NCBI GenBank assembly: GCA_020072765.1 | Contig: JAIQGD010000002.1 | Coordinates: 4,796 to 68,795, forward strand | Reading direction: 5' to 3' | DNA length: 64,000 nt | Origin: Terriglobia bacterium | Lineage (GTDB): Bacteria > Acidobacteriota > Terriglobia > Acidiferrales > UBA7541 | Part shown: piece by piece, positions 1 to 64,000 of the stretch | How positions within the stretch are numbered: the stretch's first letter is position 1 | How the letters are laid out: each line of letters starts with the position of its first letter | Position numbers and translations under genes: made by a program | Notes under the pieces: model-generated | What the model was told of the DNA's origin: nothing | What the model saw: the letters and a program-made list of their open reading frames with translations, nothing else | Database searches by the model: none

Positions 1-80
1 TCCTGCCCGGCGATCGCGTCGCCGTGGAGCTGTCGCCCTACGACCTGACGCGCGGGCGCATTGTCTATCGCTACAAGTAG
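1..80 (+). CDS. infA: translation initiation factor IF-1, 3' end (partial at window edge)
   Basis: Frame 3 reads LPGDRVAVELSPYDLTRGRIVYRYK* and ends at TAG 78-80. This is a typical IF-1 C-terminus, and it lies directly upstream of rpmJ as in the conserved cluster. Confidence 0.85.
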   Translation, partial: LPGDRVAVELSPYDLTRGRIVYRYK

Positions 81-140
81 GCGGGCTCCCGCCAGAAGCG
101 GTGTTCGCCTCGGCGGGCCGGAAATGACGGAGTCGACGAA

Positions 141-254
141 ATGAAGGTTCGTGCATCGGTTAAAAAGATTTGCATGAAGTGCAAGGTTGTTCATCGGCGC
201 GGCGTCGTCCGGGTGATTTGCATCAACCCGAAGCACCGCCAGCGCCAGGGATAA
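141..254 (+). CDS. rpmJ: 50S ribosomal protein L36
   Basis: ATG 141 to TAA 252-254 translates to [37 protein letters not shown] (37 aa). It is too short for the ORF track. The CxxC...C..H zinc-ribbon pattern is typical of L36. Confidence 0.92.
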
Positions 255-279
255 CCGGAAACGCAGGGAGGAAAACCGC

Positions 280-666
280 ATGGCTCGCATTGCAGGCGTG
301 GACCTGCCGCCCAATAAGCGGCTCTGGGTCGGTCTCACCGCCATCTATGGCATTGGGCAGCAGCGCGCGCGTTCGCTCGCCGAAAAGGCGAACGTCGACG
401 TGACCAAGAAGATCAAGGACCTCACCGAAGAGGAAGTCACGCGCCTCCGCGCCGCCATCGAGGCTGAAGGCGGCGTCGAAGGAGATCTCCGCAAGGACAC
501 GCAGATGAACGTCCGGCGGCTGATCGAAATTCAGTGTTACCGCGGCCTGCGCCACCGCCGCAATCTTCCCGTCCACGGCCAGCGCACCCATACCAATGCC
601 CGGACTCGCAAGGGCCCGCGCAAGGGTGCCGTCGCGGCCAAGAAGAAAGTAGCGGCGCGCAAGTAG
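280..666 (+). CDS. rpsM: 30S ribosomal protein S13
   Basis: The 128-aa ORF begins [26 protein letters not shown], a canonical S13 N-terminus. Synteny is rpmJ-rpsM-rpsK. Confidence 0.95.
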
Positions 667-744
667 CCGCCTGGGTTCGGCGATCAGTAGGGGCGCTCAA
701 GGCTTCGGCCGGCGCCTGCTGGAAAGGCAAAAGAGGAAACTATC

Positions 745-1188
745 GTGGCCAAAGAAACGAAAGACGCGGCCGTAGCTCCGGTTGCGGCGAAGCCGACGAA
801 ACGCAAGAAAGAGTTTCGCAAAAAGAAAGAGAAGCGCGTGGTGCCGCACGGCGTCGTGTGCATTCAGGCGTCGTTCAACAACACCATCATCACGCTCACC
901 GATCCCGATGGCCGCGCCGTCAGTTGGTCTTCGGCCGGCTCGGTCGGTTTCAAGGGCTCCCGCAAGGGCACGCCCTACGCCGCCCAGCAGGCCGCGATGA
1001 CCGCCGCCGGCGTCGCGCGCGACCAGTACGGCATGAAGTCGGTGGAAGTGCGCGTCAAGGGGCCGGGCGCGGGGCGCGAATCCGCCGTCCGCGCGCTGGC
1101 GTCGTCCGGGCTGCACATCAATTCCATCAAGGACGTGACGCCCGTGCCGCACAATGGTTGCCGGCCGCCCAAGCGCCGCCGCGTATAA
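745..1188 (+). CDS. rpsK: 30S ribosomal protein S11 (Lys-rich N-terminal extension)
   Basis: GTG start. The core [19 protein letters not shown]...[11 protein letters not shown] is the S11 signature. Confidence 0.93.
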
Positions 1189-1236
1189 GCGTTTCGGTCA
1201 CACAGTTTAGTTGTTCGTGGCAAAGGAGAGAAGCAC

Positions 1237-1869
1237 TTGGCAAGACATCGTGATGCGGTTTGCCGGTTGTGCCGGCGCGAAGGGCAGAAGCTCTTCTTGA
1301 AGGGCCTCCGGTGCTTTACGGAGAAGTGCGCCATCGAAAAGCGGAATTTCGTTCCCGGCCAGCACGGCCAGGCGCGCCGCCCCAAAATGGTGGGGTATGG
1401 CATCCAGTTGCGCGAAAAGCAGAAGGTCAAGCGCACCTACGGGCTTCTCGAGCGCCAGTTCCGCAACTGCTTCGAGAAGGCGGAGCGCGCTCCGGGTCCG
1501 ACGGGCGCAAACCTCATGGTCATGCTCGAGCGGCGGCTGGATAACGTCGTCTATCGCATGGGGCTGGCTGGGTCGCGCACCCAGGCGCGCCAGTTCGTGC
1601 TCCATGGACACATCCGCGTCAAGGGCCACAAGGTCAATATCCCCAGCTATCTGGTCGACGTCGGCGACGAGGTCGCCCTCAAGGACAAGATGCACCAGAA
1701 CGCCATGGTTCTCGAAGCCCGCAATCTGGCGCAGAGCCAGGGCGTCGCCCCGTGGCTCGATATCGACCGCGAGAATTTCAAGGCGCGCGTCGTGGCCTTG
1801 CCGCGCCGCGAGGACGTCCAGACGCCGCCGATGAACATGCAGCTGATCGTCGAGTTGTACTCGAAGTAG
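1237..1869 (+). CDS. rpsD: 30S ribosomal protein S4
   Basis: TTG start. MARHRDAVCRLCRREGQKLFLKG...EKC is the S4 zinc-finger-type N-terminus, followed by an S4 RNA-binding domain. Confidence 0.93.
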   Translation: MARHRDAVCRLCRREGQKLFLKGLRCFTEKCAIEKRNFVPGQHGQARRPKMVGYGIQLREKQKVKRTYGLLERQFRNCFEKAERAPGPTGANLMVMLERRLDNVVYRMGLAGSRTQARQFVLHGHIRVKGHKVNIPSYLVDVGDEVALKDKMHQNAMVLEARNLAQSQGVAPWLDIDRENFKARVVALPRREDVQTPPMNMQLIVELYSK

Positions 1870-1932
1870 CGCCGTTTCTTGATTCGAAAAGTTTGCGGGT
1901 CGGCCCCTTGTGGGCCGGGAGGAAGGGTGAAG

Positions 1933-2961
<1,029 letters not shown>

Positions 2962-2986
2962 GCCCCCAGGGGCCAGGGACTGCACT

Positions 2987-3424
2987 ATGAGACATCTCAG
3001 ATCAGGTTCTAAACTTGGGCGTCAACCGGCTCATCGCCGGGCCACGCTCCGCAACCTCGTCACCAATTTGATCGAGCGCGAACGCATTCAAACCACGCTC
3101 CTCCGCGCCAAGGCCGCGCGCCCGCTCGCCGAGCGCATGATCACCCTCGGCAAGCGCGACTCGCTGCACTCGCGGAGGCAGGCCGCTTCTTTCCTGATGA
3201 CTCCCGGCGCCACGCAGAAGCTCTTCACCGATCTGGCGCCGCGTTTTGCCGATCGTCCGGGAGGCTATACCCGCATCATCCGCGTGGGCTGGCGGATTGG
3301 AGATGGCGCCGAGCTGGCCATCCTCGAATTCATCGGTTCGGAATTGAAGAAAAAGGAAAAGAAGCCGAAAAAGGCTGTCGCGGAGGAAGCGCCCGAAGAA
3401 AAGGAAGCCGCGGCCGAAAAGTAG
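2987..3424 (+). CDS. rplQ: 50S ribosomal protein L17 (Lys/Glu-rich C-terminal tail)
   Basis: MRHLRSGSKLGRQPAHRRATLRNLVTNLIERERIQTT is a canonical L17 start. ATG 2987 lies inside ORF 2882..3424. Confidence 0.93.
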   Translation: MRHLRSGSKLGRQPAHRRATLRNLVTNLIERERIQTTLLRAKAARPLAERMITLGKRDSLHSRRQAASFLMTPGATQKLFTDLAPRFADRPGGYTRIIRVGWRIGDGAELAILEFIGSELKKKEKKPKKAVAEEAPEEKEAAAEK

Positions 3425-3448
3425 AGCCTTCTCCAACCGCATTCACCA

Positions 3449-3482
3449 GCCCGTCCGGATTTCTCGGACGGGCTTTTATTTT
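3449..3482. terminator. intrinsic terminator hairpin shared by convergent rplQ and the VanZ-like gene
   Basis: The stem is GCCCGTCCG (3449-3457) pairing with CGGACGGGC (3465-3473), followed by TTTTATTTT. It sits 25 nt after the rplQ stop and overlaps the 3' end of the minus-strand ORF. Confidence 0.7.
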
Positions 3483-3979
3483 GCCGCCAATATTTCCGGT
3501 TTCGGCGCCGGCCGCTCCCGTTTGCGCAGCGCCAGCACGGCCACGGCGGCGATGATTTGTCCGCCGGCCCCGGCGGTGGTGTCGAGCAGGATGTCGGATA
3601 GCTCCAGGCTGCCGCGTCCCGGCGTCCACGACTGGTGCCATTCATCCAGCGCCGCGTAGCCCGCGACCATCGTAATCACGAGGAGCGCCCAGGTGAGATG
3701 CGCCTCGCGCCGCCCGGCGCGGATTCCCCGCAGAAGGAAAAGGCTCAGGACGAAGTATTCGCCGACGTGGCCGCCTTTGCGGAGCAGGTGATGGAGCAGC
3801 GCGAGCGTGTGGTGCGAGGCGTGCGGGAAAATCCATTGCAGCAGGGGAAGAATGTACCGGCTGGTGTGTTCGGACGAAAAAACGCCGGTGGAAAAGGCCG
3901 AGATGAGGATGGCCCAAACGATGGCCGGCCACCACGACGAAAGCCAGCTCGCTCCAGAATTTTCTCGCGCGCTATTCAA
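3476..3979 (-). CDS. VanZ-like family membrane protein
   Basis: The 167-aa hydrophobic ORF has about four TM segments and a VanZ-like pattern ([10 protein letters not shown]..., [18 protein letters not shown]). It has a TTG start and overlaps the guaB stop by 8 nt, which suggests co-transcription. Confidence 0.5.
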
Positions 3980-5432
3980 GACGGTAGTTGGGCGCCTCGC
4001 GCGTGATGATGACGTCGTGGACGTGGCTTTCGCGCAGGCCGGCCTGCGAAATGCGGACGAACCGGCCCTTCTCGTGGAGTTCCTTCAACGTTTGCACGCC
4101 GCAGTATCCCATGCCGCTGCGCAACCCGCCGACCAGCTGGTCAACAAGCCCGGCGAGCGGCCCTTTATAGGGGACCTGGCCTTCGATGCCTTCGGGTACC
4201 GACTTGCCGCGCGCCGCGCCTTCCTGTGCGTAGCGGTCGGCCGAGCCGGCTTCCATCGCCCCGATCGAGCCCATGCCGCGGTAGGCTTTGAACGTGCGGC
4301 CCTGGTAGAGAATCGTTTCGCCGGGCGATTCTTCGGTGCCGGCAAACAGGCTGCCGATCATGACGGCGGAGGCGCCGGCGGCGATGGCCTTGGTAATGTC
4401 GCCGGAAAATTTGATGCCGCCGTCGGCGATCACCGGCACGCCGCTGCCCTGGGCGGCGCGCGCGGCCTCGGAGATGGCCGTGATCTGCGGCACGCCCGCG
4501 CCGGTGACGACGCGCGTGGTGCAGATCGAGCCCGGCCCGATGCCCACCTTGAGCCCGTCAATGCCCAGCGCGATCAGGTCGCGCGTTCCCTCGGCCGTGG
4601 CGACGTTTCCGGCCACCAGGTCGAGGTCCGGGAATTTGTGTTTCACCGCGCGGATGGCATCCATCACGCGCGTGGTGTGGCCGTGGGCCGTGTCGATGGC
4701 CAGGATGTCGACTTTCTCGTGGGCCATTTCCTCGGCGCGCTCCAGAAAGTCGCCGGTGGCGCCGATGGCCGCGCCCACGCGCAGCCGCCCCTGATCGTCC
4801 TTGGTGGCATTGGGGAACTCGAGTTTTTTCTGGATGTCCTTGACGGTGATCAGGCCCTTGAGTTGATAATCCTTGTCCACGACGAGAAGTTTTTCGATGC
4901 GATGCTTCTGCAGGATGCGCTCGGCTTCTTCCAGCGTCGTGCCCACCGGCACGGTGACGAGGTTTTCCTTGGTCATGATGTTGCTGACGGCCTGGTCGAG
5001 GTTGCGTTCGAAGCGCAGGTCGCGGTTGGTCAGGATGCCGACGAGTTTCTGCCCGCGCGTGACGGGGAGGCCCGAGACCTTGTACTTGTTCATGATGTCG
5101 AGGGCCTGGCGCACGGAAAGTTCCGGGGCAATGGTCACCGGGTCGACGATCATGCCGCTTTCCGAGCGTTTGACGCGGTCCACTTCCTCGGCCTGGAGCT
5201 CGATGGTCATGTTGCGGTGGATGAAGCCGATGCCGCCTTGGCGGGCGATGGCGATGGCCAGGCGCGCGTCGGTCACCGTGTCCATGGCCGCGGCCACGAT
5301 GGGAATGTTCAGCGCGATCTTGCGCGAGACGTAGGTGCGCGTGTCGGCCTGCGCGGGCAGCACCGACGATTTGCCGGGCAGCAGCAGCACGTCGTCAAAG
5401 GTCAAGGCTTCGGGAACGGCTCCATCAATCAT
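3972..5432 (-). CDS. guaB: IMP dehydrogenase
   Basis: The 486-aa ORF reads [13 protein letters not shown]...AAMDTVT...[18 protein letters not shown] and contains a CBS pair. It is full-length IMPDH. Confidence 0.95.
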
Positions 5433-5584
5433 TGCGTCTCCTGCGGGCGGGTTGGCCCTGTATAAACACCGAAGCCCAGCAGGATGCGCCGGGCTTGGAA
5501 AAGTCTTCTTTGTGGGAAAATTCCTTCATGAATGGATTCGGTATTTTAGGCGCATCGCCCGATGAAAGCAAGGCGGCGAGCGGT

Positions 5585-5632
5585 GGAAGAGGAGGCAGAG
5601 GAAGTAAAGGAAGCAGAGGAGGCAGAGGAATC
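5585..5632. repeat. purine-rich intergenic repeat (GGAGGCAGAGGA occurs twice)
   Basis: The exact 12-mer GGAGGCAGAGGA occurs at 5591-5602 and 5618-5629. Related purine-rich runs lie at 5966-6023 and 7968-8042. Confidence 0.5.
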
Positions 5633-6048
5633 GAGGTCCACGGCCGGCTGTGCCGTGCGTGGAAGCGTGGGAACAGAGGTCCCTCGACCCCCGCCGGTCG
5701 GGCGGGACGGCGATGCTCAGGGGGGTGCAAAGTGTAGCGATTAGAACTGGTGCCGACCCTTTGTTTCCAACGAGTTACGGCGATTTCTGTTTCCGGGGGT
5801 GTTGCGATTAGAAACCGGTGTGGGACGGCTGCGCCGGGCCTGCTGGGCAGGGCCTGGCTCCCTACATTGCGTCCGCTGGTTGTGCTCTGTTGCTCCATAA
5901 AATGCCCCATAAATCATGGTAGTGCATGCGGTGCGAATTGCAAGTGTGAGAGTCTGTGGACAGTTGGAGGCAGGGAGGCGGGGAGGCAACGAAGCAGGGA
6001 AACAGTGAAGCAACGAGGCAGGGATCTGCTGCCTCATGGCATGGCGTG

Positions 6049-6618
6049 CTATTTCGCTGGCGGCGCCGGTGGGGGCCCGGACTCGGCTTCGACGATGAAG
6101 ATTTCGGCGATGGGGGAGACGTGGGCGTCGATGAGATGGCCGCCCTTGGTGCTGCCGTCGGGAAGGCTCACCACCGCGTGGGTGTGGACGTAGGGCTTGC
6201 CGTCGCGCAGAGAAATATTGCCGATGAGCGAGACCAGCTCGCACTTCTGGTCGATGGCGATTTTTTTGAACGCGCCCTTGGGCGGATCGCCCCAGCCGAG
6301 CGTGGCGGTGCTGAAGCCGCCCAGCCCGGTGATGCGGGCGGCGGCGATGTGGTTCTTGGCGGCAAATTCGGTGAGGCCGGAAAGCAGTTCATCGCCGGGG
6401 CCGAAGGTGACCTTGAACGTTCGGGCGGGCGAGAGCTGCTCGCCCTTCATGTTGGGCGCTTGTCCCGTGGCGGTGACGGGCGCGGGCCGGATGTAGCCCT
6501 CGGGGAGGGGCGCCTGTTGTTGCGCGCCGAGCGAGAGCGCGGCGGCGGATGCGAGGGCGGCGGCCAGAAAAACGGTGAGCCAGCGGCTGGCGCTGCTGTT
6601 GCGAAGAGTGCGATTCAT
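6049..6618 (-). CDS. secreted PPC/DUF296-domain protein
   Basis: ATG 6618 is preceded by AAGGAG 6 nt upstream. There is a signal peptide (MNRTLRNSSASRWLTVFLAAALASAAALSLGAQ). The core FKVTFGPGDELLSGLTEFAAKNHI...GNISL..GKPYVHTHAVV is typical of the PPC (DUF296) fold. Confidence 0.6.
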   Translation of the reverse strand: MNRTLRNSSASRWLTVFLAAALASAAALSLGAQQQAPLPEGYIRPAPVTATGQAPNMKGEQLSPARTFKVTFGPGDELLSGLTEFAAKNHIAAARITGLGGFSTATLGWGDPPKGAFKKIAIDQKCELVSLIGNISLRDGKPYVHTHAVVSLPDGSTKGGHLIDAHVSPIAEIFIVEAESGPPPAPPAK

Positions 6619-6930
6619 CAGGGGCTCCTTGCGCGGGATGTTCATGGCCCGTTTCCAGGCCGGGTAAATCCTACACCAAGTCGCTGTCTGCGAGTGTAGT
6701 GTCCCGGAGATAGCTCGCAAATTTGGCAGCCCGGCAGGGCGCAGCAAGCAGCGCCCCTACAGCGGATTACAAGCCGCGAACTATTGGCGGTTATTTGCGG
6801 GACGCAACACTAGCTTGGCGCAATCGCGGGCAAAAAGCTGCCCGCCCCAAAACCGGGCGGCCGCTACAAAAGACAGGAACGGAAGGCAAGAAGTTGCGCG
6901 GAGGCGGCGGAGTGCCTACCATGGGAAGCG

Positions 6931-7932
6931 GTGAAAGAATTTCAGCCGCACACGATTCTTCGCAACGCGCATCGGATGACGATCGCCGCGGCGTTCTGGC
7001 CGCGGCGGTTTCCGCGGCTATTCGCGAGCAGTCCGCGATTGTTCCAGACCGAGCCGGGAACGCGGGTGCGCGGCGAATGTCACTGGCAGGAGCGCCCGCG
7101 CGAGCATCCCACGCTGGTGCTGCTGCACGGTCTGGAAGGCTCGAGCGAATCCGGATACATCCTGGGCACCGCGGAGAAGGCCTGCGCGGCGGGCTTCAAC
7201 GTGGTGCGGCTGAACCAGCGGAACTGCGGCGGCACCGAACATCTGACGCCGACGCTGTACCATTCGGGGTTGAGCGGCGACGTTGGCGCGGTGGTGCGGG
7301 AACTGGCCGAGCGCGACGGGCTGCCGGAAATCTTCGCGGCGGGGTTTTCGATGGGCGGGAATCTCGTGCTGAAGATGGCGGGTGAATTCGGAGATTCCGC
7401 GCCGAAACAGCTGCGCGGATTCGTGGCCGTGGCGCCGGCGTTCGACCTGGCGGCGTGCGCCGATGCGCTGGCGGAGCCGCGGAATTTCCTCTACGAGCGG
7501 CATTTCGTGCGGCGGCTGAAGCGCCGGATGCGCGAGAAGGCGCGGCTGTTTCCGGAGCGGTACGAAGCGGCGGTGAACGGGGGCATGCGCGCGATCCGCA
7601 CGGTGCGCGATTTCGACGACGCGATCACGGCGCGCTTCTGCGGGTTTGAAGGCGCCGCCGATTACTACGCGCGGTCCAGCGCGGTCCAGCTCGTGGGGGC
7701 GATTGGCAGGCCCACGCTCATCCTGACGGCGCAGGACGACCCGTTCGTTCCCTATGCGACGTTCGCGCGCACGGCGCTGCGCGAGAATCCCAACATCACG
7801 CTGGTGGCGCCGCGGCAGGGCGGCCATTGCGGATTCATTTCGCGGGCGCGCGGCGCGGAGCGCTTCTGGAGCGAAGCGCGGATCGTGGAGTTTTGCGCGG
7901 CGCGGTCATCGTTGCTGGGACGGGATGCGTGA
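6931..7932 (+). CDS. alpha/beta hydrolase, YheT/ABHD1-3-like
   Basis: The 333-aa ORF contains HGLEGSS, the nucleophile elbow GFSMGGN, and a DDPFVP...GGHCGF C-terminal catalytic region. Confidence 0.7.
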   Translation: MKEFQPHTILRNAHRMTIAAAFWPRRFPRLFASSPRLFQTEPGTRVRGECHWQERPREHPTLVLLHGLEGSSESGYILGTAEKACAAGFNVVRLNQRNCGGTEHLTPTLYHSGLSGDVGAVVRELAERDGLPEIFAAGFSMGGNLVLKMAGEFGDSAPKQLRGFVAVAPAFDLAACADALAEPRNFLYERHFVRRLKRRMREKARLFPERYEAAVNGGMRAIRTVRDFDDAITARFCGFEGAADYYARSSAVQLVGAIGRPTLILTAQDDPFVPYATFARTALRENPNITLVAPRQGGHCGFISRARGAERFWSEARIVEFCAARSSLLGRDA

Positions 7933-7967
7933 GGGGCGCTGATGGTCAGGGGCAAAGGGCGCTTCAC

Positions 7968-8042
7968 ACAGAGAAGGGCGATTCACCGCAGAGGCGCGGA
8001 GGACGCAGGGAGAAAGAACGCAAGAAGAATCGGGAGAGAAGG
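7968..8042. repeat. purine-rich intergenic repeat related to 5585-5632 and 5966-6023
   Basis: The run CACAGAGAAGGGCG...CCGCAGAGGCGCGGAGGACGCAGGGAGAAAGAACGCAAGAAG has the same GCAGRGGA-type motif composition. Confidence 0.4.
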
Positions 8043-8060
8043 CTGACCGCAGGGGAACTG

Positions 8061-8223
8061 CAACTCATCTCATAAATGGTGTGGCAGGTTTCTTAGCCTG
8101 ACTTCAGGGGCTTCCCGACTCAAGACGTCGGGACGCAAAAGGCGCGAAAGCCCTGTGAAAACGAATGCGTTAACGCCGGGGCTGAAGCCCCGGCCTCCTA
8201 AAAACGATTTATGAGTGAGGTTG
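8061..8223. repeat. MITE/REP-like element with imperfect terminal inverted repeats and internal GC hairpins
   Basis: The left end CAACTCATCTCATAAAT (8061-8077) matches the reverse complement of the right end ATTTATGAGTGAGGTTG (8207-8223). Internal hairpins are CCCGAC/GTCGGG and GCCGGGGC-TGAA-GCCCCGGC (8175-8194). The latter module recurs at 23101-23135. Confidence 0.45.
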
Positions 8224-8236
8224 TCGCGCGACGGGA

Positions 8237-8749
8237 TCAAAGCTGGTAGATGACTTTGCCGCCGGTGTCGGCGGTGGGGCCGTAGACCGACGGGACGGGG
8301 ATGCCGAGCAGGCGCAGATAGACGATCAGCTGGCCGCGATGATGCGCGGAATGAGTGACGCGGCGTGTGAAGATCCAGGCGCGGGAGCGCGGGACGTCGA
8401 AAAACGAAGCCGGCTCGCGCCACCACGGATCAGGCTTGGTGCGGAGGATTTCGAGCCGCCGCGTGGCGTCGGCGCGGTATTTTTCGATGTAGCCCTGTTT
8501 TGTTTTCGCGGCGGGGTTGGGATCTCCGGTGTCGATTCCCAGCATGGCGGTCATCCAGCGGCCCTCGGACTGCACCTGATGCTCGAACTGTTCGAGGACG
8601 GTGCGGGACTTGGGGCTGGGGCGAAAATCCATGGCGCTGTCGGGGAACGCGGACCAGATTCCCACGATCTTGAGAATTTCCGTCTCGTAGGTGTCGAGCA
8701 GGAAGGCGTAGGTACTCTCGGGCGTGCTGGGCATTGGCGTCACGGCCAT
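8237..8749 (-). CDS. DinB-family (DinB_2-like) protein
   Basis: ATG 8749 lies inside ORF 8237..8929. The approximately 170-aa product has a four-helix-bundle pattern ending FTRRVTHSAHHRGQLIVYLRLLG, which is the typical DinB His motif. Confidence 0.6.
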   Translation of the reverse strand: MAVTPMPSTPESTYAFLLDTYETEILKIVGIWSAFPDSAMDFRPSPKSRTVLEQFEHQVQSEGRWMTAMLGIDTGDPNPAAKTKQGYIEKYRADATRRLEILRTKPDPWWREPASFFDVPRSRAWIFTRRVTHSAHHRGQLIVYLRLLGIPVPSVYGPTADTGGKVIYQL

Positions 8750-8807
8750 TATAGGGCGGCGCGGGGCGAAAATGCACGGGCGCGAGGAATCGCGGAAGAC
8801 ATACTGC

Positions 8808-8835
8808 TTGACCGCACGCGACCGTGTGGCAGAAT
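8808..8835 (+). promoter_or_regulatory. possible sigma70-type promoter for the formate dehydrogenase operon
   Basis: TTGACC (8808-8813), a 16-nt spacer, then CAGAAT (8830-8835), about 24 nt upstream of ATG 8859. This is a pattern match only. Confidence 0.25.
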
Positions 8836-8858
8836 TGTTAGCGGAGGATTCAGCCGCA

Positions 8859-10760
8859 ATGGCGATCCCATCGAAGAACCGGTTGACGCAGCCGCTCGTC
8901 CGAGTCAACGGCACGCATCGTCCCGCCACCTGGGATGAAGCGCTGGACCGCGTGGCGGAGGGTTTCCGCGCGCAGATTCAGAAGCACGGTCCGAAGACGT
9001 TCGGGATGTTCAGTTGTTCGAAGACGACCAACGAGGCGAACTACGCGGCGCAGAAGTTTGTGCGCACGGTGATCGGCGCGAACAACATCGACAGCTGCAA
9101 CCGGACTTGACACGCTCCCAGCGTCGTCGGTCTGGCGACGGTATTTGGGGCGGGCGGCGGGACGAGTTCGTACCGCGCCATCGAAGACACGAACGTCATC
9201 CTGCTGTGGGGCTCGAACGCGCGGGAGACGCACCCGATTTTCTTTCACCATGTGCTGAAGGCGGTGCGCAAGGGCGCGAAGATGTACGTGATCGACCCGC
9301 GGCGCACGACCTCCGCGCAATGGGCGGACGTCTGGCTGGGGCTGGACGTCGGCACCGACATCATTCTGGCCAACGCCATGGGCCGCGAAATCATCGCCGC
9401 CGGGCTGACGAATGCGCGGTTCATCGAGCATGCCACCAGCGGATTCGAGGCCTACAAGAAGTTCGTCGAGAAATTCACGCTGGAGCGCGCCGAGCGGGAA
9501 ACGGGTGTTCCCGCGGAGGTCATTCGCCAGACGGCGCACGCCTACGCGCGCGCGGAGCACGCGGAGCTGTGCTGGACGCTGGGCATCACCGAGCACCACA
9601 ACGCGGTGGACAACGTCCTGGCGCTGATCAATTTGGCGCTGCTGACCGGGCACGTGGGCCGCTACGCCAGCGGCATCAACCCGCTGCGCGGACAAAACAA
9701 CGTCCAGGGCGGGGGAGACATGGGCGCGCTGCCCGACCGGCTGCCGGGCTTCCAGCACGTCGAGAACGACGAGCTGCGCGGGAAATTCGAGCGCGCCTGG
9801 GGCGCCAAGATCGATCCCAAGCGCGGCTTGCGGCTCAGCGAAATGTTCGACGCCATGGAGCGCGGCGAATTGACGGCGCTCTACGTGATGGGCGAAAACC
9901 CCGTGGATTCCGAGGCGGACCGCCACCGCGCGCGCAAGCTGTTGGGCGGGCTCGGTTTCATGGTCGTCCAAGACATGTTTTACACGGAGACCGCGGCGCT
10001 GGCGGACGTCATTCTGCCGGCGGCGGCGGGATGGTGCGAATCCGAGGGCACGGTCACGTCGAGCGAGCGCCGCGTGCAGCGCGTGCGCGCGGCGGTGCCG
10101 CCTCCTCCCGGCGTGCGCGACGACGTGGAGATCATCTTCGATCTGGCGCGGCGGCTGGGACATGACTGGGGCAAGCCCAATTCCGAGGGCCTCTGGAATG
10201 AACTGCGGCAGCTCAGCCCGATCCACGGAGGAATGAGCTACCGGCGGCTGGAAGAACTGGGCGGGATTCAGTGGCCGTGCTACGACGAAACGCATCCGGG
10301 CGAAATCTATCTGCACGGCCGGCTGTGGGCCACGCCGTTGATTGGCCCGCGCGCGCCGTTCAGTGCGGTGGAATTTGCGCCGCCGAAGGACGCGCTCGAC
10401 GCCGAGTATCCGATGCGGCTGACCACGGGGCGGCGGCTCGATTCGTACAATACGGGCGTGCAGAGCGGCCGCTACTCCTCTCCGCTGCGCCAGGAGGAAG
10501 CCCTGGAGCTGTGTCCGGAGGACGGGGCGCGCTACAACGTGCGCGAGGGAGAGAAGGTGCGAGTCAGCTCGCGCCGCGGCTCGGTGATTGCGCCGGTGCG
10601 CTTTGATTCCGGACTCCGCCCCGGCCTTGCCTTCTTAACGTTTCATGCCCACGATCAGGTCGCGACCAACGACTTGACCATCGATGCGATCGATCCGAAG
10701 TCGGGGACGGCCGAGTTCAAGGCCACCGCCATTCGCATCGAGAAATGCCAGGAGAACTAA
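8859..10760 (+). CDS. formate dehydrogenase catalytic piece (molybdopterin MopB plus C-terminal cap domains), selenocysteine at UGA 9108-9110
   Basis: ORFs 8724..9110 and 9252..10760 are in the same frame. Reading through TGA 9108 gives ...NNIDSCNRT-U-HAPSVVGLATVFGAGGGTSSYRAIEDTNVILLWGSNARETHPIFFHH..., which matches the FdhF/FdhA Sec-His active-site motif. ATG 8859 has a GGAGGA Shine-Dalgarno sequence. The gene lacks the N-terminal Fe-S domains. Confidence 0.85.
9122..9140 (+). promoter_or_regulatory. bacterial SECIS-like hairpin
   Basis: The stem CGUCGUC (9122-9128) pairs with GGCGACG (9134-9140) as 7 bp including one G-U. The loop is GGUCU. The hairpin starts 11 nt after the UGA, which is the spacing and GGUC loop remembered for E. 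coli fdhF. Confidence 0.7.
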
Positions 10761-12638
10761 TTGGATCTTCATCTGACCGAGGCCCGGGCTACCGCGGCCG
10801 AACAATCCGCCGTCGATAAAATTTTGGGCGCGCCGGCGTCGGGGTGGGACGGCGGGGAACGCAACGTCGCTACCGATAGCCGCGCGGCGTTCGGCGGGCA
10901 CGAGGCGCGTTCGCGGCGGCACCTGCTGCTGCCGGCGCTGCACGCGGTGCAGTCGCACATCGGCTGGGTCAGCCCCGGAGCGTTGAATTACATTTCCGTG
11001 CGGCTGGATCTTGCTCCGGCGGAAGCGCATGGCGTGGCGTCGTTTTATGGGATGTTTTCCCTGACGGAGCAGCCCGCCGTGGTGGCGCACGTCTGCGACG
11101 ACATCGGATGCCTGGCGCTGGGGGCCGGGGCCGTGTGCGGGGAACTGGAGAAGAAGCTCGGGCCTGCCGGGTCGGCCTGCCTGGGCGGACGCGCGACGTG
11201 GAAGCGGAGCACGTGCCTGGGATTGTGCGAGCGCGCGCCGGCGGCGGTGATCACGGCGGCGGGCGAGAAGCCGCGCGAGCGCGTGGTGGCTCCGGCGGAT
11301 GCGGGCGCGATTCAGTTGTTGATGCAGGATGGCGTCGCAGGCAAGCTGCCCGCCGAGCCCGACGCCCTGAACATTCGGGCGTCGGTCCCGCAGGCGGGCC
11401 GGCCGGAGCTGCGCCTGCTGAAACGCGTCGGGCAGGTGGACCCGGCGAGCGTGGAGGCATACCAGGGCGCGGGCGGCTACGAAGCGTTGCGGCTGGCACT
11501 GGACATGGGCCCGGAAGCCGTGGTGCGGGAGATGATCGAGTCGCGCCTGCTGGGGCGGGGCGGCGCGGCGTTTCCCACGGGCAAGAAATGGGAAGCGTTG
11601 TTGACGCAGCGCGGGCAGGGCCGCACGCACTACGTGGTCTGCAACGCGGATGAGTCCGAGCCGGGCACGTTCAAGGACCGCATCCTGATGGAGGGCGACC
11701 CGTTCGCCATCCTCGAGGGCATGACCATTGCGGGGCTGGCCACCGGCGCGCAGAAGGGCTACATCTACCTGCGCGGGGAATATCCGCTGGCGGGCGAGCG
11801 GATCGCGCATGCCATCGGGGCGGCCCGCGCCAAAGGGCTGCTGGGCGACAATATTCTGGGCCGCGGGATGCGCTTCGACATCGAGTTGCGCCGGGGCGCG
11901 GGCGCCTACATCTGCGGCGAGGAAACCGCGCTGTTCAATTCCATCGAAGGGTATCGCGGCGAGCCGCGCAACAAGCCGCCGTTTCCGACGCAGGCGGGGC
12001 TGTTCCGCCAGCCGACGGTGGTCAACAACGTCGAAACCCTGGTCAACGTACCGGAAATTATCCGCATGGGCGGCGCGGCCTACGCGCGCATCGGCGTGGG
12101 GAACTCGACCGGCTACCGGCTGTTCTGCGTTTCGGGGCACGCCGTCCGGCCCGGCGTGTACGAAGTGGCGTTCGGCGCGACGCTGCGCCAGATCATCGAG
12201 CTGGCGGGCGGCGTCGGAGGCAATGGACGCCTGCAGGCCGTGCTGCTGGGCGGCGCGGCGGGCGGCTTCGTTTCGCCGAAGGAACTGGACACGCCGCTGA
12301 CGTTTGAGGGCACGCGGGCGATCGGCGCCTCGCTCGGCTCGGGGGTCGTCATGCTGTTTGACGACTCGGCCGATTTGCAGCAGATCCTGCTGCGCATCGC
12401 CGGATTTTTCAGCCACGAAAGCTGCGGGCAGTGCGTGCCGTGCCGTGTGGGCGTGGTGCGCCAGGAAGAAACGCTGAAGCGGCTGGTCCACCGCCGGCCG
12501 CTGGGCTCTCCGGCCGAGGAGATTGGCTTGTTACGGGAGATGGGGCAGGCCATGCGCGACGCGTCCATCTGCGGATTGGGACAAACCGCGTCGAGCGCAC
12601 TGGAGTCCGCTTTGAATCGATGGAGGCTGTTTTCATGA
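10761..12638 (+). CDS. fused NuoE-like/NuoF-like NAD(H)-binding diaphorase subunit (FdsG-FdsB type)
   Basis: TTG start immediately after the upstream stop. The N-terminal half has the thioredoxin-like 2Fe-2S motif (CDDIGC...CLGLCERAP). The C-terminal half has GRGGAAFPTGKKW, NADESEPGTFKDR and ESCGQCVPCR (FMN, NADH and 4Fe-4S sites). Confidence 0.88.
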   Translation: MDLHLTEARATAAEQSAVDKILGAPASGWDGGERNVATDSRAAFGGHEARSRRHLLLPALHAVQSHIGWVSPGALNYISVRLDLAPAEAHGVASFYGMFSLTEQPAVVAHVCDDIGCLALGAGAVCGELEKKLGPAGSACLGGRATWKRSTCLGLCERAPAAVITAAGEKPRERVVAPADAGAIQLLMQDGVAGKLPAEPDALNIRASVPQAGRPELRLLKRVGQVDPASVEAYQGAGGYEALRLALDMGPEAVVREMIESRLLGRGGAAFPTGKKWEALLTQRGQGRTHYVVCNADESEPGTFKDRILMEGDPFAILEGMTIAGLATGAQKGYIYLRGEYPLAGERIAHAIGAARAKGLLGDNILGRGMRFDIELRRGAGAYICGEETALFNSIEGYRGEPRNKPPFPTQAGLFRQPTVVNNVETLVNVPEIIRMGGAAYARIGVGNSTGYRLFCVSGHAVRPGVYEVAFGATLRQIIELAGGVGGNGRLQAVLLGGAAGGFVSPKELDTPLTFEGTRAIGASLGSGVVMLFDDSADLQQILLRIAGFFSHESCGQCVPCRVGVVRQEETLKRLVHRRPLGSPAEEIGLLREMGQAMRDASICGLGQTASSALESALNRWRLFS

Positions 12639-13561
12639 GCGAATCGGCACAAGCTCCCTCGCCGCTGATCCCGTTGCCGCGCGGGCCGGTGCCGCAGGCG
12701 CCGGCACGAGCGCGGGCGATGATCGAGATCAAGATGGACGGGCGAACGGTTTCCGTTCCGGAAGGGTCGACGATCATTGACGCGGCCCGCCAGCTGGGCA
12801 TCGACATTCCCACACTGTGTTTTCTGGAAAGCCTGACGCCGGTGAATGTGTGCCGCATCTGCGTGGTGGAGCTGGAAGGGTCGCGCACGCTGGTTCCGGC
12901 GTGTTCGCGCAAGGCCGAGCCGGGCATGGTGATTCAGACGGATTCCGAGCGGGTGCGCTTGAGCCGGCGGATGGTGCTGGAGTTTCTGGCGTCGTCGGTG
13001 AACGTGTCGACCGCGCCCATGTTTGCCGAATACATGAAGCGGTACGGCGCGCGTCCCGAACGCTTCGGAGCGTCACCGGCGACGGTGGCGCAGATGCCGA
13101 AGATTGACAACGATCTCTACGTGCGGGATTACGCGAAGTGCATTCTGTGTTACAAGTGCGTCGAGGCGTGCGGCACCGATGCGCAAAATACGTTTGCCAT
13201 CGCCGTGGCCGGACGCGGTTTTTCCGCCCATATCGCCACCGAATACGACGTCCCGCTGCCGGATTCGGCCTGCGTGTACTGCGGGAACTGCATCGGCGTC
13301 TGCCCCACCGGGGCGCTGATGTTCAAGAGCGAATACGATCTGCGCCTGGCCGGCCAATGGAATGAATCGCGGCAGACCCGCACGGACACCATCTGTCCGT
13401 ACTGCGGCGTGGGCTGCGACCTCACCGTGCACGCACAGGACGGCAAGATCGTTCGCGTTACCTCCCCGGTGGACCACAGCGTCACCCACGGCAACCTCTG
13501 CATCAAGGGGCGTTTCGGCTGGCAGTTTGTCGAGATTCAGCCCGCGCCCAAGAAGAGTTGA
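12635..13561 (+). CDS. formate dehydrogenase N-terminal Fe-S piece (2Fe-2S, His/Cys and 2x4Fe-4S domains plus the MopB 4Fe-4S domain)
   Basis: ATG 12635 overlaps the upstream TGA (ATGA) and has a GGAGG Shine-Dalgarno sequence 8 nt upstream. Motifs are CFLESLTPVNVCRIC, CILCYKCVEAC, CVYCGNCIGVCP and CPYCGVGCDL...GNLCIKGRFGWQFV. The ORF then stops exactly where a normal FdsA/FdhA would continue with ...RLTxPL. Confidence 0.85.
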   Translation: MSESAQAPSPLIPLPRGPVPQAPARARAMIEIKMDGRTVSVPEGSTIIDAARQLGIDIPTLCFLESLTPVNVCRICVVELEGSRTLVPACSRKAEPGMVIQTDSERVRLSRRMVLEFLASSVNVSTAPMFAEYMKRYGARPERFGASPATVAQMPKIDNDLYVRDYAKCILCYKCVEACGTDAQNTFAIAVAGRGFSAHIATEYDVPLPDSACVYCGNCIGVCPTGALMFKSEYDLRLAGQWNESRQTRTDTICPYCGVGCDLTVHAQDGKIVRVTSPVDHSVTHGNLCIKGRFGWQFVEIQPAPKKS

Positions 13562-13678
13562 ATCCTCGGGGCCGCCGCCGGGGAGTGGAGTTCTCATCCT
13601 CGGTGGTCCTCACTTCCCGGCCCTGAGAACAGGGCGTAACTTTCTATCTATCACCGACCGATGTTTGGGTGGACATGA

Positions 13679-15715
<2,037 letters not shown>

Positions 15716-15835
15716 AGAGCCTCGCCGTCCAGCCGGAAACCGCACAACAGGGTACAATAGAGAGTGGGTAGGCGCCCGGTTGGGCGGTGGTGGGGCAGGG
15801 CGAAATTTTCAAATCCAAAGAGGAGTAATTAGAAC

Positions 15836-16030
15836 ATGGGATACGGTGGCCGCGAAAAACCAGCAAAGAAATCAGGACGAGCCGGATTTGTGGAGGCCAA
15901 GCTCGAAGAACTCCGTCGACGGTGGGATGCAGCCACCACCGACCGCGAGAAGGCCGAAGTGTCTGAGCAGATCCGCGAATGGCAAGCCTTCAAGCCCGAA
16001 CGCTCCGCACCCTCCGGCGGCAGACGCTAA
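15836..16030 (+). CDS. small charged hypothetical protein (64 aa)
   Basis: ATG 15836 is preceded by AGAGGAG. The product is rich in Lys, Arg and Glu and has no recognisable family. Confidence 0.3.
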   Translation: MGYGGREKPAKKSGRAGFVEAKLEELRRRWDAATTDREKAEVSEQIREWQAFKPERSAPSGGRR

Positions 16031-16287
16031 CAGTTCCCGGCAGCAAACTCCGTGAGGCACACATGCTGTTGCCCAACGCGCCCTGCTGAATTGCGCGGGC
16101 GCGGCCGCACGCCTGCATAGCCCTCGCGCCCATCCCGCCACTGCGGGACGGGCGCTACAAAACCATTCTTGTGAGACAGCCACTCCTGGCCGTCCGCGCA
16201 GGATGTCGCCACAGCATCCCTGGACAGGCAATCGCGTTTGTCCTACAAAACCGGTGTCCTCCGCGAACTCTGCTTTCAGAATCCGGG

Positions 16288-16375
16288 GTAGCCACGACGA
16301 ACCGTGGTTGTCCGTCGTGGGGTGTTCGCCGCATCCAGACATGCCCACGACGAGAAGAGCGCTCGTCGTGGCTAC
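16288..16375. repeat. tandem REP-like hairpins downstream of murJ
   Basis: CCACGACG (16292-16299) pairs with CGTCGTGG (16313-20), and CCACGACG (16345-52) pairs with CGTCGTGG (16364-71). The outer 13-bp perfect inverted repeat is GTAGCCACGACGA (16288-16300) with TCGTCGTGGCTAC (16363-75). Confidence 0.55.
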
Positions 16376-16405
16376 CGCAACTTGGGTTATTGGGGAAAGG
16401 CAACC

Positions 16406-18043
16406 TTACCCGCGCCCGAGCCTGCCGGCGGCCCAGCGAAAGAAGACGTGGGCTTCGCTGAGACGAAACATCAGCGCGGCCGCGAAGTAGACGGCGCCGT
16501 ACGGCACGAGGACCAGCGCGGCGACCCGAATCGGGTGTCCCCGCACGACGTGGTGAATTCCCCAGCCAACCGCAGCAGCCGCCAGAGCCGCGACCCACAA
16601 CTTGGCGAGGTAATCCCGGGGAAGCCCGGTGGGGCCGATGCGGCGGTTCAAGGTGCGCCGCAACAGAGTGAACTCGACCCACGAGGCCACGCCGGCGGAG
16701 ACGGTCAGGCCGGCCACGCCCCAGCGCGCGCCCAGTCCGAGTGCCGGAGGCAGCGGAATGGCGCTGAGGTAGCCGAAAACGGTGGTCAGGAGGACGCGCA
16801 GAATGGCGAAGCGCAGCGGGGTGCGCGTGTCGCGCAGCGCGTAGTACGCCGAGGAGTACAACCGGCCGAGCGTCGAGGCCAGCAGGCCCACCGTTGAACC
16901 CGCCAGGATTCCCCACACGTAGATCACGTCGGCGTGCACGAATCGCCCCGATTGATAGATGGCGGCCACAATGACGTCGCCCAGCACCAGAAACGCCGCG
17001 ACCGACGGCACCACAAAAAAGGCGATCTGGCGGAGCCCCGCGCCCAGACGCCCGCGCAGCGCCGCCGCCACTTCCTGTTCGCTGCCGATCGCGCCGGACA
17101 TCTGCGGCAACTCGGCGGCCGAAACGGCCATCCCGAAAAGGCTCACCGGGAGCGTGTACAGCGTCTGGGCGTAGCTGAGCGCCGCGACGGCGCCGGTGGG
17201 CAACAGGCTCGCCAGCAGCGCATCCACGTAGGCGCTGATCTGCACCACGCCGCGGCCGATAAATACCGGAAAAAAATTGCGCACCACCGTTTTCACGTTG
17301 TCTGCATGGCGGCCCAGGGACAGAGGCAGGCCGCGCAGCAGCCGCAGCACGACCGGCAATTGCACGCCGAACTGCAGGGCGCTGCCGGCCACCGATCCCC
17401 ACGCCAGGATCTCCGCGAGAGGATACTGCGCGTAGCGCGTTCCCCAGCCCCACAGCGTGGCAATCATCGCCGCATTCCAGATCACGGGGGCGGTGTAGGA
17501 AAGGAAGAAGCGGCGATGGCTGTTGAGGATTCCCAGGCACCAGGCGGAGAACACCAGCAGGCCCGCGCCGGGAAACAGGATGCGCACCAAGCGGATCGTG
17601 AGCTCGCGCTTTTCCCCGGAAAAGCCCGGTGCGATGGCGTAGATGAGATAGGGCGTGGCCAGCACGCCGATCAGGACGAGCAGGGAAGTGGTCAGCGCCA
17701 GCAGCGCCGCGACAGCGCCCGCCGTGCGCCGCGCCTCTTCGTCCTCTTTGCGCGCCAGCAGGCCGGCGTACACGGGGATGAAGGAGGCGGAGAGCACGCC
17801 TTCGCCGAACAGGTTTTGCAGGAAATTGGGGATGCGGAAGGCGGCGCGGAAGGCATCCGCCGCGTCGGAATTGCCGAAGTAGTGCGCGAAGACGCGGTCG
17901 CGGACCAGTCCGGCGATGCGGCTCAGGAAAATTCCGGCCGCCACCAGAAACGCGTGCTGCCGGGATTCTTCCCGGGGCGCGGAGATTGTTCCGGGGCTTA
18001 CCACGGTCGCGATGGAGAAAGCGTGTGCATAGAGTCGAGGCAA
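16406..18043 (-). CDS. murJ: lipid II flippase MurJ (MviN)
   Basis: The 545-aa polytopic ORF contains GIFLSRIAGLVRDRVFAHYFG.SDAADAF..AFRIPNFLQNLFGEG.LSASFIPV. The exact start is uncertain. Confidence 0.88.
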   Translation of the reverse strand: MPRLYAHAFSIATVVSPGTISAPREESRQHAFLVAAGIFLSRIAGLVRDRVFAHYFGNSDAADAFRAAFRIPNFLQNLFGEGVLSASFIPVYAGLLARKEDEEARRTAGAVAALLALTTSLLVLIGVLATPYLIYAIAPGFSGEKRELTIRLVRILFPGAGLLVFSAWCLGILNSHRRFFLSYTAPVIWNAAMIATLWGWGTRYAQYPLAEILAWGSVAGSALQFGVQLPVVLRLLRGLPLSLGRHADNVKTVVRNFFPVFIGRGVVQISAYVDALLASLLPTGAVAALSYAQTLYTLPVSLFGMAVSAAELPQMSGAIGSEQEVAAALRGRLGAGLRQIAFFVVPSVAAFLVLGDVIVAAIYQSGRFVHADVIYVWGILAGSTVGLLASTLGRLYSSAYYALRDTRTPLRFAILRVLLTTVFGYLSAIPLPPALGLGARWGVAGLTVSAGVASWVEFTLLRRTLNRRIGPTGLPRDYLAKLWVAALAAAAVGWGIHHVVRGHPIRVAALVLVPYGAVYFAAALMFRLSEAHVFFRWAAGRLGRG

Positions 18044-18119
18044 TTCATTACAAGAGCTATGTGGAAAGATGTCAACCGGGATTGTGGGCGCTGTGCGTTG
18101 TTGATAGCTTCGGCGCTCT

Positions 18120-20015
18120 TCACGGCGTGCGCAGGCGGAGGATGTCGCTCAAGTAGTCGGGGCGGGTTTTGTCGCGCACCAGGTGCGGGTATTGCAGGCC
18201 GCCGTGGTAGGCCACCGGACAGGTCTGGGTCAGGGCGCCGTTGACGACCGTGAGCTGGATGGGCGCGGCAGCCGACCGCGCGGCGGCCACGGCATTCTTG
18301 ATTTCGGCGGGCGAATACGGCTTTCCGTCGACGGCGGTGATTTTCATTCCCGGGCCAATCCCCGCGTTAAACGACGGGCCGTCGCGGATGACGTCGGCGA
18401 CCACGCCATCGCCGGTCAGAATCAGACCGATCGAAGAGCCGAGGTCGGTGCGCTGATTCATGGCATCGGCGCTTTCCTGGACCGCGTTGGGCTGCTCGTT
18501 ATAGATCAGCTTCCAGCCGCCATTTTCGATGGCCTCGATGGGCGTGGGCGGCGCGGTGGTATCCAGACGCATTCGCAGGAAGCCCGCCCAGTCGTACGGC
18601 GCCAGGCCGTTGAGCGTCGCGACGATGTCGTCGAACGTATAGGTCTTCAGGGCGGGTTCGCCGCCGGGTCCGGCGTAGAAGATCCGGCAAAAATCGTCGA
18701 TGGATTTCTGGCCGTTGGTCAGGCGGCGCAGCGTGGCGTCGACATCGAGGAACAGCAGCGTGCCTTCCTCGTAAAAATCGGTGCCGCGCCTCCAATTCGA
18801 CCAGTCGAAGGGGGCGTCATACAGGATCGGCGCGGCATCGGCGGTGTCCTGCAGGGGCCGCCAGTTGCGCCCGGGACTGCGGGCGATCATGGCCGCGGTG
18901 CGGGCCAGCGACTCCCGCGCCTGCTCGGGGCTCCAGAGTTCGCTGCGCGCTGTCAACACGGCACCCAAATAATTCGTGAACCCTTCGTAGAACCAAAGCA
19001 GGTCGTCGCGCATCGGCTGCTGGTAATTCGCCGTGGCGAGGTCGACCGGGCGGCGATACTTCCCGTTCCACGAATGGACGTACTCGTGAGGAAGCAGGTC
19101 CGCAAAATAGAGGCGCGCCGTGTCGTCGACCAGGCTGTGGGCGGCGGCGCGGTCGTCGCTGGACTCGTGGTGCTCCAGGCCGAAGTGTGCGACATCGTCG
19201 CTCAGACTGATCAGGAAGTGGTAGTCGCGGTAGTGCCGCACGCCGAACAACGCGCCCGCTTCGGCCACCAGCCGGCGATAATGCGCTTCCATTTCCGCGG
19301 GCATCGCCAGATCGGTTTCCCGGTCGGCGGCGATGTCCATCTCGTGCGGGGGATTCTGACCGGGCGTCAGCTGGAGCACGCGGAAGTATTGTCCCGCCAG
19401 CACGGGGGAATCAACGAGCGTATTGAGCGCGACCGCGGGGAAGTCCACGGTGTCGCCATTCTGCTTCGCGCCGGGCAGCGCCGTGGCGAACTTCCATCCG
19501 GCGGGTAACCGGACGCTCGCGACGAAGGTCAGTTCGCGTACCGGATAGCCCTGCGGGTACAGCAACACTTGGTTCCAGTTCAAAACGCCGAGAAAGGCCG
19601 TGGCGGAAGCGCCGGCGGAAAATCCCGACGTGGGCGCCGAAAGCAGGAAATCGAGGTCGGCGTCGAGCGAGCTCACGCCCGGCGGAATTTCCAGATGCAA
19701 CGCAAACATGTCCAGCAGGTCGCGCCGCCAGGGAATCGTTTTTCCGCCAGCCATGAATTTCAGGCCGACCAGATTGACGAGCGGGGCGTCGGGCATGTGC
19801 TCTCCCGGGAGCCACGCGGGGTAGTACAGCACCAGCGGCCCCGGCCGCACGGGGAACTGCAAGTGGGCGTGCAGAAATTTCCGCGCCGTGTGCGAGGCGT
19901 CAACTTCCAGACGAATCGGACCGGACCGCGCCTGGGCGTGCAGGGTTTGGCTTGCGGAAAAAATTGCGGCGGCCAGAAAAGCGGCCAGCGTGCTCGCGCG
20001 AAAGAAGTTCGTCAT
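18120..20015 (-). CDS. M61 family (glycyl aminopeptidase-like) metallopeptidase with C-terminal PDZ domain
   Basis: It has a signal peptide, the motif LLPHEYVHSWNGKYRRP (HExxH) and a PDZ-like segment (GLILTGDGVVADVIRDGPSFNAGIGPGMKITAVDG). Confidence 0.75.
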   Translation of the reverse strand: MTNFFRASTLAAFLAAAIFSASQTLHAQARSGPIRLEVDASHTARKFLHAHLQFPVRPGPLVLYYPAWLPGEHMPDAPLVNLVGLKFMAGGKTIPWRRDLLDMFALHLEIPPGVSSLDADLDFLLSAPTSGFSAGASATAFLGVLNWNQVLLYPQGYPVRELTFVASVRLPAGWKFATALPGAKQNGDTVDFPAVALNTLVDSPVLAGQYFRVLQLTPGQNPPHEMDIAADRETDLAMPAEMEAHYRRLVAEAGALFGVRHYRDYHFLISLSDDVAHFGLEHHESSDDRAAAHSLVDDTARLYFADLLPHEYVHSWNGKYRRPVDLATANYQQPMRDDLLWFYEGFTNYLGAVLTARSELWSPEQARESLARTAAMIARSPGRNWRPLQDTADAAPILYDAPFDWSNWRRGTDFYEEGTLLFLDVDATLRRLTNGQKSIDDFCRIFYAGPGGEPALKTYTFDDIVATLNGLAPYDWAGFLRMRLDTTAPPTPIEAIENGGWKLIYNEQPNAVQESADAMNQRTDLGSSIGLILTGDGVVADVIRDGPSFNAGIGPGMKITAVDGKPYSPAEIKNAVAAARSAAAPIQLTVVNGALTQTCPVAYHGGLQYPHLVRDKTRPDYLSDILRLRTP

Positions 20016-20351
20016 CCCGTTTCCTCGGGGCCGCCGAACTCCGTTCCCGCCATGGTTTCGGGCCCATGAAACTATCTTAGGGCACCGGGGCGAGAACGCA
20101 AGCGCCGGTTCCCAGCAGTTGCCTACAGGAGAAAATAGGGTGCGGCCGTTTGCGGGGCCCCGGGGTGGCGCCTATGTTGGCACAATGGATGCACTTACAA
20201 GCATGAATGGAGTGCGGCGGACCTATGAAGGCCACTCATGCCTCGCCATCCGGGGCGGTGGTACACTCAGGCCGATTAGCCCCGACCATTGGTGGGGGCA
20301 TCAACGTCATTCTGGATGGCATTTATGTTGCCGGTCAGACAGGGGTAAAGC

Positions 20352-21602
20352 ATGGCACACGAAAACGGCATTTATATGGCGTACAACGACATCTGGCTGC
20401 TGGACGGAGTTCGGACCCCCTTCATCGAATACAACACGGCACTGGGTTTGGTATCGCCTACGGATCTGGGCATCAAGGTGGCTCGCACGGTGCTGGAGCG
20501 CGCGGGAGTTCCGCCCGCCGACGTCGGCTCGGTGATCGCCGGCTGCGTGGAAAAGGCGAGCTTTGACGGCTACTTTCTGGCGCGCCACATCGGTCTCTAC
20601 TCCGGCGTTCCGGTGGACCGCCCCGCGCTGATGGTGCAGCGCGTCTGCGGGACGGGATTCGAGAGCATCACGCAGGGCGCCGACGCGATTGCGCTGGGCA
20701 AGATTTCGCTCGGGTTGTGCGTGGGAGCGGAGTCGATGAGCCGCAGTCCCATTGCCGCCTACACGCACCGCGGGGGATTCCGCCTCGGCCAGGTCGAGTT
20801 CAAGGACACGCTGTGGGAAGCGCTGCACGATACCGCCCCCGACGTGAGCATGGGAGTAACCGCGGAAACCCTCGCCGTCACCTACAAGATCACGCGCGAG
20901 GACGTCGACCGCTTTGCGGAGTCGAGTTTCGCGCGCGCCCTCGCCGCCCAGAAAAACGGATTCCTGGCGGGCGAGATCGTCCCGCTGGTGACGGAGAAGT
21001 TTGAATTGACGGGCTACAAACCCCGGGGCATTCAACTGCCGAAGGGAGTGGACCGGCTGGCGGACGACACGCACATTCGGCCGTCGTCGTTCGAGGGACT
21101 TTCGAAAATCCGGCCGGCGTTCGGCGGCGTGCAGACCGGCGGCAACAGTTCCGGCATTGTGGACGGAGCCGCGGCCGTGCTGGTGGGCTCGGGCGCGTAT
21201 GTGCGCTCGAAGAGCATCAAGCCGCTGGCGCGCGTGGCCGCCGTGGCCGCCGTCGGCGTGCCGCCGGAAATCATGAGCATCGGCCCGGCGCCCGCGATTC
21301 GCCGGGTGCTCGACGGCGCCGGAATGACGCTCGATCAGATTGGCCGCTTCGAGATCAACGAAGCATTCGCGGCGCAGCTCCTCGGCGTCGAGCGCGAACT
21401 CAAGCTCGATCGCGCCAAGCTCAACGTGAACGGCGGCGCCATCGCCATCGGGCATCCGCTCGCGGTCACCGGCGTGCGCCTCGTGCTGACCGTGGCCCGC
21501 CAGTTGCGCCAAGCGAAGCTCCGCTACGGCATCGCCTCGGCATGCATCGGCGGAGGGCAGGGCATCGCCGTCCTGCTCGAAAATCCCGAGGCGGCTGGAT
21601 AA
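20352..21602 (+). CDS. acetyl-CoA C-acetyltransferase (thiolase II family)
   Basis: Motifs are VQRVCGTGFES (active-site Cys), NVNGGAIAIGHPLAVTG and ASACIGGGQGIA. Confidence 0.85.
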   Translation: MAHENGIYMAYNDIWLLDGVRTPFIEYNTALGLVSPTDLGIKVARTVLERAGVPPADVGSVIAGCVEKASFDGYFLARHIGLYSGVPVDRPALMVQRVCGTGFESITQGADAIALGKISLGLCVGAESMSRSPIAAYTHRGGFRLGQVEFKDTLWEALHDTAPDVSMGVTAETLAVTYKITREDVDRFAESSFARALAAQKNGFLAGEIVPLVTEKFELTGYKPRGIQLPKGVDRLADDTHIRPSSFEGLSKIRPAFGGVQTGGNSSGIVDGAAAVLVGSGAYVRSKSIKPLARVAAVAAVGVPPEIMSIGPAPAIRRVLDGAGMTLDQIGRFEINEAFAAQLLGVERELKLDRAKLNVNGGAIAIGHPLAVTGVRLVLTVARQLRQAKLRYGIASACIGGGQGIAVLLENPEAAG

Positions 21603-21713
21603 CACCCGCCGATCCGCGGGAGCAGGGCCATTCTTTTTTGGGGCCGCGTTCCGGCGGTCCGCGGCACGTCGCCAGTGGCGTGACGCCAAGCGCGTCGCTC
21701 GCAGGGGGCTGAC

Positions 21714-23054
21714 ATGGACAAGCAGTGGGAAGCGCTGACACCGGCGCAGAGATTCCAGGAGCGCGCCCGGCAGTGGAAGTTTCCGGAGGGAGTCGAGTTC
21801 GCCACCCCGGAGGCCGCGCAGGCCTATGAGCAGCGCGTGCAGCGGTTTCTCGATGTCGTCCAGCTCCGCAAGCCCGACCGCATTCCCGTCTGCCCTTCGG
21901 CCGGATATTTTCCCTTCCACTATGCCGGCGTGACGGCCTGGGAGGCGATGTACGATTACGAACGCCTCGGCTTCGCCCTCAAGAAATATCACTCCGATTT
22001 TCTGCCGGATAACCGCGCCGGCTCGATGCTCTACGGCCCCGGCAAAGTCTTCGAGATTCTCGATTACCAGCTCTATCGCTGGCCCGGCCACGGCCTTCCG
22101 CCGGAAACGCATTTTCAGTGCGTCGAAAACGAATACATGCACGCCGACGAGTACGACCAGCTGACCACCGATCCGACCGATTTTTTCATCCGCACTTATT
22201 TGCCGCGTGTGTTTGCCAGCCTGGGCCCGCTCCAGCAGATGGAAAATCTTACGGACATCCAGGAGCTGCCCTACACCGCTCCGGTGTTTGTACCCTTTGG
22301 ATTGCCGCAGGTGCAGGAGGCCTGCAAGCGGCTGATGGAAGCCGGCACCGCCGCGCTGGAATGGATTCAGGCGTGCGCCAAGATCGACCGCTGGACCACC
22401 ACGACGCTGGGCATTCCGGGATTTGCCGGCGGCTACTCGAAAGCGCCGTTCGACATGGTGGGCGATACGATGCGGGGCACGCGCGCCGTCATGCTCGATC
22501 TGCACCGGCATCCCAAGAAGGTGCTCGCCGCGGTCGAGCGGCTGGTTCCCCTGGCGATTCAGTGCGGCGTGCGCTCCTCGAAGAAGGCCCGCAATCCGCT
22601 CATCTTCATGCCGCTGCACAAGGGCGCCGACGCCTTCCTCTCCGACAAGGATTTCAAGACGTTTTACTGGCCCTCGCTGAAGGCGACGATTCTCGGGATG
22701 GTAAAGGAAGGGCTCGTGCCGTACCTGTTCGTGGAAGGAAGCTACCGCAAGCGGCTCGACGTCATCGCCGACCCCGACATTCCCGCCGGGTCCACGCTGT
22801 GGATGTTCGATCAGATTGACATGAAAGAAGTGAAGAAGCGCTTCGCCGGATGGGCCTGCTTCGGCGGCAACGTGCCGACGTCCACGATGAAAGCCGGGAA
22901 GCCCGAAGACATCAAGACGCTGGTGAAAGGCTTGATTGACGACGTGGGCCGCGACGGCGGCTACATTCTCGGCAACAGCGCGCCGATGTACGATGCCGAC
23001 CCCGCCAATGTGCGCGCCTTCGTCGAAACCGGCAAGGAATACGGTGCCCGCTGA
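21714..23054 (+). CDS. uroporphyrinogen decarboxylase (URO-D)-family protein, MtaA/CmuA-like, function unknown
   Basis: The 446-aa ORF has the overall URO-D-like TIM-barrel pattern (...RIPVCPS..., GADAFLSDKDFKTFYWPSLK, FGGNVPTS...). This is recalled from family resemblance only. Confidence 0.45.
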   Translation: MDKQWEALTPAQRFQERARQWKFPEGVEFATPEAAQAYEQRVQRFLDVVQLRKPDRIPVCPSAGYFPFHYAGVTAWEAMYDYERLGFALKKYHSDFLPDNRAGSMLYGPGKVFEILDYQLYRWPGHGLPPETHFQCVENEYMHADEYDQLTTDPTDFFIRTYLPRVFASLGPLQQMENLTDIQELPYTAPVFVPFGLPQVQEACKRLMEAGTAALEWIQACAKIDRWTTTTLGIPGFAGGYSKAPFDMVGDTMRGTRAVMLDLHRHPKKVLAAVERLVPLAIQCGVRSSKKARNPLIFMPLHKGADAFLSDKDFKTFYWPSLKATILGMVKEGLVPYLFVEGSYRKRLDVIADPDIPAGSTLWMFDQIDMKEVKKRFAGWACFGGNVPTSTMKAGKPEDIKTLVKGLIDDVGRDGGYILGNSAPMYDADPANVRAFVETGKEYGAR

Positions 23055-23056
23055 CC

Positions 23057-23200
23057 GCCGCGGCTCTACATTCAACCCCCCCGCGCCCATTTCTTCCGAG
23101 GCGTTAATGTAGCGCCGGGGCCTTCAGCCCGGCACGATGGCATCACCGAGGCGCATCTTACCTGCCGCGCTAAAGGCCGCGGCTCTACATCCACACCCCC
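23057..23200. repeat. REP-like intergenic module bounded by a 24-nt direct repeat
   Basis: GCCGCGGCTCTACATTCAACCCCC (23057-80) and GCCGCGGCTCTACATCCACACCCC (23177-200) bound the module. The internal GCGTTAATGTAGCGCCGGGGCCTTCAGCCCGGC resembles 8167-8194. Confidence 0.5.
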
Positions 23201-23512
23201 GGCGCACAGGTGTTGCATGAATAGCCGTGCGGGGAGTTCGTGCAACCGCCTGATTACAACAACAATCCATTTCGGGAGTATGGGTAATTTCCGAGTGTGC
23301 CGTGATCGACCGGAATCAGCGGCAAGCGCCACTGGGACTTGCAACTTCCCAGAACGGGACTTCCTAGGGAATCAGCGAGATTCTACTTGTCCGGTTAGCG
23401 CGTTTACGAGCCGTCGACCAATCAATTCACAGCGAGTTACAGTAGAATAGAGCCGTTTCCCAATTCCAAAGGGAAGATCTTGCACTCATCGCTCTAATAG
23501 GCAGGAGACAGT

Positions 23513-25765
23513 ATGACCACTTCCGACCAGCAGTTGGCGGCCACTAGGCAATGGTTTGCGAGTCCCCGGTTCGCGGGCATCGTCCGCCTCTACTCTCCGC
23601 ATGACGTGGTTGAGCAACAGGGCACGATTTCCAGCGACTACACCGTTGCGCGACGGGCAGCCGAGGAGTTCTACACGCGCCTGCGCGAGCTGTTCGAACA
23701 GCGCAGACAGATCACGACCTTCGGTCCCTATTCGCCGGGACAGACGGTTACCCTGAAGCGGATGGGGATCGAAGCCATTTACCTTGGCGGCTGGGCGACC
23801 TCCGCCAAAGGTTCGTTCTCCGAGGATCCAGGTCCGGACTTGGCGAGCTACCCGCTCAGCCAGGTGCCGGACGAGGCAGCCGTGTTGGTCCGGGCGCTTC
23901 TCACGGCCGACAAAAACCAACATTTCGCGCGCACGCGAATGAGCGAAGAACAGCGTAAGGCGACTCCGGCAATTGATTATCGACCGTTTATCATCGCCGA
24001 TGCCGACACGGGCCACGGCGGGGATGCGCACGTACGCAACCTGATCCGCCGCTTCGTGGAGGTTGGAGTTCCGGGCTACCACATCGAAGACCAGAAGCCC
24101 GGAGCGAAGAAGTGCGGCCACCAGAGCGGTAAGGTGCTGGTCGGCGAGGACGAGCAGATCAGGCGTCTGAACGCGGCCCGTCTGCAGCTGGACATCATGC
24201 GAGTGCCGGGCATCATTGTGGCCCGAACCGATGCCGAGGCGGCGACGTTTCTCGAGAATCGTACCGACGAGCGAGACCAGCCCTTCATCCTCGGCGCAAC
24301 CAACCTTGAGCTGCCAAGTTATCGGATTGGCTATCTGGCCATTCTGAGAAAGCTATTCGAACTGGGGGTCGACGTCCGGGGACACCTGCTGTTCGCCGTG
24401 TCGGAAACGGAGTACCGGGCGACCTTTGCTTGGCTGGAACAGGTGGGGCTCATGGCGATGATCGCGCAGGCTGCCCAGGGCCTCACGCATGCGTCGGCAA
24501 CCCAGCTCGACGCGGTGCTCGAGAAGATCGACACGCGCTACATGGAAATCTGGCAGACAGAAGCCGGGCTAAAGACTTATGGGCAGGCGGTCGCCGACTT
24601 AATGGAGTCCCGCGCGGCCGAAGGCGAGCGTTTCGACATGAGCGTCGAGAAATGGCTGGCGTTCTCGAAGCGCGCTTCCTTCTACGAAGTACGCGAGCGG
24701 GCGAAGTCGATGGGGATCCAGGTGGCCTGGGATTGCGAGCTGCCCAAGACGCCAGACGGTTTCTATCAAATTCGGGGCGGGATCGACTATGCCATCGCCA
24801 AATCGCTGGCGGCGGCGCCCTTCGCGGACCTCCTGTGGATGGAGACCAAGACGGCGGACCTCGGGGACGCCGGAAAATTCGCGCAAGCGATCCATGCAGA
24901 ATATCCCGACAAGATGCTGGCGTACAATTTGTCGCCGTCATTCAACTGGGACACCACGGGCATGAGTGACGATGAGATGAAGCGGTTTCCGGAGGAGCTC
25001 GGAAAGCTTGGCTTCGTCTTCAATTTCATCACGTACGGTGGACACCAGATCGATGGCATGGCCGCCGAGGAGTTCGCGACCGCGTTGAAGGAGGACGGGA
25101 TGTTGGCGCTGGCGCGCTTGCAGCGCAAGTTTAGGCTGCTCGAGTCTCCCTATCGGACGCCGCAGACGCTCGTAGGAGGGCCACGGCTCGACGGCGCACT
25201 GACCGCGTCGACGGGACGTACCGCCGCAACAAAGGCGATGGGTATCGGATCAACACAGTTCCAGCATCTGGTTCAGACGGAGGTCCCACCCAAGCTGCTG
25301 GAAGAGTGGCTCGCGGTGTGGCGGAAGCACTGGGAGCATCCGGCGAAGATGCGGGTCGAGCTGCGTCCCCATACGGCCGGTTCGGAACTGTTGGAACTCA
25401 GCGTGCTCGACGAGCCCAGTGGTGAAAAGCTCGCTAACATCATTTTCGCCGATGCCCAGGATCGTCGCGGCCGGAAGTTCCTCTTGGTGCGCGACCAGAA
25501 CACGGTCGCACCGCTGCGCAAGAAGCGAATGATGGCGCTCGTCCAGCTGTTTCTGATCCATCGCTACAAAGCGAGCACCGTGCACTACGTTACGCCGACC
25601 GAAGATAACGAGTTCCAGACACAGAAGATGAAGAGTATGGGGATTTTCTCGGACGTGCAGACAGAAGTTGGGCAAATCATCGTCGCGCAGGTCAACAAGC
25701 AGCATGTGGCCGAGCTGCTCAAGCCTGACGGGGCTGCCCTCTTGGAGATGATCCGGAAATCCTAG
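23513..25765 (+). CDS. aceA: isocitrate lyase, long ICL2-type (750 aa)
   Basis: It has the signature KKCGHQSG, plus [18 protein letters not shown], and a long insertion and C-terminal domain as in mycobacterial ICL2. The Shine-Dalgarno sequence is AGGAG. Confidence 0.85.
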
Positions 25766-25869
25766 CCGCTTGCGGGCGGATGGTCGGCAATCCGGAAACG
25801 ATGCAGCATTTGGCGAATCATCGCCATTGCACGAGTCACGCTCTTAGCCGCTTGCTTGTGCGGTGAGTC

Positions 25870-26637
25870 CTAATTGTTGAGCGAGCCGCCGTCCACCAGG
25901 ATGGTCTGGCCGGTGACGAAATCGCTGGCGGGCGACGCCAGATAAATCACCGTGCCGACGAGGTCTTCGGGGCGCTCGTCGCGCTGGATGGAGCGGCTCT
26001 TGTTCGTAGGGATGCGGACCATCTCCATGAACTCGGGCTGTTGCGCCATCACCGTTTCGCTGACGGTCAATCCGGGAGCGATGGTGTTGACGCAGATCCC
26101 CCACTGGCCCACCTCGCGCGACAGGCAGCGCGTGATGGACAGCACCGCGCCCTTGGAAGTCGCGTAGTGCAGCATCCCGGGGACGCCGCGCATGGCCATG
26201 CCCGTGCTGATGTTGATGATCTTGCCGTAGCCCTGCGCTTTCATGTGCGGCACGACGTGCTTGGCCATCAGGAACGGGCCGCGCGCATTGACGGCCATGA
26301 CGCGGTCCCACAACTCCACGTCGAGCTCCGCGGTCGGAACCGGACGCAGGGCCGCGCACAACGCGGCGTTGTTCACCAGGATGTCGATGCGTCCGAATTG
26401 CTCGGCCACCTGGGCGACAAAGGACCGCACCGAAGCCTCGTCGCTCACGTCGAGTTTCAGCCCGAGGCAGGAGTTCGCGCCGTGCTTTTCCGCAATCTCC
26501 TGGACCGCAGGCGCGCAATCCACCACGTCGCCGATGGCGATGCGGGCGCCCTCGCCAGCCAGTCCCCGCGCGTAATGCCGGCCGATGCCCTGCGCCCCGC
26601 CGGTGACAATCGCAACTTTTCCATTCAGTTGAGGCAT
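25870..26637 (-). CDS. SDR-family oxidoreductase
   Basis: ATG 26637 lies inside the long artefactual ORF 25870..28212. Motifs are TGGAQGIG, NNAA and the catalytic YATSK (255 aa). Confidence 0.85.
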   Translation of the reverse strand: MPQLNGKVAIVTGGAQGIGRHYARGLAGEGARIAIGDVVDCAPAVQEIAEKHGANSCLGLKLDVSDEASVRSFVAQVAEQFGRIDILVNNAALCAALRPVPTAELDVELWDRVMAVNARGPFLMAKHVVPHMKAQGYGKIINISTGMAMRGVPGMLHYATSKGAVLSITRCLSREVGQWGICVNTIAPGLTVSETVMAQQPEFMEMVRIPTNKSRSIQRDERPEDLVGTVIYLASPASDFVTGQTILVDGGSLNN

Positions 26638-26684
26638 TTGCCGTTTCCTCCGATGGGATTCCGAACTCTTCCGCGCCGCTGCCG

Positions 26685-28205
26685 CTAGCGAGCGGGCGGG
26701 CCCGGCGGCCCCGGGGGCGCCAGCAAGTCGTCCGGCTGCGCCGTATTGGCCAGGAAAGCCTGCTTGCGCACGAAGCGCAGGAGGGAGCCGGGCCCGGTGC
26801 GCGCCCCGCCCATCCCGGAAAACTTGAACGAGTTGGATTCGACGTCGCGGGTTTTGGAGAGCGTGAGAAACGTGTCCTGGAGGCTGATCGTTCCGGCGTC
26901 GATCCGGCTGCCGATGCGCCGCGCCTCTTCCTCGCTGCCGGCAATCACGGCGGCCGATAGGCCGTAGATCGAGTCGTTGGCCAGGCGCACGGCATCTTCT
27001 TCGCTCGCGTATTTCATTACCGGCATGACCGGGCCGAAGGTTTCCTCCTGCATGATCTTCATCTCGTGAGTGACGCCGGTAAGCACGGTGGGGCGCATGT
27101 ACAGGCCGCCGCCCAGATTCTGGCTTTTTCCTCCCGTGCGGATGACCGCGCCGTTGGCCACGGCATCGTCGAGGTGCGCGTCCACGATTTCGGCCTGCCG
27201 CGCCCAGCCGAATGGCCCGATGTGGCCCTGGTTGGGGTCCGGATAATTCAGCGCCACCTGCTCGGCTTTCTTCACCAGCAGATCGACGAAGGCGTCGTGC
27301 ACCTTTTCCTGCACGTAGATGCGCTCGATCGAGAAACAGACTTGGCCGGTGCCGAAGCATGCGCCGCGCAGAATGGCGGTAACGGCGCGTTCGAGATCGG
27401 CGGTTTCCGTGACCACCACGGGATCTTTGCCGCCGAGTTCGAGAAACACGGGAATGAACCGGTGGGCGCAGGCCTCCGCCACTTTCCGGCCGTTGGCCAC
27501 GCTGCCGGTGAAGCAGAGGATGTCCACGTTCTGGACGATGTCCTGGCCCGTCTGTCCATCGCCCACCACGTAGGTGAGCACGCCGGCGAGTTCGGGAACT
27601 TCCGCAATCGAGCGCATCAGCGGCTCGACGAAGCGCGGCGTGACTTCGCTCGGCTTGATGATGACCGCGCAGCCGGCGAACAGCGCGGGCACGGCGTCGA
27701 TCAGCGAGAGCATCAGCGGCGCATTCCAGGGGCTGATGACGCCGAGAAGAGGGTACGGCTTCAGCGCCGTGGAGAACGCGATGTGCGGCATGATCGAGGA
27801 TTTGCCCTCGAGACTCGCCCGCTGCAGAACGCCGGGCGCCGCGTTGCTCCAGCCGAGAATGTTTCCGATCACGATCCCCGGACTCATGCGAGAAATCGTG
27901 CAGTAGCCCGTGTCCACAGAATCCGCCTCGGCCAGGGCCGCGCTGTGGATTTTTAGCCGCTCCGCCCACTGCCGCATGACGGCGATGCGATGCTCGAGCG
28001 GCGCGCTGCCCCAGGCTTTCTGCGCCTTCCGCAGCCGGGCGCAAATTTCGGCGAGTTCCGCGGCCGTCGGCGGCGTGATGCTCCGGTCGACTTGCCCGGT
28101 GCGCGGATTGCGGACGGGGATGCTTCTCCGCTCCGCCGGCGTGGCTGCCGGCCCGGCGGCATCGGATGTTGCACGGCCTGGCGCGCTGGGATTCATGTGG
28201 GCCAC
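26685..28205 (-). CDS. NAD(P)-dependent aldehyde dehydrogenase
   Basis: Motifs are FTGSVANGRKV, FLELGGKDP and GTGQVCFSIERIYV (catalytic Cys). The start may be Met-4 at 28196. Confidence 0.85.
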   Translation of the reverse strand: MAHMNPSAPGRATSDAAGPAATPAERRSIPVRNPRTGQVDRSITPPTAAELAEICARLRKAQKAWGSAPLEHRIAVMRQWAERLKIHSAALAEADSVDTGYCTISRMSPGIVIGNILGWSNAAPGVLQRASLEGKSSIMPHIAFSTALKPYPLLGVISPWNAPLMLSLIDAVPALFAGCAVIIKPSEVTPRFVEPLMRSIAEVPELAGVLTYVVGDGQTGQDIVQNVDILCFTGSVANGRKVAEACAHRFIPVFLELGGKDPVVVTETADLERAVTAILRGACFGTGQVCFSIERIYVQEKVHDAFVDLLVKKAEQVALNYPDPNQGHIGPFGWARQAEIVDAHLDDAVANGAVIRTGGKSQNLGGGLYMRPTVLTGVTHEMKIMQEETFGPVMPVMKYASEEDAVRLANDSIYGLSAAVIAGSEEEARRIGSRIDAGTISLQDTFLTLSKTRDVESNSFKFSGMGGARTGPGSLLRFVRKQAFLANTAQPDDLLAPPGPPGPPAR

Positions 28206-28240
28206 CTGGCAAAAATCCTAGGGGTGCTGGAAAGCCCCTG

Positions 28241-28726
28241 CTAACTCTTCCCGCGGACGACGGGAGCCGGACGCTCTCCGGCCCATGGAATCTTATCCTT
28301 GTCCATCCACGCGTTGATCTGCACGGACTGAAACCGCCAGGTGCCGTTCTGCTTGACGCACACGTTGTCCCACGTCCCGATGCCGAAGACGAAATTCGTG
28401 CGGTACTCCGTGTTGTACTGCACGATCGAAAAAAACGCTTTCACGCGCACGCCCGCGCCTTCCGGCGTCATCAGGTAATGATTGGCGAGATGCTGCCGGC
28501 CGAGCCACCACGTGTGGCGGTCGTACCAGAGCTCCTGCACCGCCCGGCGGATCGCCGCATGGCCCTGCATCTGTCCCTGCCACAAATGGTTGAAAGTGGC
28601 GTCCTCGGTGAAGCAGTTCACGAATCCGTCGGCATCGCCCAGGTCCAGGGCCCAGCAATATTTGGCGAAAAGTTCCTGGATGTCGAGCCGGTCTTCCACC
28701 GAGAGCTTCGATCCTGCATCGGGCAT
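28241..28726 (-). CDS. SnoaL-like / NTF2-fold protein
   Basis: The 161-aa ORF has RLDIQELFAKYCWALDLGDADGFVNCFTEDATF..., typical of the SnoaL_4/NTF2-like family. Confidence 0.6.
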   Translation of the reverse strand: MPDAGSKLSVEDRLDIQELFAKYCWALDLGDADGFVNCFTEDATFNHLWQGQMQGHAAIRRAVQELWYDRHTWWLGRQHLANHYLMTPEGAGVRVKAFFSIVQYNTEYRTNFVFGIGTWDNVCVKQNGTWRFQSVQINAWMDKDKIPWAGERPAPVVRGKS

Positions 28727-28846
28727 GGCGCCACCTGCCTTCTGATTTGAAATGCCGGGAGCCGGCGCGACGCCGCGCGCAGGTTCCGGACGACGGGGAT
28801 TGTACGCGCCCAGTCGTGCAAGCGCAATGCGATCGGCGGGCGCGGA

Positions 28847-30040
28847 CTATGACGACGCGGCCGCGGGCTGCATCTTCCATGCGGGTAGGAACGCCAGGCT
28901 CCCCAACCAGCAGACCACCACCAACGCGACAAAGTACAGCCAGCTCCCATTCGACAGCGTGTGGTAATAGATCGCCGGCGTGACAAAGTTCGTGACGGCC
29001 ATGACTTGTCCGACCAGTCCCGAGGCCGCGCCGCCACGGGAAGGATCTTTCACCACCCGCGGCAACAGCGCCATCAGCGCGGCCGTGGCCACGCCCGTGG
29101 TGAACGCCCACAGGACCAGCATTGTCACCGCCGCCGGAAAAGCCACCCACGGCGCATACAGCAGCGTGCCCACGATCACACCCATCACCGCGATTCCACC
29201 GTAGAGCGAGATCGTGCGCATGCCCCGGCTCAAGGCGACCCCCGCCCCGATTCCGCCGGCGATCATCGCCAGATTCGTGAACGCGGAAATCGTGGAGGAA
29301 GTTGCCATCGAGACGTGATGGGTCTGCGCGAAATATCTCGGGATTACCGTGCTCGTGCCCAGGCCCACACTCACCAGCAGGGCATTGGAGATGGAGAGCC
29401 GCATCGGACCCATCTCGCCGTACACCGAAAGAAGTTCCGCGAGGCGCGATCTTTGGGACACCGGCTTGGCCGCGTTTGCCTCCCGCGGAATCACCGGCAA
29501 CAGGCCCCCCAGGAGCACGGCGGCCGCGAAGAGGGCTCCGTGGACGACGAAGGTCCATCGCCACGCCGGCGTTCCCACAAAGGGCACGGCTAGCAGCAGG
29601 CCGATGCCGAAGCCTGCCGGAATGTAGGTGGACCACAGCGACATCGCGTGCACCTGGCGCTTGCCCGTGGTGGTCGCCATGATCAGCGCGGGCGCCGCCA
29701 CCATGATCCCGATAAACTCGAAGCCTTCAATGACCCGCGCCAGGTCGAGCACGAACATCGTCTTGGCAAAGAAGCTGATCACATCGGCGACGATCACCAC
29801 CAGACTCGCGCTGATGATCGCCAGTCGCGCACCGATCAGATCAATGATTCCTCCGCCGATGGTCGCGGCAAATGCGGAACAGACGGACACCAGGGAAATG
29901 GCAATGCCGATCCCCTCGGGCGTGGTGCCCAGGGCGCGCTCGATGTCCCGTTCAATCGGAATGAGCTTGCTGATGGACGCGGCGCACAACACGGAATAGA
30001 GATACACCAGCCAGATCGAGCCCCAGCTCCCAGCCTTCAT
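28847..30040 (-). CDS. MFS transporter
   Basis: ATG 30040 with a GGGAGG Shine-Dalgarno sequence lies inside ORF 28847..30220. The product is about 397 aa with around 12 predicted hydrophobic helices. Confidence 0.7.
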   Translation of the reverse strand: MKAGSWGSIWLVYLYSVLCAASISKLIPIERDIERALGTTPEGIGIAISLVSVCSAFAATIGGGIIDLIGARLAIISASLVVIVADVISFFAKTMFVLDLARVIEGFEFIGIMVAAPALIMATTTGKRQVHAMSLWSTYIPAGFGIGLLLAVPFVGTPAWRWTFVVHGALFAAAVLLGGLLPVIPREANAAKPVSQRSRLAELLSVYGEMGPMRLSISNALLVSVGLGTSTVIPRYFAQTHHVSMATSSTISAFTNLAMIAGGIGAGVALSRGMRTISLYGGIAVMGVIVGTLLYAPWVAFPAAVTMLVLWAFTTGVATAALMALLPRVVKDPSRGGAASGLVGQVMAVTNFVTPAIYYHTLSNGSWLYFVALVVVCWLGSLAFLPAWKMQPAAASS

Positions 30041-30392
30041 CCCGGCCTCCCGGCGTTGCCCGATGAGTCCCATGTGGGCCGCACTATGCCCATTCCCATC
30101 CGGAACTCGGCCGCCGCCGCACTGTATGGGCCCGGTTGCGCGGGTGTCAAGCGCAAACTTCCTCGGCGCGGGCATGCCTTTCGCTCGACCCGTCTCGCAT
30201 TGCGTCCCGCGCATCGCCAATCATCGTCCGTCACTCGTAATCCGCCGTAAGGGCGCTGCTTGCTGCGCCGTGCCCGGCTGCCGGATTTGCGAGAAGTTGG
30301 ATCCTTCCCAATCTCCTCAAAACAATTTGTCATTCCGACCGGAGGGATCTCTCTTCAGCTTCGGATTTCAAGATGAGAACGCGGATGGAGGG

Positions 30393-32084
30393 TCAGGCGG
30401 AGGCGGCTTGAACGGCGGCGCGGTAGCGGACCAGCAGCAGCGTGATATCGTCAGTCTGGTGGGCGCCCCGGGCGAAGTTCTCCACGGATTGGAGAACCGT
30501 CTTTTGAAGTTCCTCCAGGGGAGCCTGGTGCTGGCCGGAAAGAACTTCCCGCAGGCGCGCCACGCCGTACATCTCTTCGTTGGGGTCCATGGCTTCGGTG
30601 ACGCCATCGCTGAACAGGATCAGCGTGTCGTCCTCCTGGAGGTCCACGGTGGTGGCCGTGAAATCGGCCTCGGGAATCAGGCCCACGGGAAACGACCCTT
30701 CGGTAAAGAGTTCGGTGACCTCGCCGCGCCGCAGAATCAGCGGCGACAGATGCCCGGCGTTGATGTACACGAACTTGCCGTTGGCGTGCAGGATGCCGAA
30801 AACCATCGTGGCGTAGCGGCCCACCTCGGCGTGCTCGCACAGAAACTTATTGATGTGGTTGAACACGCGCACCGGATCGGTGCCGATGGTCATGCCGGAA
30901 AGCGCGCCCTGCAGCATAGTGGTGAGCAGCGCGGCGCCCAATCCCTTGCCCGAAACGTCCGCGACCAGAATTGCCGTGCGCTCCTCGTCCAGGGGAAATA
31001 CATCGAAGTAGTCGCCGCCGACGGCGTGGCAGGGCGTGTGCACGCCGCTCACCGCAAAATACGGAAAATCCCGGAATCCGTGCGGGATCAGCGCCTGCTG
31101 AATATCCCGCGCGATATTGAGCTCCTGCTCCATGCGCTGCCGCTCGCGCTCGCGCTCCACCAGCCGCGCGTTGTCCAGAATGCTGGCGGCCTCCACCGCC
31201 AGCGCGTCGAGAATTTGGCGGTCGAGTTTCGAGAACGCCGTGGGGCGGCGGGAATCCAGATAGACCACGCCGAGAAACTGCCCGCGCTCGGGCCGCGCCG
31301 CCGATTCCTCTGAATTGGCGCGGGGATTGGCATACAGCGGGATGGCGATGATCGCGCGCAGCGACTGCGCCACGATGCTTTGCGCCATCTGCAGCGCCGC
31401 GTCGGCCCGGTTCAAATCCTCGGTGATGATGCTGGATTTCTGCTGCAGAGCCTGCCGCAGGGCGGTCTGGCTGGGCGCCAGATTTTCCAGCGGCAGCCGC
31501 ACGCCTCCGCTGCCGCGCGCCAGACGCACGCGCAGCGAGCCCGCGGCATCGGCCTCCAGCAATAGCCCTCGGTCTGCATTGGTGATCCCAATGGCGTGGT
31601 CCAACATGGTGCTCAGCACCGACTCCAGCGGCAACTGCGAATGCAGCAGCGAGGTGGCCTGCAGCAGCACGTTCAGCTTGCGCAGGCCCCCGGCCGAGGA
31701 ATCGTCGCTGGGCATGTTGCCCATGCGCGTTAGCAGGTTCTGCACCGAGGTCTCGCCCCGCGACGACCGGAAAACAATCTGATACGAATCCTCAAAACCG
31801 AACGTGATCGTGTCGCCGCTGTTCAGCGGGCTGTGCTCGATTTTCGTCCCGTTGACGAAAACGCCCCGGCGGTGCCCCCGATCCTCCAGATAGCAGCCGT
31901 CGGCCTCGCACAGAATCGCGGCGCACTGCCGCGAGATGCGCGGGTCGGAAAGCTGCAGGTGATTGCCGGTGTCGCCTCCGCGGCCGATCAGAAACGGAGA
32001 CTCCGTGATGCGCACAAACCGGTGCGAGGCATCCGGGGAGATGATTTCGAGAATGATCTTATCGCTAGCCGCGACCTCAGCCAT
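30393..32084 (-). CDS. FHA-GAF-PP2C(SpoIIE) serine/threonine phosphatase
   Basis: The N-terminal FHA domain reads FLIGRG..NHLQLSDPRISRQCAAI...GVFVNG. It is followed by a central GAF-like region and a C-terminal GGDYFDV...VADVSGKG...FSDGVTEA...DDITLL. Confidence 0.85.
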   Translation of the reverse strand: MAEVAASDKIILEIISPDASHRFVRITESPFLIGRGGDTGNHLQLSDPRISRQCAAILCEADGCYLEDRGHRRGVFVNGTKIEHSPLNSGDTITFGFEDSYQIVFRSSRGETSVQNLLTRMGNMPSDDSSAGGLRKLNVLLQATSLLHSQLPLESVLSTMLDHAIGITNADRGLLLEADAAGSLRVRLARGSGGVRLPLENLAPSQTALRQALQQKSSIITEDLNRADAALQMAQSIVAQSLRAIIAIPLYANPRANSEESAARPERGQFLGVVYLDSRRPTAFSKLDRQILDALAVEAASILDNARLVERERERQRMEQELNIARDIQQALIPHGFRDFPYFAVSGVHTPCHAVGGDYFDVFPLDEERTAILVADVSGKGLGAALLTTMLQGALSGMTIGTDPVRVFNHINKFLCEHAEVGRYATMVFGILHANGKFVYINAGHLSPLILRRGEVTELFTEGSFPVGLIPEADFTATTVDLQEDDTLILFSDGVTEAMDPNEEMYGVARLREVLSGQHQAPLEELQKTVLQSVENFARGAHQTDDITLLLVRYRAAVQAASA

Positions 32085-32413
32085 CTAGGCCACCAAGTGC
32101 CGGTGAGTATAGCACCCCGTGTACCGAGCGTACGCGCATTTTGGGTGCCATCTCTAACTATTTTTTCATTTGACTTTCCTGATAGACACGGGCAGAATTC
32201 CGCGATCTTCATACACTCCCGCGCCTTGCCTGGCGGCCGGCTCTCGCTCGGCGGCCACGCGCGGACTGGGCCTTATAACCAAACCTTGCAGGTTGCCACG
32301 CAACATGCCTTCGGCGGCTATGTGCCCCTAGGCTTGTAGTTTCGCTTGCGGGTAGCACAGCGGAGCAGGGAATTGGTCCGGCACGACACACGAGAACTTC
32401 AACGGGGAAGCAC

Positions 32414-35400
32414 ATGAACATGATCGGAACGCCCACAGTTGTTGCGGCTCGCCGCGGGATGTACGCGACGGTGGCCTTCGCGTTGTTGTTGGTGCTGGGG
32501 TTTGTGCAGCCGGCCGGCGCGCAAACGAACCCGCTCCAGTTCTTCAATAACTATTTTGTCACCGGGGACTACGTGGTGGCCGGGTGGGTGGAAAATAAGC
32601 CGGACTACAGTGGGTACGCGCCCGGAACGATCAGCATCCCCGACATCAAACAGCCCGCTCAGAACGGCGTGCCGCCTAGTGTGCCTGTCGGTGCCGATAT
32701 CGTGGCGGCTTATCTCTACTGGGGGACCGTCGAAGGCAGTGCGAACACGTTGGCGGGACAGCAGGCGTATTTTAACGGTCGCGCCATAACGGGAACGGTT
32801 CTGGGAAACCCCAATGCACCCGTCTCGTGGAGCTCGGGCGGTTGTTCGGGGTCGTCGCAGGGCTCGAAGACGATGCGGACGTACCGCGCGGATGTGCGCC
32901 CCTATCTGCCGCTCGACCTCAATTCCCAGTCGCCGACATTCGGAACGCTGGTGGCGAGCGGAAGCATTCCCGTGCGCCTGGCGGACAGCGGCAGCAATGG
33001 CAACACAACACCGATGGCCTTGGGCGCGACGCTCGTAATTGTTTACCGAGTTCTCTCACCGGCGATGCCGTTGAACTCGATCGTCTTCTATGACGGAGCG
33101 TACGCCCCAAGCAATGCCTCGCTGGCCATGAGCGAACCCATCGCAGGGTTCTATCAGGCGGCGCAGGTGCCCGTCTCCAAGATCACGCACATCGTGGCCA
33201 ACGGCCAGGCCAACAAGTCGGAAAGCGTTTACCTCAACAACGTAAACCTTCCCACTCTGTACGGATCTCTTCCTCCGTTCCCCGGCATCTACAACAATTC
33301 CTGGGACAATCCCACGTGGATTCCGAGTAACGCAGTGAGCTACAACGATTCCGCGGCGACGACGTCGGTGGTGCCTTCGGCCAGTAACAAGGGCTGCGTG
33401 TCGTGGGGAGCGGTCGTATTCAGCACGACGGTGCAGGACGCGGATGGCGATGGCTTGCTCGACGTGTGGGAGCAGAATCAGGGCTACACGGACGCGTTGA
33501 GCAACCAGTGGGTGGCGCTGCCCGGAGCAAATCCGAACGCCAAAGATATCTTTGTCGAGGTCGATTACTTGAACAATCTCGATGGCTCGGCCGGCGGTTA
33601 CCTGCATTCGCACCTGCCCAAGCAGGCGGCCCTCGATCTGGTGGGCAGTACCTTTGCGGCGCAACACATCAACCTGCATTTCGATCTTGGGGCCAACGTC
33701 TACCCGGGCGACCCGTACGTCATCAGCTATCCCGTCCCTTTGCCGAACCCGCTTCCCTCCGGAACATTGGCGCCGCAGGCCGGCACGGGTGGGAATGCGA
33801 TTTCCGAAGGTCTGTTGCTCTGCACCGACGGGGCTACGCTCTGCGCCTTTCCAGGCCAGCCGGCGGTCGGCTGGAAGGGAGGATTGGAGTACGTCCAGAG
33901 CCAGGCGACACTCGGGAACTTTCAGCCCGGGCGGGGACAAAGCTACCATTACATGCTTTTTGGCCACTCGTTGGGAGACTCGAGGTTCTATTGGAGCGCG
34001 CTGGCGTCCTCGCTCTCGGAGCCTGCGATTCCTCAGTTGGTTAGCATCGCGAATTTCGGAACAACCGCTACCGTAACCGTCCAATCCCCGCAGGGGGTCG
34101 TGAAACCCGGGGATTGTCCGAACTCTGTGATTGCCGCGTGCGGCGACGCCAGTGCTAACCGCATTACGATCACCGGGGCGCTCGGGCAATCCGCTCTGAA
34201 TGGGACGTATTTCTTCAGCAATGTGGTGCCGAGCCCGGGCAGCAATGGCGTCACGACAACCACTTTCACGATCCCGACGGCCAACGTGGCCAACAGAACC
34301 TACAACCTCAGCAACGAGCCGCAACTCGGCCTCACGTACCTCGGGCCGACCAGCACGTCGGGACATTCCGATTTTGGCGGCGGCGGAGACTCCGCTATAA
34401 CCCTGGGCTTGTGGGAGACCGACGATCCATCGAACTGCCAGCCCGACCCTTCGCAGGCGCTCCAGCCGGGACAAGTGTACTGCACGAGCCAAACCGGGAG
34501 CGTGCCCGTGCAAGCCGGGACGCTGTTCCATGAGCTCGGTCACTCGCTGACGCTGACGCATGGCGGGACCTACTACGCGACCGCGACCTATCCCAGCCTG
34601 CCCACCTATGAGGGGAACTGCAAACCCAACTACTTGAGCGTGATGAATTACCTGTTTCAGGCGCGAGGGTTCGTGGACGGGGGATTCGATTATTCGTCGC
34701 AGACGATGCCGCTTCTGAACGAGGCCTATGGGTATCTCAATGAAACGACGGGGATCGGCCTGGATGCCAACAATCAGCCGGCCCTGCACCTCACGCGGTG
34801 GTATTCGGCGCCCAACCAGCTCGATATCAAGCTCCAGAACTCCACAGGAGGCCGGTACGCCACGAGGCATTGCGATGGCACGCCCCTGGGGTCCAGCGAT
34901 GTTGCGGCCGTCCGCGTGGATGGCACGTTATCGGCATTGCAGGGCAGTACCAATTCTGCGCCGCTGGACTGGAACAATGACCTCGTGACCCCCGATGCGC
35001 TGGCCATGGGCGTGGATTTGAACTACAACGGCGTGATCGGTGATGCGCCGTTCTCGGGGTTCAGCGATTGGCAGATTCTGAATCCATCCAGCGGAACAGG
35101 ATCCGCGCTGAATCAAATCGGCGCGCGGGCGAGCTCGTTTGGATTCTCCGGGACAGGCGGCGTGCGCGTGGGCGGCGGTGTACGAGTCGGCGGCGGCGTG
35201 GCGGGTGGCGACGGAGCGCTGGCCGGTGGCGGCGTGCGCGTGGGCGGCGGCGTGCGCGTGGGCGGCGGTGTACGAGTCGGCGGAGGCGATGAGCAGGACG
35301 TGGAGACGGCCAGTTCCACGGTGAATCCGCCAACCGGACTCTCGTGCTCGGATTGTGTGGGATCGGTAGAGTACAACAAGAGCGTCCCACTAGCGTGGGC

Positions 35401-37219
35401 CCCGCCCAGCTTCGGCCAGGCTCGCGTTTATGACGTCTGGCGCGCCGTAGGTTCGTTCCCCAAGCCCAGTGACATCGCTGCGAACTCAGGCCTGTTCAGC
35501 GACATCCAGAAGCTGTCGGGCAGTCCGCCGTCGACGACGTTCACGGACACCACGGTCAGTGAAATCACGTACACCTATTTCGTGACCGCAACGAATAAGC
35601 AAGGGGCACAAAGCGGTCCGTCCTCTCCTATCGTCGTAAATGTGGTCCAAAGGACCACGACTACGGGGATTGCCGCGTCGACTACCTCCCCGGTTTTTGG
35701 CCAGCAGGTAACCCTGACTGCGACGGTAAGCGGGTCTGGAGGAACACCGACGGGGACTGTCACATTCAGCGATGGCGGGACTGCGTTTGGCACCGCAACC
35801 CTGGGCAACACCGGAACGGCCGTCGTGCAGACATCCTCACTCGCCGTGGGAAACCATGCCATCACGGCCAGCTATTCCGGAGACTCGAATTTCTTGGCGA
35901 GTAGCTCGTCTTCCTTGGCGGTCAACGTGGGCCAGGCCTCCACGTCCACCACCCTCTCGACCTTACCGGCCAGCGTTGTATATGGCCAGTCTTTGACGAT
36001 AACTGCGACCGTCGGGCCGGTTTCACCCGGGGCGGGAACACCCACGGGTACCGTCACCTTCACCGACGGAGCTACTACGTTGGGCACAGCGAACTTGAGC
36101 GGCGGCACCGGCAGTTACGCGGTTAGCTCCCTCAGTGCCGGGAGCCATTCCCTCAGCGCCACATATTCCGGAGACTCCAATTTTACGGGTAGCAAGCCCG
36201 CGACAAGCTACTCGCAGACGATCGGCCAAGCCACGGCTACGATCACACTGGCCAGCTTGAGCGCGATCTACAACGGAACGCCGCATTCAGCGACCGCCAC
36301 CACCTCCCCATCGGGTCTTGCGGTGAGCTTTACTTACGATGGCTCATCAGCGCCACCGGCCAATGCGGGGAAACATGTGGTCGTAGCTACCATTACGGAC
36401 CCGAATTACACCGGAAGCACCACAGGAACCTTGACTATCACTCCAGCGGCGGCATCGGTGACACCCGCTGCGGCCAGCAAGGTCTACGGCACGGCCGACC
36501 CGGCTTTCACTGGGACACTGACCGGGTTCCTGGCAGCCGACAGCGTGACAGCAACGTACAGTCGTACTGCCGGTGAAACGGTGGCAGGCAGCCCCTACAC
36601 CATCAAAGCAAAGCTGAATCCGGCAGCTGTGCTGGGCAACTACACCATTACCTACAGCACCGCTGCGTTCACCATCACAAAGGCGGCGGCCACGGTGACG
36701 CTCACCAACATGAGCCAACCCTATACAGGCGGCCCGTTGTCACCCACGGTGGCGACCGTACCGGCCGGTTTGGCCTACACGCTGACGGGAGCGCCGGATA
36801 CGAACGCCGGTTCCTACCCTGTGACGGCCACCGTGACCGACCCCAACTACACGGGTTCGGCCAACGGCACGTTCGTCATAACTCGACCGGCAGCGAGCGT
36901 GTCGCCGGCCAGCGTGAACTTCGGCATAGTCAGTCCCGGCACGACTGTCTCTCAAACCGTCACTCTGACCAACACGGGGAATGCGCCGATGACGATTACA
37001 GCCGTCAGCATATCGGGCATGGGCACCGATACCGACGAGTTTGGGGATGTGAGCCACTGCTCCTCAACACTGGCGGCGGGGGTGAGTTGCACCATCACCG
37101 TGAGCTATAAAGCGGATGACGACGATTACCCAGCGGTGACCGCTACTCTGGTCATTACAGACAATGCGCCCACCAGCCCGCAATCGGTGCCGCTCAAGGG
37201 CCAAAAGAAGTCGAACTAG
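32414..37219 (+). CDS. 1601-aa secreted multidomain protein (unknown N-terminal domain, metzincin-like HExxHxxxxxH, Gly-rich repeat, FN3, Ig-like group 3 repeats, MBG repeats, choice-of-anchor-D-like C-terminus)
   Basis: It has a signal peptide (VAFALLLVLGFVQPAGAQ), DADGDGLLDVWE, HELGHSLTLTH, (GGVRVG)n, three repeats of ..TVTFSDGGT..LGTATL...YSGDSNF, repeats of ..YGTADPAFTG..GSPYTI (MBG), and the C-terminal VNFGIV..G.T.SQTVTLTNTGNAPMTI. Confidence 0.8.
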   Translation: MNMIGTPTVVAARRGMYATVAFALLLVLGFVQPAGAQTNPLQFFNNYFVTGDYVVAGWVENKPDYSGYAPGTISIPDIKQPAQNGVPPSVPVGADIVAAYLYWGTVEGSANTLAGQQAYFNGRAITGTVLGNPNAPVSWSSGGCSGSSQGSKTMRTYRADVRPYLPLDLNSQSPTFGTLVASGSIPVRLADSGSNGNTTPMALGATLVIVYRVLSPAMPLNSIVFYDGAYAPSNASLAMSEPIAGFYQAAQVPVSKITHIVANGQANKSESVYLNNVNLPTLYGSLPPFPGIYNNSWDNPTWIPSNAVSYNDSAATTSVVPSASNKGCVSWGAVVFSTTVQDADGDGLLDVWEQNQGYTDALSNQWVALPGANPNAKDIFVEVDYLNNLDGSAGGYLHSHLPKQAALDLVGSTFAAQHINLHFDLGANVYPGDPYVISYPVPLPNPLPSGTLAPQAGTGGNAISEGLLLCTDGATLCAFPGQPAVGWKGGLEYVQSQATLGNFQPGRGQSYHYMLFGHSLGDSRFYWSALASSLSEPAIPQLVSIANFGTTATVTVQSPQGVVKPGDCPNSVIAACGDASANRITITGALGQSALNGTYFFSNVVPSPGSNGVTTTTFTIPTANVANRTYNLSNEPQLGLTYLGPTSTSGHSDFGGGGDSAITLGLWETDDPSNCQPDPSQALQPGQVYCTSQTGSVPVQAGTLFHELGHSLTLTHGGTYYATATYPSLPTYEGNCKPNYLSVMNYLFQARGFVDGGFDYSSQTMPLLNEAYGYLNETTGIGLDANNQPALHLTRWYSAPNQLDIKLQNSTGGRYATRHCDGTPLGSSDVAAVRVDGTLSALQGSTNSAPLDWNNDLVTPDALAMGVDLNYNGVIGDAPFSGFSDWQILNPSSGTGSALNQIGARASSFGFSGTGGVRVGGGVRVGGGVAGGDGALAGGGVRVGGGVRVGGGVRVGGGDEQDVETASSTVNPPTGLSCSDCVGSVEYNKSVPLAWAPPSFGQARVYDVWRAVGSFPKPSDIAANSGLFSDIQKLSGSPPSTTFTDTTVSEITYTYFVTATNKQGAQSGPSSPIVVNVVQRTTTTGIAASTTSPVFGQQVTLTATVSGSGGTPTGTVTFSDGGTAFGTATLGNTGTAVVQTSSLAVGNHAITASYSGDSNFLASSSSSLAVNVGQASTSTTLSTLPASVVYGQSLTITATVGPVSPGAGTPTGTVTFTDGATTLGTANLSGGTGSYAVSSLSAGSHSLSATYSGDSNFTGSKPATSYSQTIGQATATITLASLSAIYNGTPHSATATTSPSGLAVSFTYDGSSAPPANAGKHVVVATITDPNYTGSTTGTLTITPAAASVTPAAASKVYGTADPAFTGTLTGFLAADSVTATYSRTAGETVAGSPYTIKAKLNPAAVLGNYTITYSTAAFTITKAAATVTLTNMSQPYTGGPLSPTVATVPAGLAYTLTGAPDTNAGSYPVTATVTDPNYTGSANGTFVITRPAASVSPASVNFGIVSPGTTVSQTVTLTNTGNAPMTITAVSISGMGTDTDEFGDVSHCSSTLAAGVSCTITVSYKADDDDYPAVTATLVITDNAPTSPQSVPLKGQKKSN
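35156..35287 (+). repeat. in-frame 18-nt tandem repeat encoding (GGVRVG)n
   Basis: The 38-nt unit GGCGGCGTGCGCGTGGGCGGCGGTGTACGAGTCGGCGG is perfectly duplicated at 35156-35193 and 35246-35283. The region between the copies has the same periodicity. Confidence 0.85.
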
Positions 37220-37508
37220 CCGGAAGTCGGGGGCTATGGGGCAACATCGAACAGCTCAACGGCTGGCGATGCGCTTGGGGGCATCCGCAACGAGCGGACC
37301 CTGGTCGCTTCTCTCCTGCATCGCCAGGAACGTCCCATACGCAGCGGGAGCGGCGGCGCTCTTCAAGCCTTCGTGGGCGCATTCATAACAGCATCTGATG
37401 GATGGCGCATTCAGCTGCGCCGGTGCGCGACCAGGCCGGCAACGTTTCACGGCCTGCATGGCGATACGACGGGAGGCGAGATGGCCGGTCATTTCTTTCG
37501 CCCTTGCC

Positions 37509-40500
37509 CTATTGGCCGAGGCGGCGGCGAATTTCGGGAATCAGGGGATCCTCGGCGCTCTTGCCTCGGATGCGCAGATAGGCCTGGTACGGTTCGGCGA
37601 ATCCCGGACTCTTCAGCCCTTCGCGAACGCGCCCCTGGAAGTACTCGACGGGCGGAAAGAAGGCATAGGTCGGCACTTCGTCGAGAAAGAGCGCCAAGGC
37701 CTCCCCGCGCCTCTTGCTGCAACGGTCGAACTCGGAATCAGCTTCCGTGAAGGCTCCTGCTTCCAGATAGGCGCGGCCCAGATCGAAGCGTCCGATCCAG
37801 GTATCCAACAGGCTGTTCGCTTCGGTGAAGTCCTTAATTGCTTCGCTGCGCTCACCTCGCTGGAGGGCTGCGTCTCCGGCAATAATCTTGGCATAGGCCT
37901 GAGGCTCGGGCAGGATTTCAGAGGCGAGGCCGGCAGCCAGCTTTTGCGCTTTGGCCGTCTCTCCCACCTCGACAAAAGTGCGCGCCGCCAGGAATCGGAT
38001 CTTCACCGTCTGACTCGTCGCCAGCGCTCGGTCCGAGGCGGCGGCCGCCGCCGGCTTGTCTCGCCGTAACAGATGCGTGTAGGCCATTTCCGCCAGCTTG
38101 TCGGCGGCACTGTCGCGGCGGTTGGCCGCCAGGTCCGCTGCCACCCCCTTCTCCAGGATTCCGATGGCGTCGGCAAAGTGCCCCTCGTACACCGCCAGGT
38201 CGGCCCTTCCGGAGGAGGCCCGCGAAGCACCCATCGCGCTCATGCTCCCGAGCTTCTGGTAGGTCGCCGCGGCTTCGGGCAACCTACCCTGCCCCACCTG
38301 GGCAAACGCGAGCGAGAGCTGGCCATATTCGTACGACGGGTTGAGCTGCTGGAGACGGCGGGCTTCGCGCTCGCCGCTCGCAAAATCTCCCGCGTAGGAT
38401 GAAAACAGGGCCAGATTGGTGACCCCCAACACATCGGCATGAATCTCGACGTCTTTCCGGGCTTCCTCCACCGCTTGAGGCCAATTCCGCAACTGGCTAT
38501 AACAAAGAGCCAGATTGGTGTGCACCGCGTTGTCGGCGGGGTATCGTTTGCCCAGCTCCCCGTATTCCTCGATGCACTTCTGCCAGCTGCCGCTTTCGAT
38601 GTAATACTCGCCGCGGGTGCGATACCGCTCGCGCTCCGACATGCGGTCGATATGTTGCAGAGCTAACTTGGCGTATTTCTCGGCTTCCGCGGGCCGGCCC
38701 AGATTGCCGTACGCGGCGGCCATGCCGGAATATGCGCGGGCGAAATTCGAATCCAATTCCACGGCCTTTGCAAACGAAGCCAAGGCCCCTTCCATGTCGC
38801 CGGCAAACTGCCGTTCCATGGCGATGCCGTACTGGTGCACCGCCTCGAGATTGCCGACGGTGAAACTGCCCTGCACGGCCGCCAATTGCGCGGACTCGGG
38901 CGTGGTGTCACCCATGGCCTTGCGGAGCGGGGCCACGAGTTTGGGAACGTCGAGCACGATGTCGTCCTTGTTCGCGGCGCTGATCCCCGCGGCGGCCAGG
39001 GTCTTGCCGGTGACGGCGTCGACGGCCTGCACGGACAACTGGTACCCACCGCCGCCGCTGGTCAGGGAGCCCGTCACGATCGCGTTGACGCCCTGGCTGA
39101 CCGCCACGAGCCGGGCCGACTGTTCATCGAGCGTGGTGGTCGGATGGGACAGCTTGCCGGCCAACTGGCGCGCCTCCCCGCGGCTGTAGGCGTTGACGAA
39201 ACTGGCGCCTTCCAGGGCGACGTTGAACATCGGTTCCAGGGTGCCGTCGAAGATGGGATCGCCCGTGTGATTGGTGAAATCCGCCACCAGAACGCTCACG
39301 GGGGCGTGGGACCCGGCCGGCTTGACCCCGCTTTTCAGGCGCCACGCAATTACCGCTCCCGTCAGCACCACGGCCAGCACCGCCGCAGCGGCCGCGGCGC
39401 CGCCCAGCGCCGCGCGGTTGCGCAGCGCGCGCCGGACCCAGCGCAGTCTCCCGGTGCGGATGGGCGCGGCGTCGCCGCTTTTCCACGCCTGCAGCGCGTC
39501 ATACAGCTCGCGGGCCGATTGGAAACGGTCCTGCGGCTCGATCTCCAGGCATTTCGCGACGATGTCGCTCAAATACGGCGGGACGCCCGGATCCAACTGC
39601 CGCACCGAAACGGCGCGCTCCCGCGTCCGCTTGAACATCGAGGCCATGGCCGTGTCGGCCTGGTAGGGAAGCACGCCCGTCAGAATTTCCTGAAAGATGA
39701 CGCCCAGCGTGAACAGATCCGAGCGCGCGTCCACATGCTCGCCCCGGACTTGCTCGGGCGACATGTATTCGGGCGTGCCGATCAGCGCCCCGGTCTGGGT
39801 CATCCCGCCCACTTCCAGCGACCGTGCGATTCCAAAATCCATCACCAGGGCCCGGCCCTGCTGGTCCAGCATGATGTTTTGCGGCTTCAGATCGCGGTGG
39901 ACCACTTCTTCAGCGTGCGCCGCCTCCAACGCCAGGCAGACCTGCTGGATGATTTCCACGGCGCGGTCGGAAGGCAGTTTGCCATCGCCCGTGAGCACGG
40001 ACTTCAGGTCGTGCCCCTCGATGAACTCCATGGTGATGAACTTCGTGCCTTCGGCTTCACCCAGGTCGAAAATGCGAATCACGTTGCGGTGCGTCACTTT
40101 GCGCGCCAGGATCAGTTCCTGCTTGAAGCGCTGCAAAATTTCCGGCCGCCCCGCCAGTTCCGGGCGAATCACCTTGAGCGCCACCAGGCGGTCGAGTTCG
40201 CGATCGCGCGCCTTGTACACCGCGCCCATGCCCCCTTCGCCCAGGGTGCTGAGGATTTCGTAGCGATTGCCGAGCACCGACCCCGGCTGAATCGAGGTGA
40301 ATACCACCGAGACGCCGCCGCCTTGCGCCAGCACGGGCGCCGACCACGCCGTCGGAATGGCCATGGAGGAGGCGTCGGATCCGTCGAGGGTTACATCGGA
40401 AGTGTGGTCCGGAGGAGTCCGCGGCGCGCCCTCAAGCGTGACGGCGCTGCTCCCCGCGGGGGGAGTCATTTCGGCCACCAGCGTTTCGGCGCTTCCGCCC

Positions 40501-40571
40501 AACGGCGCGCGGCATTTCGAGCAGTTCGCCGCTCCCAGCGGATTGCGCGTTTGGCAGTGAGGGCAATCCAT
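37509..40571 (-). CDS. zinc-ribbon / Ser-Thr protein kinase / TM / periplasmic domain / TPR-repeat protein
   Basis: Elements in order are MDCPHCQTRNPLGAANCSKCRAPL, the kinase motifs GEGGMGAVYKA, HRDLKPQNIML, DFGIAR and GTPEYMSPE, one TM segment (AVLAVVLTGAVIAW), and then about 550 aa of TPR-like repeats. Confidence 0.88.
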   Translation of the reverse strand: MDCPHCQTRNPLGAANCSKCRAPLGGSAETLVAEMTPPAGSSAVTLEGAPRTPPDHTSDVTLDGSDASSMAIPTAWSAPVLAQGGGVSVVFTSIQPGSVLGNRYEILSTLGEGGMGAVYKARDRELDRLVALKVIRPELAGRPEILQRFKQELILARKVTHRNVIRIFDLGEAEGTKFITMEFIEGHDLKSVLTGDGKLPSDRAVEIIQQVCLALEAAHAEEVVHRDLKPQNIMLDQQGRALVMDFGIARSLEVGGMTQTGALIGTPEYMSPEQVRGEHVDARSDLFTLGVIFQEILTGVLPYQADTAMASMFKRTRERAVSVRQLDPGVPPYLSDIVAKCLEIEPQDRFQSARELYDALQAWKSGDAAPIRTGRLRWVRRALRNRAALGGAAAAAAVLAVVLTGAVIAWRLKSGVKPAGSHAPVSVLVADFTNHTGDPIFDGTLEPMFNVALEGASFVNAYSRGEARQLAGKLSHPTTTLDEQSARLVAVSQGVNAIVTGSLTSGGGGYQLSVQAVDAVTGKTLAAAGISAANKDDIVLDVPKLVAPLRKAMGDTTPESAQLAAVQGSFTVGNLEAVHQYGIAMERQFAGDMEGALASFAKAVELDSNFARAYSGMAAAYGNLGRPAEAEKYAKLALQHIDRMSERERYRTRGEYYIESGSWQKCIEEYGELGKRYPADNAVHTNLALCYSQLRNWPQAVEEARKDVEIHADVLGVTNLALFSSYAGDFASGEREARRLQQLNPSYEYGQLSLAFAQVGQGRLPEAAATYQKLGSMSAMGASRASSGRADLAVYEGHFADAIGILEKGVAADLAANRRDSAADKLAEMAYTHLLRRDKPAAAAASDRALATSQTVKIRFLAARTFVEVGETAKAQKLAAGLASEILPEPQAYAKIIAGDAALQRGERSEAIKDFTEANSLLDTWIGRFDLGRAYLEAGAFTEADSEFDRCSKRRGEALALFLDEVPTYAFFPPVEYFQGRVREGLKSPGFAEPYQAYLRIRGKSAEDPLIPEIRRRLGQ

Positions 40572-40810
40572 AAATTGGGTCCAGCCACGCTTCCCTGAAT
40601 GCGTTCAGCCTATGTGTTTCCTAGGGGGAAATCAAGCATCCTGGACGCCGCGCCGAGGCGCACATCTACGGTCGCGGGAATGCATCGAGGCGTGGAAAGT
40701 CTAGCACGCGGGAGTGGTTCGGCGCGCGCATGCCTTGGTCTGAGTTCGTGGTTCCGGTCTTGCTTGACTGCCTCAAAACAAAGGACGCTAATCCATCAAT
40801 CAAATGCATG

Positions 40811-41335
40811 CTAGCTGTCAGAGAATTTGGAGCGAACGATTTGCAGAATGCCTCGTAAGAGTGCCGTTGGCTCAGGTGGGCACCCTGATACTGTGTGATT
40901 CACAGGGACAATATTCGCCACGCGGCCCCGGCTCGCATAACTTGTGCCAAAGATGCCGCCACAGGCCCCGCAGTCTCCCACTGCCATAACAATCTTTGGA
41001 TCGGGCATGGCATCATAAGTGCGCCTCAGCGCTTCTTCCATGTTCACCGATACGGGCCCCGTTACCAGCAATAGGTCCGCATGACGCGGGCTGGCAACGA
41101 ACTTGACGCCTACTCCCTCCAGATTGTAGTAGGGATTATTGAGCGCCTGAATTTCCAGCTCGCACCCATTGCAGGAACCGGCATCGACGTGACGGAGGCA
41201 GAGCGCGCGGCCCAGGATATTCCGCAAGTCTTTCTGCAATGTTTCGATCACCACAGGCGCTTCTGTGGAAACTGGTGCAGGCTCCGTCAGTATTCCCGTG
41301 CGGAGCATAGTTGAAAGGGTATCAAACATAGTCAC
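40811..41335 (-). CDS. NuoB/HycG-type small subunit (4Fe-4S) of the group-4-hydrogenase-like complex
   Basis: Motifs are DAGSCNGCELE, VGDCGACGG and VSGCPPEP. Start is GTG 41335, or ATG 41329, which has a GAGG Shine-Dalgarno sequence. It follows the large-subunit stop after a 1-nt gap. Confidence 0.85.
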   Translation of the reverse strand: MTMFDTLSTMLRTGILTEPAPVSTEAPVVIETLQKDLRNILGRALCLRHVDAGSCNGCELEIQALNNPYYNLEGVGVKFVASPRHADLLLVTGPVSVNMEEALRRTYDAMPDPKIVMAVGDCGACGGIFGTSYASRGRVANIVPVNHTVSGCPPEPTALLRGILQIVRSKFSDS

Positions 41336-41336
41336 C

Positions 41337-42890
41337 TCATCCGTCGTGTCCGCTGTAGGACAGATTGAAGGATTTGTTAATCAAGGGGAAGTCGGGAACG
41401 ATGTTGCCGAGGACGGCATATTCGAGGAGCGGCCAATTCTGCCACGACGAGTCATGGGCGTGGCAGCGTCGTATGGCTCCGTCCGGGCCGGTTTCCAGAG
41501 CGATCATCACGGGACCGCGCCATCCTTCAATCAGGCCGACGCCAAGACGATCCGGTTCCGCAAGAGGAACCTCCGTCCGGATGGGACCAGACGAAACATC
41601 TTCGAGGAGCATTCGGCAAAGCTGCAGAGATTCGCCGATCTCACCGAACCGTACCTGCACGCGCGCGGCCACATCGCCGGATGTTTGCGTAACCAACGTT
41701 GCCTTCAGTCGATCGTAGGGCGCCCACGGATGGTCCACTCGTAGATCGCAGCAGACGTCCGAAGCGCGTCCGACCAAACCAATCGCTCCAAGCTTCGCGG
41801 CCAGATCCTTTTCCAAGCGACCCGCTTCACGGAAACGGTCCTGCAACCCGCCGTGCTCGTCATAAATCGAACGTAAATTCTTTACGTCCCGCTCCAGCGT
41901 CAAATACTGATCGAGAAGGGCCCGAGACGCGTGTTCCGGTAGATCGAGGGCTACGCCTCCGGGCAGTATGTAATCCATCAGGTAGCGTGCTCCGAAAGCG
42001 GCAACGTTGGTTCGCAGGAGGTCCTCTTTCAAGCGCGAGAATTGCGTGAGCCCAAAGGCGAAGCCCGCGTCGTTGCCCAGAGCGCCGAGATCGCCAAGAT
42101 GATTGGCCAATCGCTCATGCTCAAGCGCCAGCGCACGCAGGTTCGTGGCTCGAGGGGGACAGACGGTGCCCGCGATGGCTTCCAGCGCCGCGCAATAGGC
42201 CCAAGAAAAGGCGGCGGCGGAATCGCCCGAGAGACGTGCCGCCAGACGGTAACCGTCGTGCTGCCGCATCTCCTCAAATCGCTTGGCGATTCCTTTGTGT
42301 GTATAGCCGAGGCGTTCCTCCAGCCGCAGGACTTTTTCACCCACTACGGAGAAGCGAAAATTCCCCGGCTCGATGATGCCCGCGTGAACGGGGCCCACGG
42401 CAATCTCATGGACGCCATCGCCTTCTACCTGAAGAAACGGATAGGCTTCAGACACCACGGGATATTGCTGGGTACCGTCGACATCTCGCCTCAGCGGGAA
42501 TACCGTCTCGGGCCAGCCGCCATGGCGCAGCCAGCCGCGATTGTCCGGCTCCGTGCTCGCAACCCCCAGCAGGTCGTAAATCGCGCGCTCCATCCGCAGC
42601 GCACTGGGAAATTGGGACGCAAGACTTGGGTACGTGGGATTCGCAACGTCGCCCGGGTCGTGCTCTAACACCAGCACATCTTGTGGGAGAAGATAGGCGG
42701 CGTAGATGCGGAAGCGGCCGTCACGGCCACGATCATCCGCACCCCAGAGAGTGAGAAAGCGCCCGCCAGAGGCGCTCAACTCTTCGGCGGCCCGTCGCCA
42801 ACTCGCGGCATCTACCTTCACGCAGCGGCACGCTAAGTTGGACGGAAGCTGCCTAGTTGCTTGCGCGGGGAAATCGAAACTCATATGCAT
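41337..42890 (-). CDS. fused NuoC-NuoD / HycE-like large subunit lacking all [NiFe]-ligand cysteines
   Basis: VGPVHAGIIEPGNFRF and ERLGYTHKGIAKRFE are HycE/NuoD-like. The L1 motif position reads RLSGDSAAAF and the C-terminus reads NLSYSGHDG*, with no CxxC pairs. ATG 42890 overlaps the upstream TGA. Confidence 0.8.
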   Translation of the reverse strand: MHMSFDFPAQATRQLPSNLACRCVKVDAASWRRAAEELSASGGRFLTLWGADDRGRDGRFRIYAAYLLPQDVLVLEHDPGDVANPTYPSLASQFPSALRMERAIYDLLGVASTEPDNRGWLRHGGWPETVFPLRRDVDGTQQYPVVSEAYPFLQVEGDGVHEIAVGPVHAGIIEPGNFRFSVVGEKVLRLEERLGYTHKGIAKRFEEMRQHDGYRLAARLSGDSAAAFSWAYCAALEAIAGTVCPPRATNLRALALEHERLANHLGDLGALGNDAGFAFGLTQFSRLKEDLLRTNVAAFGARYLMDYILPGGVALDLPEHASRALLDQYLTLERDVKNLRSIYDEHGGLQDRFREAGRLEKDLAAKLGAIGLVGRASDVCCDLRVDHPWAPYDRLKATLVTQTSGDVAARVQVRFGEIGESLQLCRMLLEDVSSGPIRTEVPLAEPDRLGVGLIEGWRGPVMIALETGPDGAIRRCHAHDSSWQNWPLLEYAVLGNIVPDFPLINKSFNLSYSGHDG

Positions 42891-44341
42891 CACCCAATCA
42901 GGCGCGCGGCAGCGCGATACCACTCGGCAAGCGCCGGCGGCATGTAGAGTCCCAGCGTCAACACCATGGCAAGATGAACGAACACGGGCAGCAGGGCCGG
43001 AGAATGGGGCAAGGGAGGCGCGTCGCTCTCCCCGAAAACCATCGGCTGCACCCGGCTGAAAATTGCGGCAAACGCAACACCAAGAGCAATCAGGAGAAAA
43101 GGAGTGCTCCAGGGATGTTCCCTCATGGCGGTCGTAAGAATTAGAAATTCACTCGCAAAGACGCCAAATGGCGGCATACCCAGAATGGCGATCGATCCCA
43201 GCATGAGTCCCCAGCCAATGGTTGGGCTGATACCCAGCAGACCGCGAATTCCATCCATTTGCTGGGTGCCGGCAGTCTGCGAAGCATGTCCCGCGGTGAA
43301 GAAGATCGATGACTTCGTCAGGGAGTGGACGGTCATGTGCAGCAATGCCGCGAAATTGGCCACCGGCCCACCCAACCCGAATGCAAAGGTGATGATCCCC
43401 ATGTGCTCGATCGATGAGTATCCAAAGAGCCGTTTAATATCGCGCTGTCTCCATAGAAAGAACGCACCAAGCACCGCCGACAGCAGTCCAAACGTCATCA
43501 ACATATGGCCCGGAAGAGAACGGCCGACGGAGCCCTCAACCAGTACCTTGCAACGAATGACGGCGTAGAGCGCAACGTTCAGAAGAAGGCCGGAGAGGAC
43601 AGCCGATACCGGCGTCGGGCCTTCGGCATGTGCGTCGGGAAGCCAATTGTGCAGGGGCGCAAGACCAACCTTGGTGCCGTATCCCACCAGAAGAAAGACG
43701 AACGCAAGTCCTAACACCCTCGGTTCAAGTTGGCCTTTAACAGCATTGAGGTGCGTCCACAGCAGTGCGGTCATGCCCTCGCGCCCAAGAGTCTGTTCCG
43801 CGGCGAAATATAGCAAGATAGTTCCAAACAGGGCTTGGGCAATGCCAACGCCACACAGAATGAAGTACTTCCAGGCTGCTTCCAAGCTGGCCCGCGTACG
43901 GTACAGCGACACCAGCAACACGGTGGACAGCGTGGCGGCCTCCATGGCGACCCACAACAGGCCCATGTTGTTGGTGAGTAGCGCCAGCAGCATGGCCCCC
44001 ATAAAGAGTTGGTACATACTGTGGTAGAGGCGCAGGCGCCCCGGAGTGACGCGTCCGAGGTGTTCTTCAATGCGCATGTAAGGGCGGGAAAAGAGCGCCG
44101 TAGTGAAGCCCACGAAAGCGGTCAGCCCTACGAGAAACACGTTGAACGAATCAACGAAGAATTGCTCGTGCCCGACCAGCATGGGACCGTGCCGGATAAC
44201 TCGCAGGACCAACAGTGAGGAGACGATCAGGGTGGCCAGGCTCATGGCGGCATTGAGTTCGGCGGCGAAGCGACGTGCGCCGAACAGGGCCAATAAGACG
44301 GACCCGAGCAGCGGCAAGCCTAGTACCAGCAAGATTTCCAC
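42890..44341 (-). CDS. HyfF-like antiporter-type subunit (NuoM/N family)
   Basis: GTG 44341 is preceded by AAGGAGG. The product is a polytopic protein of about 483 aa with WVAMEAATLSTVLLV, KYFILCGVG, LHNWLPDAHAEGPTPVSA and SSIEHMG. Confidence 0.8.
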   Translation of the reverse strand: MEILLVLGLPLLGSVLLALFGARRFAAELNAAMSLATLIVSSLLVLRVIRHGPMLVGHEQFFVDSFNVFLVGLTAFVGFTTALFSRPYMRIEEHLGRVTPGRLRLYHSMYQLFMGAMLLALLTNNMGLLWVAMEAATLSTVLLVSLYRTRASLEAAWKYFILCGVGIAQALFGTILLYFAAEQTLGREGMTALLWTHLNAVKGQLEPRVLGLAFVFLLVGYGTKVGLAPLHNWLPDAHAEGPTPVSAVLSGLLLNVALYAVIRCKVLVEGSVGRSLPGHMLMTFGLLSAVLGAFFLWRQRDIKRLFGYSSIEHMGIITFAFGLGGPVANFAALLHMTVHSLTKSSIFFTAGHASQTAGTQQMDGIRGLLGISPTIGWGLMLGSIAILGMPPFGVFASEFLILTTAMREHPWSTPFLLIALGVAFAAIFSRVQPMVFGESDAPPLPHSPALLPVFVHLAMVLTLGLYMPPALAEWYRAAARLIG

Positions 44342-44342
44342 T

Positions 44343-45008
44343 TCAGTCCTCCTTGAGCGATTCCAGGTGATGCAGATCGAGGCTGTCGAACTGCTCACGG
44401 ATCTGGAAGAAAAAGATGCCGAGAATGAACACGCCAACCAGCAAGTCCAGTGCGATGCCCAGTTCGATCACCATCGGCATGCCGTAGGTCGCGCTCGTTG
44501 CGGCGAAAAACAGGCCGTTCTCCATAGCGAGAAATCCAATGACCTGCGTGATCGCTTTGCGGCGGGTAATCATCATTAGAAACGCCAGCAGGATCACGGC
44601 GAGGGCGATACCGAGCGTGTGGCGCGTGATGGTGGTGGCCAGCATGCTGATTGGTTGCGCCAAGCCGAAAGCGAAGATCACGAGCACGAGTCCTACGAGC
44701 ATGGTCGCGGGGATATTGACGAGCGGTTCACTGTCCCATTGCGCGCCGAGCTGATAGATCAGCCGATGGAGAATCCAAGGCAGCGCGATAACCTTTAGCA
44801 TCAGAGTGAGAGCTGCCGAATAGTAGATTTCCGATAGCCCGGAACTGTGGGCCACCAGACACGTCGAGAGAAAGAGGATGGCGCCCTGCCAGGCTAAGAG
44901 CGTAATCAACCGTTGCGTGCGGCGCCGCGAGAGCATGGCGAAGGAGATGAGCAACAAGCCTGCGGCGAGAACGTTGAGAACCTGCGCGATCAGATGAGAT
45001 GTAGGCAT
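44343..45008 (-). CDS. HyfE-like small membrane subunit (NuoK-related)
   Basis: The 221-aa hydrophobic ORF contains ...VIGFLAMENGLFFAA..., as in hydrogenase-4 component E. Confidence 0.7.
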   Translation of the reverse strand: MPTSHLIAQVLNVLAAGLLLISFAMLSRRRTQRLITLLAWQGAILFLSTCLVAHSSGLSEIYYSAALTLMLKVIALPWILHRLIYQLGAQWDSEPLVNIPATMLVGLVLVIFAFGLAQPISMLATTITRHTLGIALAVILLAFLMMITRRKAITQVIGFLAMENGLFFAATSATYGMPMVIELGIALDLLVGVFILGIFFFQIREQFDSLDLHHLESLKED

Positions 45009-45013
45009 TTTGG

Positions 45014-45967
45014 TTAGGCCCTCAGTAGAAGATGAACCAGCAAGCCAAGGACAGCGATCAAGAATGCCATCGCCAGGTATTCAGGAGCGCGAAAGATACG
45101 CAGCTTGGCCGACAGTGATTCGACGAACGCCAACGCCGCTCCAGCGAGCGCGAGTTTCCCAATCAATGCGGCAAATGCCAGGAACAGCGGCAGACCCCCA
45201 TCCTGGCCATGGGTTGCAATGCCCCAGGGAAGAAACAACGCGAATCCAATGCAGGCGTAGTTGAAGAGCTTCAGGCTCGATGCCCACTCCACCAAGGCGA
45301 GGTGCCGGGCCGAGTATTCGAGCAGCATCGCTTCGTGAATCATCGTGAGTTCGAGATGAGTCGCCGGATTGTCGATCGGGAGGCGGGCATTTTCGGCCAG
45401 CAGTACCATCAAGAATGCGACGGCTGCAAAGATCACACTGGGATCGACGGCGGCTCGATGCGCGGCGTATCCGTCGACCAGATCTGGCAACGCAGTACTT
45501 CCGAAGACCAGAAAAGCATTGAACAGCACCATCAGCAACGCCGGTTCCGCCAGGAAGCCAACCATCATCTCGCGCCGAGCTCCCATCGTGCCGAAGGCCG
45601 TGCCGATATCCATGGCCGCCAGCGACTGGAACACGCGCGCCGTGGCAAAAAGGCCGATCAGCGCGATCGCGTCGGCCACCCGCGCGAGCGGCAGGTCGGT
45701 CACCAGCGAAGGGATAATGGCCGCCGCCAGCGCCATCGCCCCAAATAGCACGTAGGGCGTTGCCCGAAAGAGCGCCGATGCATCCATGGCGAGCGCCGCA
45801 TCTTTGTGGAAGAGCTTGTCCAACATTCGATACGGCTGTAGCAACGGCGGTGCGGAGCGATTCTGCAGCCAGGCGCGACATTGTGCGATCCATCCGGAAA
45901 ACAGCGGAGCGATCGCGATGGCCAGCACTACTTCCGCGAGTTGGCGAATGAATGTGATTCCGCTCAT
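45014..45967 (-). CDS. HyfC/HycD-like membrane subunit (NuoH family)
   Basis: ATG 45967 overlaps the upstream TGA (ATGA). The sequence contains LLQPY..L.KLF.K..., GTMGARREMMVGFLAEPAL and EAMLLEYS. Confidence 0.8.
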   Translation of the reverse strand: MSGITFIRQLAEVVLAIAIAPLFSGWIAQCRAWLQNRSAPPLLQPYRMLDKLFHKDAALAMDASALFRATPYVLFGAMALAAAIIPSLVTDLPLARVADAIALIGLFATARVFQSLAAMDIGTAFGTMGARREMMVGFLAEPALLMVLFNAFLVFGSTALPDLVDGYAAHRAAVDPSVIFAAVAFLMVLLAENARLPIDNPATHLELTMIHEAMLLEYSARHLALVEWASSLKLFNYACIGFALFLPWGIATHGQDGGLPLFLAFAALIGKLALAGAALAFVESLSAKLRIFRAPEYLAMAFLIAVLGLLVHLLLRA

Positions 45968-48000
45968 AGGAGAACAAATATCAGTAAAGCAATGAGAGTC
46001 AGAAAGCTGTAGAGCAGATAGATCGACAGCCGTCCACTCTGCACAACTCCAATCGCATCCGCAAGCCGCTGCACTCCGCGCGCAATCGGAAGATAAATCC
46101 CCCGCCACAGACGATCTTCAATGTGAATTCTGTAGCGCGGGGCACGATCGGTGGGCGACGGCAAATCGCGCTCCATACGGAAAAAACCTCCGAACATGTG
46201 CCGGATCGGCTGGCCAAACCCCTCCGCCGTATCCTGCATGCGCGAGGTCTGCCACGGATAACCGCAATCCCAGGTCGCCGTTCGGCGCACGCGTCCGTGG
46301 GCCAAAAAACGCACGAGCACGAAGGCGACACCCACCACACCGACAATTCCAAGCAGTAATATCAGACCGCTGTAGGAGGCCTGGCCCGACGCAATCGGGG
46401 CAATCCACCAAACGGTGGCACTGGGTCTGACACTCTCGCCCAGTAACGTGCCGGTGACCGCTGCCGCCGATCTCAGTGCGAGTTGTGGCAGCACTCCGAT
46501 CACGATGCATCCCAAAGCCAGCCAACCAAGGCCCAGGCGTTCGAGCCAGTTGGCATCACGGGCGTTTGCCAGCGAAGCTTCCCGCGGCTGCCCGAGAAAA
46601 ATCACGCCATAGAACTTCACCATCACGTAGGCCGCAAGAGCAACGGTCAACGCGAGCGCTGCCGCGCCGAGCGGGATCAGCATGTTGAGGAAGGCATGGG
46701 GAAGCTGCGGAGTGAATAGAAACGACTGTAACAACAGCCATTCGGAAACGAAACCGTTGAGTGGCGGCAAGCCCGCAATGGACAGTGTGCCGACCAGCGC
46801 CAGGGTCGCCACCCAGGGCATATGACGAATCAGGCCGCCGAGCTTACCAAGGCTACGCTGTTTCGTGGCGTGTAGGACGGAACCAGTGGCGAGAAAAAGC
46901 AAGCTCTTGAACAGTGCGTGATTCAGGGCGTGGACTAAGGCCGCGGTGAAAGCGAGAGCCGCAAACAATCGCAAGCCGCTTGTCTCAAACAGAATCGCGA
47001 GACCGATCCCTGTAAAGATCACTCCGATATTTTCAATCGAGGAGTACGCCAGGAGGCGTTTCATGTCCGTCTGTACTGCCGCAAAGATTGCCCCGTAGAG
47101 GGCCGAGAACAGACCGAGCGCAAGCAGCAGCGCGCCCCACCACCATAGCCGGACGTGCAGCAGGTCGAAACTGATTCGCAGCATTCCATAGATTGCCGTC
47201 TTGAGCATCAGCCCGCTCATCATTGCCGACACCGGCGATGGTGCTGCAGGATGAGCTTCCGGCAACCATACGTGTAACGGAACCAGACCCGCTTTCGCTC
47301 CAAAACCCAATAGCGCAAGCAGGAACGCGGTGGTTGCCCAGAACGGTGTCAGGGAAGCGCCGCGCATCGCGTCGAATGTGAACTGCCAACTGCCACCCTG
47401 GAGCACTCCGAAGCTCAGCAGGATGCAGATGGCGCCTACGTGGGCCATGATGAGATAAAGGAATCCAGCGCGACGGATGTCAGGAATACGGTGCTGGGAG
47501 GTCACCAAAAAGTACGAACTCAGCGCCATCGTTTCCCACGCCACCATGAACAGGTAGGCATCGTCGGCGAGTATCACCACTGCCATGCTGGCGAGGAATA
47601 CGTGATATTGCAGGCCCAGCAAGGCAGGCGCCGTGCCTTCGCCCGATCGAAAGTAACCGGCCGCAAATGTCGAGATGCCGGCCCCTGCTACTCCCACCAA
47701 CAATAAGAAGAAGGCCGACAATGCATCCAGGCGAATGTGGAAGGGTAGATCGGGAAGACCCAGTGGAAGGACCAGAACCTGTGCGGTCCCGCCTGCAGCA
47801 AGGAACATTCCTGCCAGAACAGCAACACTGAAAGCCACCAAAGCCCCCAGCAGAAAAAGCAGACGCTCAAGACGTATGCTGTGGAGACCGAGCAAACCCG
47901 CGAGGCCCAGGACAACCCAAATGGTTACGAGGATCAGCAGGAACCGGAGATCGTGGACCATCAAAGCCGATCCTGCGCCTAATATTTTAATGATGAGCAC
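45964..48000 (-). CDS. HyfB/HycC-like antiporter-type subunit (NuoL family)
   Basis: The 678-aa polytopic ORF contains WETMALSSYFLV, PLHVWLPEAHPAAPSPVSA and YSSIENIG. Start is GTG 48000 or ATG 47961. Confidence 0.8.
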   Translation of the reverse strand: MLIIKILGAGSALMVHDLRFLLILVTIWVVLGLAGLLGLHSIRLERLLFLLGALVAFSVAVLAGMFLAAGGTAQVLVLPLGLPDLPFHIRLDALSAFFLLLVGVAGAGISTFAAGYFRSGEGTAPALLGLQYHVFLASMAVVILADDAYLFMVAWETMALSSYFLVTSQHRIPDIRRAGFLYLIMAHVGAICILLSFGVLQGGSWQFTFDAMRGASLTPFWATTAFLLALLGFGAKAGLVPLHVWLPEAHPAAPSPVSAMMSGLMLKTAIYGMLRISFDLLHVRLWWWGALLLALGLFSALYGAIFAAVQTDMKRLLAYSSIENIGVIFTGIGLAILFETSGLRLFAALAFTAALVHALNHALFKSLLFLATGSVLHATKQRSLGKLGGLIRHMPWVATLALVGTLSIAGLPPLNGFVSEWLLLQSFLFTPQLPHAFLNMLIPLGAAALALTVALAAYVMVKFYGVIFLGQPREASLANARDANWLERLGLGWLALGCIVIGVLPQLALRSAAAVTGTLLGESVRPSATVWWIAPIASGQASYSGLILLLGIVGVVGVAFVLVRFLAHGRVRRTATWDCGYPWQTSRMQDTAEGFGQPIRHMFGGFFRMERDLPSPTDRAPRYRIHIEDRLWRGIYLPIARGVQRLADAIGVVQSGRLSIYLLYSFLTLIALLIFVLL

Positions 48001-48091
48001 TGGATGATCAACCTCAGTCTGCAGCTAAGAATGCGCAATGCAAGTCACGGCCGCTAATTACGGAGCCTCGCAAGTCAGATGCCCCGGAACA

Positions 48092-48484
48092 TCACTTCTC
48101 CGGCTCTACGGAGCGATTATCCATTTCATCCAGCAACTCCAGTGACTCCTTCAGATGTTTTTGGAAATAGCGACGCATCAGGGCAAGAACCTTGTTGATG
48201 ATCGGGTCACGAACGGAATAGAAGACTTGGTTCCCGACCTTGCGGTTCACAACCAGCCGGTTGGACCTGAGTACGGTCAAGTGTTGGGAGACATTGGCTT
48301 GTTCCATGCCGAGCTTTCCGATGAGTTCGCCCGCCGAGAGTTCACCGCCCCCTAGCAGTTCAATGATCGCGATCCGTGTGGGGTGTGCGAGCGCTTGAAA
48401 GATATCGGCCTTAAAGCGGCGCAGCAAGTCGGGCGTAGAGTTCACTCTAGTCAATTGGAATATTCGATTCTTCGCATATATCAT
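48092..48484 (-). CDS. ArsR/SmtB-family transcriptional regulator (no cysteine residues)
   Basis: The sequence FQALAHPTRIAIIELLGGGELSAGELIGKLGMEQANVSQHLTVLRSNRLV is a winged HTH. There is no Cys anywhere in the 130 aa. It lies 91 nt upstream of the hyfB-like gene on the same strand. Confidence 0.85.
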   Translation of the reverse strand: MIYAKNRIFQLTRVNSTPDLLRRFKADIFQALAHPTRIAIIELLGGGELSAGELIGKLGMEQANVSQHLTVLRSNRLVVNRKVGNQVFYSVRDPIINKVLALMRRYFQKHLKESLELLDEMDNRSVEPEK

Positions 48485-49493
48485 ATCACGGTATCGAAGG
48501 AAGCAGAGAGCAAGACAGACTTGGCTGAATCCGTCGACAAGCTAGATCGCTGATCGGGAATAGACCGAGGCACTGGAACACCCAAAATGTCGGCAACGCA
48601 TCTACCGGGTTTCTGTGCGAAGGGTACGCAGAAGGTACACGGAAAATCTGAGGCCTGCAACTTGCTGAAGAAAGACCGTAGAAATGGTGGAGGCGGGGGG
48701 AGTCGCACTACGGCGGTTCGTTGAAACTACGCAAGTCACTCACTTTAGGTTACTCCCAATACGCCAGAAACGCCGAAACTGCCGGTCGGGGGTAGACGGC
48801 GGGTACACGCAGTCGCTGAAAACATTGGGAGCACCGACGCAGAAAGACCGACCTATCTGCCCGTTAAGAAACCGCCGAATTGTCGAGCGATAGACGATAA
48901 AAATGGCTTCCGAGAACATACAAGCGAGATATGCACCCGCCATCCACGAGCGTACCTAGTTTTGAGCAATTGTCAACCCGTCTCAGGGCTCTCAGCTAAC
49001 GTCGGCAAATCCGCAAATTAGCGATTTCCTCCGGTTTTCCAGTTCTTGATCGTCAAAGAGGGTTAGTCCCGGGAACTGCCATTTTCGGGTAGCTCCACCA
49101 GACTCCCACGCGGCCTCGTTTCCAGGTTCCAATACTGCTTCCATGTAAGAAGGGCGCTTTGGACGGCGGGGGCCTCATCATGGAAGCCCAAAAACGGTGC
49201 AGGATTGAACGACACGAGGTAGTTTTGTTCGAATGTACGCGCTCTTCGTTCGTTTTGCGCTAGGTTGAGTGACACTTTAGTGACCGTGGCCGCTTTCCGA
49301 CTCCGGGCGCACATGCATGTAAGAAGCTCACCTCAAGAGCCGTCCGGGTACTAGAAGTTCTTAGAATCTATCTACCAACAATTGTTAATTGGCAGGATCA
49401 GTACTTGCATAGACGGGACCCTCTGATGTATCTATAGTTCTGGTACTTCTGGAACGAATCTTCGCACATCGCGCCAGATGATGAGGGATCCCT

Positions 49494-50180
49494 ATGGGGA
49501 GCAAGACCAAAGTTTTCATAGCTTCCTCCAATCGTCTGCTGAGGGAATCAATCGTGCGAATCTTGGCCAAGAGGACCGACTTTGAGATCGTTGGGGCACA
49601 AGCGATTTGCTCCACAACCCGTAATGAAATCGTTGACTCAGGCGCCGGCACATTTGTCCTCGATTCGCTGGAGTTCTTTCTCAATGCTCCCATCTTGTCC
49701 TCTGAAACCGGGGTCCGGAACCGTTTGGCCAAGAGTGTTCTGGTCGCCATGGACGATAGCCCCGACGACTTCCTGATGGCTATCCGACACGGCGCGTTCG
49801 GGTATGTACTACAGGAAGCATCGGCGCTTGACGTTGTGTCGGCGATTCGAACGGTGGCGGAAGGAGAGGCTGTGTGTCCGCCTCGCTACGTTCGAGTTCT
49901 TTTCGACCACGTCGCCAAGCAGGCTGCCGAGTTTCCAAGCAGCCGGAAGCGCATGCAGACAGGCCTAACGCGCCGCGAACAGCAACTGGTTCCCCTGATC
50001 GGGCGCGGGCTCAGCAATAAGGAAATCGCCAGCCACTTCGGGCTGTCGGAGCAGACGGTGAAGAATCACATCCATCGGATCCTCCGCAAAGTGGGTGCCT
50101 CGGATCGTTTAAGTGTGTCCGAAGCCTGCCAGATTACAAGACTCGGTTGGAGTACCAAGAGTACCGCAGACGCAGTTTAG
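49494..50180 (+). CDS. LuxR/NarL-type regulator with degenerate receiver domain
   Basis: The C-terminal HTH reads LTRREQQLVPLIGRGLSNKEIASHFGLSEQTVKNHIHRILRKVG. The N-terminal receiver-like fold has SS in place of the acidic DD pair (VFIASSNRLL) and Q in place of the conserved Lys (GYVLQEAS). Confidence 0.8.
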   Translation: MGSKTKVFIASSNRLLRESIVRILAKRTDFEIVGAQAICSTTRNEIVDSGAGTFVLDSLEFFLNAPILSSETGVRNRLAKSVLVAMDDSPDDFLMAIRHGAFGYVLQEASALDVVSAIRTVAEGEAVCPPRYVRVLFDHVAKQAAEFPSSRKRMQTGLTRREQQLVPLIGRGLSNKEIASHFGLSEQTVKNHIHRILRKVGASDRLSVSEACQITRLGWSTKSTADAV

Positions 50181-50337
50181 GTACGATTCCGTCGCTCGTA
50201 CTTGAAAGTACCCAGTACGAAGGTCAGCTTGGTACCTGACCAGGCAACTAATTCCTCGCCTCATTCCTTGGAACCAAATTGAACCTGTCGCTACGGCATC
50301 GTTTTGTCGGATACTCGCGCTCGCGAGGGAGGATTAT

Positions 50338-50715
50338 ATGAAACCCATCCGAGTCCTGGTCGCAAACCGCCCGCGCCTGATGCGCGAACTGGTGATGGCC
50401 ACGATTTCCGACCAGTCGGACATTGAAATTGTGGGTGAAATTCATGAGGAATCTGAAATCGCCAGCGCCGTGGAACAAACCCAGCCGGACTTCCTCATCG
50501 TGGCGCTGGAACAGCACGATCGGCTGCCCGAGTTCTGCCAGTCGATTCTGCAGAGCCACCCTCAGGTCAAGATCATCGCGATCGCTCCGGACCGGAACAG
50601 CAGCGTGTTTTATTGGGCTTCACTCCGAGTGCAATCGAATCAGATCGAGGCATCCGAGGCGGGCGTGCTGAGCGCGCTGCGTGGCAAGAGTCGCCCGGTG
50701 GCGAGGATCCAATGA
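50338..50715 (+). CDS. stand-alone pseudo-receiver (CheY-like fold without phospho-acceptor Asp)
   Basis: IRVLVANRPRLMRE has NR in place of DD, and PDFLIVALEQ has Ala where the phospho-acceptor Asp is expected. Its stop overlaps the exporter ATG (ATGA at 50712-50715). Confidence 0.65.
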   Translation: MKPIRVLVANRPRLMRELVMATISDQSDIEIVGEIHEESEIASAVEQTQPDFLIVALEQHDRLPEFCQSILQSHPQVKIIAIAPDRNSSVFYWASLRVQSNQIEASEAGVLSALRGKSRPVARIQ

Positions 50716-53700
50716 ACAGAAAGAGATTCACCATTCCGGCCCGCTTCGGTGCCCGAACAGGGAAGAAAGCGCTTCGCATTGGGCCCATTCTGACGCTCGC
50801 GCTGCTCTGTGGCGGCGCAGTCGGGGCGCAGAATCAGCGCCCCGCCCCCCTGGCGGTCTCCGAGCTGGGCCAGAAAAACATGAGTCTGGTGGCGGCATCG
50901 CCGGCCGACATCAAGGCGGTGCTGGTGAAGGATGCCGGGCTGATGGTGGAACTGAAGCACTGGGTCGCCAAGGAAGCCACCGATCAGGGACAGATCATCA
51001 GCGAATCGGATTTGACCAACGGCGCCATCTTCGACCGGCTGGAGACCGATGTGCAGTTTCGGTCGGTCGCGACGCTGTTGCTCCAGCGCTACGGCTATCT
51101 GGTTCCCAAGGTGAATCCCGATTCCGCGCTCGGTAAAGAACAAGAGTTATTGGTTCAAGAGCGCGCCAAGTGGCTCGCACAAGATCAGGAGGAAAGGCTC
51201 ACGGCTGCACGGCAGCGGACTTCCCAGAACATAGAGAATACGGGGGGGTGCGACCCACGCCTGAGTGTCGATTGCAACGCTTCGCAAGTGCCTTCCTCTC
51301 CGGCAGAAGGGCCTGGCCAACGACTTCAACCAGGAATGCCACCTTCCCGGACCTCTCCCAACGACACGAACCCGCCGAACCTTCAACAGGGAGGCGGAAG
51401 GCCGCTGGAGCGCGCCCAGCTAATGCAAAGCGACGACCAACTTCCTAACGCCTATTCCCAGGTTTCCCTCGGGACAGCCGATGGCTCCAGGCAATCGCCG
51501 GAAAACCTCGGAGTGAATCCCTTCGGGCCGCTTACCCCTCAGGCGGGGGCAAACAGCACGGGCGATGAGTTCGGTTCATTTCTGGGTGCAGCCAACTCGC
51601 AGGGTCTGAATTCAGCGGAGAACCCCGCGATGAATGGGATGCCTTTAGCCGGGGCAGGCAGCCGAACGCCAGACATGGGCCGCATGAGCCCAGCGAGTGC
51701 TGGCGGGGCGGACTTCTCCCTGGCTGCGGGCGTTTCGCCGTTTTCGCCGATGCAGCGGCTGAATCCGCGATATGGAAATCAAACGCTCCTGCAGCCGGTG
51801 GAAATGACGCGCGCGCCCAACCCTTACAGCGACATTCCGTCGCTGTACGACATGTACCTGCAGGCGACGCCTCATCCGAGTACGCCAACCCGATTCGGGA
51901 TGAATATCTTCGAGAATGGGACGCGGGACTCGCAATTGATTCCCATGGATCTGCCCGCCGGGCCCGACTACGTGGTGGGACCGGGCGATGGGCTGGCCAT
52001 CAATCTATGGGGCGGCGTTTCTCAACGGCTGTACCGCACCGTGGACCGAGAGGGCCGCGTGAGCCTCCCCGAGGTCGGACCACTGCTCGTGAGCGGAAAG
52101 AGTCTCGGGGACGTGCAGCAGAGTTTGCAGCAGGTTCTGCGGACGCAATTCCGTGATGTGTCCGCGGATGTCTCACTCGCCCGCTTGCGAACCATTCGAG
52201 TCTACGTGGTCGGCGACGTCACGAATCCGGGTGCGTATGACATCAGCTCCCTTTCGACACCTCTCAATGCGCTCTTTACCGCCGGCGGACCGACGCCGCG
52301 AGGATCGCTGCGGATTGTGAAGCACTATCGCGGCAATCAATTGGTGCAGGTTGTGGACCTGTATGACCTGCTGCTCCACGGCGTGAAGTCCGACATCCAG
52401 CGCCTCGATAATGGCGATACGGTGCAGGTGCCGCCCATCGGGCCGCAAGTGACTGTGGAAGGAATGGTTCGCCGCCCGGCAATTTACGAGCTGAAAGACG
52501 AGAAGGATATGGCCAATGTTCTCGATCTCGCGGGCGGGCTTCTTCCTACCGCTGCATTGCACCATATCGAAGTTCAACGCACGGTCTCCCACGAAAAGGA
52601 AACGATGGTCGGCCTCGACATCCCGGATGGGGGAGATGCTTCTGAGGTGACGCAGAAACTCGCATCGTTCGAGATTCACGACGGAGACCATATCCGGCTG
52701 TTCCCGATCGCGCCGTACAACCAGAACGCCGTGTACGTCGAGGGCCACGTGATCCGGCCGGGCCGGTACTCCTATCGTGCCGACATGCGGGTAACCGATT
52801 TGATCTCATCCTACAAGGATTTACTGCCGGAACCGGCGACTCAGTATGCCGAGATCATCCGCTTGAACGCGCCCGATTTTCACCCCAGTGTGGAGGGGTT
52901 CGATGTGGCGGAAGCGTTTGCCGATCCTGCTCATGCGCCGATTCTCAAACCCATGGATACCGTCCGGATCTTCAGCCGTTACAACTTTGAGAATCCGCCC
53001 ACGGTTTCGGTGTGGGGCGACGTGCGCGGGCCAGGGACGTACCGGACATCGGGACAAATTCACCTGAGCGATGCGGTCCACTTGGCCGGAGGACTCTCTC
53101 CGGACGCGCAGACCGGAGACGCGCAGGTGTTCCGCTATTTAGCGGATGGCAAGCTGAAGATCTTCAGTGTCAGTCTAAGCCAGGCGCTGGCAGGAGATCC
53201 GGCCGAGAACATTCTTCTCGCTTCGCGGGACCGTGTCCTGATTCACCGAAATCCGGACGCCGAGCAACCCGCGACGGTCTACGTCCAAGGCGAAGTGGGA
53301 AAGCCCGGCCGCTACCCGCTGACGACGAACATGACGGTCGCGGATTTGATCCGTGTTGGAGGCGGCCTCAAGCCCAGCGCCGACACACAGGTCGGAGACT
53401 TAACCATCTATCAATGGGCGAACGAAGCAAAGCTGAGCGGAAAACATGAGCCGATAGAGATTGCCGCGGCATTGAGCGGCGATCCGAAGGCCAACGCCCC
53501 CGTTCACAACGGGGACGTATTGACGATCCGGCAGCTTCCGGGCTGGAACGACCTGGGCGCTTCGATCAGTGTTAAGGGTGAGGTCAAGCATCCGGGAACC
53601 TACGGCATTCGGCCGGGAGAGCGGCTGAGCTCTGTTTTGGAGCGAGCCGGCGGCTTCCAGCCCAGTGCTTATCCATACGCAGCGGTCTTGCAACGAGTGC

Positions 53701-54311
53701 AAGTGCGTGAGCTGGAAGGGAAACAGCAGGATGAGATGATCCTGCGGGTGAAAGCTGCGGAGGGCAATCTGGAACTTTTGCCGGACACTGATCCCAAGCA
53801 GAAGCAAGCCAAGGAAGCGGCATTGGCGCAATATCAGACCACTCTCCTGCAACTGAGCGCCAATCCTCCCGTGGGGCGCGTGGCGATTCGCATCGCTTCT
53901 GATATCAAGCGTTGGAAAAACAGCGCCGCGGATGTCGAGGTGCGCGCGGGAGACACTCTCGTCATTCCCAAGAGGCCGAGCTACGTGATGATCACCGGCC
54001 AGGTCTTCAATCCTACAGCGGTTTCCTTCCGGCCGGGCAGGAGCGCGAAGTGGTATCTGGGCCAGTCCGGCGGGCCCACGACGCTCGCCAATAAGAAGGC
54101 GATCTTTGTTATCCGAGCTGATGGTTCCGTGATCAGTCAGAAAGAAAGCCTGTGGAGCGGGAGCGCGCTCAGCGCCGCGCTGCAACCCGGGGACACGGTG
54201 GTGGTTCCGGAGAAGGCAATCAGCGGCGGGACGAATTGGCAGAACCTGTTCACAGCGGCGCAGGTGGCATCTTCCGTCGCCAGCACTGTGTTTATCGCAC
54301 TGCGTTACTAA
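50712..54311 (+). CDS. giant polysaccharide export protein (Wza-like Poly_export domain plus multiple SLBB domains)
   Basis: ATG 50712 lies inside ORF 50613..54311. There is a signal sequence (ILTLALLCGGAVGAQ) and a Poly_export motif (PDYVVGPGDGLAINLWGG...LPEVGPLLVSGKSL), followed by repeated SLBB-like units (..GDV..PG.Y......L.D.I..AGG..). Confidence 0.8.
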   Translation: MNRKRFTIPARFGARTGKKALRIGPILTLALLCGGAVGAQNQRPAPLAVSELGQKNMSLVAASPADIKAVLVKDAGLMVELKHWVAKEATDQGQIISESDLTNGAIFDRLETDVQFRSVATLLLQRYGYLVPKVNPDSALGKEQELLVQERAKWLAQDQEERLTAARQRTSQNIENTGGCDPRLSVDCNASQVPSSPAEGPGQRLQPGMPPSRTSPNDTNPPNLQQGGGRPLERAQLMQSDDQLPNAYSQVSLGTADGSRQSPENLGVNPFGPLTPQAGANSTGDEFGSFLGAANSQGLNSAENPAMNGMPLAGAGSRTPDMGRMSPASAGGADFSLAAGVSPFSPMQRLNPRYGNQTLLQPVEMTRAPNPYSDIPSLYDMYLQATPHPSTPTRFGMNIFENGTRDSQLIPMDLPAGPDYVVGPGDGLAINLWGGVSQRLYRTVDREGRVSLPEVGPLLVSGKSLGDVQQSLQQVLRTQFRDVSADVSLARLRTIRVYVVGDVTNPGAYDISSLSTPLNALFTAGGPTPRGSLRIVKHYRGNQLVQVVDLYDLLLHGVKSDIQRLDNGDTVQVPPIGPQVTVEGMVRRPAIYELKDEKDMANVLDLAGGLLPTAALHHIEVQRTVSHEKETMVGLDIPDGGDASEVTQKLASFEIHDGDHIRLFPIAPYNQNAVYVEGHVIRPGRYSYRADMRVTDLISSYKDLLPEPATQYAEIIRLNAPDFHPSVEGFDVAEAFADPAHAPILKPMDTVRIFSRYNFENPPTVSVWGDVRGPGTYRTSGQIHLSDAVHLAGGLSPDAQTGDAQVFRYLADGKLKIFSVSLSQALAGDPAENILLASRDRVLIHRNPDAEQPATVYVQGEVGKPGRYPLTTNMTVADLIRVGGGLKPSADTQVGDLTIYQWANEAKLSGKHEPIEIAAALSGDPKANAPVHNGDVLTIRQLPGWNDLGASISVKGEVKHPGTYGIRPGERLSSVLERAGGFQPSAYPYAAVLQRVQVRELEGKQQDEMILRVKAAEGNLELLPDTDPKQKQAKEAALAQYQTTLLQLSANPPVGRVAIRIASDIKRWKNSAADVEVRAGDTLVIPKRPSYVMITGQVFNPTAVSFRPGRSAKWYLGQSGGPTTLANKKAIFVIRADGSVISQKESLWSGSALSAALQPGDTVVVPEKAISGGTNWQNLFTAAQVASSVASTVFIALRY

Positions 54312-54320
54312 CGGGGAATC

Positions 54321-56831
54321 GTGATCACTCGAAGATGGAGGGGACTCATGCTCGGCTGCTGTTGGCTCACGGCTGTGGAAGCTCTGAGCGCGCCGTGCTG
54401 CTATGCCCAGCCTCAGGAGCAGCAGGCCAGCGCCCTGCCTTCGGCGAAAGAGCACGACGTGCAGCAAAAGCCGGCTCCTGAGCCCGATTCTTCCAGCCTG
54501 CCCGCAAAGCCAACGGCGAGCCCGGCACATTACGACAAGTCGTTGGGACCAACGGGAGGGCCACGACTGGGATTGATGGGAAGGTTCCTGGGCGACCAGA
54601 AAGAAATTTGGACCAGTCCCGCAAGGCTTCGGTTCTCTGATACGGATTGGCTTGTTCCCCTCAGCGGCATCACGGCAGGGCTATTCGTGACGGATCGCGA
54701 TTTCAGCAAGCACCTGTCACAGAGTCCGACAACAATCAGTCACTACAAGATGCTGTCGGACGCCGGCGCGGCGGCACTCGTCGGCGGTGCCGGAGGAATG
54801 TGGCTCTTGGGCCACGCCTCGCACAACGAGCATTGGAGTGAGACTGGATTCCTCGCGGGCGAAGCGGCGGTGAACAGTCTGGTCGCGGTTGAGGGATTGA
54901 AGTACTCGCTGCGTCGCGAACGACCGTATCAGGGTGATGGCAGCGGCTCGTTTTTCCAGAGTGGTGGTACTTCCTTTCCATCGGAACACGCCGCTGCAGC
55001 ATGGTCAGTTGCGGGAGTTATCGCACACGAATATCCCGGCCCGCTCACCCAGATCGTGGCTTACGGCCTGGCCTCTCTGATCACTGTCTCTCGGGTAAAG
55101 GCTCAACAACATTTCTCCTCAGACGTGCTCGTCGGCAGCATAATCGGTAACCTCGTCGCGCAGAACATCTACAGTCGTCATCACGATCCAGAGCTCGGCG
55201 GCGGAGAATGGCGATCGATCAGCCAACTCTTTCGCGGCGATGGAACGCACTCTCCAGGGAATCAGGGGTCCCCGTACGTTCCGCTCGATAGCTGGATTTA
55301 TCCGGCGCTTGAGCGGCTTGGAGCTCTGGGTTATTTGGACAGCGAATTTCTCGGGATGCGCCCGTGGACTAGGGCGGAGTGCGCTCATTTGGTAGACGAG
55401 GTGGGCGACCGAATTCGGGACGGGCAGCTCGATTCGCCAGAGGTCAGTCATTTTTACGATGAACTATCGAAGGAATTTGATGCCGACCTAAAAGCGCTGT
55501 CGGCAGGAAGAGAGTACTCCATGCGCGTGGAATCGATCTACGCGCGAACGACGGAAATCACCGGCCCGCCGTTGAACGATAGTTATCATTTTGGACAAAC
55601 GATCATTAACAACTATGGCCGCCCGTATCAGCGCGGGTTCAATACAGTGGACGGTTTTTCAGGCTGGGGAACCAAAGGGCGCTTTACGATCTACGTTCGG
55701 GGAGAATACCAGCACGCCCCTTCCGCGCCTGGGTATTCGAATTCGGTCCAAAACGTGATTGCTGCTGTCGACCAAACTCCCGCTCAGCCGGCGACCCCGG
55801 TGCTCGCCGCAAATCAGTTCCGGCTACTGGACACCTATGTGGCGGCCAACGTCGCGGGTTGGGAAATGGCCTTCGGTAAACAGAGTCTGTGGTGGGGACC
55901 GGGAGAAGGCGGGGCGTTAATATTCAGCGACAATGCCGAGCCCATCTACATGGCACGTGCCAGTCGAATTTCACCTACTACGCTCCCGTGGATCTTTCAC
56001 TTACTCGGCCCGATGAAAGTGGATCTGTTCTTCGGCAAGCTGTCCGGTAATGAATTCCCCCCACGGCCTCTACTCCACGGAGAGAAGATTAGTTTCAAAC
56101 CGACAAAAAATTTAGAACTTGGTTTCAGTCGGACGAGTGAGTTTGGGGGAGTCGGTCGACCGCTAACAGCCGCCGCTATTTTTAACAGCTATGTGAGTTT
56201 CGTGTCGTCTGGAAATTATGGGGCGAACGATAATCCCGGAAAGCGCACCGGCGGCTTCGACTTCTCCTATCGAGTTCCTTTCGTTCGCAAGTGGCTGACG
56301 TTGTACTCGGATTCCATCACCGCTGATGACCCATCGCCGCTTGCAGCCCCCCCGCGGGCCGCCATAAGTGGGGGTCTCTATATGCCCCGGCTTCCCGGCT
56401 TGCCCAAATTGGATTTACGCGTGGAGGCTGTAAATACCGACACCCCGTCTTCTCGAAGCACCGGCGGAAAATTCGTTTACTGGGAACTCTTTTATTATCA
56501 CAACCTTTATCTAAACAAAAATAATCTAATCGGTAGCTGGATCGGAAGAGAAGGCGTGGGATACCAAGCCTGGAGTACGTATTCTTTTAGCCCGAAGAAT
56601 ACTCTGCGGTTCGGATTTCGGCATGCAAAAGTTGATAGCGATTTCATTCCTGGCGGAGAAACCGTAAACGATGGCTCCGTAAAGCTCGATTGGTGGATGC
56701 GCCACGATTTGAGTCTTTCGACATCGGTGCAATACGAGAAATGGTTTGCCCCTCTCTTGGCGCCGACTCCGCAGACGAACTGGACATCTTCCGTGGAGAT
56801 TGCATTTCGGCCCCGGTCGTGGACCAAGTGA
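54321..56831 (+). CDS. PAP2 acid-phosphatase domain fused to a Wzi-like capsule-assembly outer-membrane domain
   Basis: The PAP2 motifs are KYSLRRERP (Kx6RP), PSEH, and SRVKAQQHFSSD (SRx5Hx3D). These are followed by YVPLDSWIYPALERLGALGYL... and a long beta-rich C-terminus typical of Wzi. GTG start. Confidence 0.7.
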   Translation: MITRRWRGLMLGCCWLTAVEALSAPCCYAQPQEQQASALPSAKEHDVQQKPAPEPDSSSLPAKPTASPAHYDKSLGPTGGPRLGLMGRFLGDQKEIWTSPARLRFSDTDWLVPLSGITAGLFVTDRDFSKHLSQSPTTISHYKMLSDAGAAALVGGAGGMWLLGHASHNEHWSETGFLAGEAAVNSLVAVEGLKYSLRRERPYQGDGSGSFFQSGGTSFPSEHAAAAWSVAGVIAHEYPGPLTQIVAYGLASLITVSRVKAQQHFSSDVLVGSIIGNLVAQNIYSRHHDPELGGGEWRSISQLFRGDGTHSPGNQGSPYVPLDSWIYPALERLGALGYLDSEFLGMRPWTRAECAHLVDEVGDRIRDGQLDSPEVSHFYDELSKEFDADLKALSAGREYSMRVESIYARTTEITGPPLNDSYHFGQTIINNYGRPYQRGFNTVDGFSGWGTKGRFTIYVRGEYQHAPSAPGYSNSVQNVIAAVDQTPAQPATPVLAANQFRLLDTYVAANVAGWEMAFGKQSLWWGPGEGGALIFSDNAEPIYMARASRISPTTLPWIFHLLGPMKVDLFFGKLSGNEFPPRPLLHGEKISFKPTKNLELGFSRTSEFGGVGRPLTAAAIFNSYVSFVSSGNYGANDNPGKRTGGFDFSYRVPFVRKWLTLYSDSITADDPSPLAAPPRAAISGGLYMPRLPGLPKLDLRVEAVNTDTPSSRSTGGKFVYWELFYYHNLYLNKNNLIGSWIGREGVGYQAWSTYSFSPKNTLRFGFRHAKVDSDFIPGGETVNDGSVKLDWWMRHDLSLSTSVQYEKWFAPLLAPTPQTNWTSSVEIAFRPRSWTK

Positions 56832-57061
56832 AAAGTATTTCAGCTGTAGGCGGGACATCAGTGAGGGCCGCTTGATACGAGACTTAGGAGTGTTCGAGAG
56901 TTGAAGCCGAAGACATCCAATCCGAGACTGATACCGACGGGCCAGCCGAATCATTCGAGCGCGGCGACGCTTGTGGTGGTTATTTGTCCTGTGCGCGATG
57001 AACTTTTCCAGGGTTTGGCCATGAATGTGGCGCCAAGTGTGTTTCTGATCGGGGGCCGACC

Positions 57062-58456
57062 GTGAAATTCTCGAGCGCCGCTCCGGTTCGTCAGCCTCTG
57101 CCCGAGTTGCCTGAGGAAGCACTCCCCGGCACCTCCCCGGAACCACAGACTCGAGAATCAAGCCAGAAATCTCTCGCGGCGCTCAGTCTGCTTTGGGAGC
57201 GGCGGCGGCTTCTGTTCCGGATCGCGCTCTACGCTCTGCTCGCTAGCACGGTCGCCGCTTTTCTTATACCCGCACGATATGAATCCACGGCGCGTTTGAT
57301 GCCACCTGATAATCAATCCGGTTCGAGTCTGGCGATGGCGGCGGCCGCGATGTCCGGCGCGGCCGGCGGGCTTGGTGGCATCGCGAGCGACCTCCTGGGT
57401 CTCAAGAGCACGAGCGACGTCTTCGTCGGCATCTTGGGCAGTCGCACTGTTCAAGACAAACTCATCCAGCAGTTTGACCTGAAAAAACTTTATGGGGACC
57501 GGCGCATGGAAGATGCGCGGAACGATTTGGCGAATCACACCGGTATCTCCGTGGATCGAAAGAGTCAAATCATCACGATTACGGTGACGGACAAGAGCCC
57601 ACAGCGGGCGGCCGCCATGGCGCAGGCCTACGTTGAAGAACTGAACCGCCTGGTGGCCGAGTTGAGCACGTCCTCCGCACGCCGCGAACGAATTTTCCTC
57701 GAAGAGCGGTTGCAGGCTGTCAGCCAGGATTTGAAAGATGCAGAGAAGAATTTCAGCCAGTTCGCCAGCAAGAACACGGCGATCGATATCAAGGAACAAG
57801 GCAAGGCCATGGTCGATGCGGCAGCGACGCTGCAAGGTCAGCTCATCGCCGCGGAATCCGAGCTCCAGGGCCTCAAACAGACTTATACCGACAGTAACGT
57901 GCGCGTGCGATCCGTGCAGGCCCGCATTGACGAGTTGAAGCACCAACTCGATAAGCTGGGCGGGAAAGGCGAGAGCATGACGGAGGTCTCCGGCCAGCCG
58001 GGCGACTCCCTCTATCCTTCTATCCGGAAACTCCCCCTGCTTGGCGTCACGTACGCCGATCTCTATCGCCGCACAAGGATTCAAGAAGCTGTTCTTGAAG
58101 CCCTCACCAAAGAGTACGAAATGGCGAAGGTCCAGGAAGCGAAAGAGATTCCGACGGTGACGGTGCTCGACGTGGCCAACCTCCCGGACAAGAAAGCATT
58201 TCCTCCGCGGTTTTCGATCATGTTCCTGGGAACATTTCTGGGCTCGTGCTTTGGAGTGCTTTTCGTGCTTGGATCGGCGAGCTGGAATGCCATCGATCCG
58301 CAGGACCCCGGAAAACAGTTTGCAGCGAAAATTTGGACCGATCTGAAGGCCCATGCGCCGTGGGTCACGAGGAATGGTGCCGGAACTGCGGACGGGAATT
58401 ACCGAGTTTTGAACGAAGTGGACAGCCAAGGCGGGCGGGGCGACGAACAGGAATAG
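57062..58456 (+). CDS. polysaccharide chain-length determinant (Wzz/GumC-type PCP) without kinase domain
   Basis: It has an N-terminal TM plus Wzz motif (LFRIALYALLASTVAAFLIPARYESTARLMPP), a long coiled-coil periplasmic region and a C-terminal TM. No Walker-A tyrosine-kinase domain is present. Confidence 0.75.
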   Translation: MKFSSAAPVRQPLPELPEEALPGTSPEPQTRESSQKSLAALSLLWERRRLLFRIALYALLASTVAAFLIPARYESTARLMPPDNQSGSSLAMAAAAMSGAAGGLGGIASDLLGLKSTSDVFVGILGSRTVQDKLIQQFDLKKLYGDRRMEDARNDLANHTGISVDRKSQIITITVTDKSPQRAAAMAQAYVEELNRLVAELSTSSARRERIFLEERLQAVSQDLKDAEKNFSQFASKNTAIDIKEQGKAMVDAAATLQGQLIAAESELQGLKQTYTDSNVRVRSVQARIDELKHQLDKLGGKGESMTEVSGQPGDSLYPSIRKLPLLGVTYADLYRRTRIQEAVLEALTKEYEMAKVQEAKEIPTVTVLDVANLPDKKAFPPRFSIMFLGTFLGSCFGVLFVLGSASWNAIDPQDPGKQFAAKIWTDLKAHAPWVTRNGAGTADGNYRVLNEVDSQGGRGDEQE

Positions 58457-58579
58457 ATTCGGCGCCTCCGTCTATAACGTATTCTTGATAAACGGGTTAG
58501 GTCACAAAGTGCCCTGTAAGTGACGGGGCGGAGCCATCTCCGCCCCTGTCGAAGAGCGAAGAGTAAGGAGCGGGACGCA

Positions 58580-59137
58580 ATGGTAGCGACGACGGTGAGC
58601 AGCGCAACGCTGGCGGAGGCTGCCGTGTTACCGGCTGAATACCTAGAGGAGCGCTGGTACGCTGCGCAAACGTGCGCAAACCATGAAAAGCGGGTGCAGG
58701 AGCAGTTGCGCCAGCGAACTGTCGAAGCTTACCTCCCGCTTTATCCATCCGTGCGCCGCTGGAAAGACCGGCGTGTGCGCCTGGAGATACCGCTGTTTCC
58801 GGGCTATGTGTTTGTTCATTTGGCTCTGCGCGATCGATTGCAGGTGCTACAGACACCGAGTGTAGTTCGGCTGGTGGGATTTGGCGGCCAGCCAGCCGCT
58901 CTTCCGGACCAGGAAATCGAAGCGCTTCGTTGCGGGCTCGCTCACGATCTGCGGATGGAGCCACACCCGTACCTGAAAGTCGGCCGCCGCGTGCGGGTTA
59001 CGAGCGGCCCTCTGCAGGGTCTGGAGGGCATCCTCGTGCGCAAGAAAAACAGTTCGCGATTCGTCATCTCGCTAGACCTCATCATGCGGTCGGTAGCCGT
59101 CGAGATTGACGTCGCAGAGTTTAAGCCGGTTCGATAG
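58580..59137 (+). CDS. NusG-paralogue transcription antiterminator (RfaH/UpxY-like)
   Basis: ATG 58580 has an AAGGAG Shine-Dalgarno sequence. The NGN domain reads WYAAQTCANHEKRV...LPLYPSVRRWKDR...PLFPGYVFV. The KOW domain reads VGRRVRVTSGPLQGLEGILV. Confidence 0.75.
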   Translation: MVATTVSSATLAEAAVLPAEYLEERWYAAQTCANHEKRVQEQLRQRTVEAYLPLYPSVRRWKDRRVRLEIPLFPGYVFVHLALRDRLQVLQTPSVVRLVGFGGQPAALPDQEIEALRCGLAHDLRMEPHPYLKVGRRVRVTSGPLQGLEGILVRKKNSSRFVISLDLIMRSVAVEIDVAEFKPVR

Positions 59138-59147
59138 CCAATTATTC

Positions 59148-60065
59148 ATGAGTGCTCAGTCCAGTGCGAGATCGGCGACGGCAGCGCCAATGGCGGCGAG
59201 TTCAAGCCTGCGGCCTTGTCCGCTTTGCGGATCTCGGCTATTCCGGCCTGTCTTTGAACCGATCAAGAAATGCCGAGGTTGCGGGTTGTGCCTGGTGAAT
59301 CCGCTCGGGGAGTTTAGGGGCGAAAACGAAACGCAGGAATATTTTATGAAGGAGTATTTGCCACTATATCTAGCTAATCGCGAAAACAGCCTGGCCGAAC
59401 GACGCGCGCACATCAACGCCATCAGCCGGTACTTCCGTTTGCCCCATCATCCGCGACATTTGGACGTGGGATGCGCGATGGGTTCCATGCTGGAGGAAGC
59501 AAAGGCGGCGGGATGGGATCCCGTGGGTGTGGAAACCTCGGAATTTGCCGCCCGATATGCTGCAGAACATACCGGGTGTCCCGTTTACGCGGGCACGCTT
59601 CTGAAGGCTGCGCTTCCATCTGAATCGTTCGACGTGGTTACGTTGATGGATGTGATCGAGCACGTGCCAAACCCGTCGGAGTTAATAGGGGAAATCTACC
59701 GCCTTTTGCGTCCTGGCGGAGTGGTCTTCATCGTGACGCCCAACTTCGCCAGTTTCTTCGTATGGTTATACGGACCAAAAGCATATGGGGTTTGGCCCGA
59801 CCAACACGTCGTCTATTTTCAACCTTCCACGATGGCGAAGCTCCTTCGCAAAGCAGGGTTCGCGAGAATTATCGCGGGGAGCAGGGATTTCTATGGAGAT
59901 AATCTGAGACGGTTGCTCCGCCGCAATGGAGCGCAGGCAGATGTGGAAATCAAAGCCGAGTTTGGCGCGCAAACTTCATTGGGAAAACTGCGGCAGCTCG
60001 CCAATCGAGCGCTCATGCACGTCCCTGTGGGCGATAAGCTACTCGCCTTCGGTCAAAAACTGTAG
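59148..60065 (+). CDS. class I SAM-dependent methyltransferase with N-terminal Cys4 zinc-ribbon
   Basis: CPLCGS...CRGCG is followed by HLDVGCAMGSML (motif I) and FDVVTLMDVIEHV. ATG 59148 lies inside ORF 59106..60065. Confidence 0.75.
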   Translation: MSAQSSARSATAAPMAASSSLRPCPLCGSRLFRPVFEPIKKCRGCGLCLVNPLGEFRGENETQEYFMKEYLPLYLANRENSLAERRAHINAISRYFRLPHHPRHLDVGCAMGSMLEEAKAAGWDPVGVETSEFAARYAAEHTGCPVYAGTLLKAALPSESFDVVTLMDVIEHVPNPSELIGEIYRLLRPGGVVFIVTPNFASFFVWLYGPKAYGVWPDQHVVYFQPSTMAKLLRKAGFARIIAGSRDFYGDNLRRLLRRNGAQADVEIKAEFGAQTSLGKLRQLANRALMHVPVGDKLLAFGQKL

Positions 60066-60160
60066 TGCACGAAACACTAGCTTACGGCATGGTTAAGACA
60101 CGCTCCTCGTGTCGCGTTCACCCGTTGTGAAGAAGATTCGAACAAGGGCCGAGAGGGGCT

Positions 60161-61531
60161 GTGCTCGTGGTTGAGATGGATAGATCCGCGCACAATTTAG
60201 CGGCGGGCTGGGCCGATTTTCTGAAGGTCCTGGTTTTTGGAGTGGCGACTCTACTGGTCCTGGTGGTCTCGATCATCAGTCCGTACCTCGGGATTGCAGC
60301 GCTTGGGTTGTTGTTGGCCGGGCTGATATTGGGGGTGAACCTGAGATGGGGCATCCTGAGTTTGGTTCTTCTAGTGCCTTTCGATCCTCAGGTGGAACTC
60401 AAACCCGGGTTTTTCTTCTACTTCGACCTGCTCTTTATCCTCCCTTTTCTGGTGTATCTGTGGAAGGTGGTGCTCGGGAAGCTTCGTATCAATTGGGCCT
60501 CGCTTGCACTCGTTCCCTATGTGCTGTTCGCGATCGCTTCCACCTTCTGGCGATCGGAGGACTTGTTTTGGTTTTCGGGTTACAGCGTGCGCCTGATCAT
60601 CGCTGTGTTTTTCATGGCCGTCATAGCCGGCGTCGGGCGAGCTGAGACGATCACTTTGGTGCTAGGCGCCAGCCTGGTTCCTCAGGTAACTTACGGTGTC
60701 TACCAGCAATTGGTAGACGCTCCAGGCGCTCTTTACGTGCTCCTCTATCCGCACTATGAAGGCTACGCGTGGACCGGACGCGCCCGCGGGTTCTTCTTCA
60801 CAGAGAACAACCTCGGCAGCTACTGCGCAACGGTCTCGGTCATGCTGCTGGCGCTGGCGTTGAAGACCAAATCGCCTCGTGACCGCACCGCTTGCTACAC
60901 GCTAGCTTCGTTTGGGTTTCTCGGCCTGGCGAGTTCGGGTAGCCGCGGAGCCTGGCTCGGTGCGGTCGCAGGGATCACACTGCTGTTTATCTACAGCCGC
61001 GCCGGTTTGGGTGCGAAAGTGGCGCTGGTGGCAGCCGCGGCATTAGGCGTCCTGGTCGCGCAATCGGTTTCCTTTGCCCCATGGGCTAGGGTGCAGACCC
61101 TCGATACGTTCACAGTCGACACCCGGACGTCGATGTATCTGGCCGCATTACTTCTTTTTGTGCAACACCCGCTGATTGGTGTGGGATTGACTAATTATCA
61201 GGTGCTTATGTCCTCCGTCGTTGATTGGGCTTACGATGCTGGAAATGTTGCCCATAACACCTATCTGCAGATTTTGTCGGAGAACGGCATCATCGGCTTC
61301 CTGCTTTTTTTTGGGCCCATTTTCTGTTTCTTCTACCGGAACTTGAAGAGAGCGAAGGAGTTAACCGCCGCACTACTGAGTTGCGCGGGTCTAATGGTGT
61401 TTTTTGTCCACGGCTTATTCGATTTCCAGTTTACGACGGCGCCGCAGTACTTGTTGTTGTTCGCGATCTTGTTCGGCCTTTCCAGCAAAACTGCGTTTGA
61501 GCCCGCCGCCGTCCCAGGCACGACATCCTGA
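60161..61531 (+). CDS. O-antigen ligase/polymerase-like (Wzy_C family) membrane protein
   Basis: It is polytopic with a central loop SSGSRGAWLGAVAGI and a later HNTYLQILSENG motif, typical of the O-antigen ligase domain. The start is uncertain (GTG 60161 or ATG 60176). Confidence 0.7.
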   Translation: MLVVEMDRSAHNLAAGWADFLKVLVFGVATLLVLVVSIISPYLGIAALGLLLAGLILGVNLRWGILSLVLLVPFDPQVELKPGFFFYFDLLFILPFLVYLWKVVLGKLRINWASLALVPYVLFAIASTFWRSEDLFWFSGYSVRLIIAVFFMAVIAGVGRAETITLVLGASLVPQVTYGVYQQLVDAPGALYVLLYPHYEGYAWTGRARGFFFTENNLGSYCATVSVMLLALALKTKSPRDRTACYTLASFGFLGLASSGSRGAWLGAVAGITLLFIYSRAGLGAKVALVAAAALGVLVAQSVSFAPWARVQTLDTFTVDTRTSMYLAALLLFVQHPLIGVGLTNYQVLMSSVVDWAYDAGNVAHNTYLQILSENGIIGFLLFFGPIFCFFYRNLKRAKELTAALLSCAGLMVFFVHGLFDFQFTTAPQYLLLFAILFGLSSKTAFEPAAVPGTTS

Positions 61532-61686
61532 AAACATCGATGTTTAAATCTGTTTTACTTGGAGCGCAAAAATTACTCCCGAGCCCACATGCGCGCCGTC
61601 GGATGAATCTTGCAAGAGCTTACAATGCCCCTCTTAAGAGATTACCGGCGATCTATCCCCCAAAATCAAACTGCTAATTAGAAAGA

Positions 61687-62937
61687 GTGAACTTCATGGA
61701 TGAACCTCAAAAACTTGTCATCATAGGCGGGTGTGGTCATGTCGGCCTGCCTCTGGGAATCGTGTTCGCGGATTGCGGCCTGAACGTGGTTCTGCTGGAC
61801 ATCGATGAAAAGAAGATCGCATGTGTCAACAGCGGCAAAATGCCTTTTATGGAGAAATCCGCGGAAGAGCTCCTGCGAAAGGTCGTTGGAAAGAGGCTCG
61901 TAGCGACCTCGAACAGTTCTTGCCTGCGAGATGCGGATGTGGCGGTCGCCGTTGTTGGCACTCCAGTCGATGAGCACCTGAGTCCCACGGTCACGGAACT
62001 CTACCGTAGCATTGATTCCATCATCGACAAGCTTCCGTCAGGTGCGCTGTTGGTTCTCCGAAGCACGGTTTATCCAGGGGTCACGAAATTGGTTTATGAT
62101 CGCGTGGAACGCATCGGCGCGAAGATCCATGTGGCTTTCTGTCCGGAACGAATTGCAGAGGGTAAGGCGATGGAGGAAATTCGTGTCTTACCGCAAATCA
62201 TTTCCGCGTTTGAACCCGAGGCGCTCCAGCGTGCCCGGGCACTTTTCCGTGCGATCAATGACGACCTGATCGAATTGACGCCGCTTGAGGCGGAGCTCGC
62301 CAAACTATTCACGAACAGTTGGCGATACCTGAACTTCGCAATTTCCAATCAGTTCTATCTGCTCGCCGAGAGTTACGGCCTCGATTTTTATCGCATCTAC
62401 AATGCCGTAACGTATCGTTATCCCCGCATGAAAAGCTTTGCTCGCGCTGGTTTCGCCGCTGGTCCTTGCCTTCTGAAGGATACGCTCCAGTTATCCGCGT
62501 TCTCCGGCAACAACTTCTTTCTCGGGCATGCGGCCATGCTGGTGAACGAGGGGCTGCCAACTTTTGTCGCATCCCAGCTGCGAAAACAGGGAGTAGGCGA
62601 TAGGACGGTGGCGATCCTCGGAATGGCCTTCAAGGGAGATTCGGATGATAAGCGCGAGAGCCTCTCGTACAAGCTGCGGAAGATGCTAGTCCTGGAAGCG
62701 AAAGAGGTGCTATGTACTGACCCCTATGTTTCTGGCGAGGATTTCGTTTCACTCGACGAAGCTATCTTGCGAGCCGACATCATTGTCCTTGGGGCACCTC
62801 ATTCGGTGTATCGCGACGTAAAAATCCCGCAGAACAAAGAGGTCCTGGATGTATGGGGCTTCTGGCAGAAACCGCAATCGGCCGGGCCCGTCGAGTCGCG
62901 CGCGGTCGCGGTAGGCGAGGCCCGTTCAACCTTATGA
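61687..62937 (+). CDS. nucleotide-sugar dehydrogenase (UDP-glucose/GDP-mannose dehydrogenase family)
   Basis: Motifs are IIGGCGHVGLPLG (Rossmann), AGPCLLKD (catalytic Cys) and GMAFKGDSDD. Start is GTG 61687 or ATG 61696. Confidence 0.85.
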   Translation: MNFMDEPQKLVIIGGCGHVGLPLGIVFADCGLNVVLLDIDEKKIACVNSGKMPFMEKSAEELLRKVVGKRLVATSNSSCLRDADVAVAVVGTPVDEHLSPTVTELYRSIDSIIDKLPSGALLVLRSTVYPGVTKLVYDRVERIGAKIHVAFCPERIAEGKAMEEIRVLPQIISAFEPEALQRARALFRAINDDLIELTPLEAELAKLFTNSWRYLNFAISNQFYLLAESYGLDFYRIYNAVTYRYPRMKSFARAGFAAGPCLLKDTLQLSAFSGNNFFLGHAAMLVNEGLPTFVASQLRKQGVGDRTVAILGMAFKGDSDDKRESLSYKLRKMLVLEAKEVLCTDPYVSGEDFVSLDEAILRADIIVLGAPHSVYRDVKIPQNKEVLDVWGFWQKPQSAGPVESRAVAVGEARSTL

Positions 62938-63956
62938 AAACCTTGGTCACCGGCGCTGCCGGTTTTATCTGTGGCTATCTCATCCAGGAGTTGCTCGATG
63001 CCGGGCATGAGGTGATCGGGCTCGACAACTTTAGCAAGTATGGTCGTACCGACAAATCGTACTCTACCGATGCTCGATACAAGCTGATCGAAGGTGACGC
63101 AAAGAATACCGAGCTGCTGAAGGAACTGGTGGCCGATTGCGATTACTTCGTCGCTGCCGCCGCGATGATCGGTGGTATTAGCTACTTTCACGAGTTTGCG
63201 TATGACTTGCTAGCGGAAAACGAGCGCATCATGGCGGCCTCTTTCGACGCTGCGATCTGGGCGCATCAAAACCGCAAGCTCCAGAAGATCACTGTTCTTT
63301 CCTCCAGCATGGTGTTCGAGAGCACGGCTGAGTATCCCACCCCGGAGGGCGCCGAGCGACGCTGTCCGCCTCCACGATCCACCTACGGATTTCAAAAATT
63401 GGCGGCGGAGGTCTTTGTTCAGGGTGCCTTTGAACAATATAAGCTTCCATATACGATCGCCCGGCCGTTCAACTGCGTTGGAATTGGCGAGCGGCGGGCT
63501 CTTTCTGATCGCGAGATCATGAGCGGAAACGTCCGGCTGGCTATGTCGCACGTGTTGCCTGATCTTGTCCAGAAAGTGCTTAAAGGGCAGGATCCGCTCC
63601 ATATCCTAGGCAGTGGCAATCAGGTTCGTCATTACACCTACGGCGGTGACCTCGCCCACGGCATTCGGTTGTGCGTCGAGCATCCTGCATCCATCAACCA
63701 GGATTTCAATCTGTCGACGCCAGTCCGCACTACAGTTCTGGAGTTAGCGGAGCTGGTCTGGCGCAAAGTTCACGGATCGAGTAAACCGTTTCGATACGTA
63801 AGTGATGCGGCCTACGAATATGACGTTCAAGAGCGATCACCGGCCACGGAAAAGGCGGCGCGCCTACTCGGTTTCCGTGCGACGACTCCGCTTTCCCACG
63901 TCCTGGATGAAGTCATTCCGTGGATTGCCGAGCAGATTGAACTGGGAACGATCTAG
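62934..63956 (+). CDS. NAD-dependent epimerase/dehydratase family protein
   Basis: ATG 62934 overlaps the upstream TGA (ATGA). Motifs are VTGAAGFICGYL and the catalytic YGFQK. Confidence 0.85.
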   Translation: MKTLVTGAAGFICGYLIQELLDAGHEVIGLDNFSKYGRTDKSYSTDARYKLIEGDAKNTELLKELVADCDYFVAAAAMIGGISYFHEFAYDLLAENERIMAASFDAAIWAHQNRKLQKITVLSSSMVFESTAEYPTPEGAERRCPPPRSTYGFQKLAAEVFVQGAFEQYKLPYTIARPFNCVGIGERRALSDREIMSGNVRLAMSHVLPDLVQKVLKGQDPLHILGSGNQVRHYTYGGDLAHGIRLCVEHPASINQDFNLSTPVRTTVLELAELVWRKVHGSSKPFRYVSDAAYEYDVQERSPATEKAARLLGFRATTPLSHVLDEVIPWIAEQIELGTI

Positions 63957-63964
63957 GAGGTTCG

Positions 63965-64000
63965 ATGAGCGAGTTGAATATCGTGATACCGGTATACAAC
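63965..64000 (+). CDS. glycosyltransferase family 2, N-terminus only (truncated by window edge)
   Basis: A GGAGG Shine-Dalgarno sequence precedes ATG 63965, which reads MSELNIVIPVYN, the typical GT2 first beta-strand motif. Confidence 0.5.
   Translation, partial: MSELNIVIPVYN

Follow-up and report, generated by a model that had tools for sequence, protein, structure and literature searches.

The window, which is the whole 64,000-nucleotide stretch of DNA that was analysed, carries an operon of three tightly packed genes. This operon very probably encodes one cytoplasmic, NAD(P)+-linked, selenocysteine-containing Mo/W-bisPGD formate dehydrogenase (FDH) of the FdsABG/Fdh1AB kind, whose alpha subunit would be made as two polypeptides. 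The predicted complex would be new as a split and reordered version of that type. The authors of a preliminary description of this DNA were aware of no FDH with such a split and gene order, and full-text searches of the literature with term look-ups in papers, among them a 2026 Chem Rev review on metal-dependent FDHs, gave none either. The features referred to below are as follows.

8808..8835, + strand: promoter-like site, TTGACC, 16-nt spacer and TG-CAGAAT, 24 nt 5' of the first start codon
8843..8848, + strand: ribosome-binding site GGAGGA, 10 nt before the ATG at 8859, read from the sequence
8859-13561, + strand: operon of three genes in the order catalytic piece, NuoE-NuoF fusion, Fe-S piece
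8859..10760, + strand: FDH alpha-subunit catalytic piece, 633 codons including one UGA
9108..9110, + strand: in-frame UGA, read as selenocysteine (Sec), in the motif NIDSCNRT-U-HAPSV
9122..9140, + strand: SECIS hairpin, 7-bp stem and GGUCU loop, from comparative pairing and synonymous-site constraint
10761..12638, + strand: NuoE-NuoF fusion (NuoEF), diaphorase, 625 aa, from Pfam and TIGRFAM profiles
10911-11255, + strand: NuoE-like [2Fe-2S] domain, aa 51-165 (PF01257, 86.6 bits; nuoE_fam, 73.9 bits)
11418-12626, + strand: NuoF-like FMN/NADH domain with N3-type [4Fe-4S], aa 220-622 (TIGR01959 nuoF_fam, 438.9 bits)
12635..13561, + strand: FDH alpha-subunit Fe-S piece, 308 aa, with Fer2_4, 4Fe-4S dicluster and Molybdop_Fe4S4 domains (Pfam)
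13379..13531, + strand: Molybdop_Fe4S4 (FS0) domain on the Fe-S piece, aa 249-299 (PF04879, 75 bits; TIGR01591 positions 1-49)
Fe-S piece, [2Fe-2S] ligands: C62, C73, C76, C90
Fe-S piece, ligands of two ferredoxin-type [4Fe-4S] clusters: C169, C172, C175, C179 and C213, C216, C219, C223
Fe-S piece, FS0 (MopB proximal) [4Fe-4S] ligands: C254, C257, C261, C289, then K291

Organization of the operon

The coordinates and end sequences given for the three genes in the preliminary description were correct, and so were its two junctions. The TTG start of nuoEF directly follows the TAA stop of the catalytic gene, with GGAG 6 nt upstream of the TTG, and the nuoEF and Fe-S-piece genes overlap by the ATGA at 12635-12638. 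The promoter-like site is a weak signal, since one was found where 0.6 would be expected by chance; no promoter-like sites occurred within the operon. Besides the two FDH pieces and NuoEF, no further FDH- or NuoG-like sequence was present in the window. An Ehr-like complex is encoded 27 kb from the operon.

The alpha subunit is divided directly after the FS0 domain

Pfam assigned only Molybdopterin (PF00384, aa 8-431, 230.4 bits) and Molydop_binding (PF01568, aa 519-623, 88.2 bits) to the catalytic piece and no Fe-S domain, in line with its earlier identification. Neither Pfam nor TIGR01591 found an FS0 domain at its N-terminus, and the ORF upstream of 8859 contained no Cys motif. The TIGR01591 score was 660.0 bits, which falls below the cut-off of 666.25 bits. 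U84-H85 in NRT-U-HAPSV correspond to the Sec/Cys metal ligand and the following His, and the active-site Arg of PLRGQNNVQG is present; PLRGQNNVQGGGDMG aligns to the RGQNNVQG motif of 7qv7_S and 7bkb_D. The piece is probably of the Mo/W-bisPGD formate dehydrogenase type (TIGR01591, FdhF/FdhA), with both activity and metal as predictions. Its best matches were FdhF of the T. kivui HDCR (7qv7_S, 494.7 bits), M. hungatei FdhA (7bkb_D, 484.8 bits) and E. coli FDH-H (1aa6, 462 bits). The FdhF-type subunits have the U/C-H and RGQNNVQG motifs and the fdhF-type SECIS register in common with the catalytic piece. However, FS0 occupies the first ~60 residues of these proteins themselves, and their alignment with the catalytic piece begins only at residues 58-61.

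The FS0 domain was found instead at the end of the Fe-S piece, together with the other Fe-S domains that had been ascribed to this gene as an N-terminal part. Among 82 distinct Fe-S pieces, 81-82 kept all 16 Cys ligands of this protein and K291. Judged from the sequence, the His-ligated [4Fe-4S] cluster A4 of FdsA is absent: the motif HxxxCxxCxxxxxC occurred in 0 of the 82 pieces, that region holding at most two Cys, and the Fe-S piece gave no PF10588 match. In the Rhodobacter capsulatus FDH, A4 is placed off the main electron path (PMC7171172), at the dimer interface. An AlphaFold model of the Fe-S piece, built from a 37-sequence alignment, was poor (mean pLDDT 51.6, pTM 0.44).

The two pieces fit together closely. 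TIGR01591 positions 1-49 fell on residues 252-300 of the Fe-S piece and positions 48-672 on residues 3-627 of the catalytic piece. Likewise, residues 17-304 of R. capsulatus FdsA (6tg9_A) aligned to residues 22-300 of the Fe-S piece, and residues 306-932 to residues 6-628 of the catalytic piece. In these alignments with FdsA and the FdhF type, the pieces abut and are complementary, without overlapping or duplicated domains. The break had been located between GRFGWQFV and RLTxPL, with the C-terminal piece encoded upstream; both points were confirmed, and the break holds across the family. The further claim that the pieces reconstitute a complete alpha subunit was upheld for their complementarity, but not for the A4 cluster, which is missing. 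In relatives, the start codon of the catalytic gene lies 6-9 residues before RLTxPL, and the Fe-S pieces end 6-29 residues after GRFG (13 in the window). The alpha subunit does not occur as one NuoG-like plus MopB chain, being encoded by two genes separated by nuoEF. Protein splicing was rejected because both pieces lack an intein domain and any surplus length, and Tat export because neither sequence has a twin-arginine motif.

The middle gene had been described as a fused NuoE/NuoF gene, and Pfam found both modules: 2Fe-2S_thioredx, Complex1_51K (156.2 bits), SLBB and NADH_4Fe-4S (72.4 bits). NuoEF contains the cofactor motifs of both NuoE and NuoF, the latter being GRGGAAFPTGKKW, GAGAYICGEETAL and ESCGQCVPCR. 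The relatives of NuoEF align from residue 1.

The catalytic gene contains a selenocysteine codon

The preliminary description gave the extent of the catalytic ORF correctly but overlooked the in-frame UGA at 9108-9110 that interrupts it, and its SECIS. TGA occupied the aligned active-site codon in 72 of 72 loci, and coding sequence was kept on both sides of it. Numbered from the U of the UGA, the SECIS stem pairs nt 15-21 with nt 27-33 around a loop at nt 22-26. This pairing was kept in 97.4% of cells across 71 sequences, and in 100% for the inner six pairs. Furthermore, synonymous third positions were invariant within the hairpin and free outside it. Bacterial fdhF-type SECIS elements are hairpins that start some 11-15 nt downstream of the UGA and carry GGUC in an apical loop at nt 22-25; the hairpin in the window has this form. 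E. coli fdhF was compared directly, as blastn of the SECIS region against E. coli gave only a weak napA match; it has GGTCTG at nt 22-27, in the same register. The single-sequence fold of the region was no better than those of shuffles (z = 0.70), and the support comes from the comparative data instead. Rfam at its gathering threshold, SECIS models included, found no family in the window. By this comparative evidence, the UGA is a selenocysteine codon with a conserved fdhF-type SECIS, which would aid Sec insertion.

No selABCD or tRNA-Sec gene, and no tRNA gene of any kind, lies within the window; the Sec machinery is assumed to be encoded in the rest of this genome. Sec was the residue used in each of the 73 catalytically intact split loci examined, Cys in none of them; Cys forms do occur among the unsplit relatives.

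The split and gene order are conserved

The order catalytic piece, EF, Fe-S piece was found in 74 of 80 fetched genome loci, and no counter-example was seen among the 80, the other six being cut by contig ends. The 74 loci are those whose flanks showed all three genes; they belong to genomes of Acidobacteriota and Eremiobacterota, complete chromosomes among them. The same order was seen in two split forms that are more distantly related. Hundreds of soil-bacterial genomes conserve this layout, the gene order itself having been checked in the 74 loci. A survey of related genomes, as the preliminary description had proposed, accordingly gave the same order; the unusual layout is real, but it is a widespread family trait and not a peculiarity of this genome. 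The three genes were always adjacent, whereas the operon flanks differed among relatives. No neighbour was conserved beyond close relatives; the genes for DinB, a 222-aa protein, OYE, HAD and DUF2721 were not kept.

An assembly or rearrangement artefact, with an intact fdsA-like gene in the true genome, might be suspected from the unusual layout and from frameshift-like breaks in the catalytic gene of the closest relative (L005). However, many projects, using many sequencing technologies, gave 74 independent loci with identical order and breakpoint, and the complete chromosomes OZ252029.1, OZ242259.1, OZ224030.1, OZ252099.1, OZ243965.1 and OY970335.1 carry the same order. Moreover, Fe-S pieces of roughly 300-330 aa form more than 120 clusters, and starts and stops are conserved. 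Since the 74 loci include complete long-read chromosomes and purifying selection acts on each of the three genes (dN/dS 0.09-0.30), misassembly is excluded, and the probability of such an artefact is vanishingly small.

It is also extremely unlikely that an alpha-subunit gene was disrupted and that the genes are what is left of it, in decay. A distant relative (L086) did lose the Sec/Cys, the active-site Arg and domain IV, and therefore the module can decay or change function. Nevertheless, these dN/dS values, the retention of all cluster ligands, the conservation of the Sec codon and SECIS with synonymous-site constraint, and the ORFs intact across phyla all argue against pseudogenes.

The two junctions of the operon behave differently. 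In 69 of 84 loci, the EF and Fe-S-piece genes overlapped by 4 nt, as do nuoF and fdhA in an unsplit relative (L089), whereas the spacing from the catalytic gene to nuoEF ranged from 0 to about 200 nt. One constant and one variable junction fit one retained old and one new junction. The order in the unsplit relative is nuoE-nuoF-fdhA, and the split order is therefore a cyclic rotation of it. The ancestral order E-F-(Fe-S.catalytic) may have been rotated once by tandem duplication of the operon and loss of the outer parts, or by an equivalent translocation, with subsequent spread within Acidobacteriota and to Eremiobacterota. A single origin by either route seems the simplest account. Intermediates of the rearrangement were absent from the unsplit relatives checked, namely P0196 (with a GltD-like partner), P0129 (an FdhA to which another Fe-S module is fused) and P0264 (a truncated form).

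Proposed electron path and alternative readings

In the enzyme proposed here, gene 1 would give a catalytic subunit that begins just past the usual end of FS0, gene 2 the fused NuoE-NuoF diaphorase, and gene 3 a HoxU/NuoG-like Fe-S protein with FS0 at its end. Formate would be oxidized at the Sec-Mo/W-bisPGD site of the catalytic piece. From the pterin, electrons would cross a non-covalent interface to FS0 beside the conserved Lys291, a crossing that we infer from the anatomy. They would then travel via both ferredoxin-type [4Fe-4S] clusters, the [2Fe-2S] cluster and the NuoF [4Fe-4S] to FMN and NAD(P)+. This path copies the R. capsulatus chain A1-A2-A3-A5-B6-FMN as given in PMC7171172. The enzyme may equally run as a CO2 reductase.

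The solved structures count against a split enzyme: in all solved FDHs known to us, the FS0 segment lies covalently within the catalytic subunit, and to our knowledge the proximal [4Fe-4S] belongs to the catalytic polypeptide in all metal-dependent FDH structures and in related MopB enzymes. By supplying FS0 in trans, the family would suggest that the first electron-transfer step from the pterin can cross a subunit interface.

Alternatively, the operon might encode two separate enzymes, with NuoEF and the Fe-S piece forming a HoxEFU-like diaphorase for another partner and the catalytic piece acting as a free-standing 'monomeric' FDH with another acceptor. The Fe-S piece does match HoxU (aa 30-232, 140 bits), the Ehr-like complex mentioned above could be brought in on this side, and an acidobacterial fdhA is called an 'uncharacterized, cytoplasmic, monomeric FDH' in PMC6018796. 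However, the catalytic piece has no Fe-S cluster of its own to accept pterin electrons, no function is known for FS0 apart from a MopB partner, yet its four Cys and Lys are kept, and the three genes stay adjacent among variable flanks. We consider two separate enzymes unlikely.

Even less probable is an FDH of the HylABC-FdhF2 kind that bifurcates electrons and depends on ferredoxin and NAD. A separate NuoG/HylA-like Fe-S subunit beside an FdhF-like subunit recalls HylCBA-FdhF2 as described in PMC5736913, and the closest match of the catalytic piece is the HDCR FdhF. On the other hand, HylB has two extra [4Fe-4S] ferredoxin domains according to the same paper, whereas the NuoF part here has NADH_4Fe-4S only, and Pfam found no extra ferredoxin-type (Fer4) domains on NuoEF. 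Furthermore, FS0 stays on FdhF in HylABC-FdhF2 but is on the Fe-S piece here, and the off-path A4 cluster is missing.

Comparison with known systems

The split enzyme has NuoE-, NuoF- and NuoG-like plus MopB modules in common with FdsGBA(D) of R. capsulatus and Cupriavidus necator (6tg9/6tga), and its Fe-S piece has the same ligands as FdsA for clusters A1, A2, A3 and A5. However, FdsA is one 958-aa chain that uses Cys and carries the A4 His/Cys3 cluster, whereas the alpha subunit here consists of two chains, with Sec and without A4. The Fds genes are ordered G-B-A, unlike the order found here, and Fds NuoE and NuoF are separate proteins, which are fused here. No fdhD/fdsC or fdsD accessory gene adjoins the operon, a point that, like its unconserved flanks, tells against the proposed enzyme.

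The tungsten FDH Fdh1AB of Methylobacterium extorquens (7vw6/7e5z) has a beta subunit made of a NuoE-like [2Fe-2S] and a NuoF-like FMN/NAD domain. Residues 48-340 and 371-979 of its alpha subunit (7vw6_A) align to the Fe-S and catalytic pieces, but this subunit is an unsplit chain of 989 aa, and we know of no permuted gene order in the Fdh1AB type. A NuoEF-type beta subunit, like the middle gene here, is also ascribed to Chloroflexi FdhAB in PMC5736913.

HylCBA-FdhF2 of Gottschalkia (Clostridium) acidurici and HoxEFU of NAD-reducing [NiFe] hydrogenases have, as here, a separate NuoG/HoxU-like Fe-S subunit. Their catalytic subunits nevertheless retain their own proximal cluster, and HoxU and HylA lack the terminal Molybdop_Fe4S4 domain of the Fe-S piece. 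Division of a MopB catalytic unit over two polypeptides has a precedent in FwdB/FwdD of formylmethanofuran dehydrogenase, which is split before domain IV (Molydop_binding) and not after FS0, and has neither a NuoEF partner nor a rotated order.

Possible meaning of the split

It is conceivable, though unlikely, that the fission and the catalytic-piece-first order are an adaptation to Sec decoding or cofactor loading rather than a neutral rearrangement. If translation of an unsplit Sec-FdhA stopped at the UGA, it would release a fragment of ~380 aa with all Fe-S clusters, which could still bind NuoEF and give a dead-end, possibly ROS-producing diaphorase. In the split form, failed read-through would free only an 83-aa peptide and, where the genes are translationally coupled, would also reduce synthesis of the downstream NuoEF and Fe-S subunits. 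A free catalytic subunit could, in addition, take up Mo/W-bisPGD before docking onto a pre-built diaphorase. The exclusive use of Sec in the intact split loci, with Cys among the unsplit relatives, was counted for an adaptation; the variable catalytic-gene/nuoEF gap shows that tight coupling is not universal and was counted against it.

For evolution, the operon offers a clean case of gene fission and operon-level cyclic permutation. A modular catalytic subunit may be of use for CO2-reductase engineering and for studying how cofactors are inserted and in which order the parts assemble. Soil and peat Acidobacteriota, as well as Eremiobacterota, where the turnover of formate is of importance, have this family in abundance. 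In public gene calls the catalytic gene is usually cut at the UGA, giving products of 500-546 aa, and the Fe-S piece is annotated only as '2Fe-2S iron-sulfur cluster-binding protein'. Because these calls hide the family, metabolic reconstructions may misread the operon, for example as a 'monomeric FDH'.

Gene layout and breakpoint

The operon consists of three genes lying head-to-tail on the + strand, according to the ORF list, the translations and the junction sequences:

8859-10760, +, catalytic piece; GGAGGA 10 nt before the ATG
10761-12638, +, NuoE-NuoF fusion (nuoEF); TTG start abutting TAA, GGAG 6 nt upstream
12635-13561, +, Fe-S piece; ATGA overlap with the preceding gene, GGAGG before the overlap

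The N- and C-terminal sequences quoted in the preliminary description were correct when the ORFs were translated. The same was true of the two couplings reported there: TTG 10761 stands directly next to the TAA of the previous gene, and the ATGA overlap of the third gene was seen in the junction sequence with GGAGG ahead of it. The context is chromosomal, with rpsM, rpsK, rpsD, rpoA and rplQ at 0.3-3.4 kb, as well as an IMP dehydrogenase gene and a DinB gene.

To Pfam, the catalytic piece comprised only Molybdopterin (aa 8-431) and Molydop_binding (aa 519-623), the fusion contained 2Fe-2S_thioredx, Complex1_51K, SLBB and NADH_4Fe-4S, and the Fe-S piece contained Fer2_4, a 4Fe-4S dicluster domain and Molybdop_Fe4S4 (aa 249-299). 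Positions 1-49 of the NCBIfam Fdh-alpha profile TIGR01591 matched residues 252-300 of the Fe-S piece, and positions 48-672 matched residues 3-627 of the catalytic piece. In the alignment to the solved structure of R. capsulatus FdsA (6tg9_A), residues 17-304 matched the Fe-S piece and residues 306-932 the catalytic piece. Since these spans are complementary, the two pieces abut without overlap or duplicated domains, as had been proposed. No further FDH- or NuoG-like sequence was found elsewhere in the 64-kb window.

The break had been placed between the GRFG and RLTxP segments, and it falls there across the related loci. The catalytic gene starts 6-9 residues ahead of RLTxP in nearly all of them, and the Fe-S piece ends 6-29 residues past GRFG in 83 of 84, the exception being the unsplit control L089. 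The junction between nuoEF and the Fe-S piece was a 4-nt overlap in 69 of the 84 loci; that between the catalytic gene and nuoEF differed from locus to locus, with 0 nt in 19 of them and as much as about 200 nt in the rest.

Distribution of the split layout

With the Fe-S piece as query, more than 120 protein clusters were matched at 80-92% identity, each of about 300-330 aa, with Fer2_4, Fer4 and Molybdop_Fe4S4 present and no Molybdopterin domain. In public gene calls this protein is named just "2Fe-2S iron-sulfur cluster-binding protein". Scanning GTDB at one genome per species gave at least 600 matching stretches; at least 555 of them proved to be relatives, and the best 80 loci were retrieved. 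In the survey of related genomes that the preliminary description had proposed, tblastn with the three window proteins showed that 74 of these best 80 loci have the catalytic piece first, then NuoEF, then the Fe-S piece; in four others the sequence broke off inside or ahead of nuoEF, and two carried the Fe-S piece alone at a contig end. There was no counter-example among the best 80.

The locus labels covered Terriglobia, Terriglobales, Acidoferrales, Sulfotelmatobacter, Angelobacter, Bryobacterales, Thermoanaerobaculia and Blastocatellia within the Acidobacteriota, and also Eremiobacterota. Complete or near-complete chromosomes were among them (OZ252029.1, OZ242259.1, OZ224030.1, OZ252099.1, OZ243965.1 and OY970335.1). 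Dormibacterota and Anaerolineaceae labels occurred on single contigs, which may have been misbinned. Since the genes flanking the operon were not kept beyond close relatives, it is the three-gene set that is conserved as a unit. The split layout is real, ancient, widespread and, in the literature searched, unrecognised, and all of its modules are already known.

The nearest relative among the best 80 was L005, a Terriglobia MAG locus (96% identity), which makes a Terriglobia genome the most probable source of the window. In L005:2222-4123, and also in the long-read MAG loci L069 and L072, the catalytic piece aligned as several frame-shifted fragments, which are probably homopolymer errors of long-read assemblies and not real pseudogenes.

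Selenocysteine codon and SECIS

An in-frame TGA, overlooked in the preliminary description, lies in the catalytic gene at 9108-9110 (NIDSCNRT-U-HAPSV), the site where FDHs have their Sec or Cys metal ligand. The aligned codon was TGA in all 72 related loci, with the coding sequence kept on both flanks, and Sec insertion at this UGA is predicted. Public gene calls mostly cut the gene here, giving products of 500-546 aa.

With the U of the UGA as nt 1, a stem forms between nt 15-21 and nt 27-33 around a GGUCU loop. Over 71 distinct sequences, 97.4% of the hairpin cells were paired, and the six inner pairs were paired in every sequence, with exchanges between U-A and U-G and among C-G, U-G and U-A. 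The synonymous third positions C18, C21, T24, G27 and G30 were invariant within the hairpin, and such positions were free to vary outside it. E. coli fdhF (TGACACGGCCCATCGGTTGCAGGTCTG..., a sequence verified as fdhF in 5419 genomes) has an identical GGTCTG at nt 22-27. The single-sequence fold of the region was not significant by itself and an Rfam scan of the window gave no match; the comparative data argue for this hairpin being a SECIS. No Sec machinery genes were present within the window.

Cluster ligands and the predicted electron path

Sixteen Cys ligands (C62/73/76/90, C169/172/175/179, C213/216/219/223 and C254/257/261/289) were kept in 81-82 of 82 distinct Fe-S pieces. The last set, C254, C257, C261 and C289, together with K291, belongs to FS0, the MopB proximal [4Fe-4S] cluster. 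Lys291 of the C-I-K-G motif, kept in 81 of the 82, is the counterpart of Lys44 in E. coli FDH-H, a residue located between FS0 and the pterin. For each of the three genes, dN/dS against five relatives was 0.09-0.30. AlphaFold gave a poor model of the Fe-S piece.

In R. capsulatus FDH, electrons pass from bis-MGD through A1, A2, A3, A5 and B6 to FMN (PMC7171172). The three products are predicted to form a complex with enzyme activity, in which only the step from the pterin to A1/FS0, the first of the chain, would span the new non-covalent interface; the remaining carriers would be on the Fe-S piece and NuoEF. The HxxxCxxCxxxxxC motif was present in none of the 82 Fe-S pieces of the family, an absence that had been overlooked; in the R. 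capsulatus enzyme the motif ligates cluster A4, located at the dimer interface and outside the main path (PMC7171172).

The NuoF part retains the FMN, NADH and N3 motifs. Since Pfam found no extra ferredoxin domains on it, a HylB-type bifurcating enzyme is disfavoured. No Tat motif was found in the pieces, so the predicted enzyme is cytoplasmic.

Comparison with known systems

By architecture, FdsGBA and Fdh1AB are closest to the operon. By sequence, the catalytic piece is closest to the FdhF-type enzymes 7qv7_S, 7bkb_D and 1aa6, which align only from their residue 58-61, right after their own FS0 segment. HylABC-FdhF2 and HoxEFU likewise have a separate NuoG/HoxU-like subunit; however, their proximal cluster remains on the catalytic subunit. 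FwdB/FwdD is a precedent for a split MopB unit, but at another boundary. In agreement with the preliminary description, full-text literature searches with term look-ups in papers they turned up, a 2026 metal FDH review included, found no description of this split or gene order. One paper refers to an fdhA of Acidobacteria as an "uncharacterized, cytoplasmic, monomeric FDH" (PMC6018796).

Distant relatives and proposed origin of the gene order

When 50%-identity representatives were searched exhaustively with HMMER, the family fell mostly into the single cluster P0121 (78% identity). Other split forms were P0122 (55%), P0124 (61%) and P0175 (43%), all of which stop right after GRFG, and the same three-gene order was found at the P0175 locus (L085) and the P0122 locus (L086). 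L085 also has the TGA and the same SECIS. Unsplit FdhA proteins were only about 37-43% identical, and many matches of 356-378 aa were unsplit genes that gene calling had truncated at the Sec codon.

The A4 motif is likewise missing from an unsplit relative, P0231 (904 aa), which shares 43% identity with the catalytic piece starting at VQHKDRLT. Its genes are ordered nuoE-nuoF-fdhA, with a 4-nt nuoF/fdhA overlap. Because of this order, the window arrangement reads as a cyclic rotation of E-F-(Fe-S.catalytic). Such a rotation would keep the old F/Fe-S junction and make that from the catalytic gene to nuoEF the new, variable one. The simplest origin would be one tandem duplication from which the outer parts were later lost, or else an equivalent translocation; no intermediate was found among the unsplit relatives checked.

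A DinB-family gene lies upstream of the window operon on the opposite strand (8240-8749, -), and another (L089:8712-9197) lies directly downstream of the unsplit P0231 gene, overlapping its stop. This is probably a coincidence, the neighbour not being kept in other split loci.

The distant split-family member L086:1614-3170, whose Fe-S piece is 55% identical and keeps FS0, has the same gene order. The catalytic piece there has Gly for Sec/Cys (CGAGPGHSPGV) and QRRNNAQG for RGQNNVQG, and ends before domain IV; this module is either decaying or in another role. At the distant split-family locus L085:1868-7894 the operon stands directly 3' of fhs (formate-tetrahydrofolate ligase) and folD, with a glycine-cleavage T protein gene nearby, which suggests an enzyme coupled to folate C1 metabolism in that lineage. 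No such neighbours occur in the window. P0129 (1405 aa, L088:41-4258) is a full-length FdhA with a second NuoG-like Fe-S module behind it in one polypeptide, the window Fe-S piece aligning to its N-terminus and to residues 830-1099. This Fe-S.catalytic.Fe-S fusion is just 34-38% identical to the window proteins, and the neighbours of its gene are genes for cNMP-binding proteins, nuoE and a nuoF that carries additional ferredoxin domains.

Other features of the window

A membrane gene cluster related to complex I occupies 40811-48000 (-), with a regulator gene beside it:

40811-41335, -, NuoB-like
41337-42923, -, fused NuoC/NuoD-like large subunit
42890-44437 and 45964-48000, -, two antiporter-like subunits
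45014-46108, -, NuoH-like
48092-48484, ArsR-type regulator

The large subunit lacks Cys at the [NiFe] motif positions (RLSGDSAAAF at the CxxC place, NLSYSGHDG at the end), and the cluster therefore looks like an Ehr-type "hydrogenase-related" complex and not a hydrogenase or formate hydrogenlyase.

The G+C content drops from about 0.63-0.69 to 0.53-0.60 past roughly 40 kb (40000-64000). A polysaccharide export and synthesis cluster lies at 50.6-64 kb:

Wza-like protein, 1232 aa, five SLBB repeats
PAP2+Wzi fusion, 836 aa
Wzz, Wzy_C ligase, UDP-glucose dehydrogenase and epimerase
58520-59137, NusG/RfaH-like gene

An isocitrate-lyase-family protein encoded at 23513-25765 (+) is unusually long (750 aa), with the ICL match in two stretches.

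Follow-up and report, generated by a model that had tools for sequence, protein, structure and literature searches.

What is a complex built from hydrogenase-type subunits when its large subunit has lost every nickel ligand? The question is raised by a minus-strand operon of six tightly coupled genes, ehrA-B-C-D-L-S, at 40811-47961 of the 64,000-nucleotide stretch of Terriglobia DNA that we analysed (the window). Our results indicate that the operon is very probably an intact, selection-maintained member of the Ehr (Ech/energy-converting-hydrogenase-related) family, and neither a hydrogenase nor a canonical quinone-reducing complex I.

Gene content of the operon

The initial annotation had described six minus-strand genes of the HyfB, HyfC, HyfE, HyfF, HycE and HycG types, and we indeed recovered these genes both by profile matches (Table 1) and from an independent gene caller, on an ENA contig with an identical protein. 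They follow the order hyfB-C-E-F-G-I without hyfA, hyfD or hyfH. As described before, the junctions include an ATGA overlap at 45964-45967 and a TGATG overlap at 42888-42892; the remaining gaps are 5, 1 and 1-7 nt. The longest ehrA reading frame extends to 48000, and ehrS has an alternative GTG start at 41335.

Table 1 Features of the ehr locus (window coordinates).
Feature	Coordinates	Strand	Length or start	Profile, alignment or sequence
EhrA (HyfB/HycC/NuoL-like antiporter-like subunit)	45964-47961	-	665 aa	PF00361, NF005086
EhrB (HycD/HyfC/NuoH-like membrane anchor)	45014-45967	-	317 aa	PF00146
EhrC (HyfE-like small membrane subunit)	44343-45008	-	221 aa	NF008556
EhrD (HyfF/NuoM/N-like antiporter-like subunit)	42890-44341	-	483 aa, GTG start	NF005045
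EhrL (fused NuoC-NuoD / HycE-type large subunit)	41337-42890	-	517 aa	PF00329 + PF00346
EhrS (NuoB/HycG/MbhJ-type small subunit)	40811-41329	-	172 aa	PF01058
N-terminal Ni-motif remnant RLSGDSAAAF	42207-42236	-		aligns with HycE RVCGICGFAH (RxCGxCxxxH); MbhL also aligned
C-terminal Ni-motif remnant NLSYSGHDG-stop	41340-41366	-		NLSYSG aligns with HycE DPCYSC (DPCxxC)
Cys-free ArsR/SmtB-type regulator, Rv0081-like	48092-48484	-	longest ORF 130 aa	PF01022, PF12840
Candidate operator/promoter box	48460-48479	-		imperfect palindrome ATATGCGA-AGAA-TCGAATAT

Among the membrane subunits, EhrA scored 868 bits against NF005086 'hydrogenase 4 subunit B' (cutoff 667) and aligned with HycC (7Z0S_C, E=2.3e-64) across the C-terminal HycD-contact region, and EhrB aligned with HycD (7Z0S_D, E=1.2e-36). 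EhrD scored 851 bits against NF005045 (cutoff 543) and matched MbsH (E=2e-33) and MbhH (E=9e-27). EhrC matched NF008556 'hydrogenase 4 membrane subunit' under its cutoff (E=1.2e-25), with no PDB homologue in sequence or profile searches. The pump residues are retained. In EhrA, E143, K223 and K352 are invariant and 55 of 59 sequences have K254; EhrB has an invariant acidic series (E192, D199, E206, E212, E217 and E227); E163, E182 and D188, the membrane carboxylates of EhrC, are nearly invariant; and E134, K224 and K343 of EhrD are invariant, with an invariant Asn (N255) at its TM8 Lys position. EhrD is the most conserved subunit, at a mean identity of 0.70 versus 0.51 for EhrL.

EhrS keeps one [4Fe-4S] ligand set, as had been suggested. 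Its CxxC...C...CPP cysteines align with those of MbhJ (E=3.9e-35) and HycG (E=3.1e-31), and C53, C56, C120 and C150 are invariant in all 75 homologues. On the input side, the earlier reading that HycF/HyfH and HyfA modules are missing also stood: none of the reading frames across 40811-48484 contains a CxxCxxCxxxC motif, and the operon encodes neither a HycF- or HyfA-like gene nor a ferredoxin-type or NuoE/F/G-type input subunit. Likewise, no conserved partner gene or electron-input subunit was found beside the operon in 56-57 flanks. In a paralogous Cys-less subtype (loci L018 and L054), the small subunit carries a fused ferredoxin domain of the 2x[4Fe-4S] type, suggesting that the wider family transfers electrons as part of its function.

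The former nickel site of EhrL

EhrL aligned over its full length with E. coli HycE (HMMER, 7Z0S_E, E=3e-58), which was also the best Foldseek match of its predicted fold (TM 0.93/0.91, rmsd 2.2 A). The AlphaFold2 model (pLDDT 90.4, pTM 0.93) has a single low-confidence segment, the beta1-beta2 loop at residues 167-175. Independent alignments with HycE and MbhL both gave Ser, Ser, Ser and Gly where a [NiFe] enzyme has its four ligands, in agreement with the initial annotation, which had read RLSGDSAAAF and a terminal NLSYSGHDG in place of the two Ni motifs and had concluded that the complex cannot be a [NiFe] hydrogenase; the misalignment that might have explained this reading was not found. 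The corresponding codons, TCG, TCC, TCC and GGA, are ordinary sense codons, which excludes selenocysteine read-through. With all four Cys ligands gone, the complex is, to judge from these alignments, not a [NiFe] hydrogenase.

We further compared the remnants across 80 homologues. In the N-terminal one, G222 and D223 are present in 80/80, S221 in 70/80 and S/T224 in 78/80; in the C-terminal one, S511 is present in 71/80, Y512 and D516 in 79/80 and G514 in 78/80. H169, E174, D274 and R458 are each found in 80/80. D223 is a gained, family-invariant Asp within the old Ni motif (S-G-D-S/T), and the motifs S-G-D-[STEN] and S-Y-[SA]-G-x-D recur in ~70 diverse representatives of 50%-identity clusters. 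None of the EhrL cysteines (C21, C23, C233, C244, C381, C382, C424, C476) is conserved. Judged by sequence conservation, the old Ni pocket has not decayed but been remodelled, and its new form is conserved. The complex I quinone ligands are replaced in the alignment, Nqo4 Tyr87 by Gly222 and His38 by Ile173.

Family placement, spread and relatives

With complex I/NDH-1 the complex has in common the NuoB, C, D, H and L/M/N modules and an N2-type cluster, and in Foldseek the EhrL model overlays E. coli NuoCD with a TM of 0.85. However, NuoA, I, J, E, F and G are all missing from the operon, the quinone ligands are changed as above, and every score of the window proteins against the NCBIfam NuoD and NuoB models fell under cutoff, consistent with the earlier view that it is not a complex I. 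Ehr complexes have been defined as group-4-hydrogenase-like complexes without CxxC motifs (PMC6349859, PMC10284858, PMC3569383). The proposal that the operon fits this class was borne out by its Geobacter-like subunit composition and by a rough neighbour-joining tree of 94 cluster representatives at 50% identity, in which the window EhrL fell inside one Cys-less clade that contains most of the representatives. This clade lies beside the CCCC hydrogenases, at a distance from HycE, MbhL and Nqo4. Also in line with the initial annotation, no characterised Ehr member appears in the papers surveyed, which run to 2025-26, and Ehr function 'remains unknown' (PMC12342949, PMC10284858). The class itself is very common and long known, occurring in about half of Nitrospirales genomes, in Geobacter and as M. 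tuberculosis Rv0082-87, and the operon here adds one more member to it.

Mapping of the six-gene arrangement, as the initial annotation had suggested, gave the identical A-B-C-D-L-S order in all 80 GTDB loci examined, from Acidobacteriaceae, Beta-, Gamma-, Alpha- and Zetaproteobacteria and Nitrospirota; matches occur in at least 597 species genomes. The same operon is carried on plasmids or chromids of Cupriavidus, Paraburkholderia, Burkholderia, Variovorax and Rhizobium rhizogenes, and a module mobile in this way must function with universal cell components. All six genes have dN/dS values of 0.03-0.21 against four relatives; they are under purifying selection, and the operon is no relic.

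The closest counterparts are other Ehr loci. By its published description, Geobacter sulfurreducens Ehr has the same NuoL-like EhrA, HyfE-like EhrC, EhrL and EhrS types (PMC7894505), and likewise a large subunit without a NiFe site and no ferredoxin-type subunit. The set, as Coppi 2005 is relayed in PMC7894505 and PMC13194489, comprises ehrA-1, ehrA-2, ehrB, ehrC, ehrD, ehrL and ehrS (GSU0739-0745). Gene order, again by published description, is that of Geobacter ehrABCDLS, except that Geobacter has two ehrA genes and seven genes in all, against one and six here; Geobacter is an anaerobe, whereas the window host is probably an aerobic soil acidobacterium. The M. tuberculosis 'hyc' or predicted formate hydrogenlyase locus, Rv0081-Rv0087, has been named an EHR complex (PMC6728331). 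In our comparison with an M. tuberculosis-complex contig (locus L086), all seven proteins corresponded one-to-one, with identities of 42% for ArsR, 37% for EhrA/Rv0083, 42% for EhrB/Rv0084, 34% for EhrC/Rv0085, 37% for EhrD/Rv0086, 41% for EhrL/Rv0087 and 44% for EhrS/Rv0082. Rv0087 carries the same Cys-less motifs, RISGDTSAAH and NKSFNQSYAGNDL (SYAGNDL), invariant Asp included, and both ArsR regulators are Cys-free. In contrast, the gene for the small subunit opens the structural genes in M. tuberculosis (ArsR-S-A-B-C-D-L) but closes them in the window (ArsR-A-B-C-D-L-S), and only the M. tuberculosis locus runs on into Rv0088 (polyketide cyclase-like), adjoins DosR-regulon genes and is known to be regulated by hypoxia, DosR and MprA.

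Among hydrogenases, the nearest group 4 [NiFe] enzymes with the CCCC ligand set, assigned to group 4f (PMC10284858), are 34-39% identical to EhrL. They share its NuoC-NuoD fusion and its NKSF(E/N)L-x-Y-x-x-x-D ending without an extension, and are sister to it in the tree; they keep RxCGxCxxxH and CYxC, whereas the Ehr clade has S-G-D-S/T and S-Y-S/A-G. Hyf (FHL-2) and Hyc (FHL-1, 7Z0S) are formate hydrogenlyases of E. coli and Pectobacterium; the operon has the hyfB-C-E-F-G-I gene order, and among solved structures EhrL, EhrA and EhrB match HycE, HycC and HycD best. Compared with these systems, the window operon lacks the [NiFe] ligands, HyfA, HyfH, HycB, HycF, HyfD and the FdhF partner, EhrL has no C-terminal extension for protease maturation, and EhrA keeps a TM7 Lys that is absent from HycC. 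Pyrococcus furiosus MBS (formerly MBX, 6U8Y), the one characterised hydrogenase-derived non-hydrogenase, is a group-4 relative that, like Ehr, lost the hydrogenase chemistry and kept the pump. MBS reduces polysulfide, retains two of the four Cys and has NuoI-like and Mrp-type subunits; the latter extra subunits are missing from Ehr. MbsH is the best PDB match of EhrD, while the EhrL-MbsL match is weak (E=1.8e-16).

Possible function and regulation

We tentatively propose that Ehr here couples redox chemistry to ion translocation in a stripped-down form, with one cluster that receives electrons from a dissociable donor. As a specific claim this falls somewhat short of an even chance; as the best explanation of the observations as a whole it comes closer to one. 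A low-potential donor, such as ferredoxin, flavodoxin or an unlinked dehydrogenase module, would dock where HycF/NuoI normally sits and reduce the one N2-type [4Fe-4S] cluster in EhrS without an intermediate carrier. The arriving electron, or the change in charge, would then be handled where EhrL, EhrS and EhrB meet, in the former Ni-Fe pocket, which is remodelled but still very polar and contains S221-G-D223-S/T, the beta1-beta2 loop GPVHAGIIEPGxFRF bearing H169 and E174, and D274, R458 and Y512. There, a membrane acceptor, most simply a quinone in non-canonical binding, may be reduced, or a proton-loading site switched, and this event would drive H+ or Na+ through EhrB, EhrC, EhrD and EhrA, or ion movement would drive the reverse. 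Counting against a redox reading, the flanks hold no input subunit or partner gene, and the missing Nqo4 Tyr87 and His38 equivalents leave no nameable acceptor site. Ser, Gly and Asp are also poor redox-metal ligands.

It is possible, but unlikely, that Ehr instead transports ions independently of redox chemistry. It might then resemble the Mrp cation/proton antiporters, or use the pmf for another task such as CO2 hydration or pH homeostasis, as the Cup and DAB systems do; EhrL/EhrS would cap the complex in a structural or regulatory role, and the Fe-S cluster would be structural or would sense redox state or O2. A primarily transport function would also fit the high conservation of the antiporter-like EhrD, and the missing input module and substrate ligands point the same way, as does the hypoxia-linked regulatory context in M. 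tuberculosis (bioRxiv 10.1101/465575, PMC6177252). A SulP-family transporter lies directly upstream of ehr in 5/56 loci, yet these are closely related Betaproteobacteria and reflect few independent events. A beta-carbonic-anhydrase-like ORF lies downstream in 2 loci, but the operon itself has no carbonic-anhydrase-like or Cup/DabA-like subunit. Moreover, the invariant cluster cysteines, coupling loop and pocket residues exceed a cap's needs, and the ferredoxin-fused sister subtype argues for electron flow.

Still less probable is that Ehr forms the membrane module of an FDH-Ehr supercomplex, in which a separate formate dehydrogenase (FDH) with NuoE/F/G-like subunits docks on EhrS to give a formate-oxidising, ion-pumping complex without H2 production. 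Such a complex was proposed for Margulisbacteria and Saganbacteria (PMC6349859), and Ehr subunit abundance is highest in formate-grown Geobacter (PMC7894505). At 8772-13561 the window does encode an FDH that contains selenocysteine, together with fused NuoE-F and a NuoG-like Fe-S module; however, it lies 27 kb away on the opposite strand, its own NAD-type diaphorase makes it self-sufficient, and FDH is no conserved neighbour in the 80 loci or two plasmid loci and is absent from M. tuberculosis Rv0081-88.

That the operon is a drifting hydrogenase relic, as asserted for Geobacter KN400 (PMC13194489), would account for the lost catalytic cysteines and the lack of a known activity, but it is hardly tenable: the selection data effectively refute it, and the intact, translationally coupled frames, the identical synteny across phyla and on plasmids, the dozens of invariant residues per subunit, including the gained Asp, and the size of the Cys-less clade all oppose it. 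A true hydrogenase with misaligned, selenocysteine-encoded or otherwise replaced ligands is less credible again, and we rejected it on the two alignments and the sense codons; EhrL also stops 3 residues past the motif, conserves no Cys and is accompanied by no hyp genes among the window ORFs scanned, even though Pfam NiFeSe_Hases matches the M. tuberculosis orthologue and the nearest CCCC relatives are just ~35-39% identical.

The upstream regulator is Cys-free, as first described, and its best solved-structure match is M. tuberculosis Rv0081 (6JMI, E=3.4e-17; runner-up 4e-12). Alignment with loci L005 and L006 places its true start probably at a GTG at 48445 (117 aa) and not at 48484. It would probably autoregulate operon expression, by analogy with Rv0081, which represses its own unit rv0081-rv0088 (bioRxiv 10.1101/465575). 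A candidate operator or promoter emerged when upstream regions were aligned with MAFFT and scanned for palindromes; a repeat search at its own thresholds returned nothing there, and two other Acidobacteriaceae loci keep the right arm, TCGAATATT, ahead of their ArsR gene. The lower G+C remarked on initially is real (0.588 for the operon versus 0.64 for bases 1-37000) but not specific to the operon: with 0.57 at 48500-64000, it gives no island signal and is a property of the window's whole right half.

The ehr operon and the former Ni site of EhrL

The six genes, for which we adopt the names of PMC7894505, wholly occupy the operon space, and an independent caller made six identical gene calls on an ENA metagenome contig encoding an identical EhrL. 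Pfam and NCBIfam assignments confirmed the order hyfB-C-E-F-G-I (hyf minus A, D and H) proposed in the initial annotation, and the ATGA overlap at 45964-45967 and the TGATG overlap at 42888-42892 were likewise found as described; the remaining junctions are gaps of 5, 1 and 1-7 nt. NuoL-like EhrA, NuoH-like EhrB, HyfE-like EhrC and a second antiporter-like subunit, EhrD, thus share one operon with the large subunit EhrL and the small subunit EhrS, which is the subunit set of Ehr (energy-converting hydrogenase-related) complexes. A reading of the operon as a low-G+C island is rejected, its G+C matching that of the right half of the window. Promoter and terminator scans performed no better than shuffles, and searches of the entire window for Rfam families and tRNAs gave no matches.

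Features of the window and of related loci in other genomes, with identities of window proteins to their M. tuberculosis counterparts
Feature	Location	Strand	Length (aa)	Assignment	Counterpart (identity)
arsR	48092-48484	minus	130	ArsR/SmtB	Rv0081 (42%)
ehrA	45964-47961	minus	665	PF00361; NF005086 'hydrogenase 4 subunit B' above cutoff	Rv0083 (37%)
ehrB	45014-45967	minus	317	PF00146; NuoH-like	Rv0084 (42%)
ehrC	44343-45008	minus	221	HyfE-type; NF008556, E=1e-25	Rv0085 (34%)
ehrD	42890-44341	minus	483	NF005045 'hydrogenase 4 subunit F' above cutoff	Rv0086 (37%)
ehrL	41337-42890	minus	517	PF00329; PF00346	Rv0087 (41%)
ehrS	40811-41329	minus	172	PF01058; NuoB-type	Rv0082 (44%)
Kinase	37509-40571	minus	1020	Ser/Thr protein kinase with TPR repeats	
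FDH catalytic subunit	about 8772-10760	plus		Mo-pterin subunit; Fdh-alpha TIGR01591 positions 47-672	
NuoE-NuoF fusion	10761/10824-12638	plus			
FDH third gene	12734-13561	plus		2Fe-2S domain, two 4Fe-4S domains, Molybdop_Fe4S4	
Flavin oxidoreductase ORF	13730-15715	plus		OYE/NamA-type	
Capsule export cluster	49494-63956	plus		Polysaccharide/capsule export	
ORF	32414-37219	plus	1601	No Pfam match at E<=1e-5	
ORF	20307-23090	minus	927	No Pfam match at E<=1e-5	
ORF	1207-2985	minus	592	No Pfam match at E<=1e-5	
ORF	3807-5465	plus	552	No Pfam match at E<=1e-5	
Second Cys-less cluster, Methylibium	L018:1-2926				
Second Cys-less cluster, Aquabacterium	L054:1-3506				
Second Cys-less cluster, Nitrospirota	L062:1-4400			Both tandem clusters plain type	

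A search of all PDB chains placed E. coli HycE (7Z0S_E, E=3e-58) closest to EhrL, followed by MbhL (6e-29), T. thermophilus Nqo4 (9e-28) and MbsL (2e-16). Foldseek analysis of the AlphaFold2 model of EhrL (pLDDT 90.4, pTM 0.93; sole poor segment the beta1-beta2 loop, residues 167-175) also returned HycE first (TM 0.93/0.91, rmsd 2.2 Å), with E. coli NuoCD second (TM 0.85/0.75). HycE RVCGICGFAH and MbhL RMCGICSFSH align over EhrL RLSGDSAAAF, and HycE DPCYSC over NLSYSG, so that the four Cys ligands are indeed replaced, by Ser221, Ser224, Ser511 and Gly514, and rescue of the Ni site by a misalignment is ruled out. Selenocysteine read-through at these positions is also ruled out, because the codons (TCG, TCC, TCC and GGA) are all sense and the stop follows three residues further on. 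By alignment and fold, EhrL is therefore a group-4-homologous large subunit without both CxxC motifs, and it lacks the four ligands (RxCGxCxxxH, DPCxxC) of group 4 [NiFe] hydrogenases.

EhrS, as claimed, retains the CxxC...C...CPP set and aligns with MbhJ (E=4e-35) and HycG; it is a NuoB-type small subunit whose proximal [4Fe-4S] ligands are invariant across the family. The claimed lack of a HycF/NuoI-type subunit also held, since the motif CxxCxxCxxxC is absent in a six-frame scan of 40811-48484, which rules out a hidden ferredoxin-type gene inside the operon. The operon thus lacks the NuoI/HycF-type 2x[4Fe-4S] linking subunit of group 4 complexes, and ferredoxin-type motifs in the window are confined to the formate dehydrogenase (FDH) genes at 8772-13561.

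Nor does the operon encode a complex I, in agreement with the initial annotation: the core set NuoA, J, K and I is missing from the six genes, and NuoE/F/G-like genes within the window are confined to the FDH cluster (10.8-13.6 kb). The quinone ligands of complex I are a Tyr and a His of NuoD, whereas EhrL has neither, carrying Gly222 for Nqo4 Tyr87 and Ile173 for His38 (residue numbers counted from the pairwise alignment to 2FUG_4). EhrC had no match in the PDB by phmmer and profile search, and its identification as NuoK was rejected, hhalign against E. coli NuoK being not significant; the EhrC-NuoK link comes from the literature only (PMC13645896).

Distribution, family placement and mobility

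Ehr complexes, which are group-4-hydrogenase-like and without the CxxC motifs, were first reported in Geobacter, where the names EhrA (NuoL-like), EhrC (HyfE-like), EhrL and EhrS were given (PMC7894505, PMC3569383, PMC13194489). They were subsequently found in Margulisbacteria and Saganbacteria (PMC6349859), and are reported in comammox and other Nitrospira, including about half of Nitrospirales genomes (PMC10284858, PMC12342949), in ammonia-oxidising archaea (PMC10432482) and in M. tuberculosis (PMC6728331). All eight papers cited in this paragraph give the function as unknown, and our literature search yielded no biochemical characterisation, as the initial annotation had supposed.

Among 1.84 billion cluster representatives, 6183 relatives of EhrL were found, 914 of them below 1e-30. 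A rough neighbour-joining tree without bootstrap, built from 94 full-length representatives including the window protein together with HycE, MbhL and Nqo4 fragments, placed EhrL inside a single Cys-less clade that adjoins sequences retaining all four ligands (CCCC) and stands apart from HycE, MbhL and Nqo4. About 70 of the 94 representatives are Cys-less, with conserved [SA]-G-D-[STEN] and S-Y-[SA]-G-x-D motifs, and 17 keep CCCC. HycE homology, Cys loss, subunit set, position in the Cys-less clade and shared motifs with M. tuberculosis Rv0087 together uphold the assignment to the Ehr class. The operon thus belongs to a known, long-recognised but biochemically uncharacterised family, which would not surprise a specialist.

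Ehr is among the most widespread uncharacterised complex I relatives, represented in at least 597 GTDB species genomes, by metagenomic proteins in the thousands and by 86 plasmid records covering at least 80% of EhrL. The best 80 of the GTDB loci include Acidobacteriaceae/Granulicella (68-71% identity), Rhodanobacter, Steroidobacter, Paraburkholderia, Burkholderia, Thiomonas, Thiobacillus, Gallionella, Acidithiobacillus, Methylobacter, Mariprofundus and Nitrospirota, and all 80 show the order A-B-C-D-L-S for the genes present, loci at contig ends carrying part only. The nearest named relatives of EhrL are Acidobacteriia/Terriglobia MAG proteins labelled 'NADH-quinone oxidoreductase subunit C' or 'Ni,Fe-hydrogenase III large subunit'.

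Plasmids or chromids carry the operon in Cupriavidus, Paraburkholderia, Burkholderia, Variovorax and Rhizobium rhizogenes. The same six genes lie on R. rhizogenes pC5.7b (locus L084) and P. aromaticivorans pBN1 (L085), both with a divergent YoaK-family gene upstream and, on pBN1, a universal stress protein downstream; a small HTH regulator is also seen ahead of the operon in annotated plasmid examples. The PGAP labels on these two plasmids are 'hydrogenase 4 subunit B/F', 'formate hydrogenlyase' and 'NADH-quinone oxidoreductase subunit C/B/H', so that public annotation conceals the family. No neighbour gene was conserved across the family when 638 flanking ORFs from 80 loci were clustered and 56 immediate upstream neighbours were assigned by Pfam; SulP transporters (5/56), XRE-type HTH proteins (5/56) and ArsR (2/56) occurred upstream, and the response regulators among the flanks represent a generic family. 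The module travels alone, and universal partners are therefore expected.

The M. tuberculosis counterpart and the ArsR regulator

The arsR gene precedes ehrA on the same strand at a distance of ~130 nt, and its product has zero Cys, as initially noted. Its best solved structure is Rv0081 (6JMI, E=3e-17), five orders ahead of the next match; with its ArsR/SmtB fold, lack of Cys and position at the head of an ehr operon, it is an Rv0081-type regulator. Rv0081 itself has no Cys and, independently of metal, represses rv0081-rv0088, its own gene included (bioRxiv 10.1101/465575). We obtained an M. tuberculosis-complex contig via Rv0081 and compared all seven window proteins with their counterparts on it. 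Judged by these protein comparisons, the acidobacterial operon is the subunit-for-subunit counterpart of Rv0081-87, Cys-free regulator included. Rv0087 has the same Ni-free motifs as EhrL (RISGDTSAAH and NKSFNQSYAGNDL), and the sole architectural difference is that the small-subunit gene comes first in M. tuberculosis but last in the window. A further M. tuberculosis-complex contig (L087, Logan SRR7851365) represents a natural deletion variant, in which Rv0081, Rv0082, Rv0083 and a 74-aa Rv0084 stub are followed directly by Rv0088, Rv0084-Rv0087 being missing in that strain.

Upstream of the window arsR, manual alignment with two other Acidobacteriaceae loci revealed a conserved TCGAATATT box within an imperfect palindrome (48460-48479); the repeat tool found no inverted repeats upstream of arsR and ehrA. 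The same alignment suggests the GTG at 48445 as the true arsR start. A kinase gene follows ehrS on the same strand after 240 nt, and phosphorylation of Rv0081 on Ser reportedly regulates this protein in hypoxia (bioRxiv 10.1101/465575). A link is speculative because the kinase is absent as a conserved neighbour in related loci.

Conserved residues and possible function

All six ehr genes gave dN/dS values of 0.03-0.21 against four relatives, which are upper-bound-like because dS is saturated. Residue conservation was counted over 59-80 homologues per subunit. The four cluster Cys of EhrS are invariant, as are E143 (TM5), K223 (TM7) and K352 (TM12) of EhrA, in which K254 (TM8) occurs in 55/59. 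EhrD, the most conserved subunit, has invariant E134, K224 and K343, and its residue 255, at the TM8 Lys position, is Asn in 70/70 sequences; EhrA, MbhH and MbsH have Lys there. An acidic chain is conserved in EhrB (E192, D199, E206, E212, E217 and E227), as are E163, E182 and D188 in EhrC. The beta1-beta2 loop is the most conserved stretch of EhrL (G166, P167, H169, A170, G171, I173 and E174 in 80/80; P175 and G176 in 79/80). In the former Ni pocket, G222, D223, D274 and R458 are found in 80/80, S/T224 in 78/80 and S221 in 70/80, and D223 is a gain, the position being V, A, I or S in CCCC relatives. The operon is thus maintained, not decaying, and on sequence evidence the former Ni pocket has been kept in altered form. 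Strong purifying selection on the family and a specifically remodelled pocket weigh against the notion of a 'dead hydrogenase', which persists in the literature.

Ehr combines a HycE/HycG/HycD/HycC-like core and HyfE/HyfF-like extensions with one Fe-S cluster site and intact ion-translocation residues, and lacks Ni ligands, canonical quinone ligands and an input module. We tentatively propose that it may be a minimal ion translocator linked to redox chemistry. In this scheme a soluble donor would dock directly on EhrS, the polar S-G-D pocket would act as a membrane-acceptor reduction site or as a redox-switched proton-loading site, and coupling would run through EhrB and EhrC to EhrD and EhrA, possibly reversibly.

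It is unlikely that Ehr instead works independently of redox chemistry, as an antiporter or pmf device whose cluster is a sensor. EhrA and EhrD do match MrpA and MrpD; however, Mrp antiporters have seven subunits (MrpA-G), whereas the ehr operon has NuoB/C/D/H-type subunits and no MrpB, E, F or G by Pfam/NCBIfam. In three genomes a second, more distant Cys-less Ehr-type cluster immediately precedes the main ehrA-S operon. In Methylibium and Aquabacterium, its large subunit ends ...SYCGNDL and a 2x[4Fe-4S] ferredoxin-like domain (CxxxCxxCxxxC ... CxxCxxCxxxCP) is fused to the N-terminus of its small subunit, a fusion that argues for electron transfer in the wider Ehr-type family.

That Ehr is the membrane module of an FDH-Ehr supercomplex seems quite improbable, since synteny support is absent, although a selenocysteine NAD-type FDH is encoded in the same window, 27 kb off. 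This FDH (8772-13561) is split and order-permuted, the Molybdop_Fe4S4 domain of its third gene corresponding to Fdh-alpha positions 1-49, ordinarily at the start of the catalytic subunit. It is probably a selenoprotein, because an in-frame TGA (9108-9110) sits exactly at the catalytic Sec/Cys position (...NNIDSCNRT-U-HAPSVVGL...). A hairpin at 9113-9152 (plus strand; 7-bp stem, apical loop GGUCU) begins 14 nt downstream of the TGA, with an energy that does not surpass that of shuffles (z=-0.45). The catalytic gene is divided at the TGA in ORF lists, hence its truncated look; reading the FDH at 9-13.6 kb as a truncated or permuted pseudogene is wrong, the frame being restored by this codon. The flavin oxidoreductase ORF directly downstream has ~288 N-terminal residues without family match and is probably over-long, with its true start near 14590.

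A dead relic is contradicted by the selection data and is very improbable, and a cryptic hydrogenase is hardly credible; hyp genes were not found among the scanned window ORFs or in the flanks of related loci.

Besides proposing a redox-linked translocator, we consider it possible, with limited confidence, that the Ni-free pocket serves as a new site of catalysis or ion loading and is not a scar, making Ehr a further functional class of complex-I-type machine. The gained invariant Asp223, between two former Cys positions, would act there beside the retained Glu174, Asp274, Arg458 and Tyr512, adjoining the single [4Fe-4S] cluster. If so, Ehr would stand beside hydrogenases, quinone reductases and the sulfur-reducing MBS as a class of its own, running on one cluster with a donor that docks directly. 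Its role in abundant soil Acidobacteria would be to maintain energy or redox homeostasis when O2 or energy is limiting, in parallel to the Ehr orthologue wired into the M. tuberculosis hypoxic response. Understanding Ehr would close a gap in bioenergetics and in the account of how respiratory complexes arose from hydrogenases, and its function might account for a hypoxia-regulated operon of the tubercle bacillus. The window operon does not open the Ehr question, yet it contributes to it through its orthology to the M. tuberculosis locus including the regulator, the evidence for a remodelled and selected pocket and the mobility of the six-gene module; D223 and E174 of EhrL and C53/C56 of EhrS stand out as residues of interest.

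In the right flank, the capsule export cluster comprises a LuxR/GerE regulator, a 1232-aa Poly_export/SLBB (Wza-like) protein, a PAP2-Wzi fusion, Wzz/GNVR, a methyltransferase, a Wzy_C ligase and UDP-glucose dehydrogenase. Some of the four Pfam-less ORFs may be spurious in G+C-rich sequence; the 1601-aa ORF is among the genes predicted on the ENA contig as well.
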